Of a stretch of 61,939 bases of DNA, positions 1 to 61,939 are shown in pieces (within the stretch, counting starts at the first letter, position 1; each line of letters starts with the position of its first letter). This DNA is from a virus (lineage: Duplodnaviria; Caudoviricetes). Location: IMG/VR virus record IMGVR_UViG_3300021475_000013, positions 1 through 61,939 of that record; one strand, written 5' to 3'. A program made the translations under genes and the position numbers. Under the pieces are notes generated by a model. It searched no databases. It saw only the letters and a list, made by a program, of their open reading frames with translations, and was not told the origin of the DNA.

Positions 1-127
1 AGCGATAAATACATGTTGGTAAACGTCACAATGCCATTCGGATAGTCAATCGTATAGTTACTTGATGCGACTGCTACTCCGTTGTTGTACACAGTTAATG
101 GCTGGCTAGGCGCCCAAAGCTGATAAT
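1..127. repeat. Terminal direct repeat (assembly overlap) identical to 61813-61939; genome is a 61,812-bp circle
   Basis: The first 127 nt (agcgataaat...gctgataat) recur exactly at the end, and an ORF reads through the junction. Confidence 0.97.
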
Positions 128-734
128 AAAGAGGTGCTTGATACGCTCGCGTTGACCCTACCTGCGCCAAGGCAAGATTTGTATACGCAGTCCCGTATCC
201 GAACGTGTAATTCGCCCAAAGAACGCCTAGAGGCGTCTTATCGACGATTTCTGCAGGCATAGGTGATCCTGCGCCCGCACCAGAGTTAGAAAGCAATGGA
301 ACGATACGAAAATAGCCCTTATCTGGGAAATCCTGCAAATAACCCGTAGGTCCAGTATCAATCTGGATAAACCACTTGAGCACCTGAATATAAAGCGTAT
401 TTATTTGCTGATATGGACGATTTTGCATGACCATGGTAACAAGCTGAGGATTGAGCGGTCGAATCTGTATGTTCGACTTCGTCTCATCGATAGTCTGCGT
501 ATCAAACCACCTACGACAAATACGATTGACCTCAGATGATTTTGTTTTGAGTAGATTCTGTAGACGGCCCGAAGTGACAATCGGTGATGATGTCGTGAGT
601 CCAAGACCCACAGCGTATTCTGTCGTCAAAAACTCCGCGACGGACATATACGGATTGTCGACAGCAATAACCATCGGCTTTCCTGATGGTGTATTGTTTG
701 GCGTTGAAAAATAACCTGATGTTTGCGGTTGCAT
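1..734 (-). CDS. Head-tail connector/adaptor protein, 5' part; gene spans the origin and continues 61812->61578 (~322 aa total)
   Basis: Manual translation from ATG at 734 (MQPQTSGYF...NPYMSVAEF...SSEVNRICRRWF...YTFGYG) is open across the junction into the 61578 ORF (IPFDIKQATMLL...LLEPY). The pattern and position downstream of the capsid gene fit a gp6/gp15-like adaptor. Confidence 0.75.
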   Translation of the reverse strand, partial: MQPQTSGYFSTPNNTPSGKPMVIAVDNPYMSVAEFLTTEYAVGLGLTTSSPIVTSGRLQNLLKTKSSEVNRICRRWFDTQTIDETKSNIQIRPLNPQLVTMVMQNRPYQQINTLYIQVLKWFIQIDTGPTGYLQDFPDKGYFRIVPLLSNSGAGAGSPMPAEIVDKTPLGVLWANYTFGYGTAYTNLALAQVGSTRAYQAPLYYQLWAPSQPLTVYNNGVAVASSNYTIDYPNGIVTFTNMYLS

Positions 735-940
735 TACGATATTCTACTCTTAGCGCGCTCGGCTAATATCATCATTTCGACGATTTCTTTTTCCGTCCAA
801 TCTTCCTCACTCAATGCTTTTCTTATATCAGATTCCGATACGCCTTTTATATAGGCCATAATCGGATTCTCGGCAATTTCTTTAGATCGACCTCTATCGT
901 CCTTATTCATGCTCTTGTAAAGTTGTGTGAATCTGGTCAT
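734..940 (-). CDS. Hypothetical protein (head module)
   Basis: 68-aa ORF; its stop overlaps the next start (TAATG). Confidence 0.6.
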   Translation of the reverse strand: MTRFTQLYKSMNKDDRGRSKEIAENPIMAYIKGVSESDIRKALSEEDWTEKEIVEMMILAERAKSRIS

Positions 941-941
941 T

Positions 942-1421
942 TTATTTGTATTTTATTACCTTTGTGTGTTTTCTTGAATTACAGCTTCGACACAACGGCT
1001 GTATGTTCTCAATATTATCTGAACCACCCTTTGAAAGAGGTATGATATGGTCTTGGTTCAATTTTATCTCTGGCTCTTTTTTACCGCATCCTAGGCAGGT
1101 CCAGTTGTATTGTGCTTTCAAATTTTCCCATTCTGAAACAGTGTGAGATCCTCCATTTCCTATTCTTCTAGCCCTTCTTCTTAAGGCATAGAATATAGCT
1201 TTTTCCATATTCCTCTCTCTCCACCTCTTTGCAGATGTTTTACTTATACCCCCTTTCCAATTTGCCGCATTTTCTCCCTTTCTTTTACTAGCATTTTTGC
1301 TCAAAATCATACGTGTTTTCTTAGAGTGAGTTCTTGCAAAGCCTGCAAGACTTAACTTTCTTCTTGTCTCTTCACTCGCTACTTTTCCAACACGTATTTT
1401 ATGACCTTTTGTAAACGGCAT
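942..1421 (-). CDS. HNH homing endonuclease with NUMOD3-like N-terminus
   Basis: SEETRRKLS / [11 protein letters not shown]-terminus; CLGC...[31 protein letters not shown] motif. Confidence 0.92.
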
Positions 1422-1445
1422 ATTTGGATTCTTCAGCTCTTACCT

Positions 1446-1454
1446 ATTATACCA
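1446..1454 (-). promoter_or_regulatory. Extended -10 promoter for the HNH gene
   Basis: Minus strand reads TGGTATAAT ~25 nt upstream of the ATG at 1421. Confidence 0.6.
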
Positions 1455-1474
1455 ACAACCACCTCAAAATGACT

Positions 1475-2671
1475 TTATAGGTGCTTTTCTAGTGCATCGT
1501 GGAACATTTTTATCTTGTGTTCCCATAGCCAATTCTCCCTGACGTACTTAGCGGCCGCTTTGCCTTTCTTCTTAACTTCATCTCTGTTGTTATATGCATA
1601 CTTCATCAACTCAACCAAGTGATCCAATGATGGTTCAGCCCATTTGCCACACTCTTCTTTGTAAACAGTATCCGTAAATTCTTTGGCGGGTGCCAATACG
1701 AAATCTAACGGCCAACCGACTTCCGTATTCATATACTCGCAAGGACCAGACCAATTCGTGACGATCGCAGGAATGCCTGTAGCCATTGCTTCAAGCGGTG
1801 TGAGCCCGAAGCCCTCGCCCCTAGTGGGAAAAACGAAACAATCCACTTTCTTAAAGAAATTCTCAACTAGATCGTGATGATCCACAGGTGTCATATCGAC
1901 TTTTACCCGTTTATCCTTCGTAGCATAGAAAAAACCATAGGTGCTTGTCTTGCAAATAAGTTGCACGTCCTTCTCAGTCGGAAATGCTTTGAGGAACGCA
2001 TCTACAAGAATATCCGTACCCTTGCGCTTTGAAAGCGATCCCATAGTTCCGAACGTGAACGGACGATACGGCGTACGCTCAACTTCATAAAACTTCTCAG
2101 GATCAACACCCCAATGAATGAGCTCAATCGGCACAGTAACGCCTGACTCCTTAAACGCATCGATGTTCTGCTTACAAGGGACTAGAAGTGCGTCGCACGC
2201 ATTGATTCTTGATATCCATGACGCAGGAATAATCGTTGTCTCAAACGGCACAATCGCTATTTTCTTTTGGAACGGCAATTTTGCCCATTGATGCTTCGGT
2301 TGTTCATGAATGATTGCCGCTCCCCTCGGATTAATCGCGCGCGTAGACGCCTCAATGACTTCCCTATTATTCAAATTCAAAATCTTCCCGAGCTGTGAAA
2401 CATTGTATTCAGAAGAGCTGTTTTTTATGAGATTCAGGCTCACATTTCCCCATCCGCTCACATTATCGATATCGCTTACAAAAAGGAACTCCCTTCCAGT
2501 CCTAAAAGAATCTGGATCGTACGGTTGTGTCTCCGTTGAAAAATCGACAGGACATATCTTTCCAAGACGAAGCGCGGTAGATAAATCTAAATCTACATCT
2601 ACATTCGTATCGTAGAACTTTCCATTATAGAAAATACCTCTTGATTTAGCGTCGTTGATTCGTGCTTTCAT
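1475..2671 (-). CDS. Glycosyltransferase family 4 (GT-B)
   Basis: SGWG N-terminal loop, RKGTDIL, and FVFPTRGEGFGLTPLEAMATGIP (EX7E motif). Confidence 0.92.
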   Translation of the reverse strand: MKARINDAKSRGIFYNGKFYDTNVDVDLDLSTALRLGKICPVDFSTETQPYDPDSFRTGREFLFVSDIDNVSGWGNVSLNLIKNSSSEYNVSQLGKILNLNNREVIEASTRAINPRGAAIIHEQPKHQWAKLPFQKKIAIVPFETTIIPASWISRINACDALLVPCKQNIDAFKESGVTVPIELIHWGVDPEKFYEVERTPYRPFTFGTMGSLSKRKGTDILVDAFLKAFPTEKDVQLICKTSTYGFFYATKDKRVKVDMTPVDHHDLVENFFKKVDCFVFPTRGEGFGLTPLEAMATGIPAIVTNWSGPCEYMNTEVGWPLDFVLAPAKEFTDTVYKEECGKWAEPSLDHLVELMKYAYNNRDEVKKKGKAAAKYVRENWLWEHKIKMFHDALEKHL

Positions 2672-2735
2672 AGATGTGGGTAACTTTGTTATGTACTCAT
2701 TTACATAAAACTAATAAAATGATAGGGTGGTATTT

Positions 2736-3338
2736 ATGCATAAGTGTAAACTATGTAAAATATTATTTCAACCATGCAGGGGTGCACGGGGTGTGTATTG
2801 CTCGTCTAAATGCTGGGCTAGATCACCTGAAAAGGCACGTATAAATAGACATGCCTTGAAAGGCAAAAAACTGTCTAAAGCTCATAAATTGAAGATGAGG
2901 ATGGCTAAGTTAGGTAAAAAACAACCTAGAGAATTAGTCGAAAAAAGAATTGCATCTATACGATCAAATGGTAATTGGAAATGGAAGAAAAGCACTATAC
3001 TCAAACGAGCGAATGCCAATAGAGGTCAGAAAAGAACTGGAAAAGCATACCAAAATATCCTTGATGGAATTGCTCGATCTCATGGATATAAAAATTACAA
3101 ATCTATACCCCATGAAGATAATCCTGACTGGCGGGGTCCTGAATGGAAGAAAATAAGGGAAGAAATAAAGAAAAGGGATGGATACAAATGCCAAAAGTGT
3201 CCAAAAACAAAACGCTTGCAGGTCCATCACATAGTTCCATGGAGAAAAACTCATGATAATTCTCCGTCGAATCTCATTACTCTTTGCATTAATTGTCATC
3301 AAAGGGAAAAAGGTATAAACAAAAAACCCACTCGTTAG
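2736..3338 (+). CDS. HNH homing endonuclease (inverted relative to the operon)
   Basis: N-terminal CxxC/CxxxC; RDGYKCQKC...LQVHHIVPW...NLITLCINCH. ATG at 2736 is preferred over GTG at 2727. Confidence 0.9.
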   Translation: MHKCKLCKILFQPCRGARGVYCSSKCWARSPEKARINRHALKGKKLSKAHKLKMRMAKLGKKQPRELVEKRIASIRSNGNWKWKKSTILKRANANRGQKRTGKAYQNILDGIARSHGYKNYKSIPHEDNPDWRGPEWKKIREEIKKRDGYKCQKCPKTKRLQVHHIVPWRKTHDNSPSNLITLCINCHQREKGINKKPTR

Positions 3339-3350
3339 AGTGAGTCTTTT
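3320..3350. terminator. Bidirectional intrinsic terminator between the HNH and major capsid genes
   Basis: AAAAAA-ACCCACTC-GTTA-GAGTGAGT-CTTTT hairpin flanked by A and T tracts. Confidence 0.75.
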
Positions 3351-3376
3351 GATTACCGAACGAATCTGGCCTGTTT

Positions 3377-4420
3377 TTAAGCAGGATCCGAGATGTTGGT
3401 CACCTGACCAACCCACGGCTCGGCCTTGAGGGCGAGGACCAAATATTCGTTGAGGTAAAAACGCACAGTATCTGCAATCTTCGCAAGCTCTGTGCGACCC
3501 AGCGGTACAAGGTCAACCATCTGGACTCCCTGCTCATCATGTCTGAGGAAGTAAGCCGAGCTTACAGTGTTTCCCGTAGCACCCGACGAACCTGCTTGGT
3601 TGATCGGATACGGAAGAGCTGGGTTAACGAAGAAGTCACCTACAATCGGAATCGGTCCAAGTGCCGTCTGATAAGAGACCGCATTGAGACCAGCCGTGAG
3701 ATTAACTTCACGAGAATCTAGCTGAACGAGATAGCGGGCGGCAGGCGCGATTATTTGATTAACCACGGTCTGAATCCCGAACGAACAGTAGATGCCATCG
3801 ATTTTGGAGCCGCCCTGAAGACGAATCAATTTAATGATTTTGTCGAACACAGGGATCGTAGTACCCGTCGCGGTAAGTGCCGCGGCCGCGTTGTTGTACA
3901 CGTTAGTGACGATCGATACAGCCAATCCGTTGAAAGAAAGGGTGTTAACCGATGCGTCACCGTTGAAGTCAGCCCACTCTTCCGCCTGAACAATTCTGCG
4001 GAGTGCGGCTTCTGCAACTTCTGCCTCAATATCGATGTAAGAACGACCAGAAGCAATCATAGGACCAGTGATGACAGCCGTAGTACCGAGGTACACGTAG
4101 GCCGCCGTCTTTTGGGTGTACGCAGGATCAGTCGACGGTGGAAGGTTGCCGTCCGCATAGAACAGCGAAACCAAACCAGAGGGACCATCTGCCGTAGTGT
4201 CCAAACGAGTGCGCTGGTTCCAAAGGTGCGCGAGACCCTCTCCCTTCATGCGTGAAACGCGATCACGGAAAGGCGTCTGGCGATCCGACAGAACAACAAT
4301 GGCGCTCTCAAGGTCTTGACGAGCCAAGAGGGAGTTCGGAGTAGGACCAGCGAACGAAATGTTCACCGATTTCTCGAACTTACTCAAAGCATTTTCGAGT
4401 CTTGAAAAATCTGAACTCAT
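3377..4420 (-). CDS. Major capsid protein
   Basis: 347 aa directly downstream of the protease-scaffold gene; EEWADFNGD...SFNGL, GPIPIVGDFF and C-terminal LALKAE patterns typical of HK97-fold capsids; followed by a terminator. Confidence 0.88.
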   Translation of the reverse strand: MSSDFSRLENALSKFEKSVNISFAGPTPNSLLARQDLESAIVVLSDRQTPFRDRVSRMKGEGLAHLWNQRTRLDTTADGPSGLVSLFYADGNLPPSTDPAYTQKTAAYVYLGTTAVITGPMIASGRSYIDIEAEVAEAALRRIVQAEEWADFNGDASVNTLSFNGLAVSIVTNVYNNAAAALTATGTTIPVFDKIIKLIRLQGGSKIDGIYCSFGIQTVVNQIIAPAARYLVQLDSREVNLTAGLNAVSYQTALGPIPIVGDFFVNPALPYPINQAGSSGATGNTVSSAYFLRHDEQGVQMVDLVPLGRTELAKIADTVRFYLNEYLVLALKAEPWVGQVTNISDPA

Positions 4421-4533
4421 ATATTTTTGCCTTAACTAATAATACCCAACAACTCATCTCACAAGTAATAGGTCTTTCGAGCTATATCCTGCAAGCATTG
4501 AGACTATCGACGATAGTCCTCTGGGTTCTTCCA

Positions 4534-6147
4534 CTAAGACTGCTCTTGTGGAGCAATCGAAGAGAATTTGGATTTGAAGACCGACTTAAAGTCCTGAGGA
4601 CCTTTGTCGCTCTTTTGGACTTCCTCCACGGCTTTGGCGGTCAGTGCGTATTTCTTTCCATCTTTCGTGACCATGTAAGGAACTCCCATTGAAACCGATT
4701 TCTTGAAGCCTGCTTCTTTAAGCATACCCATCAAGTCCGACTGCAATCCAGAATCGGTACGGATTGCATCCGCGATCATCTGAGCAAGCCCAGGTACTCG
4801 CGTACCCGACTTCTCAAACTTTTCCGCCATCGTATCAGCAAACATTGCGACGGAAACCGCAAAGCGGTCGATGCTGGACACCTTTGACTCAGCAGATTTC
4901 TCTACCTTGTCTGTCTTTTCAGACTTAGTGACCTTGACTGACTTCATACCCTTAGTAAGTCCGTCGATATGAGCGATCGCATCAGAGATGCTTTTCATCT
5001 CATAATCCTTTTCGTCTTTCTTGTCTTCATCGTCTGCCGCTTTCTCAGTATCCTTTTCCTCGTCTTTTTTATCATCGTCAGCGGCTTTTTCCGTGTCTTC
5101 CTCTTTGTCATCTTTCTTGTCTTCTGCCTTAGCGGTCTGCTGTTCCTCTTCCTTCGGCTTGTCCTTGCTAGGATTCTCCGTCTCACGAGCATTATTTGCC
5201 GCAGTCTTCTTACCCTCAGCATCCTTAGTACCATTACCGCCATCATCTTCCTGACCCTCGCGAGCCTTGGCAGTCTGCTGTGTATCATCTTCCGCCTTAT
5301 CCTTATTAGGATTTACGGTCTCCTTCGGAGAATCACCCATAGCCTTGATAAGATTACCGATACCAGAAAATCCCTTTGCAACAAGATCAGCAAGTTTATC
5401 AAACTGACCTTTCGTAACGAAAGATTTCTCAGTCTCTTTCATTTCATCCTTCTTCTCTTCTTTGTTGTCTTCTTTTGACATATCTTTATTAACTAAATTA
5501 CTAATTTTTTCCCATTTATTGTCTGGAACAGACTTCGCAAATTGCACCAAATAATCAAGCTTGGGATTTTCAAACAAAAACTTGTTATACATCGGCGAGT
5601 CATAATATGGACTCACGTCTGCATCCTTTGCCTTGATACTCTTCGCAAAGAGCCACGCATCATAATTGGCGGGCTTCCTTGTGACCGACACCTCATCAAG
5701 GACGACATCATAAAATGTTTTTACCATCTTACCCGTCGACTCGACCATTTCACGGACTGCGTTTCTCACGCGACCGCCGACCGAAAGTCCGTACTTTGAT
5801 CCTTTCTTGAGGTTCTCGTGCAACATTGGACCAGCTGGATGTGAAGCATCAATCGCGGCGCGGATCCATAGCTGGTTACGTGAATCCACCCACGCTTTAT
5901 ATACATTACCAATTATAGCGGCTTTCTCTGCATTATGTTCATACCTGAGAGGTACGCCTTGATCATTGACCATACTTGCCATAGATTTAAGCGCATCCAT
6001 AGCCATTCTTTCGTTGTCATGATCCACATTAACAGTGCTCGCAATACCCTCAACGATCAGCTTTCCGTCTTCCTCCGTAGCCATAGCTTTTTCTATGTAG
6101 AACTCGAATGGAAACTCACCTTTTGCTTCTAAAGTGATCTTACTCAT
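4534..6147 (-). CDS. Prohead (maturation) protease fused to an acidic scaffold domain
   Basis: VEGIAST..VDHDNE, YEH (His), GLSVGG (Ser) and EVSVTRKPAN match the HK97-type protease; long D/E/K-rich C-terminal region. Confidence 0.9.
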   Translation of the reverse strand: MSKITLEAKGEFPFEFYIEKAMATEEDGKLIVEGIASTVNVDHDNERMAMDALKSMASMVNDQGVPLRYEHNAEKAAIIGNVYKAWVDSRNQLWIRAAIDASHPAGPMLHENLKKGSKYGLSVGGRVRNAVREMVESTGKMVKTFYDVVLDEVSVTRKPANYDAWLFAKSIKAKDADVSPYYDSPMYNKFLFENPKLDYLVQFAKSVPDNKWEKISNLVNKDMSKEDNKEEKKDEMKETEKSFVTKGQFDKLADLVAKGFSGIGNLIKAMGDSPKETVNPNKDKAEDDTQQTAKAREGQEDDGGNGTKDAEGKKTAANNARETENPSKDKPKEEEQQTAKAEDKKDDKEEDTEKAADDDKKDEEKDTEKAADDEDKKDEKDYEMKSISDAIAHIDGLTKGMKSVKVTKSEKTDKVEKSAESKVSSIDRFAVSVAMFADTMAEKFEKSGTRVPGLAQMIADAIRTDSGLQSDLMGMLKEAGFKKSVSMGVPYMVTKDGKKYALTAKAVEEVQKSDKGPQDFKSVFKSKFSSIAPQEQS

Positions 6148-6149
6148 GA

Positions 6150-6389
6150 CTATGTTTGGTTACCGACACCATTTGTTGCAACCCAATACTGAATACCCTG
6201 ATTATCCTTGTACGAAAGTACAAGTGATGCCGCAAACTTAGAAAAGACCGCGCCGCTTGTCGGCGTTATCGTGTAGTATTGATTCTGATTTGTTGAATCA
6301 AACGCCGTAACAACACTCTGAACGGTGTAATTCTTACCGCCATGTGCTACCACATCTCCTGCTACTATCGTACTTAAAAATGCACTCAT
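6150..6389 (-). CDS. Small hypothetical protein, possibly head-associated
   Basis: Beta-rich, T/N/Y-rich 79 aa from ATG 6389, located in the head module. Confidence 0.55.
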   Translation of the reverse strand: MSAFLSTIVAGDVVAHGGKNYTVQSVVTAFDSTNQNQYYTITPTSGAVFSKFAASLVLSYKDNQGIQYWVATNGVGNQT

Positions 6390-6399
6390 ATTTTTATAA

Positions 6400-7383
6400 T
6401 TAATTTTTAATTTTACCCAACTCACCCAACGCTTTGCACATTGAATGATGATTTTGATCCTCCAAAATGTCGTATGCGCCCTTTGATACCTTCCTACCGA
6501 CCGCCTCGCCGACCTGCTTGACGTAATTCTTCCAATCCTCTTTTACATCTCCGCCGTCAGAGTATCCATTCTTATCCCAGATGCGTGAATCTGTACGCAT
6601 GAGTGATTCGGCTTCATTTCTGACAGCCGCGCCATCCTTATCGTCTACAGATTTCTGTACGATTTCTCCCTTCCAAAAATCTTTGAATGATTTCCCCATA
6701 CGCTCCTTAATTGTATCTTTCAGACCCTTCTTTTGTTCACTGATGATATCAGACTTTATTTCAGCCTTTTCTTTCTTAGTATCAGCGTCCTTTGCATCGT
6801 CTTTAAGGTCTTTGAGATTACCAACGACCGACTTGGTCTTATTTTGATCCAGAACTCTCTGTACAGTCGCCTCATCGTAGTCTTCATCCGTTTCTAATCC
6901 CAGTCGCTCTGCTATATCTCGAGCATTCATACCTTGACGATGTAAATCCATTATCTTCTTGTCTTCTGCTGGCCCATACGTAGCGTTCTTTCCTACCCTT
7001 GAATACTCACCCGCTTTCCTATTTACTTCATCAGAAAGCTCATAATCCTCGGGCGGGCACTTCTCTCCTTCCAAATCCTGATCGGCTAAAAGAGAATTAG
7101 GCACGGGTCCTGCGTCGGCGGTAGATACAGCTTTTGCCTTCCATGTATCTTTGAAAGACTTCTTGCTGTCTGCTTTATGATTTTCTTGATTATGTAATGC
7201 CATGTTGGTAACTTTAGCTCCACACTTCGGACACACTGGTAGTTTTGAAACTTCCTCATCTGTTGCAGGTGTGTATGTCTTCTCCGCTTCCTCATCCACA
7301 TACGAACTAATAGGTACACCATTCTTGTCATATGTGACGTGAACGGTATTCTTTTCCAACCATGTATCTTTGAATTTACTCAT
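6400..7383 (-). CDS. Putative internal head (poly)protein with capsid N-arm mimic, Zn-finger and HTH modules
   Basis: AGPVPNSLLADQDLE copy of the capsid N-terminus; three (K/S)(S/K)FKDxW repeats; CPKC..H..H; IMDLHRQGMNARDIAERLG HTH. ATG at 7383 follows TATAAT. Confidence 0.65.
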   Translation of the reverse strand: MSKFKDTWLEKNTVHVTYDKNGVPISSYVDEEAEKTYTPATDEEVSKLPVCPKCGAKVTNMALHNQENHKADSKKSFKDTWKAKAVSTADAGPVPNSLLADQDLEGEKCPPEDYELSDEVNRKAGEYSRVGKNATYGPAEDKKIMDLHRQGMNARDIAERLGLETDEDYDEATVQRVLDQNKTKSVVGNLKDLKDDAKDADTKKEKAEIKSDIISEQKKGLKDTIKERMGKSFKDFWKGEIVQKSVDDKDGAAVRNEAESLMRTDSRIWDKNGYSDGGDVKEDWKNYVKQVGEAVGRKVSKGAYDILEDQNHHSMCKALGELGKIKN

Positions 7384-7416
7384 ACTTGAATTATATCCAC
7401 TTATATACCGATTTGT

Positions 7417-7449
7417 TAAAACTAGCCCCACGCGCGTGCGAGGGGCTAG
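7417..7449 (-). terminator. Intrinsic terminator
   Basis: Minus strand CTAGCCCC-loop-GGGGCTAG-TTTT. Confidence 0.75.
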
Positions 7450-7476
7450 GAACGAGGGTATTAACCTCGCGTAGAT

Positions 7477-7674
7477 TTAGACCACCTCCTCTCCCGTCGG
7501 TACAAGCACCGACGTAATAAGAAACTGGTCTGGATGATCCTGCAGTGCTTGGCGTTTTTGCGACGCTTCACACTCCATTGGAGTCGGACACGCTTCGGTG
7601 TCCGTCGAGAAAAGAACGAATGGCTCTTCATGACGAAGGAACTTTTTGCAAGTTCCGCAGATTATCTTACACAT
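7477..7674 (-). CDS. Small Cys-rich hypothetical protein
   Basis: 65 aa with CGTC...C..C; overlaps the upstream small ORF and precedes a terminator. Confidence 0.5.
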   Translation of the reverse strand: MCKIICGTCKKFLRHEEPFVLFSTDTEACPTPMECEASQKRQALQDHPDQFLITSVLVPTGEEVV

Positions 7675-7805
7675 TGTAGTGGTTGGAATATGGACGTTTT
7701 AGTTACAGAAACAACGCGGGCGATTATCGCTCCGTTGGAATATTCGATGACAATTTCAAGCAAGAAAGTCTGTCCATCATGGACGACGAAAACTTTGTGT
7801 TTCAA
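7662..7805 (-). CDS. Small hypothetical protein (47 aa, not in ORF track)
   Basis: TTG start preceded by AGGAGGTG and GGGTATAAT; MKHKVFVVHDGQTFLLEIVIEYSNGAIIARVVSVTKTSIFQPLQCVR. Confidence 0.6.
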   Translation of the reverse strand: MKHKVFVVHDGQTFLLEIVIEYSNGAIIARVVSVTKTSIFQPLQCVR

Positions 7806-7837
7806 GGTACACCTCCTAATATAATTATACCCCTTTC

Positions 7838-8956
7838 CTATACCAATCGTGCACGATAATCCCCATCCTCATCTAACTCAAGTGCTACACCACCTTTTGA
7901 CGGTGGCTTGTACCCCGCTCTATACGCATACGTATTCGCCCACCTCAAGAATGAGGGGCATATGACGATCCACTGTGTCATGTATTTCAACCGACAATTC
8001 ATCGAGTCCTCCACCAAGCAGGTCTCCGCTTCCGCTATCGCGTCATGGACATGTCCTTGAACGAAGAACTGAATGTCCGATGTGAAGTTTTTCGGCTTTG
8101 ATGCCATGTTAAGCTTACCGCCCTTAGTCTGAGAGTTTCCGAATCCGTGCTGTATATAAAATGACCACTTGTGATTATTGGCCAATACTGACATGAGAAC
8201 AGGTCCCGCAAAGTATGGAATGGAAAGACGATCACAAAGTATCTTCATAAAATCTATGCCTGTCTTTTTGTACGTACGCCATTCGTGATTACCGCTTGTT
8301 GCAACTAAAATCTTGTGAGCGATAGGCACCAACATCTCTACCATCTCGTCGAGCTGTGATTGCGGATTAACGTTCTGATCGTACGTCATACCACGTCCAT
8401 CGTCGATTGCATTCTCAACTAAATCACCGCCGAGAATGACGTACACGTTATCAGTGTTCTTTATCCACTTCAGATACGATAGAAACTTATCCTTTCGATG
8501 TGCCACATTGCCATAGTGAACATCAAATAGTGGTGCTATATTCATCTTCTTTTCGAAGTCGTTAAGTTGCACCACGATATATGGCTGTGTCGTACCGTCG
8601 GTATCTTTGCCGATATGGTAACTCCAGTCTCTCTTTTTTATATCAAAATCTTTCCTCGGTTCAGGGAGAAGAATGTATACGTTCTCTCCTTTTTCATTTA
8701 TCTGCTTGAACAGATTTAATCCTTCGTACTTCTTTTTAAGGGGTGCAAGACTTTTCAAACGATACAAAACCTCTTTCTCTGTGCGCGCCTTAGAAAGAAA
8801 TATCGGTACGCTATACAATCCATTCTTACTCAATCCAAGTCTTCTCCTTCGGTGTTCTACTTGCTTGAGACTCAATCCAAGCTCACGAGCGATTTCAGGG
8901 TCAGACATTACTTTGTAATGATCTTTTATGAAATCGTTAATCTCGTCGTGTGTCAT
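7838..8956 (-). CDS. Calcineurin-like metallophosphoesterase with N-terminal HTH
   Basis: DVHYG, GGDLVE, GNHE, QHG and GHVH motifs; N-terminal MSDPEIARELGLSLKQVEHRRRRLGL. Confidence 0.88.
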   Translation of the reverse strand: MTHDEINDFIKDHYKVMSDPEIARELGLSLKQVEHRRRRLGLSKNGLYSVPIFLSKARTEKEVLYRLKSLAPLKKKYEGLNLFKQINEKGENVYILLPEPRKDFDIKKRDWSYHIGKDTDGTTQPYIVVQLNDFEKKMNIAPLFDVHYGNVAHRKDKFLSYLKWIKNTDNVYVILGGDLVENAIDDGRGMTYDQNVNPQSQLDEMVEMLVPIAHKILVATSGNHEWRTYKKTGIDFMKILCDRLSIPYFAGPVLMSVLANNHKWSFYIQHGFGNSQTKGGKLNMASKPKNFTSDIQFFVQGHVHDAIAEAETCLVEDSMNCRLKYMTQWIVICPSFLRWANTYAYRAGYKPPSKGGVALELDEDGDYRARLV

Positions 8957-9834
8957 TTTATGATTCCTATGTTTCTCATTACCTGTATGATTTCCTCGAC
9001 CTCTTGAAATGTCACTTGTGGTGAATTATCTGTCGGTGCTACGAGTCCAGCGATCCATGCCTCCGTTGGTTTGTACTGAGAATGATAGAAAAATCCATTG
9101 CCCGCATCGTACTGATAATCCTTACTGCCCCATAACTTAGACCATGAGTTTTTATTGTTATTCAAATCGAACGCCCCCGCAGGTCCATCGCCATATGCAT
9201 ATACAAGGTTTGCATGACCATCAATGATCGATGCTGGTGGTCGAAGCGGAAAGATATCTTGCGCTTCCCATGATGTACGCCCGTCAACTGCCGTATACCA
9301 TTCCTTGCCTAATTCAAATCTAACTGCGACTAGATCATATAATCGAATACACCCCGCAAATATCACTGGATCGACTGGTACCTGCTCGAACCATCCAATC
9401 TTGTAGTTTAAAGCCTCACGCGCGGCCGATTCTGGTATTGTTTGATTTATGAACTCTATCCACGAAAGATTAACATTCGTAGGAAATGTAGACTCTTTGC
9501 ACACGCCATATAACTTTGCGGCCGTGAATGCCGCCCAAATTGACGATCCTTCAATCTGATCCTTATCAACAAGAAGTTTTGTTTTGATCGCCAAGTCCGC
9601 AACTGACAGCTCCACATACACGCCTGTACTTTTCCAAATAAGCTTTTCAAGATACGAGACAACAACCTCCATCGTGCATATACCTCGAGGTCCCTGCATT
9701 TTAACCACCAAAGCACTTATGTCTGAGCTGTACGAATCCACAGGGGCTGAATACGATGTAATTGCTGGTCTAGTCATTATGACCTGTATTGGCGATGGTG
9801 ATGCGCCGCCAGCTACGATTGGGTAATCTTTCAT
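8953..9834 (-). CDS. Papain-like (C1) cysteine peptidase, candidate endolysin
   Basis: QGPRGICT (Q...C), GHA and NSW..WG motifs; coupled to a holin-like gene. Confidence 0.8.
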   Translation of the reverse strand: MKDYPIVAGGASPSPIQVIMTRPAITSYSAPVDSYSSDISALVVKMQGPRGICTMEVVVSYLEKLIWKSTGVYVELSVADLAIKTKLLVDKDQIEGSSIWAAFTAAKLYGVCKESTFPTNVNLSWIEFINQTIPESAAREALNYKIGWFEQVPVDPVIFAGCIRLYDLVAVRFELGKEWYTAVDGRTSWEAQDIFPLRPPASIIDGHANLVYAYGDGPAGAFDLNNNKNSWSKLWGSKDYQYDAGNGFFYHSQYKPTEAWIAGLVAPTDNSPQVTFQEVEEIIQVMRNIGIIK

Positions 9835-10142
9835 TTTGAAACTTTGTTAGTTTGCAGTACGTTAATCTGGTTCTGCAAGCTCGTGAGTATCTCATTCTCT
9901 ATCGTCGAGCGGTTGTTTTCATTCGATACGTTGTAGGCGTAGACCGCCAGAGGCATGACGATGACTATGAATATACCTATGGACATGCCGATGCCCGTCC
10001 TCCATCTTTCGAGCATAGATACTCGTCCGTTGGTTTTCGCCGTCTGAGCCTCGATACGATGAAGAGTCTCGTTTATCGTCGCAAGAAACTCTTGAATCTC
10101 CCTATTGCTGTATGGTTGTTCTTCTTTCATATTTTGAACCAT
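9831..10142 (-). CDS. Holin-like membrane protein
   Basis: Coiled coil with QTAKTNGRVSMLERW followed by one TM helix; directly upstream of the peptidase. Confidence 0.6.
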   Translation of the reverse strand: MVQNMKEEQPYSNREIQEFLATINETLHRIEAQTAKTNGRVSMLERWRTGIGMSIGIFIVIVMPLAVYAYNVSNENNRSTIENEILTSLQNQINVLQTNKVSK

Positions 10143-10456
10143 TGTAATGCGGTGCCCGAATAAATATAAGAAGCGAAGCTTGCCACCGCGAGGGAGGTGA
10201 GTGCACCGATGATTGTGCCGCCGTTCATCGTGAGGAGCGTGACGATTTGAGAAGAGCAGATATTGACCACGTCTCCATCGGTCGGACTGCCGTTCATCGT
10301 CATAGTAAGAGATGCGATTGTGCCAGACGGATTGACGATGAGGTTGACCGTCTGTCCCGCGTTTATATTCACGGTAGAAGCGGCCGCAGGCGTCGTGTAC
10401 TGGAGGATAGGTGCCTTTGCGAAGGTCGTAGGGTTGTTTGTTGATGCGTCTGACAT
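10127..10456 (-). CDS. Small beta-rich putative virion/fibre-associated protein
   Basis: T/S/A-rich, NPSGTIASLT..PTDG pattern and C-terminal W; follows the fibre-like genes. Confidence 0.55.
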   Translation of the reverse strand: MSDASTNNPTTFAKAPILQYTTPAAASTVNINAGQTVNLIVNPSGTIASLTMTMNGSPTDGDVVNICSSQIVTLLTMNGGTIIGALTSLAVASFASYIYSGTALQWFKI

Positions 10457-10457
10457 G

Positions 10458-11810
10458 TTAGTTACATTGAGAATAATTGGATGCCACCTTCGAAAAGAGC
10501 GTACCTGCGACTGTGTACAGCTCCGTATACCCTCCGCCTGCTCCTGCGTCTTTGACTATGAGGCATCCGCCGCCGCTTCCCGATTCGAGGAGAAGATTGG
10601 CGGTAGATGAGGCGGAGGTGTAGTCGTCTATGACAGTGACGGGACTAGTAGTTGAGAAACCTGTGTGGTCTTTGTTGTCTATCAGAAAATCAGTGCCTGT
10701 CGTTGATGCGAAGTCTACAAGATATGTTCCTACGGGAGTTGATGAAGTCGCTTGAACTGATAATTCGGCAAACGGAGAAGTCGAAGCTATTCCGATTTTG
10801 AATTGAGGTGTAATCCTCATGGATTCTTTTTGACGATTGTTCGCATAGAACTCTATATTTCCATTTGTGGGAATTGAACCATTACTTAATTCTGAAAATA
10901 TAAAGTTTGCATCTGAATATCCCTCAAAGACAGTATTTGAATTCTGTGAGGCTGGTATGAATTGGAAAAATTCATCATTTGTTCCGAATACTGTTTGGTC
11001 GGAAAGAGAAAAAAGACTACCAGTACCTAGACCAATAGCCACTGTCCCTGCACCAGCACCATAAGAGAGATTGATCCAATCATTATATAGATTTGAATTG
11101 ACCCCTCCACCCGTGATGATTCCTTCAACATCAAGAAAACTTTTGCAAGTAAAATAACAAGGTCCTAGACCGCCTCCAGGTGTCGTTGCACTAGGTTTGA
11201 AAAGATTCACGTTATTGCTACTGATTGGATTATTCGTTCCTAATCCGACGTACGATTGATTGTTCGCAGAACCAATATAAAACGCAGGGCTAGAGCTTCC
11301 GAGTGCTTGGACGTTTATTGCAGGAGTAGAGCTTGCGACACTCACCGTGAGGGTAGCGAGACTATTTCCCGCACCGACAGTCGCCGTATTCGATACGTCT
11401 ATATTAGTCGTGGTAGCGTTCGTGGTAGTGCTATTGAGACCTGTGAAGTTCTGTAGCGTAGTGGAAGAATTGAAAAGCACTCCGATGGTCGTCGTCGGAG
11501 TGATATAGTTTCCTACCTGTGCCCACGGCTCGAACTGCGATGCCCAGTAATTCTGCGAGGTCGTTGACCAGTTTGAAGAACCTCCGCCTCCACACCCAGT
11601 ACAGGTGCCCGAGACAGTGAGATTGTTGAATGAAGCATTCGATGTTGAATTTCCGATCGTCCACAGATTGCTTTGAGGCAAAATACTTGTTCCAGAGAGA
11701 TAGAAAAGGCTGGCTGGCGTGATACCTCCGTTGATACCCGCGAAAACAGGGTTTGCAAAGAGAATCATTCCCGCTATGACCGCCAATAGAGTTTTGATTT
11801 TTGTTTTCAT
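10458..11810 (-). CDS. Fibre-like/surface protein with Sec-type signal peptide and S/T-rich repeats
   Basis: MKTKIKTLLAVIAGMILFANPVFA N-terminus from ATG 11810; NSTTTNATTTN, IGIASTSPFAELSV and GLGTNNP trimeric beta-spike-like repeats. Confidence 0.65.
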   Translation of the reverse strand: MKTKIKTLLAVIAGMILFANPVFAGINGGITPASLFYLSGTSILPQSNLWTIGNSTSNASFNNLTVSGTCTGCGGGGSSNWSTTSQNYWASQFEPWAQVGNYITPTTTIGVLFNSSTTLQNFTGLNSTTTNATTTNIDVSNTATVGAGNSLATLTVSVASSTPAINVQALGSSSPAFYIGSANNQSYVGLGTNNPISSNNVNLFKPSATTPGGGLGPCYFTCKSFLDVEGIITGGGVNSNLYNDWINLSYGAGAGTVAIGLGTGSLFSLSDQTVFGTNDEFFQFIPASQNSNTVFEGYSDANFIFSELSNGSIPTNGNIEFYANNRQKESMRITPQFKIGIASTSPFAELSVQATSSTPVGTYLVDFASTTGTDFLIDNKDHTGFSTTSPVTVIDDYTSASSTANLLLESGSGGGCLIVKDAGAGGGYTELYTVAGTLFSKVASNYSQCN

Positions 11811-11815
11811 ATATT

Positions 11816-13942
11816 CTACACTATCTGAGTAATTTTCATGTGACTTCCTATCCACACGCGGGAAGTACCACTTGAACTATTCTGTGCGAATTGAGGGAAA
11901 TACGTTCCTGAAGAATTGACAAGTACGTTTCCTGTAATCGTAACATAATAATCCGTATCAGATGTTCCAGCTATATTGAAATTACTATTCAATCCACCAG
12001 GATTTCCAGCATTTGTTATGAGTTTACTGCTGTTATCCAGGAATGTGAATTGCCATCGAGAATTTCCATCCAAAACAGCAGTACCGTTCACTCCCAATTT
12101 GAATCCTCCGACAGTGTCAGAATAAATAAAGAGATGTATCTCGCACCAGTATTTTTTACCCGCAAGGAGATATGCTGAAAGACCTGGAATAACGGCGATA
12201 GTCGTATCCGTGGTTTTATTGAAAGTACTCGTAGTCACAAGATTCGTGTCTACATTTCCAATCAGAGTCGAATTATTTTCTTGATTGAGTGTCTGTTGCA
12301 TACTCGAAAGAGTGTAATCAGTACCCGCAATCGTCCAGATAGTGCCTGGAGGCACATGATTGAAATCTCCCGTATATGTAAAAGGCTGAACTCCAGGTGT
12401 TACTTTGATAATTTGATTTCCTCCTATATTTGTCCTATAGGATGTACCAGAAAGATTTATCGCACCTCCCATATTATTATTGAATATGATAAGAAAGTTT
12501 GAACCACCTGGATTGGCTGACACTTTCGTGATAACGGTCGCATTCACCATATTTATCACGGTTCCGTTTCCGCTATTTGTCACATATATGAATCCTGTAG
12601 AAGCCTGTGCTGAACCGATGAACGTGTCGTTATAAGAATTGAGTATGCCAACTCCGAGGAATTGGTAAGGTTGAATATAAGGCGTGGCATTCGTAATCTC
12701 TGTCATTATGAATTGATTGTCTTGGGAATTTACGGTATCGCCCCCTTCAGTGATATATACGACATCGTAGCAAACATTGTTCCAAAAATTCTGAATCAAT
12801 GCTCCGTTACCGAATATATTCGTGTAGTTCCTAAGAGAAGGACAATTTGAAACGGTAATCATAGAAAATCCACCACCACCGTCGGCATGAGCCGTCAACA
12901 AACTTCCGCCTGCCGTTCGTGCGTAGGAAATACCATCTGCCGCGATACCATAAGCCCCGATACAATTTACTATGTTGACGGTATCCATTCCTGTGCCATT
13001 GAAATAAAATCCGATTGAGGAGTATCCGCCGTAATCTCCAGCAACTCCTTGACCTATGAAGGTGCTATTCTTCACAGTGCCGCTACCGATCAACATACTA
13101 TGTTTCGAACCATCGTAGACGAAACATCCATCTACGATTGAGTTCCTGTTCACGACCAAAGAACCATCATTATAGAGATTTCTCTGAGTCTGAATTCCTT
13201 GAACAAAAGCGTTATTTCCGAGCCATACGCCTCTATCACGCATCGCAGAATATATACCTTGCGTCGAATTAGCCGTCGCTGGAGGTATCGTTCCAGCCCA
13301 CGTTTGGACGTAGAGAATGTTATTTACTCCATCGTATGCGAAACTTCCAGGAGTTGATTCGACTTTAGATATAGTCGTTGCTCCGTTAAAAGAGTGAGCA
13401 TCCTGCCAAGAAAGATGAGTTATCTGTGAAGAACCAGTCGCGGCATTATCCCAGATACCTATTTGTTCATCTACACCTTCTGGAATGACGATAGTCTTTT
13501 GAAAAGTGAATGTCTTTCCAGACGTTAGAGTCCAACCAGATGTAAAAGCATCAGAGCAATCAATGATAGGTGCAGGTCCTTGTCCATAAGCGATAACAGA
13601 TATATTGTCAGTTGAATTTAGATTCAATACACCCATAGCGGATGAGTTCCAGTTTGAACCACGAGCGAGATATATGATGGAACCCGATGGCGGGTTTATA
13701 GAGTTCAACTGCGTAAGTGTTTGTATTGGAGACGAAATAGAAGTACCGCTATTCGCATCGTTTCCATGAACAGAATCAACATAATAGTTGACAGATGTCG
13801 TTCCAGTTATACTGCCAGTCACAGTGACATTTCTAGCTGTGATATCCATCGAAGAATTACCCAGTTTCCATGCTGAGCTTCTAGGAATTATATTTATACC
13901 TGAAAGGTATAGGGGAGTTGTTTGGTCTATTCCGTCGTCCAT
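11816..13942 (-). CDS. Beta-helix (pectin-lyase-like) spike/fibre protein
   Basis: YYVDSVHGNDANSGTS..SPIQTL...IYLARGS..AYGQGPAPII start of a right-handed beta-helix; N/G/T-rich. Confidence 0.7.
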   Translation of the reverse strand: MDDGIDQTTPLYLSGINIIPRSSAWKLGNSSMDITARNVTVTGSITGTTSVNYYVDSVHGNDANSGTSISSPIQTLTQLNSINPPSGSIIYLARGSNWNSSAMGVLNLNSTDNISVIAYGQGPAPIIDCSDAFTSGWTLTSGKTFTFQKTIVIPEGVDEQIGIWDNAATGSSQITHLSWQDAHSFNGATTISKVESTPGSFAYDGVNNILYVQTWAGTIPPATANSTQGIYSAMRDRGVWLGNNAFVQGIQTQRNLYNDGSLVVNRNSIVDGCFVYDGSKHSMLIGSGTVKNSTFIGQGVAGDYGGYSSIGFYFNGTGMDTVNIVNCIGAYGIAADGISYARTAGGSLLTAHADGGGGFSMITVSNCPSLRNYTNIFGNGALIQNFWNNVCYDVVYITEGGDTVNSQDNQFIMTEITNATPYIQPYQFLGVGILNSYNDTFIGSAQASTGFIYVTNSGNGTVINMVNATVITKVSANPGGSNFLIIFNNNMGGAINLSGTSYRTNIGGNQIIKVTPGVQPFTYTGDFNHVPPGTIWTIAGTDYTLSSMQQTLNQENNSTLIGNVDTNLVTTSTFNKTTDTTIAVIPGLSAYLLAGKKYWCEIHLFIYSDTVGGFKLGVNGTAVLDGNSRWQFTFLDNSSKLITNAGNPGGLNSNFNIAGTSDTDYYVTITGNVLVNSSGTYFPQFAQNSSSGTSRVWIGSHMKITQIV

Positions 13943-13951
13943 ATTATATTT

Positions 13952-14245
13952 TTACTGCCACGTCTCTATCTCTAGAGTCATAGAAGAAGAGCCTGTTGCG
14001 AAGTAGATTGGAAGGCCAGCAGGCAGATTCGTCGAATTGATTTCCTTCGATGAACCTGCGGGAATCGTCATATAGGGATTGGTCTGGCTGGCTACGACAC
14101 CTTTTGCGTACGACATGAAAAGGTTCGTGCCAGGGTCGCGGAGCTTGAAGAGTATGTAGTGGACGTTTGCGGGTACGTTATAGACGTATTCCGTGTTCGC
14201 ACTGGTCATCGTGAGCGTCGCAATGGTTGGTACTGTTATTTGCAT
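13952..14245 (-). CDS. Small putative structural protein
   Basis: 97-aa beta-rich ORF between the portal and spike genes. Confidence 0.55.
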   Translation of the reverse strand: MQITVPTIATLTMTSANTEYVYNVPANVHYILFKLRDPGTNLFMSYAKGVVASQTNPYMTIPAGSSKEINSTNLPAGLPIYFATGSSSMTLEIETWQ

Positions 14246-14271
14246 ATTGATTTATGTATTAATTATATAAA

Positions 14272-15849
14272 CTATCTCTTGTTTTTGTTCTTACTTGATA
14301 TGGCCGCAAGAATTCTTGATGCCATAGACTTCTTTTTCGGTGTATCGCTTTGATCTCGATACGGCTTTTCTTTACCGACCTCGTCAGGTCTCTCACCTTC
14401 TTCTTTCGTGTCTGCTTCTTTTTTCTCTGGCTGATCAGTTTTTTCTTCATCGCCTTTCGCTTCACCATCACCCTCCTCATCCTGTTGCGTTGAAATCATA
14501 GGCACATATCCGCTTGCCGTGAGCACCATCGGTTGATTGAACGTATCATCCTCATACGGCTCTTTACCTGCCGCTCGACGGGCTTCATTAACAGTCCATA
14601 CACCTGCTTGAAGATTCTTAGTCGCTATATCTGCTCCATCCTTAGGATCGACAATGTCTGTACCTACCCAGTCGAACTCCAAATCTTCGTAACCAAAGTC
14701 CTTCCAAATGATCTCCTGATTGAAGACCTCCTTGATCAAATGCAAAATAGAGCTATATCCTTTCTGATCCGAAATATCTTTCTGAGTCTCAGAGACGTTC
14801 TTTGAACCGACATCATCTGTCAGTCCTATGTCCTGTCCGCCAAGACCATATGCGGCAGCCAATAGTCTCGCGAGAAACTTATTGTACTCCATCATCTGCA
14901 TATCATTGTTCGTCGCGTCTTTGAGATTCAAAACCTTTGCATCCGTACCTCCAGCCATGATCGCTGGGCGGTGGAAGTTTCCCATAAGCTCCGACGTAAG
15001 GTATTGGCGATACGCTTCCACGTCTCGCTGGTTGACCTGACCCATGATTTGAAGAATGATCGGCGGGAAAGCCCCGTCCTCGAAATATGTGCCGTTGTAG
15101 TTATCAATGTTCAATAGATTGGCTACGACTGAAATAACACCCTCAAGCGGGGAAAGTCCGTAACCAATACCCTCCATCGATCCTTGCGGATGCATGTGGA
15201 AATTTAGGAAGTCGCGCTTTGGCCACGCCGCGATAATCTCACCCGACTCGGGTCCGCCGTATTGGGAATTATTTAGAATCTGAACATACGAAACAGGCAG
15301 GTCATCCATACCATCTTTCGTATCAAGTGGGATTTGAACATCTTGATTGCCATGCTCGTCAAACACAGGACGAATGGTTGATGAATCTACGAAATGAAGC
15401 TCCGCAAGCTTTCCGTCTGGAAAGCGTGTCTTTTCTACAGATACCGAGTCAAGTACTAGTAAGTCCTCGACCATCTTATCGAGAAGCGTACGCATGGTCT
15501 CATCGTTCTTATTGGGATGCCTGAATAGGTCTGTGACCTCCTTGATACGCGGATCCTTTTTGTCCGACACAGTGTCAGTCGAATCAATCGGCTTCACAAC
15601 CCACTTAGTCTTGGTAACCTTTTCCTTGAGCGTGTTTATACAAATGCGGGCGATGTGAACCGACTGCGCCGCGCGACGAAGCACGTCAAACGAAATGCGT
15701 CCAGGCTTCGTGATGCCCTTTTCAATGAAAGATACGTTCCTCTGTCTGTCGCTTTCAAATACTAATCCACGTTGCGGAGTGATCATGCGATCCGCCTTGG
15801 TAAATGATTCGACAGTCACCGACGGAGCTTTGATAGTTTCTTCTGACAT
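14272..15849 (-). CDS. Portal protein
   Basis: LHFVDSSTIR, GYGLSPLE, YFEDGAFP and WTVNEARRAAGKEP are HK97-family portal motifs; acidic tail. Confidence 0.93.
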   Translation of the reverse strand: MSEETIKAPSVTVESFTKADRMITPQRGLVFESDRQRNVSFIEKGITKPGRISFDVLRRAAQSVHIARICINTLKEKVTKTKWVVKPIDSTDTVSDKKDPRIKEVTDLFRHPNKNDETMRTLLDKMVEDLLVLDSVSVEKTRFPDGKLAELHFVDSSTIRPVFDEHGNQDVQIPLDTKDGMDDLPVSYVQILNNSQYGGPESGEIIAAWPKRDFLNFHMHPQGSMEGIGYGLSPLEGVISVVANLLNIDNYNGTYFEDGAFPPIILQIMGQVNQRDVEAYRQYLTSELMGNFHRPAIMAGGTDAKVLNLKDATNNDMQMMEYNKFLARLLAAAYGLGGQDIGLTDDVGSKNVSETQKDISDQKGYSSILHLIKEVFNQEIIWKDFGYEDLEFDWVGTDIVDPKDGADIATKNLQAGVWTVNEARRAAGKEPYEDDTFNQPMVLTASGYVPMISTQQDEEGDGEAKGDEEKTDQPEKKEADTKEEGERPDEVGKEKPYRDQSDTPKKKSMASRILAAISSKNKNKR

Positions 15850-15869
15850 ATGTTGTAATTATAACGATT

Positions 15870-16238
15870 TTAAGCCAGATTGTTATTGGCGTGTATCTTC
15901 CGCATTTTAAGGACAATCTGATTGATACTCGACACGTATTTGTACCCGAGCATCTCCTGTATATCCTTGCGCTTATACCCGAGTGAAATGAACAGTAGAA
16001 CTATCGACTCATGCATCGGCAATCGATAAATGAAATCTTCGACATCAAAAGTATTTATAGACTCTTCAAAAGACGGAGCGACAAGATTGATAAAATCTTC
16101 TCCCTCATACTCTGATTGATATGACCTCACTATTGGTTTGACGTAATACTTGAATCCTTTTCGCGGGGCGCAAAGAGATGAAATCCATTTTTTCTGTGCC
16201 TCGTATATTCTATACTCCTTTGATATCTGGTTTAGCAT
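15870..16238 (-). CDS. Sigma-region-4-like HTH regulator
   Basis: IYRLPMHESIVLLFISLGYKRKDIQEMLG..SSINQI resembles a sigma70 r4-type HTH. Confidence 0.55.
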   Translation of the reverse strand: MLNQISKEYRIYEAQKKWISSLCAPRKGFKYYVKPIVRSYQSEYEGEDFINLVAPSFEESINTFDVEDFIYRLPMHESIVLLFISLGYKRKDIQEMLGYKYVSSINQIVLKMRKIHANNNLA

Positions 16239-16806
16239 CTGGTGTTTTCCACAAAAGCATGAGCGACGGTGTCCACTCTCCTAAGAACCATTCCGCATAC
16301 TCCGTCGTTGAACTCTTTCCCTTAACTATAACAAACACAGCGAATGAATCAACGAAGAACTTATTGAGTGCGATAGTGTGCTGATATCTTTTCATCGGCG
16401 AGAATATCTGATACAGGGTCAACCCCTCATCTTTCTTTGCCTGAGCGTTTCTTTTCACTTGCTTCATCTGGCTCTTAAACTTTCTTTCCTCCAAACTCAT
16501 TCGTTTCACTACGAAATAAAAGAATAGACTAGCATTTTCCTGTTTATCTTCATCTCCCTTATGCTTATCCGCCCACTCCCTAAGAATAATGAATATGGCC
16601 TGCCGAGCCGCATCGATTGTAAATTTGTGCGGTAGATACGGAGGCAGTCCAGGTAAAAGTGGCGCGCGCGGGTCGCGAGCTATGCGCTCGAGCATATTGT
16701 CCTTGTGCATTATATGCTTCTTGACGAGCAATTCATTGGCCACTCTCGCGGCATTTTTGAGTTGTTCTATAGGGAGTCTCTTTCGTGGTGGACTATTTTT
16801 AAGCAT
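16210..16806 (-). CDS. Hypothetical protein
   Basis: 198-aa ORF in the operon; no recognised motif. Confidence 0.6.
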   Translation of the reverse strand: MLKNSPPRKRLPIEQLKNAARVANELLVKKHIMHKDNMLERIARDPRAPLLPGLPPYLPHKFTIDAARQAIFIILREWADKHKGDEDKQENASLFFYFVVKRMSLEERKFKSQMKQVKRNAQAKKDEGLTLYQIFSPMKRYQHTIALNKFFVDSFAVFVIVKGKSSTTEYAEWFLGEWTPSLMLLWKTPDAKPDIKGV

Positions 16807-16816
16807 TATAATCTTA

Positions 16817-17164
16817 TTAACCTGCTCTGCGTGTCTCTGTCGCCGCCAGATGCGCTACTGATGCATGTTTAGGATCGTTCGGGTCAACCATCATAGAAAG
16901 AATATCACGAGGAACTATACTCCGTCTCTTTTGCTGTGGTGGAGATGGCGGTAATGTATCCACAACATCTCTCATGACAGGCAGAGTGGGTGTATGATCA
17001 CGTTCACGAACAACATCCGTAAACACCTGCTTCTGCGGTTGATTGATCGGGCAATTTTTTCCCTTGACCATTCTGATAACAACAATTTCACATTCCTCAA
17101 CAGGATGATACTGCCCGCATCCCTCGCACTTCGCCATCTCAACGGTTGGTATTTCTATTGACAT
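16817..17164 (-). CDS. Hypothetical protein with Zn-ribbon-like N-terminus
   Basis: CEGC...C...C; coupled to the upstream gene. Confidence 0.6.
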   Translation of the reverse strand: MSIEIPTVEMAKCEGCGQYHPVEECEIVVIRMVKGKNCPINQPQKQVFTDVVRERDHTPTLPVMRDVVDTLPPSPPQQKRRSIVPRDILSMMVDPNDPKHASVAHLAATETRRAG

Positions 17165-17394
17165 TATATTTCTATATTAAGACTTTTAAGCTTGGCGATT
17201 ATTTCGAGCTTATAATCGTCGGGCAACGTGCGCGATCCTATCGGTGAAGTAACTAACCGCGTCAACTCAACTACACGCACGTCGTATGCCTTAACGTCAT
17301 TGAGCTTTCGTGCCACCCACGTAAAGAACGTAATAGCAGTCATTTCCTTGATCGTGAGACCGCCTACGTTCTTGTTCAAGATTTCTAGTTCCAT
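17164..17394 (-). CDS. Hypothetical protein
   Basis: 76-aa ORF with tight operon spacing. Confidence 0.6.
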   Translation of the reverse strand: MELEILNKNVGGLTIKEMTAITFFTWVARKLNDVKAYDVRVVELTRLVTSPIGSRTLPDDYKLEIIAKLKSLNIEI

Positions 17395-17400
17395 GATATT

Positions 17401-18183
17401 TTAGTTATCTTGTAAATCCGCCATGCGCTCTTTGTCGCGCTTGATGACATCTTCCATGTTTACCGACTCATCATCAATGGAGTACGTCCTACCTTCCTTA
17501 TCGATATATATTCCCTTACCTTTATCCCTCTCGCGCGACTCCGCCATTTTCCTCACGTTCTGCTTGAACTTACCCGCCTCCAAGTAATTGGTCATACACA
17601 GGTAAATCATTGCCGCCTTTTCTTTCGTAAGTTGTATTCCCTTGAACACACAGTAGTCCTCGACCTGCTTACCCTTATTATCCGCCTCCGCTATGAAGCT
17701 CAAGTACCCACTAGCAAACTCTTCAAGATTACCGAGTCCTAAAGACTCCGCCATGCCGATCGCCGTAGACTTCAAATACGAAGCAAACATCTCAACGAAC
17801 ACCTCGAAATCGAAACGTACCTGACTCTTGAACGCGCGAGTCTCTTTCGTATGCTCTCCCTTGTACCTGTAAATGTCCATAAGAAACGATGCGTTGTCCT
17901 TACCGCGCTCGAAGAGATACATGCCAAGAACGTGATCCTTTGCGTCCTGCGACATATTCTTATCGGCCAAGGCCATGATGACCTTATCCTCGCGCGTCCC
18001 GTCACGCGTAATGACTACCATTGCGCGCTTTCCCGTGACAGGATTCTCAACCTCAATCGTCTCCGTCGCCGCTAGACCCTTATCCTTTAGTTCCGCCGCC
18101 GTAGCTTCTGGGGAATAATCTGGCGAACCTCTTCTGAAAAGACCGCTACCAAGTATACTTCTCCTTTTAAGCTCCTTGCTCAT
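17401..18183 (-). CDS. Hypothetical protein
   Basis: 260-aa ORF; no motif recognised. Confidence 0.65.
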   Translation of the reverse strand: MSKELKRRSILGSGLFRRGSPDYSPEATAAELKDKGLAATETIEVENPVTGKRAMVVITRDGTREDKVIMALADKNMSQDAKDHVLGMYLFERGKDNASFLMDIYRYKGEHTKETRAFKSQVRFDFEVFVEMFASYLKSTAIGMAESLGLGNLEEFASGYLSFIAEADNKGKQVEDYCVFKGIQLTKEKAAMIYLCMTNYLEAGKFKQNVRKMAESRERDKGKGIYIDKEGRTYSIDDESVNMEDVIKRDKERMADLQDN

Positions 18184-19006
18184 CTTCTTTTTCTTTTACA
18201 ACCTCCAACGGTGGAGAAACGATGTACTCAATATTTGGCGCGAACTTCCACTTGTTGATAAACACTTGCTTATCAGAATTGAAGTCATTGACGCTCTCCA
18301 AGTCATCCCACCTTACGTTGAAAGAAAAGATTGGTACACGCTGGGTTGTGATAGCCTCAAACCCTTTCGAGTACAAACTCTGCCACATATCGCGTGCCAT
18401 GAAATAGTGGGTCTTGTAATTCTCATCAACAGTGATCATTTCGGCCGTAAGTCTACGACATCCGAAGAAGTCAAGATTGATATCTCTCTCTTCAACAGGT
18501 GCGTTCTGTCTGTATGTATCGAAGAACTTTGCGTCTATAACACCTTTCAAATCAAACCCGCATATCATCTTCGCATCATCCACGTTCACACGATCAATCA
18601 TGATGTCGATAGAATGCTCTTGAGTCATGATCCAAGGATTGATATTGATTATGAACTGAGCATCTGTTTCACTCAAAGCAAAATCAACGCCCTTCTTGAA
18701 ATAATCTACATACGTAGCACCTCTCTTATCAATCGGCACACCGAATACATTTCCCGCTTTCTGCCTAGACATAATATAATTACTGACTGGTCTTGGTAAC
18801 CTACGTGCCTCCGCAACAAAAATTATATACAACTGATGAACCGATGAGTACACACGATCGATGGCAATCTTAATAACCTCAAGGTCCAATTGTTTATTGA
18901 CCACATCATCCCAATACCCAAACAAAGGAACAATAACTGCCACCTTGCTCTTGGTGGTAACACTTACAAACTTATTCAACGTATCATCCAAATTACTTCC
19001 TGCCAT
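18167..19006 (-). CDS. Divergent GT2-fold glycosyltransferase-like protein
   Basis: KVAVIVP start, GVDFAL..DAQFIININPW at the DxD position (non-canonical) and FINKW end, parallel to the neighbouring GT2s. Confidence 0.55.
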   Translation of the reverse strand: MAGSNLDDTLNKFVSVTTKSKVAVIVPLFGYWDDVVNKQLDLEVIKIAIDRVYSSVHQLYIIFVAEARRLPRPVSNYIMSRQKAGNVFGVPIDKRGATYVDYFKKGVDFALSETDAQFIININPWIMTQEHSIDIMIDRVNVDDAKMICGFDLKGVIDAKFFDTYRQNAPVEERDINLDFFGCRRLTAEMITVDENYKTHYFMARDMWQSLYSKGFEAITTQRVPIFSFNVRWDDLESVNDFNSDKQVFINKWKFAPNIEYIVSPPLEVVKEKEDEQGA

Positions 19007-19592
19007 GTTTGTTTTTTATGTTATTAATAATCCTATCTAATGCATCCTTTTCGGATGGCGTCTCTGCGTACCTGTCCCGAGCGTATGAGAGTTCGTTTAT
19101 GTATTTATCAATCGAAACTATAGGCACAGTCTGAACAACCTCTACTGCTTTATCAACTAATTTTTTTCCCAAGACTTTATCGTTCATCGCTATATCATCC
19201 AATACTTTAGATGTAACGGCCGATATCGTAGGCGCCGATCCTATATCGATTTGAGAAAGAGTGTATTGTCCCTCACCTTTCATGTAAATGGCCTGATTAG
19301 ACATAAGCGTCCAATCACTTGGATTCGTTCCCATTTTATTCATGACATTAACACTTCCCTCGTACGCTTTCATACTACCCTCTGCAACTACCTGCACAGC
19401 TATGACAGTCATGAAGTCTTTCTTGTTAACAAAAATCAACTGATATACAGCGAAGTCTTTTAGAAACCTATGGTAGAAATCCGCACTTGCAGTCGCATCA
19501 CTCATAGGCTTTGCAAACTTAAGCTCGATGCCAAGCATCTCTTTATCAATATATTTCTGTATGTATCTTTTTAGGAAATTCATATAAGCCAT
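18993..19592 (-). CDS. Hypothetical protein
   Basis: 199-aa ORF overlapping both neighbours. Confidence 0.6.
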   Translation of the reverse strand: MAYMNFLKRYIQKYIDKEMLGIELKFAKPMSDATASADFYHRFLKDFAVYQLIFVNKKDFMTVIAVQVVAEGSMKAYEGSVNVMNKMGTNPSDWTLMSNQAIYMKGEGQYTLSQIDIGSAPTISAVTSKVLDDIAMNDKVLGKKLVDKAVEVVQTVPIVSIDKYINELSYARDRYAETPSEKDALDRIINNIKNKHGRK

Positions 19593-20635
19593 TTATGTTT
19601 ATTTTCGACAGTCCACAACACAGTACGTCGCAAGCTATCCTCGAATCCAACTGGTGGCACCCATCCGATCTCTCGCATAAGAGATCCATCAAGACCATAT
19701 CTGAGGTCGTGCCCAGGTCGCGAGCTATGAAAATCGACCATTTCATACTTCAAATCCTTGCCAAGGATGTCGGCGATGATTTGCGCCATTTCGAGGTTAG
19801 ATACCTCCTTGTCGCCCACTATGTTGTATTTGCCCTTAGTGCCACTTCCGTCGAGCGTTGCCCCATTTTTGAGCAAATAAAGCACTGCATCGCACACGTT
19901 GCGGGTATGAAGATAGAACCTTGTGCCTGCCTTTGTCTTATTCTTATTCGAGTGGATGCTGATCGTCTCGCCATTAAGAATCTTTTTTATGCACATCGGC
20001 ACAAACTTCTCCGCAAGCTGTCTCTCTCCAAAGACGTTCATGCAGTGAGTAATGAGCGTAGGAATCCTGTATGTGTGCGCGAACGCCACAGCCAAGTCCT
20101 CGGCGGCCGCCTTAGTTGCGGCATACGGATTGTTTCCATTGAACCTATCCCATTCCTTGTACAACACTCCCTCTGGTGCGGGTCCAAACACTTCATCCGT
20201 CGAGAAGTAAAGAAACTTTCCATTCTCGGCAAGCATCGGAAACAAACGAATCGCATTAAGAAGATTTGCCGTACCAACCACGTTGTCCTGAACGAAACCA
20301 AGCGGGTCCGTTATCGACCTGTCGACGTGCGATCCTGCGGCCATATGAACGATGTAATCAAATGGTTTTACCTTTGCTGGATCCCAATCACTCGAACCAA
20401 GAATAAGCATACGCGCGAACGAATCATTTATCTCAGCTCTTAAATCCCAATAAAAAAACTTAACTCTATGTTTCTCTGTCTTCCATATTTCCATATCGGT
20501 CAGTCGCTCGATGTTGCCCGACGTGTCAAGCCTGTCAACAGTTACGATTGACCAATCCGTATTTTTCAACAGATGCTCGATCAACTGCGATCCTATAAAA
20601 CCCGCCCCTCCTGTGATTAAAACTTTCTTGCTCAT
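19580..20635 (-). CDS. rfbB: dTDP-glucose 4,6-dehydratase-like NDP-sugar epimerase/dehydratase
   Basis: ITGGAGFIG, HMAAGSHVDRS, STDEVFG, YAATK and RPGHDLRY motifs. Confidence 0.92.
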   Translation of the reverse strand: MSKKVLITGGAGFIGSQLIEHLLKNTDWSIVTVDRLDTSGNIERLTDMEIWKTEKHRVKFFYWDLRAEINDSFARMLILGSSDWDPAKVKPFDYIVHMAAGSHVDRSITDPLGFVQDNVVGTANLLNAIRLFPMLAENGKFLYFSTDEVFGPAPEGVLYKEWDRFNGNNPYAATKAAAEDLAVAFAHTYRIPTLITHCMNVFGERQLAEKFVPMCIKKILNGETISIHSNKNKTKAGTRFYLHTRNVCDAVLYLLKNGATLDGSGTKGKYNIVGDKEVSNLEMAQIIADILGKDLKYEMVDFHSSRPGHDLRYGLDGSLMREIGWVPPVGFEDSLRRTVLWTVENKHKWLI

Positions 20636-20638
20636 ATG

Positions 20639-21460
20639 TTATTTGTTAAACGCACTCTTATAATTTTCTTTCCCTGGCATCCCTCCCCACTTCTTTACAT
20701 AATAAAATTGGTTCGCCCGAAACTGCTCATGACTCGTCGCAGGCTTATCCAACGCCTCCGTCTGTGTCTTCGATGCATAATGATAGAACAAAGATGTAGG
20801 CAATACAATCGCTTTCATTCCCGCAAGGTTAATACGATAGTGATAATCATTGTCCTCGTAATAAGCTGGCTTGAACTCCTCATCCATGGGTCCTATCTTA
20901 TCCCAGCACAATCGATTGACCATGAACGCAGAGAAGCACGGATGCTCTGCCTCTGGTACCGACTCCTTTTCTTTCAAGTCCTTTGTAAGGATATCAGTTG
21001 GTGCCGCACACTCTCCGCGTACATCCATTGATGTGACCATAGCGAGAACATTAGTCTCTGAATAACAAGCTGTCGCTGTCGGTTCCTCTCCCTGAAGGTC
21101 TACACTTTTATCCAGTACAAGATTATTTTTAGCCTTCTCAAATCTCTCAACCAACCTATCTATCGCCTCGGGATGAAGTAGTACGTCGTTGTTGATCACA
21201 AAGGCATAGTCATATCCGCGCTCAAACGCGTCCTTGATACCGAAGTTGGCCGACTTCGAGAATGCCCATCGTTCCTCATTCCTCTGATGCGCGAATGTCG
21301 ACGACACCAACTTGCCTGCCTCAACACTCGTATTGTCCGTCGAAGCATTGTCGATAAGAAGAACCCGATACTCATGCTTCGTCTTGATCGACTCTATGGC
21401 CGCCTTAGTGTATTTGTCCCACAAATTAATTACAGGCACAATTATTTGGACTTTGCTCAT
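20639..21460 (-). CDS. Glycosyltransferase family 2
   Basis: IIVPVIN, IDNASTD, VINNDV and YYEDNDY motifs. Confidence 0.9.
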   Translation of the reverse strand: MSKVQIIVPVINLWDKYTKAAIESIKTKHEYRVLLIDNASTDNTSVEAGKLVSSTFAHQRNEERWAFSKSANFGIKDAFERGYDYAFVINNDVLLHPEAIDRLVERFEKAKNNLVLDKSVDLQGEEPTATACYSETNVLAMVTSMDVRGECAAPTDILTKDLKEKESVPEAEHPCFSAFMVNRLCWDKIGPMDEEFKPAYYEDNDYHYRINLAGMKAIVLPTSLFYHYASKTQTEALDKPATSHEQFRANQFYYVKKWGGMPGKENYKSAFNK

Positions 21461-21993
21461 TGGATTGCTTTATTAAAGTCCTCTAATTTCATGCTTTTTA
21501 TCACACTACCTTTTAACCGAATAACTCTATAACCAAAATCAGTAAATAATTTATTCTTTTTCTCATCCTTTTCCTGAACCTCTGGCTTGGAGTGCCAATA
21601 ATCTCCGTCGCATTCAATAATAGTTTTTGATTGTGGCAAATAAAAATCTACCAATGCTATTCCCTTTATAGGTACTTGCTTCAAAAATGCTATCTTATTT
21701 TCAATCAACATTTTTTCGACAAGGATCTCAATGTCAGTATTGCTAAACTTTGCTTGATGCGTGGCCATATACTCTATCCGAGCCTTACTCATTTTTTCTT
21801 TTGTATCTTTATTACGTTTTTTTCCTTTTAGGATCAATCCTCTCTTTTCTCTCTCTTCAATTGGTTGAACTCTACCAAGATTTACCTTATTACCTTTCTT
21901 GAATTTATATCCAACAACCAAACCTTTGTGTGATTCGGACATCTTCTTTCTTGTTTCAAGAGACATTTTTTTTCCTAGCCAGTATCTAGTCAT
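21457..21993 (-). CDS. NUMOD3 + DUF559/Vsr-like homing endonuclease
   Basis: SLETRKKMSESHKG; VDFYLP..IIECDGDYWH. Confidence 0.88.
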   Translation of the reverse strand: MTRYWLGKKMSLETRKKMSESHKGLVVGYKFKKGNKVNLGRVQPIEEREKRGLILKGKKRNKDTKEKMSKARIEYMATHQAKFSNTDIEILVEKMLIENKIAFLKQVPIKGIALVDFYLPQSKTIIECDGDYWHSKPEVQEKDEKKNKLFTDFGYRVIRLKGSVIKSMKLEDFNKAIQ

Positions 21994-22008
21994 AAAATTA
22001 TTATACTA

Positions 22009-22230
22009 TTACTTCTTTATCTTAAAAAGCATTTGCTGTGCCAATGCGCACCCTTCCTCAAACTTCTTCATAGTCTCGACAGCAATCGCTGGATCCAAGT
22101 CTATGTACGCTGACATAAGGTCAATGAGCGCCGCGCACTGCGTCTTTACGCCGTCGGCGACATCGTTACCACTGGCTATGAAGTACCAGCCAACTCTTTT
22201 CTCTCCTAGCGTTGGATTTAATTTTGACAT
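22009..22230 (-). CDS. Small helical-hairpin protein, possibly Acb2/Tad1-like
   Basis: TLGEKRVG..F..SGND...K...AALIDL resembles Acb2/Tad1-hairpin family N-termini as I recall them; C-terminus is divergent. Confidence 0.45.
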   Translation of the reverse strand: MSKLNPTLGEKRVGWYFIASGNDVADGVKTQCAALIDLMSAYIDLDPAIAVETMKKFEEGCALAQQMLFKIKK

Positions 22231-22236
22231 CGTCCT

Positions 22237-22938
22237 CTACGTTAAAACTTTTAATACGGCCGTGAAACCGCCGTTAGCGACTTCTCCCCTTACATCCTTA
22301 AAGTGAACCCCATCCGTATACACGGTGTCGTGTGTATCTTTCAGTACCTCCTTGATCCTGATCAAGTCTTTCTGGCTATGCCACTCGCCCATGATGTACT
22401 TGATGTTCTTCAACCAGTCCTTAGCCCCCTCAAGAATATCTGGCTCGCTACCTTCGGTATCGATCTTGAGAAGGTCAATCCTTGGAAACATAGCCAGATC
22501 TACAACCGCTTCAAGCGTTATCGCTGGTACAGTCCTCGAGTAAAGAATCTCCGACCCAATTTCAGGTCTTCCAAATGTTTCCATATCAAACTTTCCTTTA
22601 ACATGATGGTTGCCCTGCCACTTGCATATGCTAAATTCTACATCCCTCAAGTTTGGATCACCTACGATCGCCGCCTCAATGTAGATAAGCTTATTGTCCG
22701 TGTTCTCTCTCAAGTAATCCATCATGGAACTCTCTGGCTCGCAAGAGATAATCTTCGCATTCGGAAAGATATTATGGGCATGAACACTGAATGCCCCTAT
22801 GTTCGCACCTATGTCGACAACGTACTCAACATCCTTGTGTGTCTCTGCAAATGATTTCAGACCATATGAATCATTGGTAATCACTTCTTGCTCGTGAGCA
22901 TCTGCATCCAGTCGAAGTTCTTCGCTAGCTTTTAGCAT
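22237..22938 (-). CDS. FkbM-family SAM-dependent methyltransferase
   Basis: VVDIGANIGAF, CEP and LLKIDTEGSE motifs; ATG at 22938. Confidence 0.9.
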   Translation of the reverse strand: MLKASEELRLDADAHEQEVITNDSYGLKSFAETHKDVEYVVDIGANIGAFSVHAHNIFPNAKIISCEPESSMMDYLRENTDNKLIYIEAAIVGDPNLRDVEFSICKWQGNHHVKGKFDMETFGRPEIGSEILYSRTVPAITLEAVVDLAMFPRIDLLKIDTEGSEPDILEGAKDWLKNIKYIMGEWHSQKDLIRIKEVLKDTHDTVYTDGVHFKDVRGEVANGGFTAVLKVLT

Positions 22939-22940
22939 AA

Positions 22941-23780
22941 TTATTTTGTTAGATCCTTGTAAAACTCCAACGGCTCTGGATTCAACGTCTCCAAGTGATC
23001 TCTCTGAGTATGATACGAATAATGCATGATCACAGCATCTCCACAAAACCATACTGGCCTATTCTTCTCTCGTGGCAATTCCCACGCAAGCGATGCTTCC
23101 TCGAGCGTGCTTGGAGTTACTTTGTCCTTTCCCCAGAATGCGATGCTACAAATCGAGAACTGGCGGAAATCATCGAACGAGAAACTTGGAATGTAATATG
23201 CATTGAGCGTTCCTTCCTCATAGCGTTTCTTGAACGTCTTATGAATCAAATCAATGAGACCGCTATCCGCGTACGCGAACTCGTGAAGATACTGACCATT
23301 GCACTCTCCTGCTTCTTTACCGAGCGCACCATTGTCCTGATGCCAACGAGTGATGATGGTGCTATTGATTACGTTCGGATAGATGAGAAATGCGTCAGGG
23401 TGCTCTATGCGCGCGCGGGCGATCTTCTCAATCGCTCCCTCCTCATACCACACAACGTCATCATCGAACCTTATGTAAATCGTATCGTCGTCATGACAAT
23501 TCTTGAAGAACTCACAGCTCCTCATCGGGTCGCAGGTCTTATACGTCGGCACAATGTTGTCTATGAAAAATCTTTTGACCTTTGGATTCTCTGCCTCCAT
23601 GCTGGCCAAATATGCAATATCGCTCTCCTTAATCGTGTTCTGCCACAACTGCCATCCGTCGATCAACCCTTTCTCCATCTCCGCGTAAATGCGCTTCTTG
23701 AAAATAGCTAGATACTTTTCTCGACCTGCTGGGGTCACTATCACGATCTTCCACTGCTTACCTGTTGCATCTGCAATCAT
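22941..23780 (-). CDS. GT-A-fold glycosyltransferase-like protein
   Basis: IVIVTPAGREKYL N-terminus, YIRFDDDVV (DxD) and HYSYHTQ. Confidence 0.7.
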   Translation of the reverse strand: MIADATGKQWKIVIVTPAGREKYLAIFKKRIYAEMEKGLIDGWQLWQNTIKESDIAYLASMEAENPKVKRFFIDNIVPTYKTCDPMRSCEFFKNCHDDDTIYIRFDDDVVWYEEGAIEKIARARIEHPDAFLIYPNVINSTIITRWHQDNGALGKEAGECNGQYLHEFAYADSGLIDLIHKTFKKRYEEGTLNAYYIPSFSFDDFRQFSICSIAFWGKDKVTPSTLEEASLAWELPREKNRPVWFCGDAVIMHYSYHTQRDHLETLNPEPLEFYKDLTK

Positions 23781-23863
23781 GTATTTATTTATTAGAAATT
23801 AATAGTCCATCCAAATATATCAAACTACAGAAATACGTAAAGGGATTAGTTATCCCCATGCCT

Positions 23864-24463
23864 TTACTCTCCGTCGATATGCTTACCAACATCCTCTAAA
23901 AGCCCCGCAACCATGTAACCTTTCTCACGAGTTCGAATGCAATAATCAACATCTTCGCCATTGCCACCTTTCATATTTGCAGGTCCGTTCTCTTTGAATG
24001 CACCGATGTCATTGATTACCGATCGCTTGAGCAACCATCCAACCGCAGGCATCTGATCCTTGATAACAAGGTTACCTCTCGTCTCAAGAACTCCATGCGC
24101 TGGATGCTTCCACACGCCGAGGATGCCTAGCTTTAGATTATCCTTATACGCCTGCAAGCATTTCTCATACCATCCATCGTGATAGATGACATCGTTATTG
24201 GAAACTAGAATGTACTCTGTATTCGAAAATCTTAGCGCATCGTTCACCGCTTTGCCCCATCCGTCATTCTTGTCATTCATAATGACTTGATGAGGGTGCT
24301 TAAAGCCATCTTGTAAAAGCCATTCGTAAAATCCTGCCTCCGTAGAATGATTATCGTAAACAATAATTTCTGCATTCGGCGTAGTCTTCCTCAACGAATC
24401 GATCGTTCTCTTTGAATACTCCAGTCTATTGTACGTCACTACAATCGTCGTCAGTGGTTCCAT
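23864..24463 (-). CDS. Glycosyltransferase family 2
   Basis: IVVTYNR, YDNHSTE, SNNDV and GEDVDY motifs. Confidence 0.9.
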   Translation of the reverse strand: MEPLTTIVVTYNRLEYSKRTIDSLRKTTPNAEIIVYDNHSTEAGFYEWLLQDGFKHPHQVIMNDKNDGWGKAVNDALRFSNTEYILVSNNDVIYHDGWYEKCLQAYKDNLKLGILGVWKHPAHGVLETRGNLVIKDQMPAVGWLLKRSVINDIGAFKENGPANMKGGNGEDVDYCIRTREKGYMVAGLLEDVGKHIDGE

Positions 24464-24465
24464 AT

Positions 24466-24651
24466 CTACAGTTGCTCAATCTTCTTAAAAAAGACTTCGT
24501 AAATCTCTCGACTCACCCTAAAAAAGTGTTCGGAATTCAAAACCTCAGTATCTTCTATATTAAGTAATCTACGAAACTCCCTAGCTAATATGATCTCCAT
24601 ATCTCGTTTAGCATCCAACGTTATCTTCACTTGTCGTTCATTCAATTTCAT
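24466..24651 (-). CDS. Hypothetical protein
   Basis: 61-aa ORF with tight spacing. Confidence 0.5.
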   Translation of the reverse strand: MKLNERQVKITLDAKRDMEIILAREFRRLLNIEDTEVLNSEHFFRVSREIYEVFFKKIEQL

Positions 24652-24653
24652 AT

Positions 24654-25706
24654 TTATATTTCTTTATCGCCACCCAATTCTTCTTCCTCCTCTTCTTCAG
24701 CAGGTGCTACTTTGAATAATTCGACCCATAAGTCCAATGCTTCAATGAGTGGCTCGAACTCCGTACCTTTCCAACGCTTCGCGGCCGCTTCGCTGAACGC
24801 CTCGAACATATCGTCATACATTCCCCATTCAATCGTCATCACGAGATAGTCCACTTCTCTGTAGAAGCTGTTCTCAAACGCGATCATCGCCTCTTCTTCC
24901 TTAGCATCTTCCTCTGGCTTCACGACAGTCTGATGCCACACGATCGGTTTACCATACACGATACGTTCGTTCCTGATTGCCATGAGACGCTGGAAGATGT
25001 ATCCGCCCCAAATATCATCATGTCTTCTGAACTCATACACTTTCTTCTGTTCTCCATGCGTATACTCAAAATTAGGTAGAAGAAGAAATGCAGGTATAGC
25101 TTGCGTCCATGCGGCCCAGTTCATGCCCGAGAGCGGTACGATGCCGTCTGCTACTTCATGCGAAGCCGTTATCATAGGGTCTTTGACCTGCTTCGTCGGG
25201 TTGGCCACGCGATCGGTGCCATACAAGTCCAATTCTCCTTCCCATAGACCAAGACTCAATATCGTCGGTCGCTCGCGCTCCACATACGGATATCCGCGTG
25301 AGAACCATCCCGTGTTCTTTATGACGTTAGTCCATCCGTGAGACTTCATCATGAGTGCCTCTAGGTGCTCTGAAATGAAGTTAGGCGGTACGACACAATC
25401 AGAATCTAGTCCCATGACGATGTCGTATCCTTCCTTCCACGCTAGCCAATGACCGAAGTTCTTGCAGGCTGATGACTTATGAAACTTCTCGAATCGTGCG
25501 TATAGTTCAGGTCCGAGTTCTTCTAGCTGTCGTGCGTAATCATATACTCGCCAATTACTTGGAAGCTCAACTTTGCCATTCGAGTCGTCGACAATGATCA
25601 CACTGACGTTCTCCTTGCCCACAGTGATGGCTTTTAATGATTCGATCCATTCCTTAGTAAGAGGAACGTGTACGGGCGCAACGATGGCTATTTTGAAATC
25701 GGGCAT
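24654..25706 (-). CDS. RGP / UDP-arabinopyranose mutase-like protein (GT75)
   Basis: SACKNFG..LDSDC, RGYPY..R..T..SLGLW, PLSGMN, RHDDIWGG and GKPIVWH are collinear with plant RGP motifs SACRCFG..IDDDC, RGYPFSLR..SHGLW, PMCGMN, RYDDMWAG and GLPYIYH (from memory). Confidence 0.78.
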   Translation of the reverse strand: MPDFKIAIVAPVHVPLTKEWIESLKAITVGKENVSVIIVDDSNGKVELPSNWRVYDYARQLEELGPELYARFEKFHKSSACKNFGHWLAWKEGYDIVMGLDSDCVVPPNFISEHLEALMMKSHGWTNVIKNTGWFSRGYPYVERERPTILSLGLWEGELDLYGTDRVANPTKQVKDPMITASHEVADGIVPLSGMNWAAWTQAIPAFLLLPNFEYTHGEQKKVYEFRRHDDIWGGYIFQRLMAIRNERIVYGKPIVWHQTVVKPEEDAKEEEAMIAFENSFYREVDYLVMTIEWGMYDDMFEAFSEAAAKRWKGTEFEPLIEALDLWVELFKVAPAEEEEEEELGGDKEI

Positions 25707-25707
25707 A

Positions 25708-25902
25708 TTATTTATTTTGTCCTTTTATCTCTTCCTTAAAATTTGCTTGAAATCCCGTTCCGCTCACGAGCTGTCGAATCTGCTCCTGCTCCTCTGGAGT
25801 ACCATCATCGGTGATGCGTGCTCTAATCTTAAGGTCTCCGTTATCTTCTTGCAAGATAACTACATCGATGAGTTCTTTGTATATCTTTAGGATTTTTACC
25901 AT
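25708..25902 (-). CDS. Hypothetical protein
   Basis: 64-aa ORF in the operon. Confidence 0.5.
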   Translation of the reverse strand: MVKILKIYKELIDVVILQEDNGDLKIRARITDDGTPEEQEQIRQLVSGTGFQANFKEEIKGQNK

Positions 25903-26773
25903 ATAGCTTTGTGAGGCACTATGTGCTTCTGATTACGATACTCCTGCAAAAACACACGCTCTGCGGTCTTATACATCGCCGCGTCCCAATTACCATTATC
26001 CTCAGGCATAAGCCCTATACCTCGCGCAACACACCAATCCTTTGCCATATCTTGATAGCTCTGCTCTTGGTTAACAGTCTGACCACTGATGTGATCACAC
26101 GCGATACCAAGGACTGCAACCTTGAATCCTGACTCGAGCATCTGTGCCGAAATCAAACGATCGTAAAAATGATGCAACGGGAAGTCCTGCCTGAATCCGA
26201 TCTTCTCCCATGCAGTGCGTCTAATGATCATCGCGCATCCATCAACCACAGCCGCAGGTGAAATATCATTACCTACCATGCCATGAGCTCGAGCTGGCGA
26301 ACCTTTCCACACTCCCTCGCCCGTAACCATGGTGTTGCCCATGAAGTTCGACGTAGTGCCTCCGCCACGGCCGCTATTGCTATCCATCTCATTCGATCCC
26401 ACGAAACCTATAAGTCCTAAGTCTGGGTACTTGTTAAACGCCTCGAGCACACGATCCTGCCATCCTTGCTCCCACACCACCAAGTCCGAGTGAAAGAACG
26501 CCACTATGTCGCCCGTGGTGTTATCCATACCCTGCTTGAACGTCGGATATACGCCTATGGACTTCTGATTGCGAACGATGTTGGCACCAGGTGCGTCTTT
26601 GTCCTCGAGCGGTATGGTTGACCCATTATCGATGATCACTAACTCCACATCGCATCCTTTGACGATCCCTTTGGCCGTGGTGATGTCTTTCTCTGAGACT
26701 GCGAACAACTGCTTGTAGACTGAACGAAAGAGTGGGTGTTGGTTGAGTACTGGTATGCAAACGCTAAGCTTCA
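25896..26773 (-). CDS. Glycosyltransferase family 2
   Basis: LSVCIPVLN, IIDNGS, FFHSDL, VVDGC and HFYD motifs; ATG at 26773. Confidence 0.88.
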
Positions 26774-26775
26774 TA

Positions 26776-27054
26776 TTATTTTGATTTCTTATTTTGTTTC
26801 TGTGGTGTACCTTTTGAAACAATCACACGCTTCTTAACATCGATGTTCTTGAACTCCACATCAAACCATTCAGTTAAAGATTCGAAATCACTCTTCAAAT
26901 CCTCGAAATCTTTCTTGTTCGCCTTGAGTGCATGTAATTCCTGACACTCCTCCCATCTCCACCTAAGAGCTCTATCAGTTCTATTAACATCAAATCGATA
27001 CTGAATGTAGAACCCTACCACGAACACCGCGATGAAAATAAAAATGTATAGCAT
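26776..27054 (-). CDS. Membrane-anchored hypothetical protein
   Basis: N-terminal TM helix followed by a coiled segment. Confidence 0.55.
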   Translation of the reverse strand: MLYIFIFIAVFVVGFYIQYRFDVNRTDRALRWRWEECQELHALKANKKDFEDLKSDFESLTEWFDVEFKNIDVKKRVIVSKGTPQKQNKKSK

Positions 27055-27063
27055 ATGTTTTTG

Positions 27064-27255
27064 TTAAACTCCTAATACCTCCCGCGCCTCTTCGATGAAC
27101 TTCTTCTCTATGTTGCGCTGAATCCGAATCTCTATGCCAGTCCTACGTGCATCCCATGCGGCCGACTGAAACATGGGAACGTGAAGCGATTTCTCCTGAT
27201 TAGTCAACATCTTTCGTGCCATCTTAACTTTCTTCTCGTGTGATAGTCTGGCCAT
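27064..27255 (-). CDS. Small basic hypothetical protein
   Basis: 63-aa ORF. Confidence 0.55.
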   Translation of the reverse strand: MARLSHEKKVKMARKMLTNQEKSLHVPMFQSAAWDARRTGIEIRIQRNIEKKFIEEAREVLGV

Positions 27256-27257
27256 AA

Positions 27258-27431
27258 TTATTTCTTTAGATCTGCGATATCCTGCTTGCTGAGCGGACGC
27301 TCGAGCTTGATTCGAACTATGTCGCGCAGATTGATGTCGAGTCCCGAGTCGATGATCTCCTGACGCTGTTGCGTGTGCAGGGTATACGGAATATGAATCG
27401 TCTTGAATTTCTTGTTTTCTTCTGTAGTCAT
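27258..27431 (-). CDS. Small putative ribbon-helix-helix DNA-binding protein (57 aa, not in ORF track)
   Basis: MTTEENKKFKTIHIPYTLHTQQRQEIIDSGLDINLRDIVRIKLERPLSKQDIADLKK; alternating KTIHIP strand followed by two helices. Confidence 0.5.
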   Translation of the reverse strand: MTTEENKKFKTIHIPYTLHTQQRQEIIDSGLDINLRDIVRIKLERPLSKQDIADLKK

Positions 27432-27454
27432 GTGTGTATTTATTCTTATAAAAG

Positions 27455-27590
27455 TAATTCCCTTTGCCGAGCCGTCGTCTTCCAGGAGTTAAGCATTGCT
27501 CGTAGCCACTACGTGCGCGCGGGCTTCACCTGTTTGCAGGATTGTTCGCACAATGATCCGCTCACGATACCAGCTCGGCGAAAGGAACTA
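27455..27590 (-). ncRNA. Putative structured RNA / leader
   Basis: ~20-bp closing stem with several internal hairpins (ATTGT-GCGA-ACAAT, CCTG-CAAA-CAGG, CGTAG-TGG-CTACG); downstream of a promoter. Confidence 0.6.
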
Positions 27591-27609
27591 CCGACCAGTT
27601 AATACCTAC

Positions 27610-27652
27610 ATTATTACCATACTCCCATCCTATATGCAAAGAGTTATCCACA
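27610..27652 (-). promoter_or_regulatory. Sigma70-like promoter for the glycosylation operon with an adjacent DnaA-box-like site
   Basis: Minus strand TGTGGATAAC-tct-TTGCAT-17nt(ending TGG)-TAATAAT. Confidence 0.55.
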
Positions 27653-27655
27653 CCC

Positions 27656-29458
27656 TTATCTATGCCTCATCATCTGCATGAAAACTTCCTTCTCGTAGTT
27701 CTGCTCGGCGATGATAGCCTGATCCGCTTTCTTATTCTCCTCCTTCAGAATGACTGGGTCTTTGATATTCACTGGTTCTCTAAGCAAAGGACCATTGTCG
27801 ATGGACGGAACGACAAGTCTACCACTATCAAGATCTCGCATCTCCGAAAATGCGAACCACATGGCCATAAGCGAGTCTCCTGTATGTCCATCAGGAAATG
27901 CGCGCATCTCGTTCATCAACTGAGAAATCAGGCGTGTTGTTGCTGGATCATGTATATCATAAGGAAGAATCAATTTCTTATCTTCGGCAAAAATAGCCAG
28001 TGAGTTCACTCCAGCGTAAGGATCTTTCTTTTCTTTGCCAGTTTTATATCCTCGAACAGGAACACCCATATCATCTAAGTCCCTAACCATGGATTCTTGG
28101 AACCCTACGCTTTCCACTCTGATACCATCAGGTTGAAGTTTGTCATAATGTTCTTTCACTGTATTACGCACGGTCGCTGGTGAGAACTTGCCGCGCCAAA
28201 TGTTTCTTACGAAAATATCTCCACGTTTGATATTAGGATCAGTAGAGTACTTAACCCTATCTAGCGTAAGCAATACGGTATCATCAGATTTCTTTTCTTC
28301 CGAAATCGCCAAGTCCAATCCTTCCGTAGTTAATTCCATTTCAAATCCGTCTCGTTTGCCGAGTTGCAAACTATACTTAGAACCTTTATTAATCGCTTCC
28401 TGAAGCCATGATTCTTCGAACTTCTGATCGGGGCGAAGCGATGGGTCGCACTGATACATGCGCGCAAAGGCATATGGGTTATTCTTCCGCTCCAAATAAA
28501 ACCATCCATATCCGTGTCCTGACCCTTCGAACCTATCAGGCCAGAGCAACTGAATGCCTTCGTCCATTGCTTCCTTATTCTTTTCGTAAAACGCTTGCGC
28601 CATCGTCTGACGATCCTTGAATTCTATATCCTCATTGTAAAGAATCTTAGCCCATTCATCCCATAGATTTATGTTGATTGGATCCTGAATGATCGCTTTG
28701 ACTTTGTTTCGATAGTCATAAAACGGGTTCTTCAAGAGTCGAGACACCAAGTCGTCCATATGCCATGTGTTACCGAGATATAAGAAACGGCTGCCGCTCG
28801 CCAAAAGCACTGGTCGAATCGTCGTATCTACCCACTCCACGACCTTCTTGCGCTGATCCTCTGTCTCGGAGTTCTCCTGATCGACTATGTCGTCGCAGAT
28901 GATGACCTTCGCGCGCTTAGAAAGAATCGAACCGAACAAACCGACGGCCGTGACAGTCGGCTCTTTCACATTAAGATCGGTACGCCTGATGGAAATCGAA
29001 CGTCCTGACCAATTCTTCTTGGCTTTTGAATAACCTTTCATCTGCGGTATGACACCACGATCTGCTGGATCTTTGATCGTATCCTTATCGACATAACACG
29101 CAAAACGCTGATACCTATCGTTCGCCTCAATGTTACTGATGACCTGAGCCAAGAAGTCTTTTGCCATGCTTTCCGTATTACACACCAAAAGAATCGTTAC
29201 GTTGTGATCCATAGCCATGAGCCACATGACATACGAAACGCTGATGTGCTGGGACTTTCCATGATTACGCGGATACGAGATGACTATGCGCTTGTACGCT
29301 GAGTCTGAAATGATATTGTCGAGTTCGTTTTGAAATGGCGCGTTCTTGAACCCGCGAATGTACTCCACGAAAACCTTAAAGTCAGTCTTTGCTCGCTCAA
29401 AGACTTTTTGCTCGAACAGATTACTTTTCTGGGTTTCCATCTTGTTTTTCTTCTGCAT
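27656..29458 (-). CDS. Terminase large subunit
   Basis: YPRNHGKS Walker A, IICDD Walker B, LGNTWHMDD, YQCDP, GLDLA nuclease Asp and FPDGHTGD. Confidence 0.95.
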   Translation of the reverse strand: MQKKNKMETQKSNLFEQKVFERAKTDFKVFVEYIRGFKNAPFQNELDNIISDSAYKRIVISYPRNHGKSQHISVSYVMWLMAMDHNVTILLVCNTESMAKDFLAQVISNIEANDRYQRFACYVDKDTIKDPADRGVIPQMKGYSKAKKNWSGRSISIRRTDLNVKEPTVTAVGLFGSILSKRAKVIICDDIVDQENSETEDQRKKVVEWVDTTIRPVLLASGSRFLYLGNTWHMDDLVSRLLKNPFYDYRNKVKAIIQDPININLWDEWAKILYNEDIEFKDRQTMAQAFYEKNKEAMDEGIQLLWPDRFEGSGHGYGWFYLERKNNPYAFARMYQCDPSLRPDQKFEESWLQEAINKGSKYSLQLGKRDGFEMELTTEGLDLAISEEKKSDDTVLLTLDRVKYSTDPNIKRGDIFVRNIWRGKFSPATVRNTVKEHYDKLQPDGIRVESVGFQESMVRDLDDMGVPVRGYKTGKEKKDPYAGVNSLAIFAEDKKLILPYDIHDPATTRLISQLMNEMRAFPDGHTGDSLMAMWFAFSEMRDLDSGRLVVPSIDNGPLLREPVNIKDPVILKEENKKADQAIIAEQNYEKEVFMQMMRHR

Positions 29459-30062
29459 CTATAGACGCCAAGACCTCGGGACTGAAGACCGAGCTGTCAA
29501 CCATATAGTTATTATTCTGAATGACGGTGCCTATCATCGGATTGACTGGCGGTAACGGATCTTGCTTACCCCATTTAGATGGATTACGTCGTTCCGCCGC
29601 CCACATCAGAACGCTTGCTGTCTCCTTTTTCAGATGACTGACGATACCACTCTCGATAAGCATATCTCCTATATTTTCACATATCTCTTTCACTCGGTAG
29701 AAGTCTGGGTGAAGCTCCACAAAGTAATCCCATTGATCTATTGAAATACCCGCATAAATACAGGATTGTTTGATATTGTACCCGTTCTTGAACCCAGTTA
29801 TCAGATTCTCTACTTTTCCCCTTTCGTTCCACCAAGTCCCAGATTTCCCCCTTAGCACTTCAAACTTACCGAAACCCTTGTCTGGAATGACATATGCAAT
29901 CTCTCTGACATTTTCCTGCACGGCCTGTGCAGGCGGTATAACTACTGCTGTATTAGGAATAGGATCAACTATGCTTGGCATGACTTCTGCCGTATCTTGT
30001 GCATTTAACTGCACGGATTCCGTTGAGTCCTTATTCTGAGCCGTTTTTTCTTGATCGTTCAT
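29421..30062 (-). CDS. Terminase small subunit
   Basis: Overlaps the TerL start; GYNIKQSCIYAGIS HTH and WAAERRNPSKWG. Confidence 0.75.
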   Translation of the reverse strand: MNDQEKTAQNKDSTESVQLNAQDTAEVMPSIVDPIPNTAVVIPPAQAVQENVREIAYVIPDKGFGKFEVLRGKSGTWWNERGKVENLITGFKNGYNIKQSCIYAGISIDQWDYFVELHPDFYRVKEICENIGDMLIESGIVSHLKKETASVLMWAAERRNPSKWGKQDPLPPVNPMIGTVIQNNNYMVDSSVFSPEVLASIDAEEKQDGNPEK

Positions 30063-30210
30063 TATCTTTTATAAAAATCAATCCACATACAGCACAAGAA
30101 TAATCGCTTTCTATGACTTCACTATCACATCGTGGGCAAATCAATACTGGTCGGCCGCCAGGTGTCTCTACTCCCTCAAATGGTACGTTTTTGAATGTAT
30201 CTGAACTCAT
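30031..30210 (-). CDS. Small Zn-ribbon protein (59 aa, not in ORF track)
   Basis: CPRC...CAVC; fills the gap between the MTase and TerS. Confidence 0.55.
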   Translation of the reverse strand: MSSDTFKNVPFEGVETPGGRPVLICPRCDSEVIESDYSCAVCGLIFIKDNERSRKNGSE

Positions 30211-30213
30211 TAT

Positions 30214-31476
30214 CTATTTATTTATCTCTCCCCACGATACGCCATCCTCCCTCACTGGGTCTTTACCTGTGTACTTAGCCCATCGGTTAAGTATTGCATG
30301 AACGTACTTCGGGTCCATTTCCATGAGTCGAGCCTTCCTATTGGCCTGTTCGCACGCCATAAGAGTGCTACCCGAGCCGCCAAACGCATCGACCACAATG
30401 TCCCCATGCTGGCTGTTCTTCTTCAATGCGCGTTCGGCCAGTCTCACGGGCTTTTGCGTCGGGTGGATATATCCTCTCGTAGCGTCTCGCTTCTCGTACC
30501 ATAAATCGATCATTTGCGGCCAATCGGTCTGATCCAAGCTATTCATGTCTTGGAAGTTGGAGTACTTGGTGTTCTTGTAGTGAGAATTTCCTTTCTTCCA
30601 GCCGAACATGCATGGCTCATACGTACGTAGATAGTCTAGTCCGAATTTCAGCATGGGCGTCTTAACCCACAATATGATCTGCGATATGGAGAATCCATTC
30701 TCAATGAGTGCCATCCTATTGGCTATCTCCTGTTTGTCCGCATACCACCAGTAGATTGACGCATCATCCGTTGAGAATGCATACAGATGTATGAGAATTG
30801 CGTTATAGAAATTGAATGCCTCTTCCTCTGTCTTATCGTCATCGAATACTTTCTTCCCTTTGAACTTGCCGCTCGAGTACGAATTTCCCGTTCGGCTCTT
30901 GTAGTCTATGGAGTACGGCGGATCGGTGAAAACCAATCTAGCTTTGTCTCCGTCCATTAGCTTAGTCCAATCATCCTGCTTGGTTGAATCGCCGCACAAA
31001 ATCCTATGATTGCCTAGAATATAAAGCTCTCCTGTCTTTGCTTTGACCTCCGTGATCTTGGCCAATTCTTCCTCTTCATTGAAATCATCCTCTTTCGTCT
31101 CGAAGAAATTCAGATCCGCTTTATCAAAACCCAAGTCAATCAGCTCCTCCACATCGAAGTTGTTCGCCATGGTAGAAAAGTCCCATTCCCCAGTATTTCG
31201 GTTCAATCTAATATTGAGACGTTTCTCATTCTCTAAGTCTAAATCTACATATACAACTGGTATCTCCTTAAACCCTAACGAGCACGCTATCTTGTAGCGC
31301 ATATGACCGCCGACAATGACGTTATGTCGATCTTTATGCTTATTTACGATGATTGGGTCAACCAATCCGAACTCTTTCATTGATGCGGTTAGGTCCGCGT
31401 ATTGCTTGTCGGTCAATCTGCGCGGGTTGTATTCCGCTTCTTTTAGATTTTCTACTGGTACGTTTACGATTTCCAT
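30214..31476 (-). CDS. ParB-N-terminal domain + N6A/N4C DNA methyltransferase
   Basis: YNPRR..GLVDPIIV..VGGHMR (ParB); FTDPPY, HPTQKP and DAFGGSGST motifs. Confidence 0.93.
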   Translation of the reverse strand: MEIVNVPVENLKEAEYNPRRLTDKQYADLTASMKEFGLVDPIIVNKHKDRHNVIVGGHMRYKIACSLGFKEIPVVYVDLDLENEKRLNIRLNRNTGEWDFSTMANNFDVEELIDLGFDKADLNFFETKEDDFNEEEELAKITEVKAKTGELYILGNHRILCGDSTKQDDWTKLMDGDKARLVFTDPPYSIDYKSRTGNSYSSGKFKGKKVFDDDKTEEEAFNFYNAILIHLYAFSTDDASIYWWYADKQEIANRMALIENGFSISQIILWVKTPMLKFGLDYLRTYEPCMFGWKKGNSHYKNTKYSNFQDMNSLDQTDWPQMIDLWYEKRDATRGYIHPTQKPVRLAERALKKNSQHGDIVVDAFGGSGSTLMACEQANRKARLMEMDPKYVHAILNRWAKYTGKDPVREDGVSWGEINK

Positions 31477-31830
31477 TTATTTTATCTCAATGAGTAACGG
31501 CTCCCTAGCTCGTAGCTCCCATATTACAACAATACATCTCACGAAGCTAGGGAACTTATACACAGCGAACTCTTCGGCGGCCTTTTTGACTATCTCATTC
31601 CTTCTGCGTGGCAAATCCTCCGTGGCCTTGCTGTTCCAAAAAATGAACTCGTCCTCTTTCATCGCCAACCCGTCCGATCCGAGGATGTCTTTCTTGGAAT
31701 AGAACATGCCGCGTCCAGGAATGAACCGACTGATATACCGCTCAAGATACTCGCAATGATATCCCTGCTTCTCGAACCATTGCTTGGTTTTTACCTTGTA
31801 TCGGTTTCCCCGTGCGGCGTTACTTGTCAT
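31477..31830 (-). CDS. Putative Holliday-junction resolvase (Hjc-like PD-(D/E)XK)
   Basis: RGNRY...WFEKQGY...DILGSDGLAM..FIFWNSK layout. Confidence 0.55.
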   Translation of the reverse strand: MTSNAARGNRYKVKTKQWFEKQGYHCEYLERYISRFIPGRGMFYSKKDILGSDGLAMKEDEFIFWNSKATEDLPRRRNEIVKKAAEEFAVYKFPSFVRCIVVIWELRAREPLLIEIK

Positions 31831-32135
31831 ATTTCCATTATCATAACACCGATACCAAGCTCCTCACACTTATTTATAAAGTCCTCCTCCTTTCCGTGCC
31901 ATGCAACGATTATGTCCGCAACTTGATCGGGCTTTTCCTTGTAGTCCATATCGATCGTGCCAGCAAATCCAATCTCATCCCAATCACTGCCGTTCTTTTT
32001 GTGTCTTATAATCAAACCAGTGAAGACAGGATACTCTCCATGATCGCCGTCTTCGTCATACGGATTCCACCGCTTCGCAAAGCGCGGGAAAGTGAATGTT
32101 ATTTCGGTTGGTGTGTGCGTGATTTTCATATTCAT
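31827..32135 (-). CDS. Hypothetical protein
   Basis: 102-aa ORF with ATGA overlap. Confidence 0.6.
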   Translation of the reverse strand: MNMKITHTPTEITFTFPRFAKRWNPYDEDGDHGEYPVFTGLIIRHKKNGSDWDEIGFAGTIDMDYKEKPDQVADIIVAWHGKEEDFINKCEELGIGVMIMEI

Positions 32136-32245
32136 TCAGATAAAAATACCACAATACAGAACACCCCGATAAACAAAGCTTCGTAGAACGCGACCTTTGT
32201 GGTCGGATGAATGAATATATTTAGAATCGTGATTGCTTCTTTCAT
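32132..32245 (-). CDS. Small membrane peptide (37 aa, not in ORF track)
   Basis: MKEAITILNIFIHPTTKVAFYEALFIGVFCIVVFLSE; ATGA overlaps on both sides. Confidence 0.5.
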   Translation of the reverse strand: MKEAITILNIFIHPTTKVAFYEALFIGVFCIVVFLSE

Positions 32246-32637
32246 TCTGTTTGTCTTTTATTTTTATTCCAGTCCGATCGGTCGACCTTGTTGTTGATGC
32301 GCTTTACTTTTACATTCACTTTGGCCAGCTGAACATCGCAATCGTCAAACGCGATATCGATGTCGCCGCGCGCCTCTTTGACTGGGAACTCATCAGCCCT
32401 CAAACCAAGCTTATCTGCCCACGTACGCGCCCAATCCTGCCCACTACCGCTCCAAATGATCATGTATACACCTTGCGCTTGAAACCACTTGTAAAGTGCT
32501 ACAGTGTCGTAGTTGGGCGTTTCACGATCGAACCCCGTGACCACACACGGAACGATGAGCGTGTCATCCATATCAAACGCAACACGTAGCTGTGTTTTTA
32601 CATAGTTCGGGTCAGTGATGTTTTTATCTTGAGACAT
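32242..32637 (-). CDS. HAD-superfamily phosphatase (capless)
   Basis: VAFDMDDTL (DxD), IIWSG, K and IAFDD motifs. Confidence 0.8.
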   Translation of the reverse strand: MSQDKNITDPNYVKTQLRVAFDMDDTLIVPCVVTGFDRETPNYDTVALYKWFQAQGVYMIIWSGSGQDWARTWADKLGLRADEFPVKEARGDIDIAFDDCDVQLAKVNVKVKRINNKVDRSDWNKNKRQTE

Positions 32638-32956
32638 ATATTTTTGCGCTAGGATATTTCTTGCACGCAGTCAAAACCTCTTCAACGAATGGAACGAAAT
32701 GGACGTACAAACCCCATCCGTTTTCAGCATTGAATTTCTCAAAATACTTCGGCTTATTTTTTAGTTTCTTCAATCCCTCCTCCAAAATATCCACTACGTC
32801 TTTCCCATACACCGCGGCAATCTCTTCTGGCCTCCACAACGCGTAGTAGATACCAGCCTTGTCGGCCATCTCGGTGAGGTTATGAGTCATGTTTGCACTA
32901 AAGACACCGATCTCATTTCCGTCCATTTCGTATTGAAGTCCAAAGTCTAAGCTCAT
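32624..32956 (-). CDS. Hypothetical phage protein
   Basis: ANMTHNL...NGWG pattern; function unknown. Confidence 0.65.
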   Translation of the reverse strand: MSLDFGLQYEMDGNEIGVFSANMTHNLTEMADKAGIYYALWRPEEIAAVYGKDVVDILEEGLKKLKNKPKYFEKFNAENGWGLYVHFVPFVEEVLTACKKYPSAKIYVSR

Positions 32957-33177
32957 GGTTTTGGAAGATGATCAATCGCGCAATACAAATCCTCCTCGGA
33001 TATGTCCCGATGAGCTGACCACTGGCCAAGCACTATACCAAGCGCACACGCCATACATAGCTGGCTGATCGCAAAGATTATATACGGCAGGATGAAACCG
33101 CACCCGAGTATATACCGACCGATATCGGGTACTGACCATACAAAGCACAATGGAATTGTCGTAAGATATTTTCTCAT
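32953..33177 (-). CDS. Small membrane protein
   Basis: Hydrophobic 74 aa with ATGA overlap. Confidence 0.5.
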   Translation of the reverse strand: MRKYLTTIPLCFVWSVPDIGRYILGCGFILPYIIFAISQLCMACALGIVLGQWSAHRDISEEDLYCAIDHLPKP

Positions 33178-33376
33178 ACGTTGTAATTATGTTTAGCGAC
33201 TATGGCTCGCATCGTTTCTAGTGTCGGCCTCATGATCCTGAAATCCCCTTTTTCGTAATACCCTTTCAACAGGACCGACGCACAGATGCCCTTATGAAAG
33301 TGATGACCCGTACCCGATCCTGTGGCGGCCGTGCCGTCCGTTATTTCCTTTCCGCATACGATGCAGGTGTCTTTCA

Positions 33377-33649
33377 TTATGGTTGCGATTTTCGCGCGAT
33401 ATCGACCGCTTGAAGAAAACACTTAGCGAATCCCTCGATCGTCTCGACCTTTCGATTTTGGAAGTCCATTTTTGTACCCCCAGGGATTTCAAACATGGAT
33501 ATCCTGTGCTTATCGACATCTATCTCCGCACCACAACTGATCATATTGCTTTCAAGCTTAACCCGCACTGGCGGCTTTGCATCGGGAGTCTTAAATCCCT
33601 TGAGAACCTCTATCAACTTGTCTATGAAATTGTTTGTTTCTTTTGACAT
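33377..33649 (-). CDS. Hypothetical protein
   Basis: 90-aa ORF with an AT-rich start context. Confidence 0.55.
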   Translation of the reverse strand: MSKETNNFIDKLIEVLKGFKTPDAKPPVRVKLESNMISCGAEIDVDKHRISMFEIPGGTKMDFQNRKVETIEGFAKCFLQAVDIARKSQP

Positions 33650-33656
33650 ATTTTTA

Positions 33657-34109
33657 TTATGTTTCTATTAATGGAAGGAATCTCCTGACCTCCGCGTTCT
33701 TGGCGTTCACAACCCGAGCTGGGTCAAGCTTCTTCGTGATGAGCATAAGGTAGTCCTGTAGATTGCTGTAGCACTCATCTTCCCAACCAGCATCGAATGG
33801 CTGATCCACGGGAACAGTGAACTCTTTCCATTCGCTCACCATGTATTTCTCATCGCCATGATCACTCTGGGACCACGGACTCGGACAAGAACATCCCGAA
33901 TGGAATCCCCAAATGACCCTGCCGTCTTTCGTGAGTCCGAACCTTTCCTCGTCAAAATCGTAAGACTTTGATACTGACGGCTTCTGCCTACTCATGAACC
34001 AGATGACCTGATACTTTTGCCCATCAGTCCTAACCCAAAACTCTTCGGGAATCCTGTCTTTGTTTTTGATAAGAGTTTCTATCTCTTTTTTGAATTTAAT
34101 CGATGACAT
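33657..34109 (-). CDS. Hypothetical protein, possibly C-terminally truncated
   Basis: SGCSC motif; ends shortly after NAEVRR. Confidence 0.6.
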   Translation of the reverse strand: MSSIKFKKEIETLIKNKDRIPEEFWVRTDGQKYQVIWFMSRQKPSVSKSYDFDEERFGLTKDGRVIWGFHSGCSCPSPWSQSDHGDEKYMVSEWKEFTVPVDQPFDAGWEDECYSNLQDYLMLITKKLDPARVVNAKNAEVRRFLPLIET

Positions 34110-34401
34110 AGCCGTTTACTTCACGTTGTCTAATAACCTTATACGTCCCCTCCGACAAGGGAATCGTCTTATGCTCGTTGTGCGTAAGCTTCGCGCCGCC
34201 AGCAGGAATGACCACGTAGAAGTTCGGAATACCCCTCTGCCATCTATCGAAGTCATCCCTGTTAACCACGAACACCTTACCCGCCGATATCTTGTGATCG
34301 TGGCCAGTGACCGAACTACCGAGAACGATACGGTCATTTTTCTCTTTTCCTCTAACCTCTTCGTCCGTCTTTATGAACAACAAATCTCCTTGTCTATACA
34401 T
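34096..34401 (-). CDS. Conserved His-rich hypothetical protein
   Basis: YRQGDLL...VTGHDH...LTHNEH..I.L..G.Y.V.RQRE pattern. Confidence 0.7.
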   Translation of the reverse strand: MYRQGDLLFIKTDEEVRGKEKNDRIVLGSSVTGHDHKISAGKVFVVNRDDFDRWQRGIPNFYVVIPAGGAKLTHNEHKTIPLSEGTYKVIRQREVNGYVID

Positions 34402-34407
34402 GATATT

Positions 34408-34929
34408 TTACTTAAACCACTTGTAATAATCCTGCTGTTCTTGCCCACCAGCACGAATGGTAACTATCGGAAGTCCCGCTCTCGCGAGAGTCCAATTCAA
34501 CAACATCCTGCCAGTGCGCCCATTGCCGTCTACGAAAGGATGAATCCTCTCATACTCAACGTGCTGGAACTTCGCCTCCAAGACCATCTGGCGACTTGTG
34601 CCGTCAACAGGAAAAACCTTGAGAGTCGCATTGACCAACTTGACCCACGCAACCATTGCCTCTGGTATCTTGACCCAATTCATACCCTCTCGGCCGCCGA
34701 TCCATACGGCACACTTTCTAAAATATCCTTTCTCATTGGGCTGTAGATTTTGATGAAGCATAAGGATCTTATGAAGCTTCAACACAACACCAGTCGACAT
34801 CGTCTTTTGCTTCAAAAGGTAGTCGAAAGCAATCTCGGCCTGATGAAGCGACACATCATCATACACTCCCTCGATCGCGTTACTCTCGCGCAGGAACTCT
34901 ATTTTTTGTTTTTTAGTGATCCTTTTCAT
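34408..34929 (-). CDS. Fic-domain protein (class II, N-terminal inhibitory helix)
   Basis: Canonical HPFVDGNGRTGR; N-terminal SNAIEG matches (S/T)xxxE(G/N). Confidence 0.92.
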   Translation of the reverse strand: MKRITKKQKIEFLRESNAIEGVYDDVSLHQAEIAFDYLLKQKTMSTGVVLKLHKILMLHQNLQPNEKGYFRKCAVWIGGREGMNWVKIPEAMVAWVKLVNATLKVFPVDGTSRQMVLEAKFQHVEYERIHPFVDGNGRTGRMLLNWTLARAGLPIVTIRAGGQEQQDYYKWFK

Positions 34930-35222
34930 GAGTACAATTTATAATTTTCATAAACCTTTTGGCGCTGTTCCATAGTCATACTTCGCATAAGCTCTCCGAT
35001 CTGACTACCTGCCTCGTCGTTTGCTCCCGAAGCATATCCCGAACACCAATCGACATGGCTATCCTCAAGATTGCCGTCATCAAGAACGATATGAAGACTT
35101 CCACCCGCGCCATTCTCCGAATAATATTCCTTGACCAAAGCAATGAACTTCCTGAACCATCCATAGTCGGCTTTGATCGCGTGAACCAAATCGTTATACT
35201 CGGTGTAGTGAAGTTTTTTCAT
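34926..35222 (-). CDS. Hypothetical protein
   Basis: GGSLHIVLDDGN motif; ATG at 35222. Confidence 0.6.
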   Translation of the reverse strand: MKKLHYTEYNDLVHAIKADYGWFRKFIALVKEYYSENGAGGSLHIVLDDGNLEDSHVDWCSGYASGANDEAGSQIGELMRSMTMEQRQKVYENYKLYS

Positions 35223-35467
35223 ATTTTTTGTGTTGATCCGCATACGCACGTCGGTGACCACTCGTCACATGCAACGAAATGATGTCCATCCAAATGAACA
35301 GGACACTCTGATAAAACCTTTACAAGGCCTCTCATTTCACAATCAGCTTCTCGGCATACAGCAAGATTAACTTTCTTCTTGTGATCCAGGTAAAAAGTCA
35401 CTCCCATTTCGTGAGTGGATGATGAGACATCGATCATTTCCCTCTGACATTTGAAACATTTTGCCAT
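35219..35467 (-). CDS. Cys/His-rich small protein
   Basis: Multiple CxxC-like pairs. Confidence 0.55.
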   Translation of the reverse strand: MAKCFKCQREMIDVSSSTHEMGVTFYLDHKKKVNLAVCREADCEMRGLVKVLSECPVHLDGHHFVACDEWSPTCVCGSTQKI

Positions 35468-35468
35468 A

Positions 35469-36698
35469 TTAGTCTCCTTTTACGTTAACCAACTGCCTAA
35501 GCGTGTGTGTAATCTTTACGAGATCCTTGGCGTACTCCATGACCTTGTCGATGTCCTTATACGCTCCAGGGATTTCGTCGATCAGAACATCCGAAACGCG
35601 ATACTCGATGCCGACCATAGCCTTGGCCAAGTCGTCCATATTGAACGCCTTTTTAGCCGCACCGCGCGACATCCTGCGACCAGCTCCGTGCGGCGACGAC
35701 TCAAACGCCATCTTGTTAGCCAATCCCTCGATAATGTAGCTACGCGCGCCCATAGAGCCAGGTATCATGCCGCGCATGCCCTCACCAGCATGGATAGCAC
35801 CTTTGCGCGTGACCCATACTTTCTGTCCGAAATGCTCCTCGAACTGCGCGAAATTGTGATGACAATTTATGCGCTCAACTTCGATCTCTGCCTGATGTCC
35901 ATTCTCTCCGTAGAAATGGTAGGAAAGCTCTGTCATGACGCGATCCATCATCTCCTCGCGGTTGAGCAAAGCGAAGTGTTGCGCCCACGCTACGTCCCTG
36001 ATGTACTCGGAAAACAATGCCTCATGCTCTGGTATGTAAGCCAAATCCAAATCCGTAAGCTCAATGAAATACTTACGCATGATGTCTTTAGCGGCCTCGA
36101 TGTACCAGTTGCCGATCTTGTTTCCTATGCCACGAGATCCGCTATGAAGCGTTGCCCAAACAGTGTCCTCCTCATCAACGCAAATCTCAATGAAATGATT
36201 ACCTCCTCCGAGCGTACCAAGTTGTTCACGCCAATTTTTTGAGAATGAATCATACCAAAACATGCCGTTACCAGACGATTCAACAGACTCTTTGTGTTTG
36301 TCGGGGTCAGTATCCCTAAACTTTTCATCAAGAATCTTAATGCGAGCCGCGGCGCTCTCCGTGATCGTCGTATTGAACTTTCCAGCCGACATAGGAATGC
36401 GACGCTCTATACCCTCGCGCATTTTTGCAAGGTCTTTCAAGTCCCCGATCTTCTTGTTCGTCTTGACCGCGATCATGCCGCACCCGATATCGACACCGAC
36501 GGCCGCAGGTATGATTGCGCCCTTGGTGGCAAGAACAGTGCCGACAGTCGCACCCTTTCCGAAATGACAGTCGGGCATGACAGCCACATGCTTAAAGAGA
36601 AACGGCATCTTTGATGTGTTCTCAATCTGCTTGAGTGCGTCCACCTCGATCTCCTCGATCGGCACCCACGATATTGCTTTGTCGTTAATTTTATACAT
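35469..36698 (-). CDS. rtcB: RtcB RNA ligase
   Basis: MPDCH, GVDIGCGM, GTLGGGNHF, HSGSRG, HHNF, RKGA, PGSMG, PHGAGR, DEIPGAYK and terminal VKG all present; ATG at 36698. Confidence 0.96.
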   Translation of the reverse strand: MYKINDKAISWVPIEEIEVDALKQIENTSKMPFLFKHVAVMPDCHFGKGATVGTVLATKGAIIPAAVGVDIGCGMIAVKTNKKIGDLKDLAKMREGIERRIPMSAGKFNTTITESAAARIKILDEKFRDTDPDKHKESVESSGNGMFWYDSFSKNWREQLGTLGGGNHFIEICVDEEDTVWATLHSGSRGIGNKIGNWYIEAAKDIMRKYFIELTDLDLAYIPEHEALFSEYIRDVAWAQHFALLNREEMMDRVMTELSYHFYGENGHQAEIEVERINCHHNFAQFEEHFGQKVWVTRKGAIHAGEGMRGMIPGSMGARSYIIEGLANKMAFESSPHGAGRRMSRGAAKKAFNMDDLAKAMVGIEYRVSDVLIDEIPGAYKDIDKVMEYAKDLVKITHTLRQLVNVKGD

Positions 36699-37464
36699 TG
36701 AGTTTTGGAATACTTGTAAGCTCGAAATCCTTGTCATCCTTGCCGAGCCTGTCGACTATCTCATCGAACTTGAGGTCGCAGAACTCGTCCTCCCAATCCG
36801 CTATGAAATACAACCGATCGCTCTCGCGGATGATGCCGAACAATACTGGGTCGCGCATTTTCTGTTTTTCCTCTGGCGTGAGCTTCTGTTCTTTCGCGCG
36901 CTTCTCTTCAACCTTACCCTCCCAATAGTGATAGACCACATATCCATCGAAACATCCGTCAAACTTATTTTTCTTAGCCAAGACGTCCTCGGGAACGACA
37001 CGCGTGTACTCTTTGAGAAGCGTGTCCGAAATATGACCATCTCTGATCTTGTTCTTGTATTTTTGTAGGTCTTCGCGCTCTATAAAATGACGAATACCTT
37101 TCGCATATAGAACGCTCTCGCGCGTCTCACGGACGAACTCCGTCATAAACTTGCGACCGAGAACCTCCTGCCCGTTCTCTACAGCCTTGTTGAAAGCTTT
37201 CTCCAGCTTTGCCAGTCGGCTCTTCATACGCATACCCTCGAGCGTGCCAAACTTGCTCTTTATGAACTTGAAATACAGCTCGGGATGAATGCGCGTCTCT
37301 ACCTTTGAAAGCTTCATCTCCACCTGATCAGAAATGTAGTTGAGCTGTCCCATCATAGTCGTCACATTAGTTGCACCCGTATCCCATGCAGTGATCGGCT
37401 GATTTATGATGTAGTGATTGACCGCAGTGGTCGCTTGAGTCTGTGTTGGATTTTGTTCGTTCAT
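36691..37464 (-). CDS. Hypothetical phage protein
   Basis: 257 aa; C-terminal DPVLFG..RLYFIADWEDEFCDL. Confidence 0.7.
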   Translation of the reverse strand: MNEQNPTQTQATTAVNHYIINQPITAWDTGATNVTTMMGQLNYISDQVEMKLSKVETRIHPELYFKFIKSKFGTLEGMRMKSRLAKLEKAFNKAVENGQEVLGRKFMTEFVRETRESVLYAKGIRHFIEREDLQKYKNKIRDGHISDTLLKEYTRVVPEDVLAKKNKFDGCFDGYVVYHYWEGKVEEKRAKEQKLTPEEKQKMRDPVLFGIIRESDRLYFIADWEDEFCDLKFDEIVDRLGKDDKDFELTSIPKLNV

Positions 37465-37470
37465 ATGTTT

Positions 37471-37761
37471 TTAATTATGTTTTGGTGCATACCCTAACGC
37501 TTGTAAATGCTCATCCTCGAGGTGGTACTTCGCATCATAGTCCGCACCACGAAGCTCCGTATTCTCGCTCAAAATCTTTCGCCATGCCCTTGAATACGAG
37601 TCCGCTTCTATGATTGCCACTTCAAGTATATTCTCCGACATATTCAAAAGGTTGTGTTTCTCGATGAGCATGCGAGCTATCCCGCGCGCCCTGTTTCTCC
37701 TCTCCCTAAAGAAAGGATTTTCTTCAAGATAACTTTTAACGATTTGATTGATATTGCTCAT
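37471..37761 (-). CDS. Hypothetical protein
   Basis: ORF from ATG 37761, overlapping the upstream stop. Confidence 0.6.
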   Translation of the reverse strand: MSNINQIVKSYLEENPFFRERRNRARGIARMLIEKHNLLNMSENILEVAIIEADSYSRAWRKILSENTELRGADYDAKYHLEDEHLQALGYAPKHN

Positions 37762-37949
37762 GCTATTCTCTTGACCGCCTCCGTCCAAACATACATACCA
37801 TACAAATCCGCCAGTTCGATAACCTGATCAACATCAAGTGTCTCACGCCATTGAGCAAGACTATCCTCAAAATCGTCTTTTATACCATCGTACGTTTTGA
37901 AGAATGCGTCCTCTATGAACTCATCGAATGATTTATGTAGCTTAGACAT
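37758..37949 (-). CDS. Small acidic hypothetical protein
   Basis: 63 aa in the early-type cluster. Confidence 0.55.
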   Translation of the reverse strand: MSKLHKSFDEFIEDAFFKTYDGIKDDFEDSLAQWRETLDVDQVIELADLYGMYVWTEAVKRIA

Positions 37950-38127
37950 TGTATTGAAATTCCTTTGGTAAATAAATCTTCTTCTTGGTCACTTCTCCGC
38001 CTGATGAATCTGTGAAGTCCTGCTCAATGATGATGAACTCTCCGCCGTCATCCTCCATCACGTCCTTTTCCGTGTGGCTGAACTCATCCAACCATTTGAG
38101 CCGCGCAATGAGTGTTTCGTCGGTCAT
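37942..38127 (-). CDS. Small acidic hypothetical protein
   Basis: 61 aa, overlapping neighbours. Confidence 0.55.
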   Translation of the reverse strand: MTDETLIARLKWLDEFSHTEKDVMEDDGGEFIIIEQDFTDSSGGEVTKKKIYLPKEFQYNV

Positions 38128-38909
38128 AGTGTTTCATCAAATATCATCGCCTCGTTCGGTGTGCCGTCGACGAACCTGTTCGCATCGTTCACTATCCTCT
38201 TCGCTTCCTCAAAAGAATACCGACCTGCTTCCGCGCGATCCTTGACGTACCCGCTGTGATTGGGACCCCACCAACCATCATGCTCGTTGCTCCAAATGAT
38301 CCACTCTTTCGCTATGCCTCTTACGACTTTCGATTTGATCGCCGTCTCACCACCCTTAATGATGTCGGCTCCCTCGAAACTCTTGTCGAGCATGCTACCG
38401 ATGCTGTCGATCATCTTTCCGTTCGCCGCAATCGACTCGCGCGCGTCATCTATTTTGCCCGAGTGATAGTAGTCTCCCTCGTCATGCACATAAACGGACT
38501 CGCAATAAGAAGCACAGAATCTAAGAATGTCACATACCCACTTATGCTCAACGACCGAACTGGCGAATTGTGTTTTACAAAACCCAGACGCAAACATCGT
38601 GCTTCCATCATCCAAAACCTTGCTCGGAAACTGATCCTTTAACGTCTCGTTTTCATAACTCCATCCGCTCTTGTTTTTAGCGGCCTCTTCTTGCCAGTGC
38701 TTCATACTTCCAAACCCCAGCTCCAACCACTCACATCCGCCGATCTCAAAATGAAGTCGATATGGATGCTCTCGGACGATCTTAAAATCTATACCGACCT
38801 TGTCGGCCTGTTCGGTCTTGATAGTCTTTCCCAGTGCCTCCACTCTATCAATCATTGCAGGTACGTACTTCTTCTCCTGCCCAAGACGATAATGAATTGT
38901 AATGCCCAT
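38124..38909 (-). CDS. Hypothetical two-domain protein
   Basis: FCKTQFA..HDEGDY N-domain plus a WIIWSNEH..WW..SGY..AGRY C-domain; first gene after a promoter. Confidence 0.65.
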   Translation of the reverse strand: MGITIHYRLGQEKKYVPAMIDRVEALGKTIKTEQADKVGIDFKIVREHPYRLHFEIGGCEWLELGFGSMKHWQEEAAKNKSGWSYENETLKDQFPSKVLDDGSTMFASGFCKTQFASSVVEHKWVCDILRFCASYCESVYVHDEGDYYHSGKIDDARESIAANGKMIDSIGSMLDKSFEGADIIKGGETAIKSKVVRGIAKEWIIWSNEHDGWWGPNHSGYVKDRAEAGRYSFEEAKRIVNDANRFVDGTPNEAMIFDETL

Positions 38910-38964
38910 ATGTTATTGATTTGATGTTAATTTTGTGGGTACTTTCCGCAGGTACCTGCACGTC

Positions 38965-39013
38965 AATAATCTTACCAAACTACAGGACTACATCAAGACC
39001 CCCTGTGGACAAC
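38965..39013 (-). promoter_or_regulatory. Promoter with upstream DnaA-box-like site
   Basis: Minus strand GTTGTCCACA..TTGATG-TAGTCCTGTAGTTTGG-TAAGAT. Confidence 0.6.
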
Positions 39014-39019
39014 TTATGA

Positions 39020-39090
39020 TCAGAAAACTGGGAGTCGAACCCAGACTTCACCGCCCCAAACGGCGTGCGCTACCGCTACGCGATATTCTG
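39020..39090 (-). tRNA. tRNA-Pro (TGG)
   Basis: CAGAATA/TTTTCTG acceptor (one mismatch), D arm GCGT-AGCGGTA-GCGC, CGCCG-TT[TGG]GG-CGGTG, CTGGG-TTCGACT-CCCAG; CCA not encoded. Confidence 0.88.
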
Positions 39091-39270
39091 ACTTCACCAC
39101 GGGCGGGTTTCCCCTTACCCGATCCTCCATAGGACCTCCGTGGCTGGTGACGCCTACGAATACAGAAACTTTACCACAAATCAAAAGCCCCGCAATCGAC
39201 CTTGCAGGGCTAGTGATCGCCGCACTTTGTGAGTGCGAAAAGGATTGGTTAGTCGAAATAACTAATCCTA

Positions 39271-39672
39271 TTAGCCGCTATTCGCGGCCTTACTCCAACA
39301 AGACTTGCTAGACGCCCAAGGTTGAAGACCTGACTGATCAAAGAGATATTTCGCAAACAGAATGTTGCCGTGAGCAGTGTAGATGTTTGTCGTGGTGGCC
39401 AACACCTCATCCTGATGATGATCAATGTTGATCTGAAACACTCCGACATCATCGTGATTGACGATGCCTCTCAAAATCTTGCCTGTGTTTTCGTCATACT
39501 CGCGCAATCCTGATTCGCATGATGCGACCTGAACCATGATCGGAGAAGACGTACCGAACACCTGATCAATCTCTTCGACGATCGATGAAGTCGACGTGTT
39601 CGTGATAGCGGTATTTATAGGCGTGGTTGTCGCGTTAACGACAGTCCATGCCGCTGTGAGAAACCAGAACAT
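39271..39672 (-). CDS. Lytic transglycosylase (lysozyme-like) with hydrophobic N-terminus
   Basis: VASCESG (catalytic Glu), GVFQIN, GNILFAKYLF and PW..S..CW motifs. Confidence 0.8.
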   Translation of the reverse strand: MFWFLTAAWTVVNATTTPINTAITNTSTSSIVEEIDQVFGTSSPIMVQVASCESGLREYDENTGKILRGIVNHDDVGVFQINIDHHQDEVLATTTNIYTAHGNILFAKYLFDQSGLQPWASSKSCWSKAANSG

Positions 39673-39703
39673 AGAAGTTCAGGTTTATGTTTTTGTGGGA
39701 AAA

Positions 39704-40033
39704 CTATGGGGTGGTGGTTGGATTAGTGCTAGTCAAAACAGGATTGCTTCCTGTGAACGAAAGGTAAAGCTTGCGAATCGCGCCCACAACAAGCGAGACC
39801 GCACCAACGATACCAAGAGCGTACTGGACAACGAGGACGGCGTTCACATCGAACATGTTGAGGAAGTCGGGAAGTCCTGCTACCTGAAAATGAGCTGCGC
39901 CAAGGACACCGAGAATCGTAGCGGTAGCGGTGGCCAATGCGCCCTTAACAGTCAAAGATGTCTGGCTGGGATTTGCCGATGATACGACAACCCAATTCCA
40001 AACCTTGTCGAAAAATGATCCTATTGATTTCAT
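39704..40033 (-). CDS. Holin-like two-TM membrane protein
   Basis: ATG 40033; two hydrophobic helices, directly upstream of the transglycosylase. Confidence 0.65.
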   Translation of the reverse strand: MKSIGSFFDKVWNWVVVSSANPSQTSLTVKGALATATATILGVLGAAHFQVAGLPDFLNMFDVNAVLVVQYALGIVGAVSLVVGAIRKLYLSFTGSNPVLTSTNPTTTP

Positions 40034-40218
40034 AATGTTTTTTGCTATTTGATAAACCGATCGTAGAGGACTGGTGGCGGGAATAAAGGGAATCAAACCC
40101 TCGCTTCTACATCGACAATGTGGCGTGCTGTCACTACACCATATTCCCAGCATCAATCCTCTACCTAATAATTATAGCCCCATAATGCCCACAATGTCAT
40201 GTGGAGAAATATGGCTAT

Positions 40219-40617
40219 CTAAGGCCCCTGTAGGAGCCTCATTGCCTCACTGCGTGTCACTAGATTGCCGTACATGTCCGAACTCAAAAGCATAGCTATG
40301 TTCCTTTGCATACGAAAAGACTCGTTCCGATCGCGGACGTTATCCCTGATCCACTTGATCTGCGCCCTATACGCCTCCAATTCCTGCGAAAGACGGAACT
40401 TGTCGTCCTTGATGTACCGATCGTACCAAATGTCGGGACCGCCGATATCTCTTTGCTGTCGAACGTGTACGCTTTCGTGGACGACGAAATCTGGCGCTAC
40501 AGGCCGCTTAGAGTAGACAGAATCGCCATAAGTAATAATAAGGCCACTATCCCAATCAACCCCAAATCGTGCGCGGAGACGATCGTAAACAGGTGGTATT
40601 TCATTTGAGAATTTCAT
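40219..40617 (-). CDS. Putative zinc metallopeptidase (HExxH)
   Basis: VHESVHVRQ...ELEAY; ATG at 40617. Confidence 0.65.
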   Translation of the reverse strand: MKFSNEIPPVYDRLRARFGVDWDSGLIITYGDSVYSKRPVAPDFVVHESVHVRQQRDIGGPDIWYDRYIKDDKFRLSQELEAYRAQIKWIRDNVRDRNESFRMQRNIAMLLSSDMYGNLVTRSEAMRLLQGP

Positions 40618-41605
40618 TTTTGATTTTTTTAAGTCTCTGATATCTTTCGTGTGCATATATCCTTTGCCTTTCCTTGAGTGCCGCCCACTTCACTGGGTCT
40701 TTTTTAAGAAGCTGGTATCGCTTTTTGGTAAGCATATTTGCTCTCTTTCTGGCTTCGGGATGCGCGGCGTAATACCTCTCCATTCTTGCCCTCTCTTTGA
40801 TCCTATGAGCCGCTCTACGAACTGGGTCGGCCATCATCTCTCGGTACTTCCTTTTCAGATTCTCCCTAGTACGTTCAGGATTTCTCATATGCCAAGCCTT
40901 TGTATTTTTTGCTTGAAGCTCCATAAAATGAGCTTTCTTAACTGGGTCTGCCATGACCTTTGCTTTCCATCGCTTTGCATACATCGCCGCGCGCTCTTTC
41001 CTGCTATTGAGATTCAAAGCATATCGCTGTCTTGATCTGTCGTTAATGCGTTTCCTACGCTCCTCATACGGAAGCGAGTTATGTATACGGCACGCCGAAC
41101 AAGTATAAAATCTAAACTTTCGATTATTAAAAGACTTTTCGGTTACCTCAACTTCTGCGCCGCACCAAATACAATTGACCTTGACCATCTTGATCGGCAA
41201 AACGACGTGGCCACGAAGCGTTAGGTACTCGTGCTTATCCATATGCTTCGCAAGAATCTGCCTGACACGCTCACGAGTGATACCCAGCTCCTTACCGATC
41301 CTCTCGAGCGACCACCTGTCTCGCTTCAACTGAAAAATACGCATGAGACGAGAATACTCGGCACCAGCCTTTCTGTAATCCTTTCTAACTGCCAACATAT
41401 CCCTATAGAATATGATTCTCGCACTGACTCTGTCCTCTCGCGCCTTAGTCCTGTCATCCCGAAAATTGCTTTTGACCACGCCGATCTCGAATCGAGACAT
41501 ACCTGTGAGATCGACTTCCCTAGACAAGGTCTCAATTGAAAAGACGTTCGGAAACTGCTCCATCGACTTTTTCAATGCTAAATCTTTGTCGAAATACTTT
41601 TCCAT
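40601..41605 (-). CDS. Sigma70 region-4 HTH + Zn-ribbon + basic helical repeat protein
   Basis: WSLERIGKELGITRERVRQI; CIWC...CSAC; repeated MADP/KKDP R/K-rich segments. Confidence 0.7.
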   Translation of the reverse strand: MEKYFDKDLALKKSMEQFPNVFSIETLSREVDLTGMSRFEIGVVKSNFRDDRTKAREDRVSARIIFYRDMLAVRKDYRKAGAEYSRLMRIFQLKRDRWSLERIGKELGITRERVRQILAKHMDKHEYLTLRGHVVLPIKMVKVNCIWCGAEVEVTEKSFNNRKFRFYTCSACRIHNSLPYEERRKRINDRSRQRYALNLNSRKERAAMYAKRWKAKVMADPVKKAHFMELQAKNTKAWHMRNPERTRENLKRKYREMMADPVRRAAHRIKERARMERYYAAHPEARKRANMLTKKRYQLLKKDPVKWAALKERQRIYAHERYQRLKKIKNEILK

Positions 41606-41607
41606 AA

Positions 41608-41808
41608 TTACTGACACACACAACCGATCCCACCAGCCATCTCGGCGCACGCCTCTGGCGTCGTGTGGTACTCACGCGCTATACACGCCTTATACGCATC
41701 ACCTGACACCTGAACCGCCTTGTCATGAGCTGGTGCCCAAACACCTATCCAATAAACAACCACAGCAAGAAACACGATGAATACGCATCCGTTAATGATC
41801 TTGTTCAT
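41608..41808 (-). CDS. Small membrane-anchored protein
   Basis: MNKIINGCVFIVFLAVVVYW TM helix followed by a Cys-containing domain. Confidence 0.55.
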   Translation of the reverse strand: MNKIINGCVFIVFLAVVVYWIGVWAPAHDKAVQVSGDAYKACIAREYHTTPEACAEMAGGIGCVCQ

Positions 41809-41809
41809 A

Positions 41810-42208
41810 TTATTGATTGATGTTGAATGGAATAATATTCGACTGAACTGGTGTCGACGATGCATTATTGTCATGCAAAGTGCTACCTTCTGGTGCTGGA
41901 GTTAACACGCCATTATATCCAACACTCATGATTTCTCCAGATCCAGTGGCGCATAAATTGTCTTGAATCGCTGTAGCACAACCAACAGAATCAGAAGAAG
42001 TTTCTATCGGAGCAATCGGTGCGCCCGCAGACGCCGAGCTTGATGAACTCAATTCTGGGCTAGACGTTGCACTTGTAGTCTGCTGACTGAGGTCCTGAAC
42101 AACGACCGCCTGAATATGCTGAAGTTCCGTCACACGACTCGGGTTTGAATTAATCATCCCGATCAGGAACAAAACTATTTGTAGTACCGACATAAGTGCT
42201 TGTTGCAT
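41810..42208 (-). CDS. Putative secreted/membrane S/T-rich protein
   Basis: Hydrophobic N-terminus; SATSS low-complexity linker. Confidence 0.55.
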   Translation of the reverse strand: MQQALMSVLQIVLFLIGMINSNPSRVTELQHIQAVVVQDLSQQTTSATSSPELSSSSSASAGAPIAPIETSSDSVGCATAIQDNLCATGSGEIMSVGYNGVLTPAPEGSTLHDNNASSTPVQSNIIPFNINQ

Positions 42209-42244
42209 ATATTTTTATAATTATCCGTTAATAAACCTACAGTT

Positions 42245-42292
42245 AATATACTACCATACTACAGGAATATAACATAGCCGAGTGTGGACAAC
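42245..42292 (-). promoter_or_regulatory. Promoter with upstream DnaA-box-like site
   Basis: Minus strand GTTGTCCACA...TTCCTGTAGTATGG-TAGTAT; shares 14/15 nt with the 38973 promoter. Confidence 0.55.
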
Positions 42293-42640
42293 TCAACCCA
42301 ATAAATGCCCAATATCCACGCCACGGATGTCGTTTTTGATGTATTCCAAAAAATCGAAATCATCTTTACCCATCTTAAATAATCCCTGTTTGAACTTCTC
42401 GTAAAGAAAAACCAACGTCTTTTTGAACAGAAATAATCGCTCCTCAATACCATGTCCCATGTGCGAATGACATCGCCCACAAACCACAGCACAATTGCAC
42501 GCCGATCCGCTCACACGTCCGAAAATATGGTGCATTTCAGTTCCACCTGCGTTATTTCCATTACCACCGCAAACCCAACACGCATAGCAGTCCATAAACA
42601 GGACCCGAACTTTAAGCGGAAATGGATTTGAGAGAATCAT
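42293..42640 (-). CDS. HNH-like Zn-binding nuclease
   Basis: CWVC...EMHHIFGR...VCGRCH. Confidence 0.7.
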   Translation of the reverse strand: MILSNPFPLKVRVLFMDCYACWVCGGNGNNAGGTEMHHIFGRVSGSACNCAVVCGRCHSHMGHGIEERLFLFKKTLVFLYEKFKQGLFKMGKDDFDFLEYIKNDIRGVDIGHLLG

Positions 42641-43022
42641 TGTTTAGTCTGGTTACTTCCGCAATCGCTTCCCGAAACCTACTCATCGGCAAAACTTCAT
42701 TTTTGTACATACGCTTATATTCCTTTTTGGTAAAATGTCCTTGCTCAAGACGTTCCCTCTTAACATCATCCTCGTGAATGCGCTCAGCCTTTTCATGTCT
42801 TTCGATCCACTGACACTTTGATCGGTAATAAATCTTACCAAGAATAACGAGTGCGGCCTGAACTTGGCCGATCGTTGACATGGCACCTATGTGAGCTTCT
42901 CGTTCTGGAACTTTAAGTCGGCGCGCGAGCTCTCTATACATTTTGCTCCTGTCATACCCCAACGGGATGATACTCTCGATGACTTCATGGGCGGCCTGTT
43001 GATAGAAAAAAATGTCTTTCAT
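42612..43022 (-). CDS. Hypothetical protein
   Basis: 136 aa; AH..I...R.KMY..LA..L....AHI pattern. Confidence 0.6.
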   Translation of the reverse strand: MKDIFFYQQAAHEVIESIIPLGYDRSKMYRELARRLKVPEREAHIGAMSTIGQVQAALVILGKIYYRSKCQWIERHEKAERIHEDDVKRERLEQGHFTKKEYKRMYKNEVLPMSRFREAIAEVTRLNNDSLKSISA

Positions 43023-43023
43023 A

Positions 43024-43437
43024 CTAAGTAAAAATTACAAGCATACTCGGAAATGGTGCTGAGTTCTTTGATCCGCCAAACTTGAGACGACCTTTGAGAA
43101 AACGAATCTCTACGTTTGGTTTCTGGTAAATATACTCGTGGAAGTATTTCGTGTCGGTGCGCGCGGGAAGTAAGGCCACAACAATTTCTGCCCCCCCCAT
43201 TGCCGCTTTTTCAATCCATTTACCTATTTCACGTCCGTAAGGAGGATTACAAAATACCCTCTCACCAGACCAGTCTTTCGAAAGACCATCGTCTTCCTTC
43301 GTGTAGAACCTCAAGCATTTCGCGTTTTCTTTCGTTGCGGCTGGATCGAGAGTAAAATGAAACTCTGCTTCAAGCTTGTCGAAAAGCTCTTGAGGCGTGA
43401 ACCATTCGGGAGTTTTACTAGAGAAGTGGACGTTCAT
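43024..43437 (-). CDS. Phage N6-adenine DNA methyltransferase (Dam-like, short)
   Basis: WFTP, LDPAAT, FCNPPYG, LLPARTDT and GRLKFG..APFPS motifs. Confidence 0.92.
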   Translation of the reverse strand: MNVHFSSKTPEWFTPQELFDKLEAEFHFTLDPAATKENAKCLRFYTKEDDGLSKDWSGERVFCNPPYGREIGKWIEKAAMGGAEIVVALLPARTDTKYFHEYIYQKPNVEIRFLKGRLKFGGSKNSAPFPSMLVIFT

Positions 43438-43467
43438 ACGATTCTTTTATAGATCTCATTGGTTGTT

Positions 43468-43926
43468 TCATTTTTCTATTCGTTCCTGCTTGCCACACTT
43501 CGTACAGATGCGGATTTTGATTTCTTTCCATGTAGGATGATCGCATCCTTTCGGATCAATCATCGCGCCGTCGGTGAGATAATTCTTTATCAAGCGAGTT
43601 ATCGTGATGCTCTTACCCTCTGGAATTTTATCGACGTTGGGAAACACTTTGTAAAGTTTCACCGCATACTGGATCCATCTCTCGGACATATCCAATTCAT
43701 CCGCGATGTACTTGATCAACTCGGGGAACGATTCGACCTTGTCCTCATTCTTGAGAAGTAATTCTCCGATCTTGTGGCGAAATACGATCTTGTGCCATTC
43801 CAACTGATACTTCAATTCGACCATGGCCGTCTTGAACTCATCGACGGCATACTTCGCTTCCTCGAGCATATTTTTGAACCATGCTGTCTCTTTGAAATCT
43901 ACCGACAATTCTTTTGATTTTGACAT
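43468..43926 (-). CDS. Hypothetical protein with HTH-like segment and C-terminal Zn ribbon
   Basis: IADELDMSERWIQYA; C.H...CTKC. Confidence 0.55.
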   Translation of the reverse strand: MSKSKELSVDFKETAWFKNMLEEAKYAVDEFKTAMVELKYQLEWHKIVFRHKIGELLLKNEDKVESFPELIKYIADELDMSERWIQYAVKLYKVFPNVDKIPEGKSITITRLIKNYLTDGAMIDPKGCDHPTWKEIKIRICTKCGKQERIEK

Positions 43927-43937
43927 GTGATTTTTTA

Positions 43938-45347
43938 TTAATTCTGTCCCTGATTCCCATCCCTCTCAAACCCTCTAAAATCCTCACGATTCTTATCTAT
44001 CTCGACCAGCATATGATCATTGTGATACGCCGTGACATATCCCATCGTTCCCTCGCGGCGGTTCTTGAAGATGCGGATTTTCGACTTGTTGTCCCCATCC
44101 TCAAGCGCCTTGCGACGCGTACTCGATCCATCATCATCGTTCGGAATACGCCACACGCCGACGATCGTATCAGCTAATCTTGAAATCAAACCTGAATCTC
44201 GGATGTCCTCTTTGCGCGGTTCTCGGTTCGTGCCGTTCGGATCGTCCTTGCTGTGAGCGATGAGAAAAATGATGAGGTTCTGATCGACCGCGATTTGCTT
44301 GATCTTCGCCACCATGTCGCCCAGCTCCAACGACACATTTCGCTCTATGCGCTCAAGACTAAAAATCTGATGCATATGGTCTATGAAAATGGCCTTGACC
44401 GCACCTCCCGCTTTCGCCGCCTTGAGCTTCGCCTCAATGATCTTCATCTCGATCCAGTCAATCATCTGCAAATCACGCTTCCTTGACTGCTTGAACTTCC
44501 GAACCATCGATGGATCTATATCATCGAATCCCGCATGTGGCAGGTAGAACGCTGGAAGCTTATCCTTATCCCCTCCGTTCGCCTTTGTGATCTTCTTGAT
44601 GAACTGACGCGGCGTGACTTCGAGCGTGAACCATACTGAATCGACCCCTGAGCGAGCCATGTTCGTCGTAACCGACATGAGCCACGTCGTCTTACCTTCG
44701 CCCGTAGGTCCCGTCACCACAATCAATTCTCCTGCCTCTACGCCGTTCAATAGCCTGTCTATCATCGGAAATCCCGTCTTCACGTTAAATACTGACTCAT
44801 CGGTCTTATCGAGCTCTAGAGCCATCTCTCTTGATGTTACGATTCGGTCTACGCCTGCGTAAGACTCTATCTCTTCATCTGATTCCTTTTGAGCTGGTGC
44901 TACGTCTAGGACGCCAGAAACGAGCTTGCTGGTGTAATCTATGATCCGTTCGATCTCCCAATCCTCCTTTCCTGAAACATCCTTGATATTCTCTCCTGCT
45001 TCTATGAGCCTACGGAGAAGTGCTTTCTTGTGAATGATCTCTGCATAGTGACGAACATTTGAAGTAGCAGGAACGGCGGCCAATAGTTCCCCGACATATG
45101 TTGATCCGCCAACGGATTCCAATTCACCACTTTCAAGTAAATAATTGGTGACTGAAATCAAATCTATAGGGATAGACCTGTCATTAAGAACCTTAAGAGC
45201 GTGCCAAATGATCGTATGCTTCTTGGAATAGAAATGCTTGTCTTCAACTAATACTTCTCTAATAACACCAGGCTTGATAAGAATCGCCCCGAGCAATGCG
45301 CGCTCAGCTTCCATTGACTGCGGCGGTTGGGAAAATTGTTTTGTCAT
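43938..45347 (-). CDS. dnaB: DnaB-like replicative helicase
   Basis: PPQSMEAERALLG N-domain, GPTGEGKT Walker A, FTLE, IFIDH, IRDSG..ADT and KNRRG-type motif. Confidence 0.93.
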   Translation of the reverse strand: MTKQFSQPPQSMEAERALLGAILIKPGVIREVLVEDKHFYSKKHTIIWHALKVLNDRSIPIDLISVTNYLLESGELESVGGSTYVGELLAAVPATSNVRHYAEIIHKKALLRRLIEAGENIKDVSGKEDWEIERIIDYTSKLVSGVLDVAPAQKESDEEIESYAGVDRIVTSREMALELDKTDESVFNVKTGFPMIDRLLNGVEAGELIVVTGPTGEGKTTWLMSVTTNMARSGVDSVWFTLEVTPRQFIKKITKANGGDKDKLPAFYLPHAGFDDIDPSMVRKFKQSRKRDLQMIDWIEMKIIEAKLKAAKAGGAVKAIFIDHMHQIFSLERIERNVSLELGDMVAKIKQIAVDQNLIIFLIAHSKDDPNGTNREPRKEDIRDSGLISRLADTIVGVWRIPNDDDGSSTRRKALEDGDNKSKIRIFKNRREGTMGYVTAYHNDHMLVEIDKNREDFRGFERDGNQGQN

Positions 45348-45586
45348 TCTAGTACAATTTTTATTCTACATCCAACTTTTTCAAGTGCTTCGACTATTTC
45401 TTTTTCCTCACTCTTAGTTTGAAATCCGTCCAAATCTTTTATCACCCCGTGAAAATATCCAAGACCATCATGTCCTGTCCAAGTAACAGATCCATACTGA
45501 GAAAGGGCATTTTCTATCTTTCTTATTTCCTCTGGAAGATCAGCTTTATACAAAAACTCCGTCACAAATGTGTTTCTAAAACTCAT
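45344..45586 (-). CDS. Hypothetical protein
   Basis: 80 aa with ATGA overlaps. Confidence 0.55.
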   Translation of the reverse strand: MSFRNTFVTEFLYKADLPEEIRKIENALSQYGSVTWTGHDGLGYFHGVIKDLDGFQTKSEEKEIVEALEKVGCRIKIVLE

Positions 45587-46416
45587 ATTTCGTTTCTTAC
45601 TTTATAAGCATTCACCTGCACGTCCGACAACGCACGGGTGATCTGAACTGCCTCCTCATCGGGCTTGCCGAGAGAAAACCATTCCTCAAACAAATCGTAA
45701 ATCTGCGTCTCCGTGAGACCGCCAGTATTCAATGCTCGAAGAACCATGGTATATCCTGCCATATTTGCGATAGGAAGAGTCCCTATTTCTTTCTTGCACA
45801 TGTGGACAAATTTCTGCTGGATACGGACGGCTATCTTGTTCTTGCCCTCCTTAACGATCTTAGGACCCTTTTTGAGCGGATTACCGAACGAATCATGTGT
45901 CCTGACGTTTCCGTCCTCGTCGATATTGGTCTCAACTACCACGTCGTCCACCGCCTCTGTTTCACGTGAAACGAATGTCGGTCGGACTGAGAAAGACTCG
46001 GATTCCGCTTCGGAATCCGACTTCTTACTATCCTTACCTAACCTAACCTGAGTTAACATTTTGTTAACAGAATCAGGGTTTTCCGTATAACCCTTATCCT
46101 GCTTGATAAAAAGTTTGTTTTTCTCTTCCTGAAACCTTGTTGGATGATACCTATCTTTTTGAATCAGATTGTGAATAAGCCAATGTTTTATGACCACTAC
46201 TCCGCTATCAAAAGGAAGTATAAAACGCCTACCGATCAACATCCTTAGGTCATCATCGGCCGATCCGATGATCTTCATTACCATCTTCGGTTGTATGAAT
46301 CCATCATCATCTGCATCCATTCCGAGATGAAAATAAAGCAACTGCGAAGACGATGGCATAGAAAGAAATTCCTCACTCTTCACTATCGTCGGACTGAACA
46401 TTCTTCGTTGTGCCAT
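45583..46416 (-). CDS. Replisome organizer / replication initiator
   Basis: MAQRRMFS..F..M..SQLLYFHLGMDADDDG...IKHW N-domain; sits upstream of the helicase. Confidence 0.88.
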   Translation of the reverse strand: MAQRRMFSPTIVKSEEFLSMPSSSQLLYFHLGMDADDDGFIQPKMVMKIIGSADDDLRMLIGRRFILPFDSGVVVIKHWLIHNLIQKDRYHPTRFQEEKNKLFIKQDKGYTENPDSVNKMLTQVRLGKDSKKSDSEAESESFSVRPTFVSRETEAVDDVVVETNIDEDGNVRTHDSFGNPLKKGPKIVKEGKNKIAVRIQQKFVHMCKKEIGTLPIANMAGYTMVLRALNTGGLTETQIYDLFEEWFSLGKPDEEAVQITRALSDVQVNAYKVRNEI

Positions 46417-46420
46417 AAAT

Positions 46421-46954
46421 TTACGATGTCATGGGCATTAGTAATGCTCGAGCCTGATGATCATTTCCTTCTGAAAGAAGAGTGATTGGTTTCAACGGAT
46501 CCTTCTTTGAAATCCTGAGGGTTACTTTCGTCTTGTTGATCTTTTTGAGTGCGCCCAAAATCTCTTCAAGATATTCTGGATTCAGCTTTATGTCTATCGT
46601 AGGTCCGACTTCGTCGAAGATTTTTTCATATTCAGGAAATCTGAAAGCCTTACTTTCTTTCTTGGCCATGGCAACGAGTGTCCTAGAATCCTCAGAAATC
46701 TTTACTTTCTCGTCACCAAGGTCTTCGATGGTAGCTTCTTTCTTTATGGTCATTTCCATGAACGCTCTCCTTGAAATCAGAATCGGTTTCTGCTTCGGGT
46801 CTATGCCCTTTTTTATGTTCTTAACTTCCACAAGGCGAAATGAATCGCTGGCTACAGCCGTATGTCCGTCGAATCGGACGCGAGCTATCTCTGGTCTTGT
46901 CTCTACTAAAGAAGTAAATTTGGAAACGATCTGGTGATATTTTGTGAATTTCAC
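46421..46954 (-). CDS. Truncated beta sliding-clamp-like protein
   Basis: AVASDSFRL, FPEYEKI, LNPEYL..L and LLMPM resemble DnaN domains II-III. Confidence 0.65.
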   Translation of the reverse strand: MKFTKYHQIVSKFTSLVETRPEIARVRFDGHTAVASDSFRLVEVKNIKKGIDPKQKPILISRRAFMEMTIKKEATIEDLGDEKVKISEDSRTLVAMAKKESKAFRFPEYEKIFDEVGPTIDIKLNPEYLEEILGALKKINKTKVTLRISKKDPLKPITLLSEGNDHQARALLMPMTS

Positions 46955-47043
46955 TTTTTTATAATTAACTTTTAATTTTTCCTATTGTACACTCGCTTGC
47001 ATCCAACGTGTAGATGCAAGGCGACTGGACAATAGGTGGACAA

Positions 47044-47208
47044 TTAGTCTTTCGACTTCTTGCCAGTTTTCGGAAACGCCTGACCTTCAACCCTTTCTGG
47101 TTGGACAAAGTCATCGTCATACCGATTAAGAATACTGATCATCATCTCCCTATCCTCTATCGTTTCGATAGGAAGATATACCTCCGCCTGTGAACTTGAT
47201 TCGCTCAT
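47044..47208 (-). CDS. Small hypothetical protein (54 aa, not in ORF track)
   Basis: MSESSSQAEVYLPIET...; ATGA overlap with the upstream gene. Confidence 0.5.
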   Translation of the reverse strand: MSESSSQAEVYLPIETIEDREMMISILNRYDDDFVQPERVEGQAFPKTGKKSKD

Positions 47209-47399
47209 GCTGGTACAGCGACACCTGCCGCATCATCCTCGTCTAATGGCTCGTCGAAGTCTGTGTCCGTCAAATCCCATGTACCTGAACTCTCATACCC
47301 TGACGTGAACCCTTTCTCGATTTGAGACGCTATGTGCCTCACGAAGTCCGCTAGGTCATGCTCATCTATCGATTCGTGGTTGATAGTAAGTTTTGACAT
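47205..47399 (-). CDS. Small acidic hypothetical protein
   Basis: IASQIEKGFTSG motif; 64 aa. Confidence 0.6.
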   Translation of the reverse strand: MSKLTINHESIDEHDLADFVRHIASQIEKGFTSGYESSGTWDLTDTDFDEPLDEDDAAGVAVPA

Positions 47400-47401
47400 G
47401 G

Positions 47402-48196
47402 CTAGAAGGGAATATCAGCAGGATCAATCTTGTCCTCAGGATAATCTGCTGGAGCCATCGGTTCTTTGCTATAATCAATCGATGGCAGATCCTCTTTCGG
47501 TGCCTCGGCCGTTCCGTCTTTGTAATACTCGTCTTGCTCAGATGTCATAGCGTGAAGCTCATTGATCTTATCGACGACGACTGACAATTTCACATCATCG
47601 AGTTTCTGTCCTCTGACGAAATTAATCGTGAAGTATGATCCCAAAGGACCAGATTCTTTCAGCGCGGACAATTTCGTCACGAACATATAGCTATGTTCGC
47701 CCTTAGACTTCTTATTGGCTATGTAGTCGAAGAAGTCGACGGTGCCCTCTACCTTGCCCTCACGCTTGTTATTAAGCGTCGATCCCTTGATAATCACACG
47801 TACGAGCTCTTTCTCATGCCCTGCGCGAAGCAGGAAAGCGTAGACGACACGTTCTGCCCACATTACGTCTTTGTATTTACCATGCAAAGCATCTGCAGTG
47901 CCTTTCTCCTGAGCACCGAAAAGGTAGACATTGTCCGTCTTTACGTTGTGTTCGGTCGACGTGTAGTACATTTCTAGCCTCTTTACGTACCCAACAATGC
48001 GTCTACGAATCTTAAGGAAGATAACATCAACACTTTCTCCCAAATCCTCCTTAGTGGATTTCTCGCCTTTCTTGCGATCAATCATGTTCACATAAACGAA
48101 TCTTCCGTCCTTGCCATTAAAGCGAACTTCGTTGAGAACAATCGATTTCGGGTATCGATTGATATTCTCTCCTGTCTTGTCTGAAACGTCCTCCAT
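47402..48196 (-). CDS. ssDNA-binding/annealing protein
   Basis: Acidic tail ending DIPF; adjacent to the exonuclease. Confidence 0.65.
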   Translation of the reverse strand: MEDVSDKTGENINRYPKSIVLNEVRFNGKDGRFVYVNMIDRKKGEKSTKEDLGESVDVIFLKIRRRIVGYVKRLEMYYTSTEHNVKTDNVYLFGAQEKGTADALHGKYKDVMWAERVVYAFLLRAGHEKELVRVIIKGSTLNNKREGKVEGTVDFFDYIANKKSKGEHSYMFVTKLSALKESGPLGSYFTINFVRGQKLDDVKLSVVVDKINELHAMTSEQDEYYKDGTAEAPKEDLPSIDYSKEPMAPADYPEDKIDPADIPF

Positions 48197-48197
48197 G

Positions 48198-49133
48198 TTA
48201 TTTTTTCTTTGTTTTTTTAATAGTTTCGACTACATTCACTGGTTCAGTTGATATTTCCGTCTTACCTTCCTGAACCATTTTTACCACTGCTGGCGATATG
48301 ACTATCGGATAGTCACGCTGTTTTGGTGCTTGACCTTCAGTCTCCGATTTCCATATCTTCTGAGCGACTAAGAACTTGTCCCAAGCATCCGCAATTTCAT
48401 TCCACTTATATCCGTCCTTGTTTCGCTTGTAACCGACCTGCAAGATAGCGCGGCGTAATCCAGCAACATTAATCTGTTGACCATCTTTCATGATTGGATT
48501 TTCACCATTCTCAACAGTGTGGGCATACTCTGCCAACTGAATCTCAAATGAAGTCCATAGGTTCGCAGATGTCTTAAAGTCGACGATGTAAATCGTCGGC
48601 CTATCGATCTTGAGATGGTTCTTACCGCCTTCGCGCAGTGTCACTCGAATGACCCAGTCAAGAGTTCCCGCGTAATTATGCTGATCCGAGAATACCACCT
48701 TATCCCACACGATCGATTCGACGATATAATCAACTTCTATGTCCTTCCTCCAATTTACGAAAGACATGATACAGTCGACTTCTTCCGTCGTTAATTCCTC
48801 CTCATTACCCGTTGACGGGTTCACGAACTTGGAATCAATACGAACTTCTTTTCCTTCCAAAATAGCCGATATGGCCAAGTGGACTTTCGATCCTTTATCG
48901 CCTGCGGCAACTTTGATGGCCTCTGCCTCATTCCATCCCTTATCTGCGAGCCATTTGTAGAAATAAATTCCTTTCGGCCAGTATTCTGCAATCCACGTCG
49001 ATGACGGAACTGGCAAGTATATCGGCAACTTTGTGACAGGATCCTCAGATGGTTTCATATACCATCGTTCATCAGGGGTCGTAATTCGAACAATGCCCCT
49101 TTCATTATCTACTTCTCTGATTTCTTTTCTCAT
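48198..49133 (-). CDS. PD-(D/E)XK exonuclease (recombination)
   Basis: PSSTWI, GSKVH, YAGTLD, IVDFKTS and QLAEY motifs. Confidence 0.85.
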   Translation of the reverse strand: MRKEIREVDNERGIVRITTPDERWYMKPSEDPVTKLPIYLPVPSSTWIAEYWPKGIYFYKWLADKGWNEAEAIKVAAGDKGSKVHLAISAILEGKEVRIDSKFVNPSTGNEEELTTEEVDCIMSFVNWRKDIEVDYIVESIVWDKVVFSDQHNYAGTLDWVIRVTLREGGKNHLKIDRPTIYIVDFKTSANLWTSFEIQLAEYAHTVENGENPIMKDGQQINVAGLRRAILQVGYKRNKDGYKWNEIADAWDKFLVAQKIWKSETEGQAPKQRDYPIVISPAVVKMVQEGKTEISTEPVNVVETIKKTKKK

Positions 49134-49210
49134 CGTTATTATTAGTTGTTATTATTAATTGTTATCGACCAAATTAATGAGAGCGATCCTCGCGATATGC
49201 TCAGAGTAAT

Positions 49211-49418
49211 TCTTTGATCGATGTGGGCGAGGATTTGACGATATTTGGATTTATGGATAAAAATCCAACATGGGGTACCCCTCCCCATACATCGTTAAGT
49301 CACCTCGCAAAGCGACCATCAGCTTGCAGGAGCAGTCGCCACGAAAAATATGTGAAGTCATAACACTTCCCTGCAATTCGCGCGTCTACCTTTTTCCGCC
49401 AACCACATCAATCAAAGA
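49211..49418 (-). ncRNA. tRNA-like structured RNA with large insertions
   Basis: Acceptor GATGTGG/CCACATC, Leu/Ser-like D arm GGCGGAAAAAGGTAGACGC, T stem GCGAGG/CCTCGC enclosing an inserted domain. Confidence 0.65.
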
Positions 49419-49556
49419 ACTATCCAAACAGTCGTCCGATCCCTCCCACTCATTTGGCGAATACCAAACTACCAGATTACAATACCATAGAAAATCTGTG
49501 CATTTATATGCACGGGTGTGGACAACCAAAATCTCATAGTGTTGTAAGATGTGGAT

Positions 49557-49952
49557 ATGAAATCAAGCGAAAAACTCAAAGAATATAAGCGTAATTGGAA
49601 TAGAAAGTGGCGCTTAGAACATCCTCAAGAATCAAGGATGCTCCAAAGAAAATATCGATTAGCAAGGATTACTAGACTTGGAGGTAAAAAAGAATATAAC
49701 GAAGATGCTAAAGAACGTATCAGAAAATGGAGAAAAGATAACCCTGAAAAAGTAATCGCCCATAGAAAAGTATTTGTGGCCGTAAGAAATGGATCGCTAA
49801 AAAAGCAACCATGTTTTTGTGGAGATACAAAAGTCGAGGCGCATCACGATGATTATTCAAAACCTCTTGAAATTACTTGGTTGTGTCAAAAACACCACGG
49901 ATCTGCCGATTCCATAAGAAGATTTATTTCATCAAAAATACCGCTCGGTTGA
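49557..49952 (+). CDS. HNH-type endonuclease
   Basis: AVRNGSLKKQPCFCG..VEAHHDDYSKPLEITWLCQKHH. Confidence 0.85.
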   Translation: MKSSEKLKEYKRNWNRKWRLEHPQESRMLQRKYRLARITRLGGKKEYNEDAKERIRKWRKDNPEKVIAHRKVFVAVRNGSLKKQPCFCGDTKVEAHHDDYSKPLEITWLCQKHHGSADSIRRFISSKIPLG

Positions 49953-49961
49953 GCGGTATCT
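49934..49961. terminator. Intrinsic terminator, strongest on the minus strand
   Basis: AAAA-ATACCGCTC-GGTT-GAGCGGTAT. Confidence 0.75.
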
Positions 49962-50072
49962 CTGCCTTTCAAATGGTGCATCCAGGAAAGGATTTTTATT
50001 TCACTTGTGATGCTGGTAAGTTATTAGCCTACCAGACTACTATAGTATAGCGTATTTTTCACAAAAAGACAT

Positions 50073-50143
50073 TTGCGGGTCCAAGAATCGAACTTAGCTA
50101 TCTGTGCTTATGGAACACAGAGGACACCAGCCCTCCACCCGCG
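50073..50143 (-). tRNA. Atypical tRNA-Met (CAT), initiator-like
   Basis: CGCGGGT/ACCCGCA with C1-A72 mismatch, TGTGT-TC[CAT]AA-GCACA, CTAAG-TTCGATT-CTTGG. Confidence 0.75.
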
Positions 50144-50440
50144 TTAATTCCACGTGTACGCCATCACCATATCCTTAGGGTTCTTTTCATCGAAAATATC
50201 AATTCTGCATTTCTTACCGATAAGAAAATCAGATCCGAGCTCATTAATAATTGTTTGCAACGCTTCTATTTCGGGATCGGCAATAGGAATACCTTTTATG
50301 ACAGTCTGTAAATTATTCGCAAAATAGACATCTACAGTGCGAGCACTTTCATTGTACGATGAAATAAATGCCTTTTTGAAAGTCGCTCCCGTGAGTTTCG
50401 CCGTAGACTTTTGAAACGATCTTGATGCTGGTATTTTCAT
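50144..50440 (-). CDS. Tail tip-associated small protein
   Basis: ATG 50440 directly after the large tail gene; OB-fold-like SYN..RTVDV..IKGIPI. Confidence 0.6.
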   Translation of the reverse strand: MKIPASRSFQKSTAKLTGATFKKAFISSYNESARTVDVYFANNLQTVIKGIPIADPEIEALQTIINELGSDFLIGKKCRIDIFDEKNPKDMVMAYTWN

Positions 50441-50441
50441 A

Positions 50442-53400
50442 TTAGCTTGGGTTACCTGTCTCGATATTAATTGAATACTGACCCTTCGACCCGTCATTTT
50501 TTATGGTTTGATTATATACCCGACTCGTGCCATTTACATTCGTGGAATTATTTCCCGTATTAACAATCGTGATGACATCAAACATTTCAGATCCGACGTT
50601 ATTTGGATTTGCTGGCGTGTTCTGAACATTGAATCTCTGCGCTAATGTTAGCTCAGCGTTAGCTCGAACAAGCGCATCAGCATATGTCAGAATCGTATAA
50701 TCAACCACGTTCAGATCTCTGACATATCCAGTCGTTGCAATCGACTGAGTGTTCTGTACAACAGCCATGACACCGCTTCCTTGAACGGTTACCTGATTAA
50801 CATAACCCGTATCTGACGCATTCTGATTTTGTCCCACTAAAGTATTTTGATACGTATACGTACTCGGATCATTTGCATTGATCACGATTGTATTCAAACG
50901 ACCCATAAGATCTGCGTAGTACCAACCATTAATGGTCAATATGACATTTTGAGCCGTGGATGTTGTATCATCACCTGCATTGAGTGCAAACTGAGCAATC
51001 TGATTCCATACGAGCTCAGAAGATATCTGAGACACATATGCTGTAGAGTTCGCATCGGTAAGGAATCCCCAGTATCCATTTGAAGTCAAATACGCCTGCT
51101 CTGATGAGTTTGAATCATTCCACATGAGCATACATCGATCATTCACAAATACCATAATCGTATTTTTATTCGATACGATTTTATATGTATTCAATCGAGA
51201 TATGTCGAATGGCGTACTATTTGTAGCAGATCCTCCACTGTATCCCAACAAGGATGTTTGAGTAAACGTATTTGCATTAGGTGTTTGATCCGTAAGTATT
51301 GCGCCTAGAGATATTAGGCTATTACCAGATGAAGCAATATACTGAATATTCATCGCATATGATTTTGTTGGTGTCGATGAATTTCCTTGAAAAAATATCT
51401 CGAACCCATAATTAACTGCTGGATTCGTAGGTTGAGCGAAAGCCTTGAACACCAAATCTCCGTTAGAGATTTGGTATGAAGTGTTGATAACCTCAGAAGA
51501 CGGTCCTATCTTCATCATGCCCTTATAGTACGAGAACGGTGTTCCAGAATAATTTGATGGAAGAAATATTTGATCGTTGAATATATTTATCGTATTGAAT
51601 TTTGTCACACCTGCAAGAGCGGCCAAACGACGGACTCCATCATTGATTGATTGGCTATTATTGAATCTCATGAATTGGAAATTACTAAAAGATGTAGTAA
51701 AATTTGATGCACCTAATCCAATAACTCCATTTAAGAATGCGTACGGAGATAGTCCAGTAAGTAAGTTATTGGGGTAAGAAATTACTACTGGATAATTTGC
51801 AAAGGTTCCACTATATGCTGTTGGATCGAAACATCCGACAGAATATGCTCCATTGGGTCCACTAGGATTTCCTATGATAAGGTCAAAATTAACGTAATTG
51901 TATTTCCTTATAAGGAATGGAAAAGTACCGTATGTAGATTGTGAAGAAAGTAATGCTGGGTTACTACTGGTTAGTGATCCAGAAAGATTTATTTCGTAAA
52001 ATGCATAAAATCCAGAAGTACCAGTCCATCCACCATGACCATTAGTTTTATACTCAAATTTTATCCTTATGAAATTGGTTGGATCGATGTAGTATAAATA
52101 TATAGCAGTATATCGTGCTGGCGGTTCTAGGTTTGTAGTTGGAGTTGGAACATTCATAACACAAGAAATTATCGATGATTCAGTATTATTAATAAAATTA
52201 TTAAGAGTGATTATATCGTCACCACCACCTGGACTAGTTATAGTATAAGTATTATTTTGCTGACTCCATGATCCAGCCTGAACAGTCCAATTATTCGTGG
52301 TTGATCCATCAAACAAATCAACGTACACACCAGGTCCATCTGACGTAAATGAAAACTCAGTACTCAAGACAGTCAATTTCTTATTCAAATCCAGCCCAAT
52401 TATCTGAACATCATTGCTATTCGATGTTACGTTTTGAGTTATATTGCTGATGAAAAATATGCTCTTCGGTACAACTTCCCCAACTCCACTGGCATTGTAA
52501 TATCCCTGCTCGAGATAAATCTTCATATTCTGAGCGATGGCGGCCGCGCCAGTTCTTGTCGGACTAGGTCCATACCATTGATTATTCGCGTTAGCGAGCG
52601 TGATTGTGATCTGAGACGCCTGACCAGCCGTATCGTCTACATCATAATTTATGATGCTGTTTGTGATATCCGCTACGATATTATTTACGATATATTGCCA
52701 AAGAAGTCCCGCACTGACGATATAGCAGTACGATCCTTGCTGAACAAAGTCATATCCCTTCGTGTACGTCGTTCCATTCGGTCCAGGGAAGAATATCGTT
52801 CCGTCAGTGAAATAGACTGGTGTCGGATAAGAGAAAAAATTAAGGTCTACCGACGTACTCATATAGTAGTTATGTTGCGTAGTCAGTGGATTTGATTGTG
52901 TCCCTGTTTTCAATCCCACGATAACATCGCCTTTGAACAAAAGAGTGAATGATCCATTTACCGCACTGATTCTCGGATACGTAAATATATTTCCATTGAA
53001 TGTAGTGTTCGCTGTCGACTCAATTATGGTCGTTGGAATACTCCAAAAGTATTGAGATAGGAGAGGTGAGACTAATGCCGCCGCATTGGTTCTCATAATA
53101 TAAATACCGAAGTTTGCATCAGGGACAGTCTCAAGATACTGATGGTATCCCGCGAAAACGATATAGTGATACCCATTGTAATAAATCACATCCAAACTCT
53201 GCATGATCCAATCTTCAGGGTCTACATCTAAATTCCAAGTAATTGGACTTGAGAACGATGACCCCGTTCCCGAGTATGTCTGATAATTTATTTGGTAGAA
53301 AGTAGAAATAAACGGAGGTGAGAATCCAGTGCTCACTGCTTTAATATAAAAGAATGATCCTCCGATAGTCGATCCGTCAATATTCAGAAGCGGAGTACCT

Positions 53401-53921
53401 GCCGCAACATATACGTTATTCGTCGTTGCATTTGATATGACTATATCTGTCGGTGATATCGAAGATGAAAAACTCGCGCCGCTATTTACCGAACGATAAT
53501 GTATGACATTGAGATTCCCGCTATTATTGAAGAACGCGTACACATCGATAACGTAGTATCCATTTATCCAATCTGAGACTGACACAGAAGCATTGAGATC
53601 GTTTCGATATGTGGAAGTGAGGATTGTTTTTGTTCCGAGACCCGTAGCCATGTTTGGAGTATTCCAAAACGCCAAATTATTGCTCGCATCCGCACCAACG
53701 CTAAGTATATTCCCGTCTGGTGCCTGAACCGACTTTCCATTGATAGGTATATTCGGTTGAGTCAAAATCGCATTCGGCGTAATCGTATCATTCACGATTT
53801 TGCATGTGAAGTACGGACGATATCCAGGTCCTAATTGTGCGGTCTTTAGAGTATCAGACAACCATTTGTAGTCTGAATTCCTTACCGAGCATGAGTTGAT
53901 GTCTACTTCTCCGTTGTTCAT
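50442..53921 (-). CDS. Tail tip / hub-central fibre protein
   Basis: 1159 aa; hub-like segments (ASQITITLAN...IYLEQGY; NQVTVQG...DVITI) flank lectin-like beta domains; downstream of the tape measure gene. Confidence 0.75.
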   Translation of the reverse strand: MNNGEVDINSCSVRNSDYKWLSDTLKTAQLGPGYRPYFTCKIVNDTITPNAILTQPNIPINGKSVQAPDGNILSVGADASNNLAFWNTPNMATGLGTKTILTSTYRNDLNASVSVSDWINGYYVIDVYAFFNNSGNLNVIHYRSVNSGASFSSSISPTDIVISNATTNNVYVAAGTPLLNIDGSTIGGSFFYIKAVSTGFSPPFISTFYQINYQTYSGTGSSFSSPITWNLDVDPEDWIMQSLDVIYYNGYHYIVFAGYHQYLETVPDANFGIYIMRTNAAALVSPLLSQYFWSIPTTIIESTANTTFNGNIFTYPRISAVNGSFTLLFKGDVIVGLKTGTQSNPLTTQHNYYMSTSVDLNFFSYPTPVYFTDGTIFFPGPNGTTYTKGYDFVQQGSYCYIVSAGLLWQYIVNNIVADITNSIINYDVDDTAGQASQITITLANANNQWYGPSPTRTGAAAIAQNMKIYLEQGYYNASGVGEVVPKSIFFISNITQNVTSNSNDVQIIGLDLNKKLTVLSTEFSFTSDGPGVYVDLFDGSTTNNWTVQAGSWSQQNNTYTITSPGGGDDIITLNNFINNTESSIISCVMNVPTPTTNLEPPARYTAIYLYYIDPTNFIRIKFEYKTNGHGGWTGTSGFYAFYEINLSGSLTSSNPALLSSQSTYGTFPFLIRKYNYVNFDLIIGNPSGPNGAYSVGCFDPTAYSGTFANYPVVISYPNNLLTGLSPYAFLNGVIGLGASNFTTSFSNFQFMRFNNSQSINDGVRRLAALAGVTKFNTINIFNDQIFLPSNYSGTPFSYYKGMMKIGPSSEVINTSYQISNGDLVFKAFAQPTNPAVNYGFEIFFQGNSSTPTKSYAMNIQYIASSGNSLISLGAILTDQTPNANTFTQTSLLGYSGGSATNSTPFDISRLNTYKIVSNKNTIMVFVNDRCMLMWNDSNSSEQAYLTSNGYWGFLTDANSTAYVSQISSELVWNQIAQFALNAGDDTTSTAQNVILTINGWYYADLMGRLNTIVINANDPSTYTYQNTLVGQNQNASDTGYVNQVTVQGSGVMAVVQNTQSIATTGYVRDLNVVDYTILTYADALVRANAELTLAQRFNVQNTPANPNNVGSEMFDVITIVNTGNNSTNVNGTSRVYNQTIKNDGSKGQYSINIETGNPS

Positions 53922-53925
53922 ATTT

Positions 53926-54291
53926 TTATTTATACTTGAAACCGACCATCTGATTCATCATCCCGTCCATGAAATACTCCTCGACAACCTCATTGTCTTT
54001 CACGAGCCCCATAATTATACCCAAAACTCTCGGCGGATCGCTGACATCGTTCTTTACAAGAGTCTCTGAAAGGATCGCCTGATACACCCTATGCCCCTCG
54101 GGCACTTCAATTTCATGTTCCATCCCTTTGTACTTAACGTGGATTTTTTTTACTGAATCCTTGCTTGCATACACATATTTAGCCTGTCCATTGAGAGAAG
54201 CTACGATTTTTTCCGCATGGTCAGTCCACCTTGTCTTTGACGAGTGAAATGTCTTTCCATTTTTGTGTGTAACTATGTATTCTCCGTGCAT
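53926..54291 (-). CDS. Hypothetical protein (tail module)
   Basis: 121-aa ORF. Confidence 0.6.
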   Translation of the reverse strand: MHGEYIVTHKNGKTFHSSKTRWTDHAEKIVASLNGQAKYVYASKDSVKKIHVKYKGMEHEIEVPEGHRVYQAILSETLVKNDVSDPPRVLGIIMGLVKDNEVVEEYFMDGMMNQMVGFKYK

Positions 54292-54295
54292 ATAT

Positions 54296-55564
54296 TTATG
54301 GTGACCATTGATAAATAACTGATATGACGAAGTTTTGGCTGGACGCGGGTTCTCCCGCTCTTGGATTTATATAGGTTTTCGCCTCAAGGAATCCCGATCC
54401 GTTATGATTCGATCCTGCGCGTATTTCGGATAATCCAGGCGATCCGTTTGAAGCATAGTCAAACGAAAACATCGTACTTCCTCCGACTACTGCCGTTGAT
54501 CCCATATACCGAGTATATGACCACGCAAGTGCCATAGAACCCTCTCCCCAGCCATTCTGTAGTACATGCAACCATTGATGCGATGCGACGGGCATAGAAG
54601 CCGAGTGTCCAACCCCGTCCCATGTCGTTACCATGACATTGACCACATCAGCGATATTATTCACAAGACCATAGTTATTGTATATCCTGAAATACATAGG
54701 CTCAGAATCAGTGCTATCGAGAACGGGAATCTGTGTGCCAGCTGGGCTTAATGTATAGTAATTAAGACTCGAAAGAATTCCATACGGAGCGACATTCTGT
54801 CTGATCGTGATGGTCGGTGCGTCAAATAGTCCTCTCCCGAAAAGAGTGAGAAGTCTCGATACCGCATTCATCATCGAAAGAGAAACCGACCTAGTGAACT
54901 TCGCTAACCTTGAGACAGTCAAAAGACGACTTGAAGCATTCATCATCGTGATTGACGCTGTTCTGATTTGAACAAAAGGAGCAAATGAAGCGGCAATACT
55001 ACCCCAGTTTTGAGTACTGCCTCCAGTGGTTTTCACCGACATAGTTGTCGAACCAGAAGCTGTACCATTTGTATCAGCAATAATATCAGAAGCACCCAAA
55101 GTATTAGCGTTTTGCCTTACATCAGTATTTCCATTATTTGAACTTATAGCCTGACCAGCACCGATACCTGCCGCAAAAACTATCCAGCAATTTGTCGCAA
55201 TCGGAGTGACAGCATTGGACACCACATTCGTACTACTTGGTGAGCTTACATTGCTATTATCAATACCCGATCCGCATCCTGTGAAAGATGAGGAGCATGC
55301 TGACAACGGACCATTTCCGTTAACCACAACATTATGTGCTCCAGTAGCAGGATTATCTAAATACCAAAGATTTACACTTCTTTGGTCTGTAGCAACTTTA
55401 ATCATACTAACACCGTTATAGGTCACAGATGTCGCTGGAGCACCACTACCATCAGTAACGGAAACAAAAAGCTTTAGATTACTGCCAGTACAGGTATGAG
55501 AGAATGTTAGAGTCGCACCTCCTGTAGTACCTTGTGCACTTGAATCAAAAGCAATAGTTGCCAT
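54296..55564 (-). CDS. Minor tail / receptor-binding protein
   Basis: G/S/T/N-rich beta domains; internal MMNAxSRLLT repeat. Confidence 0.65.
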   Translation of the reverse strand: MATIAFDSSAQGTTGGATLTFSHTCTGSNLKLFVSVTDGSGAPATSVTYNGVSMIKVATDQRSVNLWYLDNPATGAHNVVVNGNGPLSACSSSFTGCGSGIDNSNVSSPSSTNVVSNAVTPIATNCWIVFAAGIGAGQAISSNNGNTDVRQNANTLGASDIIADTNGTASGSTTMSVKTTGGSTQNWGSIAASFAPFVQIRTASITMMNASSRLLTVSRLAKFTRSVSLSMMNAVSRLLTLFGRGLFDAPTITIRQNVAPYGILSSLNYYTLSPAGTQIPVLDSTDSEPMYFRIYNNYGLVNNIADVVNVMVTTWDGVGHSASMPVASHQWLHVLQNGWGEGSMALAWSYTRYMGSTAVVGGSTMFSFDYASNGSPGLSEIRAGSNHNGSGFLEAKTYINPRAGEPASSQNFVISVIYQWSP

Positions 55565-56221
55565 TTAGAAATTATTAGTCCACTGAATGATGACTTGGTC
55601 GTTGTTTGCGAGAGCGACGGAAGAAGAAAGGTTTGCCTCGCAACACATATTTCCAGTGGAAACCGCATCGAATAGAGCGGACGATACTATCGTGACAGTG
55701 CCGCCAGAAGTATTGGTGAAAGTGTTTGAGATGACGTAACTAGCCGCTCCATCGAGAGATGCAGGTCCTGTGTATGTTCCGATCGTTCCAAGTACCCTAC
55801 CAAGACCAGTTGCTGAAGTCTCTCCAGTAAGCGTCGTATCTCCTGCCGCAGGTGTAAGCGAGCTCGTCGAGAGAGCGATGTACTTGAAGACCGCAGGAGA
55901 AGTGAGAGAAGCAAGATTCGAACCTGAGAGAAGAAATGCACAGAGTCCAGCTCCCACATTCACACGAGAGTTGTACGAAGGTCGAATCTTGTACGATTTA
56001 TACACTCCATAAACTCCAGTATCTCCGATCATACTAATAATCTCTTTCCTGCGAAGTTTCTCACCTTCACGATAAACTCTCTGGAAACGATTCACGATCG
56101 GTGATATTTTCTTGTACCGAGAATCTCCCATGATGAATCCGAAATACGCACCCCATCTCGTGTGCAAAAGCCACTTCTTGATACTCTGATATTTCGCTAT
56201 CTGTCCTAATTGCATGTTCAT
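55565..56221 (-). CDS. Baseplate/minor tail protein
   Basis: YIALSTS..TPAAGDTTLTGE..GLGR..LFDA.STGNM pattern. Confidence 0.7.
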   Translation of the reverse strand: MNMQLGQIAKYQSIKKWLLHTRWGAYFGFIMGDSRYKKISPIVNRFQRVYREGEKLRRKEIISMIGDTGVYGVYKSYKIRPSYNSRVNVGAGLCAFLLSGSNLASLTSPAVFKYIALSTSSLTPAAGDTTLTGETSATGLGRVLGTIGTYTGPASLDGAASYVISNTFTNTSGGTVTIVSSALFDAVSTGNMCCEANLSSSVALANNDQVIIQWTNNF

Positions 56222-56231
56222 ATATTTATTA

Positions 56232-56690
56232 TTAATTAACAGTTTTAAGAGCCTCTATGACCTCTATGTCGACCAAGACATAAGGCTTTTCAGGCGTTGA
56301 ATAATTTGGAACGTTCTGGTTAAGATTAGTAAAGTATACACCACCAGGCGTTGACGTGTTTGGAATGATCGGTGAATTACCGAAGACATCTATGAACGCA
56401 AGCGATGTGTTTACAGCCAAATATGCTGTCTCAAGGTTGGCCATCTGAACGTCCCATGTCTGAGTCACTCCAAGCTTATAAGGAATCGAAGACGGATCCC
56501 ACGTGACGATGTGAAGCGTAAAATCGAAAGTCTTGATACCAGGTCCCCGATCGACCCAGTTCAATTCCACGATGTTCGCCGCCAGAGTAGCGGTGAATTG
56601 CCTCTGCCACTTTCGAACATACGTGCCCTGTTGCACTGCGTACCAGAATCCGTTTATTTTCACTACTGATGTTGGTGTTCCGTAACTCAT
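56232..56690 (-). CDS. Distal tail protein-like
   Basis: 152 aa directly after the tape measure gene. Confidence 0.6.
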   Translation of the reverse strand: MSYGTPTSVVKINGFWYAVQQGTYVRKWQRQFTATLAANIVELNWVDRGPGIKTFDFTLHIVTWDPSSIPYKLGVTQTWDVQMANLETAYLAVNTSLAFIDVFGNSPIIPNTSTPGGVYFTNLNQNVPNYSTPEKPYVLVDIEVIEALKTVN

Positions 56691-56694
56691 GTTT

Positions 56695-58137
56695 TTATAT
56701 TCCTCCAGGGGCTTGTCCCTGTTTCACACTCGTCGTACTGACAAGGTGTTCTGCCGCCGCCGATGTCGCGGCACTAGCCTTTGTCGACGATCCACCACCT
56801 ATGCTTATATTTACGGTCGTCGCATTATTACTGACGGCATTCGTCGAACTGGTGCTTGCATTACCATTCCCCGAATTCTGATTGTTACTACCGCCACCGA
56901 GCAGTTTCATGAAATCACCTATGATACCTCCCGTAGGTCCTAACACTTGGGATGCTCCGTTACCTATCTGTGCAAGAATTCCAGGTATAGCACTAGGTCC
57001 ACCTGAAAGAAGTTTATTTATAATCTCAACACCTCCAGTTATTGCGTCCAATATATTCTGAAATGTCGTTAGAGCGGCAGGAACGATAAACTTTTGAAGA
57101 GCGGCATTGAGCGTCTGCCATCCTTCGTTCAACAAATCCATAGTGGTCTGATTATCCTTAAACCATTGGCCGAGCGGTTCCAAAGCTTTTAATGCATCCT
57201 GTGCGGCCTTGTCAACATCAGCAAAAGCTTTTGAACCCTGATCCTGAAGAGTAGATATAGTATTTGCCTGAATTCCAAATTGAGTTCCAACCGCCTGAGC
57301 GGCAGGTCCCAATGCTTTTATTTTTGTCTGAATACCATCAAAATACTCTCCAAGTCCGCTATTCTTTACAATGGTAGTCGCGCTTCCGAACTCTGCATTA
57401 AATGAGTCAAAAGGATTTGCGGCCGCCGTAGCGGTCTTATTGAGAAGATCAAGTACTTCACTTGGGTTTGCTCCAGGTGTAGCAGACGCCTCTTGAACTT
57501 GAGCAATGGACTTAGATAGAGATTGCAGGTTTCTAAGTGCAGGTCCAGCATTAGTCAAAGCAGATACCAAATCCTGAATCGGTATTTTTCCATATGACGT
57601 TGATTCTCCAAGAGTAGCTATCGTATCTGATGCATCACCCGCCGCAACATTCCAAGATTGAAGAAGTGGAAGAACCTGACTGACTGCATCACCAAGACTT
57701 AGATGCTCAACGGTTGCGTACTGTGCTAGGTCATTCGTAACAGCCAGAGCATCATTGTAATTTTTGTAGACAGTAGAAACCTGACCGATTGCAGTAGCCA
57801 CGTCATTTGCTGACTGGCCAGTCGAAGCAGAAATATTATACGCCGCATCCGTCATTTTTCCACTCGTGCCCTGAAACGATGTAGCGGCATTCAAACTCGC
57901 ACCCTGAACCGCTTGCTGGAACGTAAGTGCTTGAGTTATCGCTTGCGCGAATCCAGCCGCGAATGTAGCTATGATCGCTGGATTCAAGCTCTTGGTAAGA
58001 ATCTGACTCCAATCGATCTGCTTCCTATTCATGCTCGCAACCAAACTCGCTGAAGAGTCTATGAAACTACGAATAGCGGCCGTGGCGGCCGCCGTGTCTG
58101 CAGTAACCAGAATTTGTAGAGTTTCTAGTGCGTTCAT
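56695..58137 (-). CDS. Tape measure protein (short)
   Basis: A/Q/T-rich helical 480 aa, LQILVTADT N-terminus; follows the frameshifted chaperones. Confidence 0.85.
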   Translation of the reverse strand: MNALETLQILVTADTAAATAAIRSFIDSSASLVASMNRKQIDWSQILTKSLNPAIIATFAAGFAQAITQALTFQQAVQGASLNAATSFQGTSGKMTDAAYNISASTGQSANDVATAIGQVSTVYKNYNDALAVTNDLAQYATVEHLSLGDAVSQVLPLLQSWNVAAGDASDTIATLGESTSYGKIPIQDLVSALTNAGPALRNLQSLSKSIAQVQEASATPGANPSEVLDLLNKTATAAANPFDSFNAEFGSATTIVKNSGLGEYFDGIQTKIKALGPAAQAVGTQFGIQANTISTLQDQGSKAFADVDKAAQDALKALEPLGQWFKDNQTTMDLLNEGWQTLNAALQKFIVPAALTTFQNILDAITGGVEIINKLLSGGPSAIPGILAQIGNGASQVLGPTGGIIGDFMKLLGGGSNNQNSGNGNASTSSTNAVSNNATTVNISIGGGSSTKASAATSAAAEHLVSTTSVKQGQAPGGI

Positions 58138-58418
58138 GGTTTTTTAGCCCTCTGTATGGTTTTTATTCCCGAAGCAAGATTGAACATCTTTATATCGTCT
58201 GCATCCATTCCTTCTTTGGTTTCAGATGACTTTTTATTCATCCTAGTCCACCCTTTTATATATTCCTGTATCTGAGGAATTGTCAGGTCTCTGACCTGAG
58301 CGGGTGTCCATCCAGTCTTTTCCGCAAACAATATAAAGAGATCTAACTCGTCGCTTTCTTTTCTATCACTTCCCGAATCTTGTTTACTGCTTCCATCCTC
58401 TTCGGGGAAATAAAACCC
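58134..58418 (-). CDS. Tail assembly chaperone GT (-1 frameshift extension)
   Basis: -1 frame entered at G GGT TTT; GWTPAQVRDLT motif. Confidence 0.8.
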   Translation of the reverse strand, partial: GFYFPEEDGSSKQDSGSDRKESDELDLFILFAEKTGWTPAQVRDLTIPQIQEYIKGWTRMNKKSSETKEGMDADDIKMFNLASGIKTIQRAKKP

Positions 58419-58693
58419 AGATTGGTAAGGCACTCGATGACATCAATATCGGCAGGCGTGTTTTCAATCACGCTCTGCTCAGTGATGCTCGCGTCCTTAT
58501 CTTTTAGAACTATATAGATGCAATACGCCGCCAACTTAATGTCTGCTGATGGGTCTTTTGCATCTCCAAGCTCTTTTGCTTTCTTTTGGTACTGAACCGC
58601 TTTATCTAGATTGGCCTTTCTGATCCGATATACCTGACCATTCCACGAGAAATCGAATTCACTATTTACCAATGTGTAGAGTGTTTCGCTCAT
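58343..58693 (-). CDS. Tail assembly chaperone G
   Basis: Between the tail tube and tape measure genes; contains the slippery heptamer. Confidence 0.8.
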   Translation of the reverse strand: MSETLYTLVNSEFDFSWNGQVYRIRKANLDKAVQYQKKAKELGDAKDPSADIKLAAYCIYIVLKDKDASITEQSVIENTPADIDVIECLTNLGFISPKRMEAVNKIREVIEKKATS

Positions 58694-58695
58694 AA

Positions 58696-59166
58696 TTAAG
58701 CAGTGTAGATGAGAGTAATATCCTTAGCTTCCAATTCGATATCCCATTCTGCATAATCTTCCATCTTCGCATTCATCTTGTAACTCTTGAACAATGCTCC
58801 AGAGAACTGATACTGATACTGGTTGTTATTCCTATCAAAGAATGTAAGAACTGGATTAACGAGAGTCGGCTGTCCATCGAGAGTATCGATTTCTTGCGGC
58901 GTGCCGATTGTCGAAGAACCGAGTGCAAGATCATATAGCTCAGGAGCAAAAGACTTTATCTTTCCAGTCATTGCAACTTTTTGCGATGCACGAGTGTAGT
59001 CCTGAGGCTTGATGGAATTGAGAACGTATAGAGGCAAGAGTGTGTACTCAACGTCTATCGTAATATTATCGACCTCAACTGCGCGACTACTACCAAAGTC
59101 AAGGGTACCCGAGTTGAACGTGATCCTCTGTTTGATGTTATTACCTGCTGATGTGAATCCTGACAT
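58696..59166 (-). CDS. Major tail tube protein
   Basis: 156 aa, beta-rich, in the canonical position before the chaperones. Confidence 0.8.
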   Translation of the reverse strand: MSGFTSAGNNIKQRITFNSGTLDFGSSRAVEVDNITIDVEYTLLPLYVLNSIKPQDYTRASQKVAMTGKIKSFAPELYDLALGSSTIGTPQEIDTLDGQPTLVNPVLTFFDRNNNQYQYQFSGALFKSYKMNAKMEDYAEWDIELEAKDITLIYTA

Positions 59167-59190
59167 AATAATTATTTATTAACTTATAAA

Positions 59191-59601
59191 TTATGGTTTC
59201 TGCGACCAGAATACGAATGTGGTCGCCCTGTGCCATATACGACGATCACCTTCGTATTGATCGACCGCCCCACCCAGTCTTTCCCAGAAAACCTTTGCAG
59301 TCCCCTGAGTCGGTGATGTGTAGTTGAGTAGAGGTACGATGATTTCGTATATCTGCTCTATCTCAAGCTGGGAATTTCTGCTCCAAATATCTATTTGAAC
59401 CGATGTATCCCTAGTATTTGAAGGCACTGATCTAGAAAATTCACTTACCACACGCAGGTTTATTTGCGGAAGAATGAGACCTGCTTGTGTCTCTGTAACA
59501 ATGTCAACAGGACCAACCAAAATGTTGGCCGTTGGCACGATTGCTGTAAGCGGTGCATTCGCCTTAAAAACTGCTATAAGGTTTTGTAAAATTTCTAACA
59601 T
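59191..59601 (-). CDS. Tail terminator/completion protein
   Basis: LPQI..VQIDIWS pattern and position. Confidence 0.75.
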   Translation of the reverse strand: MLEILQNLIAVFKANAPLTAIVPTANILVGPVDIVTETQAGLILPQINLRVVSEFSRSVPSNTRDTSVQIDIWSRNSQLEIEQIYEIIVPLLNYTSPTQGTAKVFWERLGGAVDQYEGDRRIWHRATTFVFWSQKP

Positions 59602-59635
59602 CTTAGTTTATTATATCCACTGAAACCCTGTTTTA

Positions 59636-60094
59636 TCATTTGATGCTCTTTTGAAGCTCCCTTTGCGCCCATTCCTTGTTTTCTGAGAGAGCCTGTCTCA
59701 TGAACGGCCTAGCCTGTATTTTAGACGTTCCATACTCAATATAAGCCGCATATTTATTGCCAGGGCCGTTAACATACACCCTGCCGATGACCTTTTTGAA
59801 TGACCTTGTTATCTCTTTTTTTATAGAAGATTGAAGGTCGCCCGTGTCGACAGGTACACCGAATGAAGCATTTGGATCCGATACCCTGTATCCCTTAGGG
59901 TCTCTACCCATGGCTTTTTGTTCAGTCTTACTGATCTTCGGTCTTCGCGCGCGAGCTGTGTTGTATATCACCTGCGTTATAGTACTCACCTTCTTAAGAA
60001 TCTGATCGTCAATTCGATTAATCTCCCTGACGAAATTTGAATTGAATCTCCTGACCGCATCTGGTGTTTTGAATGAAAATGTTGATTTCGCCAT
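59636..60094 (-). CDS. HK97 gp10-like neck protein
   Basis: PVDTGDLQSSI, YAAYIEYGTSK and ARPFMRQAL motifs; ATG 60094. Confidence 0.88.
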   Translation of the reverse strand: MAKSTFSFKTPDAVRRFNSNFVREINRIDDQILKKVSTITQVIYNTARARRPKISKTEQKAMGRDPKGYRVSDPNASFGVPVDTGDLQSSIKKEITRSFKKVIGRVYVNGPGNKYAAYIEYGTSKIQARPFMRQALSENKEWAQRELQKSIK

Positions 60095-60104
60095 TTGATT
60101 TATT

Positions 60105-60533
60105 CTAACGAGGCACCAATGCACAGTAACAATTCGGATGTAGTGGAATGATCGGTACGCCACCTTTCTGCAATTCTTTCTGTTTGAAAGTTTTACCCTT
60201 AAACGCTTTCACGCAATGCTCACACGCATTCGGTGAAAGTAATACTCGATACTCTGGTATTTCTAGAAACTCTCCCGCATCTATGACTTCCTGAGTCTCC
60301 ATGCCCTTAATCTCAGTATAGTACACTCTCTCTGCTTTGTATCTCTCGGAAAGTTTCGCATTGTGATCCTGAATATACTTGATCATACGGTTCGCACTAT
60401 ATCCTTTCTTCTGCAATCGACTGATTGTCTTTTGAATATCCAAAAGCTCTGCCATAGACAATTTATCTGATGACTTTATCAAGTATTCTTCTTCCGTAGC
60501 TTGTGCCAATTTCCAGTATTCTTTGAATTTCAT
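60105..60533 (-). CDS. Minimal MuF/SPP1 gp7-like head morphogenesis protein
   Basis: AERVYYTE, CEHC and IPLHPNCYC motifs. Confidence 0.75.
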   Translation of the reverse strand: MKFKEYWKLAQATEEEYLIKSSDKLSMAELLDIQKTISRLQKKGYSANRMIKYIQDHNAKLSERYKAERVYYTEIKGMETQEVIDAGEFLEIPEYRVLLSPNACEHCVKAFKGKTFKQKELQKGGVPIIPLHPNCYCALVPR

Positions 60534-60537
60534 TGCA

Positions 60538-61212
60538 TTAAGAAAAAGGGAAATAAATATTGTCTTTCAACACATCGTTCGCCCAGAAACGAATTACTCG
60601 GTATCCAAACCCCGAAAGGATCTCGTCTCTTGCTCTATCCTTTTCTCGACCAAAAGGAAAATTGTGCCAATATTCACCATCAACTTCGATTATTGCGTTG
60701 AACTTTGGTATGTAGAAATCAACCATGTAACCTTTGATATTTTTTTGAAACTCAAAGACGATTCCCCAGTCATTAAGAATAGACTTCATTTTCAACTCTG
60801 GTTTTGTATTAAAGACACGTTTCATTTTTCCTGATTGCATAGTCTCTATGATTTTCTTTGCCGCATCTGGTCTTTTTTTACCGAACCAAAAGTGTTTTTC
60901 ACCCCTTTGTGAACCCTTTTCTTTACGAGTCTTTGCTGAATTAGACGTGTATTTTTTTACTCTAGGATCATCTTTATGAAGTCCCTTATTCCAAGCTTTC
61001 TGACCCTTATGTGATTGCCTCATCTTTTCTATTGATTCTTTGGAATGTTTACTACCTCTCCATTTACTTGGTTCCCCTTTCTTAAACCCCCATGTCGCAC
61101 CTCTCAATTTAGACATTCTCTTTTCTCTGATTATCGGGTCTTTCCAAGAATCGGAAACTTTTTTCCTTTGTTCTAAACTTTTATTTTTTTCTATAACATC
61201 AGGTCTTGACAT
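60538..61212 (-). CDS. NUMOD3 + DUF559/Vsr-like homing endonuclease
   Basis: HSKESIEKMRQSHKG, AWNKG; TKPE..VDFYIP..IEVDGEYWH..GYRVIRFW. Confidence 0.9.
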   Translation of the reverse strand: MSRPDVIEKNKSLEQRKKVSDSWKDPIIREKRMSKLRGATWGFKKGEPSKWRGSKHSKESIEKMRQSHKGQKAWNKGLHKDDPRVKKYTSNSAKTRKEKGSQRGEKHFWFGKKRPDAAKKIIETMQSGKMKRVFNTKPELKMKSILNDWGIVFEFQKNIKGYMVDFYIPKFNAIIEVDGEYWHNFPFGREKDRARDEILSGFGYRVIRFWANDVLKDNIYFPFS

Positions 61213-61222
61213 ATATATTTTG

Positions 61223-61576
61223 TTAAGGCAATTCTACCACACATTCAAAATGATCTACTACGTTCGCCGCATTGTATCCAGGTACGATGCTCGTAACCAC
61301 ATACTCAATTCCATCGGGTGTGATGATACGATCTTCCGTTTGAAGCGCATATTGAGGTCCGTAATATACGATGCCTGATGGAAGCGGCCGCTCTGCCGTT
61401 TGTGCGAACTGAATCGCCTTTGACGAGAATGCGAGCTTGCATGGCATTCCTATGTATACCGCCGACCATCCCGCTCCCGATGTCGGTGCTCCGTACGTCG
61501 GATTTCCCAAAATGTCCGTACCTGTAGAAGAACGTCTCTCTACGTTTACTAAGATGTTAAAAAAATTGGGAGGCAT
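61223..61576 (-). CDS. Head closure (stopper) protein
   Basis: 117 aa; D..GNP...DRI...YVV..H pattern; follows the adaptor. Confidence 0.7.
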   Translation of the reverse strand: MPPNFFNILVNVERRSSTGTDILGNPTYGAPTSGAGWSAVYIGMPCKLAFSSKAIQFAQTAERPLPSGIVYYGPQYALQTEDRIITPDGIEYVVTSIVPGYNAANVVDHFECVVELP

Positions 61577-61577
61577 A

Positions 61578-61939
61578 TTAACTAATTATCGTCATCAGAT
61601 TATTCTGATATGGCTCAAGAAGTGAAAGAGCCATATCACGAAGCATGGTCTTATCTCCGTAGCTAACATTGAACGTCTGCATACCGAGGCTTTTAGCACC
61701 TGTCGGATTGCTTGCGCCTTGTCCAAGCGACTCAGCCGTTAGAAGCATAGTCGCTTGTTTTATGTCGAACGGAATCGTCTCATTAGAGGTCACTGCAATC
61801 GTGATTGTCCCGAGCGATAAATACATGTTGGTAAACGTCACAATGCCATTCGGATAGTCAATCGTATAGTTACTTGATGCGACTGCTACTCCGTTGTTGT
61901 ACACAGTTAATGGCTGGCTAGGCGCCCAAAGCTGATAAT
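61578..61939 (-). CDS. Head-tail connector/adaptor protein, 3' part (continuation of ORF starting at 734)
   Basis: In frame with 1-734 across the circular junction; IPFDIKQA..LL..SYG..LLEPY. Confidence 0.75.
   Translation of the reverse strand, partial: YQLWAPSQPLTVYNNGVAVASSNYTIDYPNGIVTFTNMYLSLGTITIAVTSNETIPFDIKQATMLLTAESLGQGASNPTGAKSLGMQTFNVSYGDKTMLRDMALSLLEPYQNNLMTIIS

Follow-up and report, generated by a model that had tools for sequence, protein, structure and literature searches.

The window (the whole stretch of DNA that was analyzed, 61,939 nucleotides) contains a module of head genes whose features are collected in Table 1, among them a gene for a 327-aa protein that we refer to as the target. 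The gene order in relatives is portal, a 115-aa gene, the target gene, protease-scaffold and major capsid protein (MCP), and this placement between the portal and the protease-scaffold/MCP genes upheld the assignment of the target to the head module by the initial annotation. The start of the target was taken as the ATG at 7383; a longer frame beginning with a GTG at 7431 opens within a terminator-like hairpin, the promoter-like match that follows the hairpin ends 7 nt ahead of the ATG, and the proteins of relatives begin M-x-K-F-K, comparable to the start of the target. Searches of the target against Pfam and PHROG returned 0 families above threshold, and no MuF domain was matched in either collection.

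Table 1. Positions of the genes, motifs and tags of the window discussed in the text.
Feature	Position	Strand	Basis
Target gene, 327-aa mosaic head-module protein	6400..7383	minus	ORF list and sequence
Terminator-like hairpin (7443-7426), then sigma-70-like promoter match (7419-7390, 11/12)	7390..7443	minus	consensus scan only
Tag 1, FKDTW, residues 4-8, N-terminal	7360..7374	minus	sequence
CxxC...H...H pattern, C51-x2-C54...H64...H69, possible small zinc ribbon	7177..7233	minus	pattern match only
Tag 2, FKDTW, residues 77-81, preceded by KS, 14 residues ahead of motif core	7141..7155	minus	sequence
Capsid-N-terminus look-alike, 22 residues, K84-E105 (KAVSTAD-AGPVPNSLLADQDLE)	7069..7134	minus	sequence, family alignment, MCP-only profile
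Core of the look-alike, AGPVPNSLLADQDLE, residues 91-105	7069..7113	minus
HTH-like pair (residues 138-160) and confident helical hairpin (171-229)	6697..6972	minus	AF2 blocks, pLDDT 80-97
Tag 3, FKDFW, residues 233-237, preceded by KS, behind conserved helical hairpin	6673..6687	minus	sequence
C-terminal module behind tag 3	6403..6672	minus	same module mid-protein in family member P0003
Small conserved gene, 79 aa, between target and protease-scaffold	6150..6389	minus	no Pfam or PHROG match
Protease-scaffold fusion, 537 aa: S78 domain, K/E/D-rich middle, conserved C-terminal part	4534..6147	minus	Pfam, phrog_80
S78 protease domain, residues 23-165	5653..6081
Scaffold C-terminal elements (FKKSVSMGVPY, VQKS, tail)	4558..4707	minus	alignments
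FKKSVSMGVPY	4675..4707
VQKS	4609..4620
Scaffold tail, DFKSVFKSKFSS	4558..4593
MCP, 347 aa	3377..4420	minus	phrog_752, 4.2e-18
Source segment in MCP, K17-E38 (KSVNISF-AGPTPNSLLARQDLE)	4307..4372	minus	sequence, MCP alignment
Core of the source segment, AGPTPNSLLARQDLE, residues 24-38	4307..4351
MuF-like minor head protein, 142 aa, starts MKFKEYWK (tag 60513-60527)	60105..60533	minus	phrog_115, 2.5e-14
68-aa protein, starts with tag variant MTRFTQLYK (917-931)	734..940	minus	ORF list, tag scan

Two genes downstream of the target frame its interpretation. The MCP scored just below the Pfam cut-offs for SU10_MCP (20.9, cut-off 24.1) and Phage_capsid (20.8, cut-off 24.2), and a PDB profile search matched it from residue 85 onward to the capsid proteins 9row, 5lii and 9vel (4e-9 to 9e-9). 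The closest solved relative has been deposited in two lengths, 463 and 439 aa, an offset of 24 residues that probably reflects N-terminal trimming. Pfam alignments to the MCP begin at residues 31-35, with positions 3-155 of the Phage_capsid model falling on residues 31-199; judged from this alignment, the segment described below would correspond to the junction, in an HK97-type capsid protein, between the propeptide or scaffold part and the N-arm. The AF2 model of the MCP, computed from a 16-sequence alignment, was unusable (mean pLDDT 34.8). The HK97-type prohead protease encoded beside the target gene is fused to a scaffold: Peptidase_S78 was matched at 34.5 bits (cut-off 21, E=2.8e-8) in the window and in 13 of 13 homologues, phrog_80 was matched at 3e-13, and H43, H71 and S122, which we take to be compatible with a Ser/His active site, are invariant in the homologues. 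Sequence and profile searches of the PDB with this protein yielded nothing relevant. Its C-terminal part holds a segment, FKKSVSMGVPY, that resembles FEKSVNISFAGP of the MCP, and ends in a tail that is a degenerate copy of the FKxxW/Y tag described below; S484, K512, F520 and S529 are invariant in 13 scaffold homologues.

The initial annotation had pointed to a short match between the target and the N-terminal part of the MCP, and this match was confirmed, with 13 of 15 core residues identical and 15 of 15 codons different. The likeness extends over 22 residues, from K84 to E105 in the target and from K17 to E38 in the MCP. When the MCP was compared with its own genome by tblastn, the target was matched at E=4.7e-4, and a profile built from MCPs only (20 distinct N-termini from other phages, the window excluded) matched the target at E=1.1e-10, the second-best value among 696 six-frame ORFs being 0.44. 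The window holds exactly two copies of the motif, one in the MCP and one in the target, as does each of the six genomes that are 96-100% complete (the window included). A third copy in the portal, the scaffold or elsewhere was sought and rejected, none appearing at E below 0.4. The motif was present in all homologues of the target, so that its absence from homologs, which the initial annotation had named as a ground for refutation, was not observed: a second copy was found in 22 of the 22 related loci in which the gene upstream of the protease-scaffold is in view, the other 12 of the 34 loci extending less than about 1.75 kb beyond the MCP on that side, and the motif-bearing gene and the MCP gene were 2-3 kb apart in all loci. 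Covariation between the two copies had been proposed as a check; the MCP copy is almost invariant among relatives (K17, V19, A24, G25, P26, P28, S30, L31, L32, A33, R34, Q35, L37 and E38 in 16 MCPs), leaving hardly any variation with which to test it.

To ask what the codon differences mean, we compared the codons used by the two copies at positions where the residue is the same. Across 19 genome pairs, several of which are near-duplicates and so not independent, a codon was in common at 74 of 233 positions, as compared with 83.2 expected from codon usage; four loci in which no MCP copy was matched were dropped. In the window alone the count was 0 of 13 (4.35 expected). The description of the target copy as recoded was therefore not sustained, the all-different codons of the window being the tail of a saturated distribution, and active codon avoidance was rejected, as the pooled counts fit random codon choice. 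What does hold is that the conservation is at the protein level: since synonymous sites are saturated between the copies, the likeness is kept by selection on the peptide.

The motif also defines a much wider set of proteins. A search of 1.84 billion proteins gave 190 diverse representatives at 50% clustering; about 132 of those that could be classified were non-MCP proteins, each carrying one motif, at any position in the chain. Only one motif per protein was seen in 140 of the 140 matches listed (a few of which are MCP fragments), and this was true at either extreme of a length range of 54 to 1187 aa, with 0 to 5 tags per protein. That there is one motif however long the protein fits one address per molecule and not a repeated cleavage site. 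In a 19-sequence family alignment with a mean column identity of 14%, the invariant columns (A91, G92, P95, L99, Q102, D103 and E105) all lay within the motif, and among 134 wider members the counts were A0 131, G1 134, P4 134, S6 129, L8 134, Q11 134, D12 134, L13 133 and E14 132. R34, which is invariant in MCPs, was R in only 72 of these 134 mimics, and the residue directly ahead of AGP varied (G in 33, Y in 26, F in 21, D in 13, N in 12 and A in 11). Outside the motif, modules bounded by tags are shuffled between proteins (P0002-P0004), one locus (L022) has two tag-led genes where another (L009) has a single fused gene, and at five loci (L005, L007, L009, L022 and L028) the protein stops soon after the motif without a C-terminal tag. 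At a threshold of 1e-4, 26 of 27 long members had no Pfam match, and a cluster look-up of 10 family members returned no informative names. On its sequence, the target represents in the window a large family of mosaic head-module proteins that has no annotation and is defined by an MCP-like motif.

A Lys ahead of the motif had been put forward as a cleavage position. Indeed, both window proteins have a Lys 7 residues ahead of the Ala (K84 and K17), with 6 residues between; in the family, however, this spacing is not fixed, 77 of 133 members having the Lys at -7 and 49 having it at -6, and one locus (L003) has no Lys near the motif. Because the position of the Lys is not fixed, a cut directly after it is less well supported than was supposed, and because it moves between -7 and -6, no cleavage site is defined.

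The body of the target was predicted to be a chain of helical beads joined by low-confidence linkers (AF2, mean pLDDT 63.7), the motif region itself being of low confidence (pLDDT about 50-72). The initial annotation had described a zinc finger and an HTH module. The CxxC...H...H pattern is present, with no Pfam family matching that segment, and residues 138-160 form two confident helices in the AF2 model; the naming of these helices as HTH found less support, the Pfam family HTH_38 reaching 17.8 bits (E=0.0027), below its gathering score of 27, and matching only 1 of 19 family members. The helical hairpin behind them (residues 171-229) is homologous to a 'KRQKA...KSFKxxW' segment of relatives. 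Comparison of the target model with 48,161 PDB representatives gave generic helical-hairpin matches only, over residues 164-239, with Z <=9.2, which is under the level deemed meaningful for helical models, and a search of the ESM Atlas was uninformative (top score 0.77). A word-index protein search with the whole target recovered 3 relatives, and with residues 72-116 only the target itself. No match to the target or the MCP was obtained by tblastn against 50,697 phage records, and no cultured relative was found. Among GTDB contigs there was a single match, a contig of 7.4 kb assigned to a Micrarchaeota MAG, which we did not take as evidence of the host.

The three FKDTW/FKDTW/FKDFW repeats reported for the target are present (from F4, F77 and F233) and are located at module boundaries. 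Such tags occurred 119 times in 600 ORFs of the related loci and lay within the first 14 residues in 50 ORFs, which make up at least 12 sequence clusters and include the MuF-like minor head protein, so that the tag is an N-terminal peptide common to unrelated proteins. In the window, 3 genes are tag-led, each of them part of the head/connector module; the window's MuF-like protein scored 25.3 bits against Pfam Phage_Mu_F, below the cut-off of 29.6. KS stands directly ahead of internal tags in 60 of 136 cases. In addition, an alignment of homologues revealed a tag-like element, K.FKD.YK..FSS, at the C-terminal end of the scaffold. The best match of a tag profile was in the scaffold tail for 20 of 23 scaffolds, at E values of 0.03-13, none of them significant alone; the degenerate tag of the window's own scaffold tail (FKSVF) was not the best match of the profile.

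Motif carriers were also sought with a degenerate DNA pattern scan; in a sister clade, the MCP motif is kept and no second copy was seen in 5 of 5 records, these being fragments (16-77% complete), three of which were examined directly with the head module in view. In one of them (L104), an MCP with the motif accompanies a scaffold without a tag-like tail. Since the sister clade has the MCP motif and no second copy was seen in these fragments, the MCP motif is probably older than the mimic, and capsids with such an N-terminus appear to assemble without it.

Taken together, these data led us to favor the reading that a handle resembling the MCP N-terminus loads a mosaic internal head protein into the growing capsid, to which we assign a probability of roughly 0.45; the partner, the incorporation, the cleavage and the ejection of the protein are steps that we infer. 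The motif would be recognized by the same partner that holds the MCP N-terminus in the procapsid, possibly the neighboring S78 protease-scaffold acting via its C-terminal tail and/or its protease domain, and a single handle per molecule would bring the entire mosaic protein into the procapsid during assembly. At the module boundaries, the FKxxW tags (consensus K-S-F-K-x-x-W) would then be the likeliest points of separation by the protease, and the products could be small internal head proteins, namely a zinc-ribbon-like piece, an HTH-like piece with the helical hairpin, and the C-terminal module, which may exit the head together with the DNA. Several observations speak against this reading: the sister clade with its MCP motif and no second copy in view, the L104 scaffold without a tag-like tail, the poor match of the tag profile to the window's own scaffold tail and its lack of significance in any single scaffold, the shifting Lys, the five relatives without a C-terminal tag, the low-confidence prediction of the motif region, and the scarcity of recognizable families among the modules. 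A more elaborate form of this idea, about which we are doubtful, is a two-sided mimicry code: the scaffold tail would grip the MCP-like handle, the FKxxW tags would grip the N-termini of capsid subunits, and the modules in between would be packaged, released through S78 protease cleavage at the tags and delivered together with the genome.

The initial annotation had instead proposed docking on the inner capsid surface, in which the protease would cut upstream of the motif and the freed capsid-like N-arm would occupy the site of a neighboring arm on the inner shell, e.g., at empty sites around the portal vertex, anchoring the cargo. We consider this unlikely, for all that the copy covers the whole of K17-E38, including the Lys and the hydrophobic, Gly and Ile positions ahead of AGP, and that the Pfam match places the motif at the start of an HK97-type fold. 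The premise that HK97 capsid protein is cleaved after a Lys is correct, the cut lying at K103/S104, immediately ahead of the N-arm, as described in PMC10275583, and DarA-Hdf of phage P1 show that internal proteins cut by the protease can be anchored to the inside of the shell, close to the point at which the MCP is cleaved (PMC12810830). However, the position of the Lys is unfixed and the residue directly ahead of AGP is variable in the family, the presence of R34 in only some of the mimics indicates that the copies are under non-identical constraints, the N-arm sites of a closed shell are already occupied by the MCP's own arms, and the unusable MCP model gives no structural basis for locating the motif in the fold. 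By analogy with phage 80alpha (PMC5644958), a scaffold tail or the protease would be at least as likely a partner as the inner capsid surface.

Alternatively, the motif could be purely a substrate-recognition element of the S78 protease, the MCP propeptide and the target both being cut beside it, with entry into the procapsid provided by the tags, or with processing and no packaging at all. This explanation, which we hold to be less likely again, has in its favor that the protease gene adjoins, that the motif lies where the MCP would be trimmed according to the 24-residue offset of its solved relative, and that K-S recurs in the MCP (EKSV), in the scaffold (FKKSV and VQKS) and ahead of the tags. 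The prohead-protease sites of T4 gp21 and of the phiKZ type are three residues long. The motif, with its 22 residues, about 12 of them near-invariant, greatly exceeds known sites of this kind in length; moreover, there is one copy per protein whatever the number of modules, and no residue is invariant at any plausible scissile bond.

The target might also be a regulator and not cargo, its capsid-like motif competing for scaffold tails and its tags for capsid subunits, so as to time or nucleate shell assembly or to set capsid size in the manner of SaPI1 CpmB. The joint presence of capsid-like and scaffold-tail-like elements in one protein is consistent with such a role, as are the position of the gene, first of the head operon behind the hairpin and promoter-like site, and a known case of competition where scaffold and N-arm meet (PMC5644958). 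We nevertheless regard it as improbable, more so than recognition by the protease alone, since the proteins are extremely variable outside the short motifs and their modules are shuffled, as would suit fast-evolving cargo better than a conserved assembly factor, the lengths are spread over more than a thousand residues, and the sister clade appears to build its capsid from this kind of MCP in the absence of a target-type protein. Finally, a functionless relic, e.g., of a past recombination by which the 5' end of the capsid gene was duplicated in its upstream neighbor, would agree with the proximity of the two genes in all loci and is scarcely credible, because it is already contradicted by a conservation pattern in which about 12 positions are invariant over 134 highly diverged proteins despite saturated synonymous sites and the motif is the family's only conserved part.

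Several known systems resemble the loading by an MCP-like handle that we favor. In T4, a 10-residue CTS brings unrelated proteins into the head; these proteins enter the prohead core, after which the CTS is cleaved off by the prohead protease (described in PMC9026906). As with the CTS of IPI-III and Alt, a short peptide is common to unrelated, fast-changing head-module proteins, the FKxxW tag likewise standing at the N-termini of unrelated small proteins. The T4 signal as described there is N-terminal only and acts through core proteins (PMC9026906), whereas here the tags are also internal and C-terminal and there is an additional element that copies the capsid protein. In phage P1, the N-terminus of DarA is cut by the prohead protease, DarA and Hdf, which bind through helical domains, are held to the inner face of the capsid close to where the MCP is cleaved, and both exit with the DNA (PMC12810830). 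They are, like the target, internal head proteins encoded among head genes; they differ in that the parts of the study on DarA and Hdf report no linear motif in common with the P1 capsid protein (PMC12810830).

The closest precedent for mimicry at the presumed interface is phage 80alpha, in which the last 21 residues of the scaffold gp46 form a helix-and-hook that binds chiefly the capsid N-arm, as set out in PMC5644958. Molecular mimicry at a scaffold/N-arm interface is what we presume here as well. SaPI1 CpmB reportedly occupies the same site as gp46 with a similar tail, and the N-terminal trimming in 80alpha is carried out by a host protease. CpmB copies the scaffold side of the interface, whereas the defining motif of the present family would copy the capsid side, and our search of the literature found no description of a mimic copying the capsid side of the scaffold/N-arm interface. 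The HK97 system shares the protease family, Peptidase_S78 being common to HK97 gp4 and the window, and by the Pfam alignment the motif would lie at a fold start equivalent to that of gp5. It differs in that the protease, and not the capsid protein, is here the fusion partner of the scaffold, and in that the MCP has only about 23 residues ahead of AGP; to our knowledge, HK97 has no second protein that carries its N-arm. As for SPP1 gp7 and Mu gpF, the gene position behind the portal in relatives is similar and the window's MuF-like protein is tag-led, but the target matches no MuF family; SPP1 gp7 is loaded by way of the portal.

Along with the DNA, a phage head delivers proteins into the host, among them factors that counter restriction or take over the host, and the way in which such proteins are selected for packaging has been worked out in only a few model phages. 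In the present case, a large unannotated family is singled out by a simple rule of sequence, namely a single invariant copy of the MCP N-terminus together with tags that resemble the scaffold tail, and the capsid-side mimicry is best read as a new variation on known capsid-targeting signals. Should the motif prove to be only a common protease site, it would still show what one branch of S78 proteases recognizes in its substrates. If the two-sided code were true, the motif would represent a new type of portable peptide for loading cargo, one modeled on the shell protein instead of the scaffold. Overall, if the motif is a loading handle, it would offer a testable 22-residue loading peptide for HK97-type shells and for phage-capsid nanocontainers, indicate the surface of the capsid protein that is read by the scaffold or protease, and allow packaged or ejected proteins to be predicted in metagenomic phages.

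The target protein (327 aa) carries a 22-residue motif, K84-E105, resembling K17-E38 of the major capsid protein (MCP). In the window, AGPVPNSLLADQDLE (7069-7113) of the target was identical to AGPTPNSLLARQDLE (4307-4351) of the MCP at 13 of 15 residues while all 15 codons differed, and the motif Ala (position 0) is preceded by a Lys at a distance of seven residues in each protein, as the initial annotation had reported; the FKDTW/FKDTW/FKDFW copies, the CxxC...H...H pattern and the weak helix-turn-helix (HTH) that it described in the target were likewise found. A tblastn comparison of the MCP with its own genome recovered the second copy at E=4.7e-4, and a profile of 20 distinct MCP N-termini from other phages, with the window excluded, picked out the target from 696 six-frame ORFs at E=1.1e-10, the second-best match having an E-value of 0.44. 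When both kinds of copy were combined in one profile, only two places in the window were matched, the MCP and the target. The copy had earlier been called recoded. Across the 19 genomes with both copies, codons were shared at 74 of 233 same-residue positions, compared to 83.2 expected if codons were drawn independently according to the usage of each locus (four loci lacking a matched MCP copy were dropped, and some of the pairs, several in number, are near-duplicates of one another). The counts reflect saturation of synonymous sites, and the window's own 0/13 (4.35 expected) is the tail of the distribution rather than evidence of selection against DNA identity; the companion claim, that it is the protein sequence whose likeness is conserved, was strengthened by these counts.

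A search of IMG/VR with the MCP yielded 34 loci (53-85% identity), and the gene upstream of the protease-scaffold gene carried the motif in all 22 loci showing that gene, the upstream DNA of the other 12 being too short. In an alignment of 19 target homologues with a mean column identity of 14%, the only invariant columns (A91, G92, P95, L99, Q102, D103 and E105) all fell within the motif, and in each of five relatives with a complete or nearly complete genome the motif profile matched exactly twice, in the MCP and in the target homologue. The motif profile had 190 matches at E<=1e-3 among 1.84 billion representative proteins. The 151 sequences examined (150 listed plus P0004) comprised 8 outside the regular expression, 9 MCPs or MCP fragments and 134 others, of which P0061 and P0084 are evidently MCP fragments, leaving ~132 non-MCP proteins. 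These are 54 to 1187 aa long, with the motif at any point from their very start up to residue 731, and exactly one motif was present in 140/140 proteins among the matches listed, a few MCP fragments included. Within the 134 sequences of this wide family, the motif showed a hydrophobic residue at position -5, G at -4 (97), I/T/V at -3 (128), A at 0 (131), G at 1 (134), P at 4 (134), S at 6 (129), L at 8 (134), Q at 11 (134), D at 12 (134), L at 13 (133), E at 14 (132) and G at 15 (83), preceded by K at -7 (77/133) or -6 (49/133); the copy is therefore 22 residues long and can be aligned gap-free with MCP K17-E38. The MCP copy hardly varies among relatives, with K17, V19, A24-P26, P28, S30-Q35, L37 and E38 invariant in 16 MCPs. 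No Pfam family was found at 1e-4 in 26 of 27 long family members, and no source looked up gave an informative name. Upstream of the motif, many members (L005, L007, L009, L013, L020, L021, L022, L028, P0002, P0004 and P0011) contain a cysteine module, 'EKPGD..HS.KWD.CV....NAYAVCTA.LG', with no Pfam match. Overall, these data show that the motif is under strong selection to resemble the MCP N-terminal segment and that each molecule of the hypervariable mosaic protein, which is encoded beside the protease-scaffold and the MCP, has a single copy.

A degenerate DNA pattern for the motif identified 61 stretches in IMG/VR, and their translation revealed a second MCP clade (…QDLEAAIVKLTYRETPLRD) that retains the motif. 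No second copy was detected in 5/5 records of this sister clade with the profile at E up to 1, the records being fragments (16-77% complete). The head module was in view in the three records inspected: one encodes a portal, MuF, a 406-aa protease-scaffold without a tag-like tail, then the MCP, and two encode before the MCP a 652-aa or 692-aa protein with tag-like peptides at both ends (DFKKFFKE ... SFQDYFKTNFSS), labeled protease-scaffold by position and by N-terminal likeness to the 406-aa one. A 1121-1223-aa protein of this clade ends in a MuF-like 'HPNCRC' segment and, by eye, looks like a portal-MuF fusion in size and place. Because the sister-clade MCP keeps the motif and only the MCP matches in the five fragments, the MCP motif is the older and the mimic is dispensable for it; judged from these sequences, the mimic was added in the ~62-kb clade to which the window belongs. 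Separately, the MCP genes of L024 (3081-4130), L023, L032 and L105 (8842-10504) contain a ~1-kb insert directly after '...AGPTPTSLLAR', within the motif coding sequence. The insert scored 26.1 bits against Rfam Intron_gpI (E=3e-4, below threshold), and encodes a NUMOD3 plus DUF559/Vsr-like endonuclease; it is probably a group I intron that homes to the best-conserved stretch of the MCP gene.

The window, 61,939 bases long, is a complete virus record that carries direct terminal repeats, and almost all of its genes are on the minus strand.

Coordinates of head-region and associated features in the window and in two sister-clade loci
Feature	Coordinates	Strand	Match or remark
GT4-family glycosyltransferase	1475-2671	-	directly after MCP gene
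MCP	3377-4420	-	phrog_752, 4.2e-18
Protease-scaffold, 537 aa	4534-6147	-	Peptidase_S78 N-terminal part
Small gene, 79 aa			directly after target in transcription direction, before 537-aa gene
Target, 327 aa	6400-7383	-
Terminator-like hairpin, then sigma-70-like promoter match (11/12)	7390-7443	-	upstream of target ATG
Exonuclease/metallophosphatase-like gene, N-terminal HTH-like segment	7838-8956	-	phrog_7339, 6.8e-35
Portal	14272-15849		away from head region
Large terminase	27656-29458		away from head region
68-aa protein, tag-led	734-940
MuF-like minor head protein, 142 aa, tag-led	60105-60533		phrog_115, 2.5e-14; Phage_Mu_F (Pfam), 25.3 bits, below cut-off
HNH/homing endonuclease genes, at least four	942-1421; 2727-3338 (+); 21457-21993; 60538-61212
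L105, large protein and 652-/692-aa gene	2190-5861 and 6432-8510
L106, large protein and 652-/692-aa gene	134-3499 and 5303-7261 (reverse complement)

The order in several relatives was portal, a 115-aa gene, target homologue, protease-scaffold, MCP, glycosyltransferase, head-tail adaptor, a 119-aa gene, a MuF-like protein and Neck1, and gene order in the window and relatives confirmed the label of head-module protein given to the target. The exonuclease-like gene has lysis-like genes on one side and the head operon on the other; in relatives the portal takes this position. The -10 box of the promoter match ends 7 nt before the target ATG, a spacing from which the head operon mRNA may be leaderless or near-leaderless. 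In most relatives whose downstream DNA is covered, as in the window, a glycosyltransferase gene directly follows the MCP, and the enzyme could glycosylate the capsid. Of the HNH/homing endonuclease genes scattered through the window, two flank the MCP-glycosyltransferase pair and one is on the opposite strand. The sole genome-collection match, L037, is a contig of 7.4 kb assigned to a 'Candidatus Micrarchaeota' MAG; its MCP, 79% identical to the window's, lies at the same coordinates as in IMG/VR locus L005. The contig is probably viral and was binned with that MAG, and it is not host evidence. A DnaD-like loader and the sigma-70-like promoter match weakly hint at a bacterial host.

The N-terminal 200 residues of the 537-aa protein matched Pfam Peptidase_S78 (HK97-type prohead protease) at 34.5 bits (cut-off 21), a match also present in 13/13 homologues, and since the remainder is rich in K/E/D and then ends in a conserved C-terminal region, we regard it as a protease-scaffold fusion. 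Its C-terminal end, K.FKD.YK..FSS, with F520 and S529 invariant in the alignment of homologues, resembles the FKDxW-type tag. The best match of a tag profile fell in the scaffold tail in 20 of 23 scaffolds, no single E-value being significant; the degenerate tail of the window's own scaffold (FKSVF) was not the best match. By eye, a conserved scaffold segment, FKKSVSMGVPY, resembles MCP FEKSVNISFAGP. In L020, the small conserved protein encoded ahead of the protease-scaffold gene is fused to 'SPSLSPS' repeats, which make up most of the resulting 198-aa ORF (3360-3956). The FKDxW repeats represent a wider tag: the pattern F-[KRTNQ]-x-x-[WY] occurred 119 times in 600 ORFs of the loci and the window, 50 times within the first 9 residues, and these 50 tag-led ORFs form at least 12 clusters; in the window the tag leads the target, the MuF-like protein and the 68-aa protein. 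Two tags, typically one per end, were present in 71/134 wide-family proteins, and K-S precedes internal or C-terminal tags in 60/136 cases. The modules between tags are shuffled among family members: the C-terminal module of the target occupies the middle of P0003, and P0002 and P0004 both contain its 'NTVHVTYDKNGVP' piece. Two tag-led genes (82 and 246 aa) in L022 (3240-4289) correspond to one 296-aa fusion in the near-identical L009 (3399-4289), where the junction retains half a tag, a pattern suggestive of a gene split or fusion at a tag.

AlphaFold2 (AF2) modeling of the target with its family alignment gave a mean pLDDT of 63.7, with confidence in an HTH-like pair (138-160) and a helical hairpin (171-229), and a pLDDT of about 50-72 in the motif region, which has a short helix (98-103). 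The model fits small modules on flexible linkers bearing linear motifs, and a fold search with it returned generic helical matches only. Since the AF2 model of the MCP was unusable (pLDDT 34.8), the motif is called an N-arm solely from the Pfam alignment (from residues 31-35) and analogy to HK97. The closest solved MCP relatives align only from residue 85; one is deposited as both 463 aa and 439 aa, a 24-residue offset that suggests N-terminal trimming.

The initial annotation proposed that the target docks on the capsid through N-arm mimicry, which is possible. It is also possible that the motif is purely a protease site; the upstream Lys shifts between positions -7 and -6 in the wide family, and no invariant residue in its position counts marks a scissile bond. 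A further possible role for the target is that of an assembly regulator. The last 21 residues of the 80alpha scaffold bind mainly the capsid N-arm (PMC5644958), and in the HK97 capsid protein the cut at K103/S104 immediately precedes the N-arm (PMC10275583). Because the assembly machinery of these solved systems handles that capsid segment, we read the motif as most likely a handle for uptake into the procapsid by the protease-scaffold. The T4 capsid targeting sequence (PMC9026906) and P1 DarA/Hdf (PMC12810830) resemble such a handle, but here the motif imitates the shell protein; no paper on a capsid N-terminus copied in an accessory head protein was found in the open-access literature searched. 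The protease-scaffold would grip the motif via its tail and/or its protease domain, the target would enter the procapsid in the manner of a capsid subunit, the tags would serve as scaffold-tail-like peptides at module boundaries, and the protease may separate the modules at these tags.
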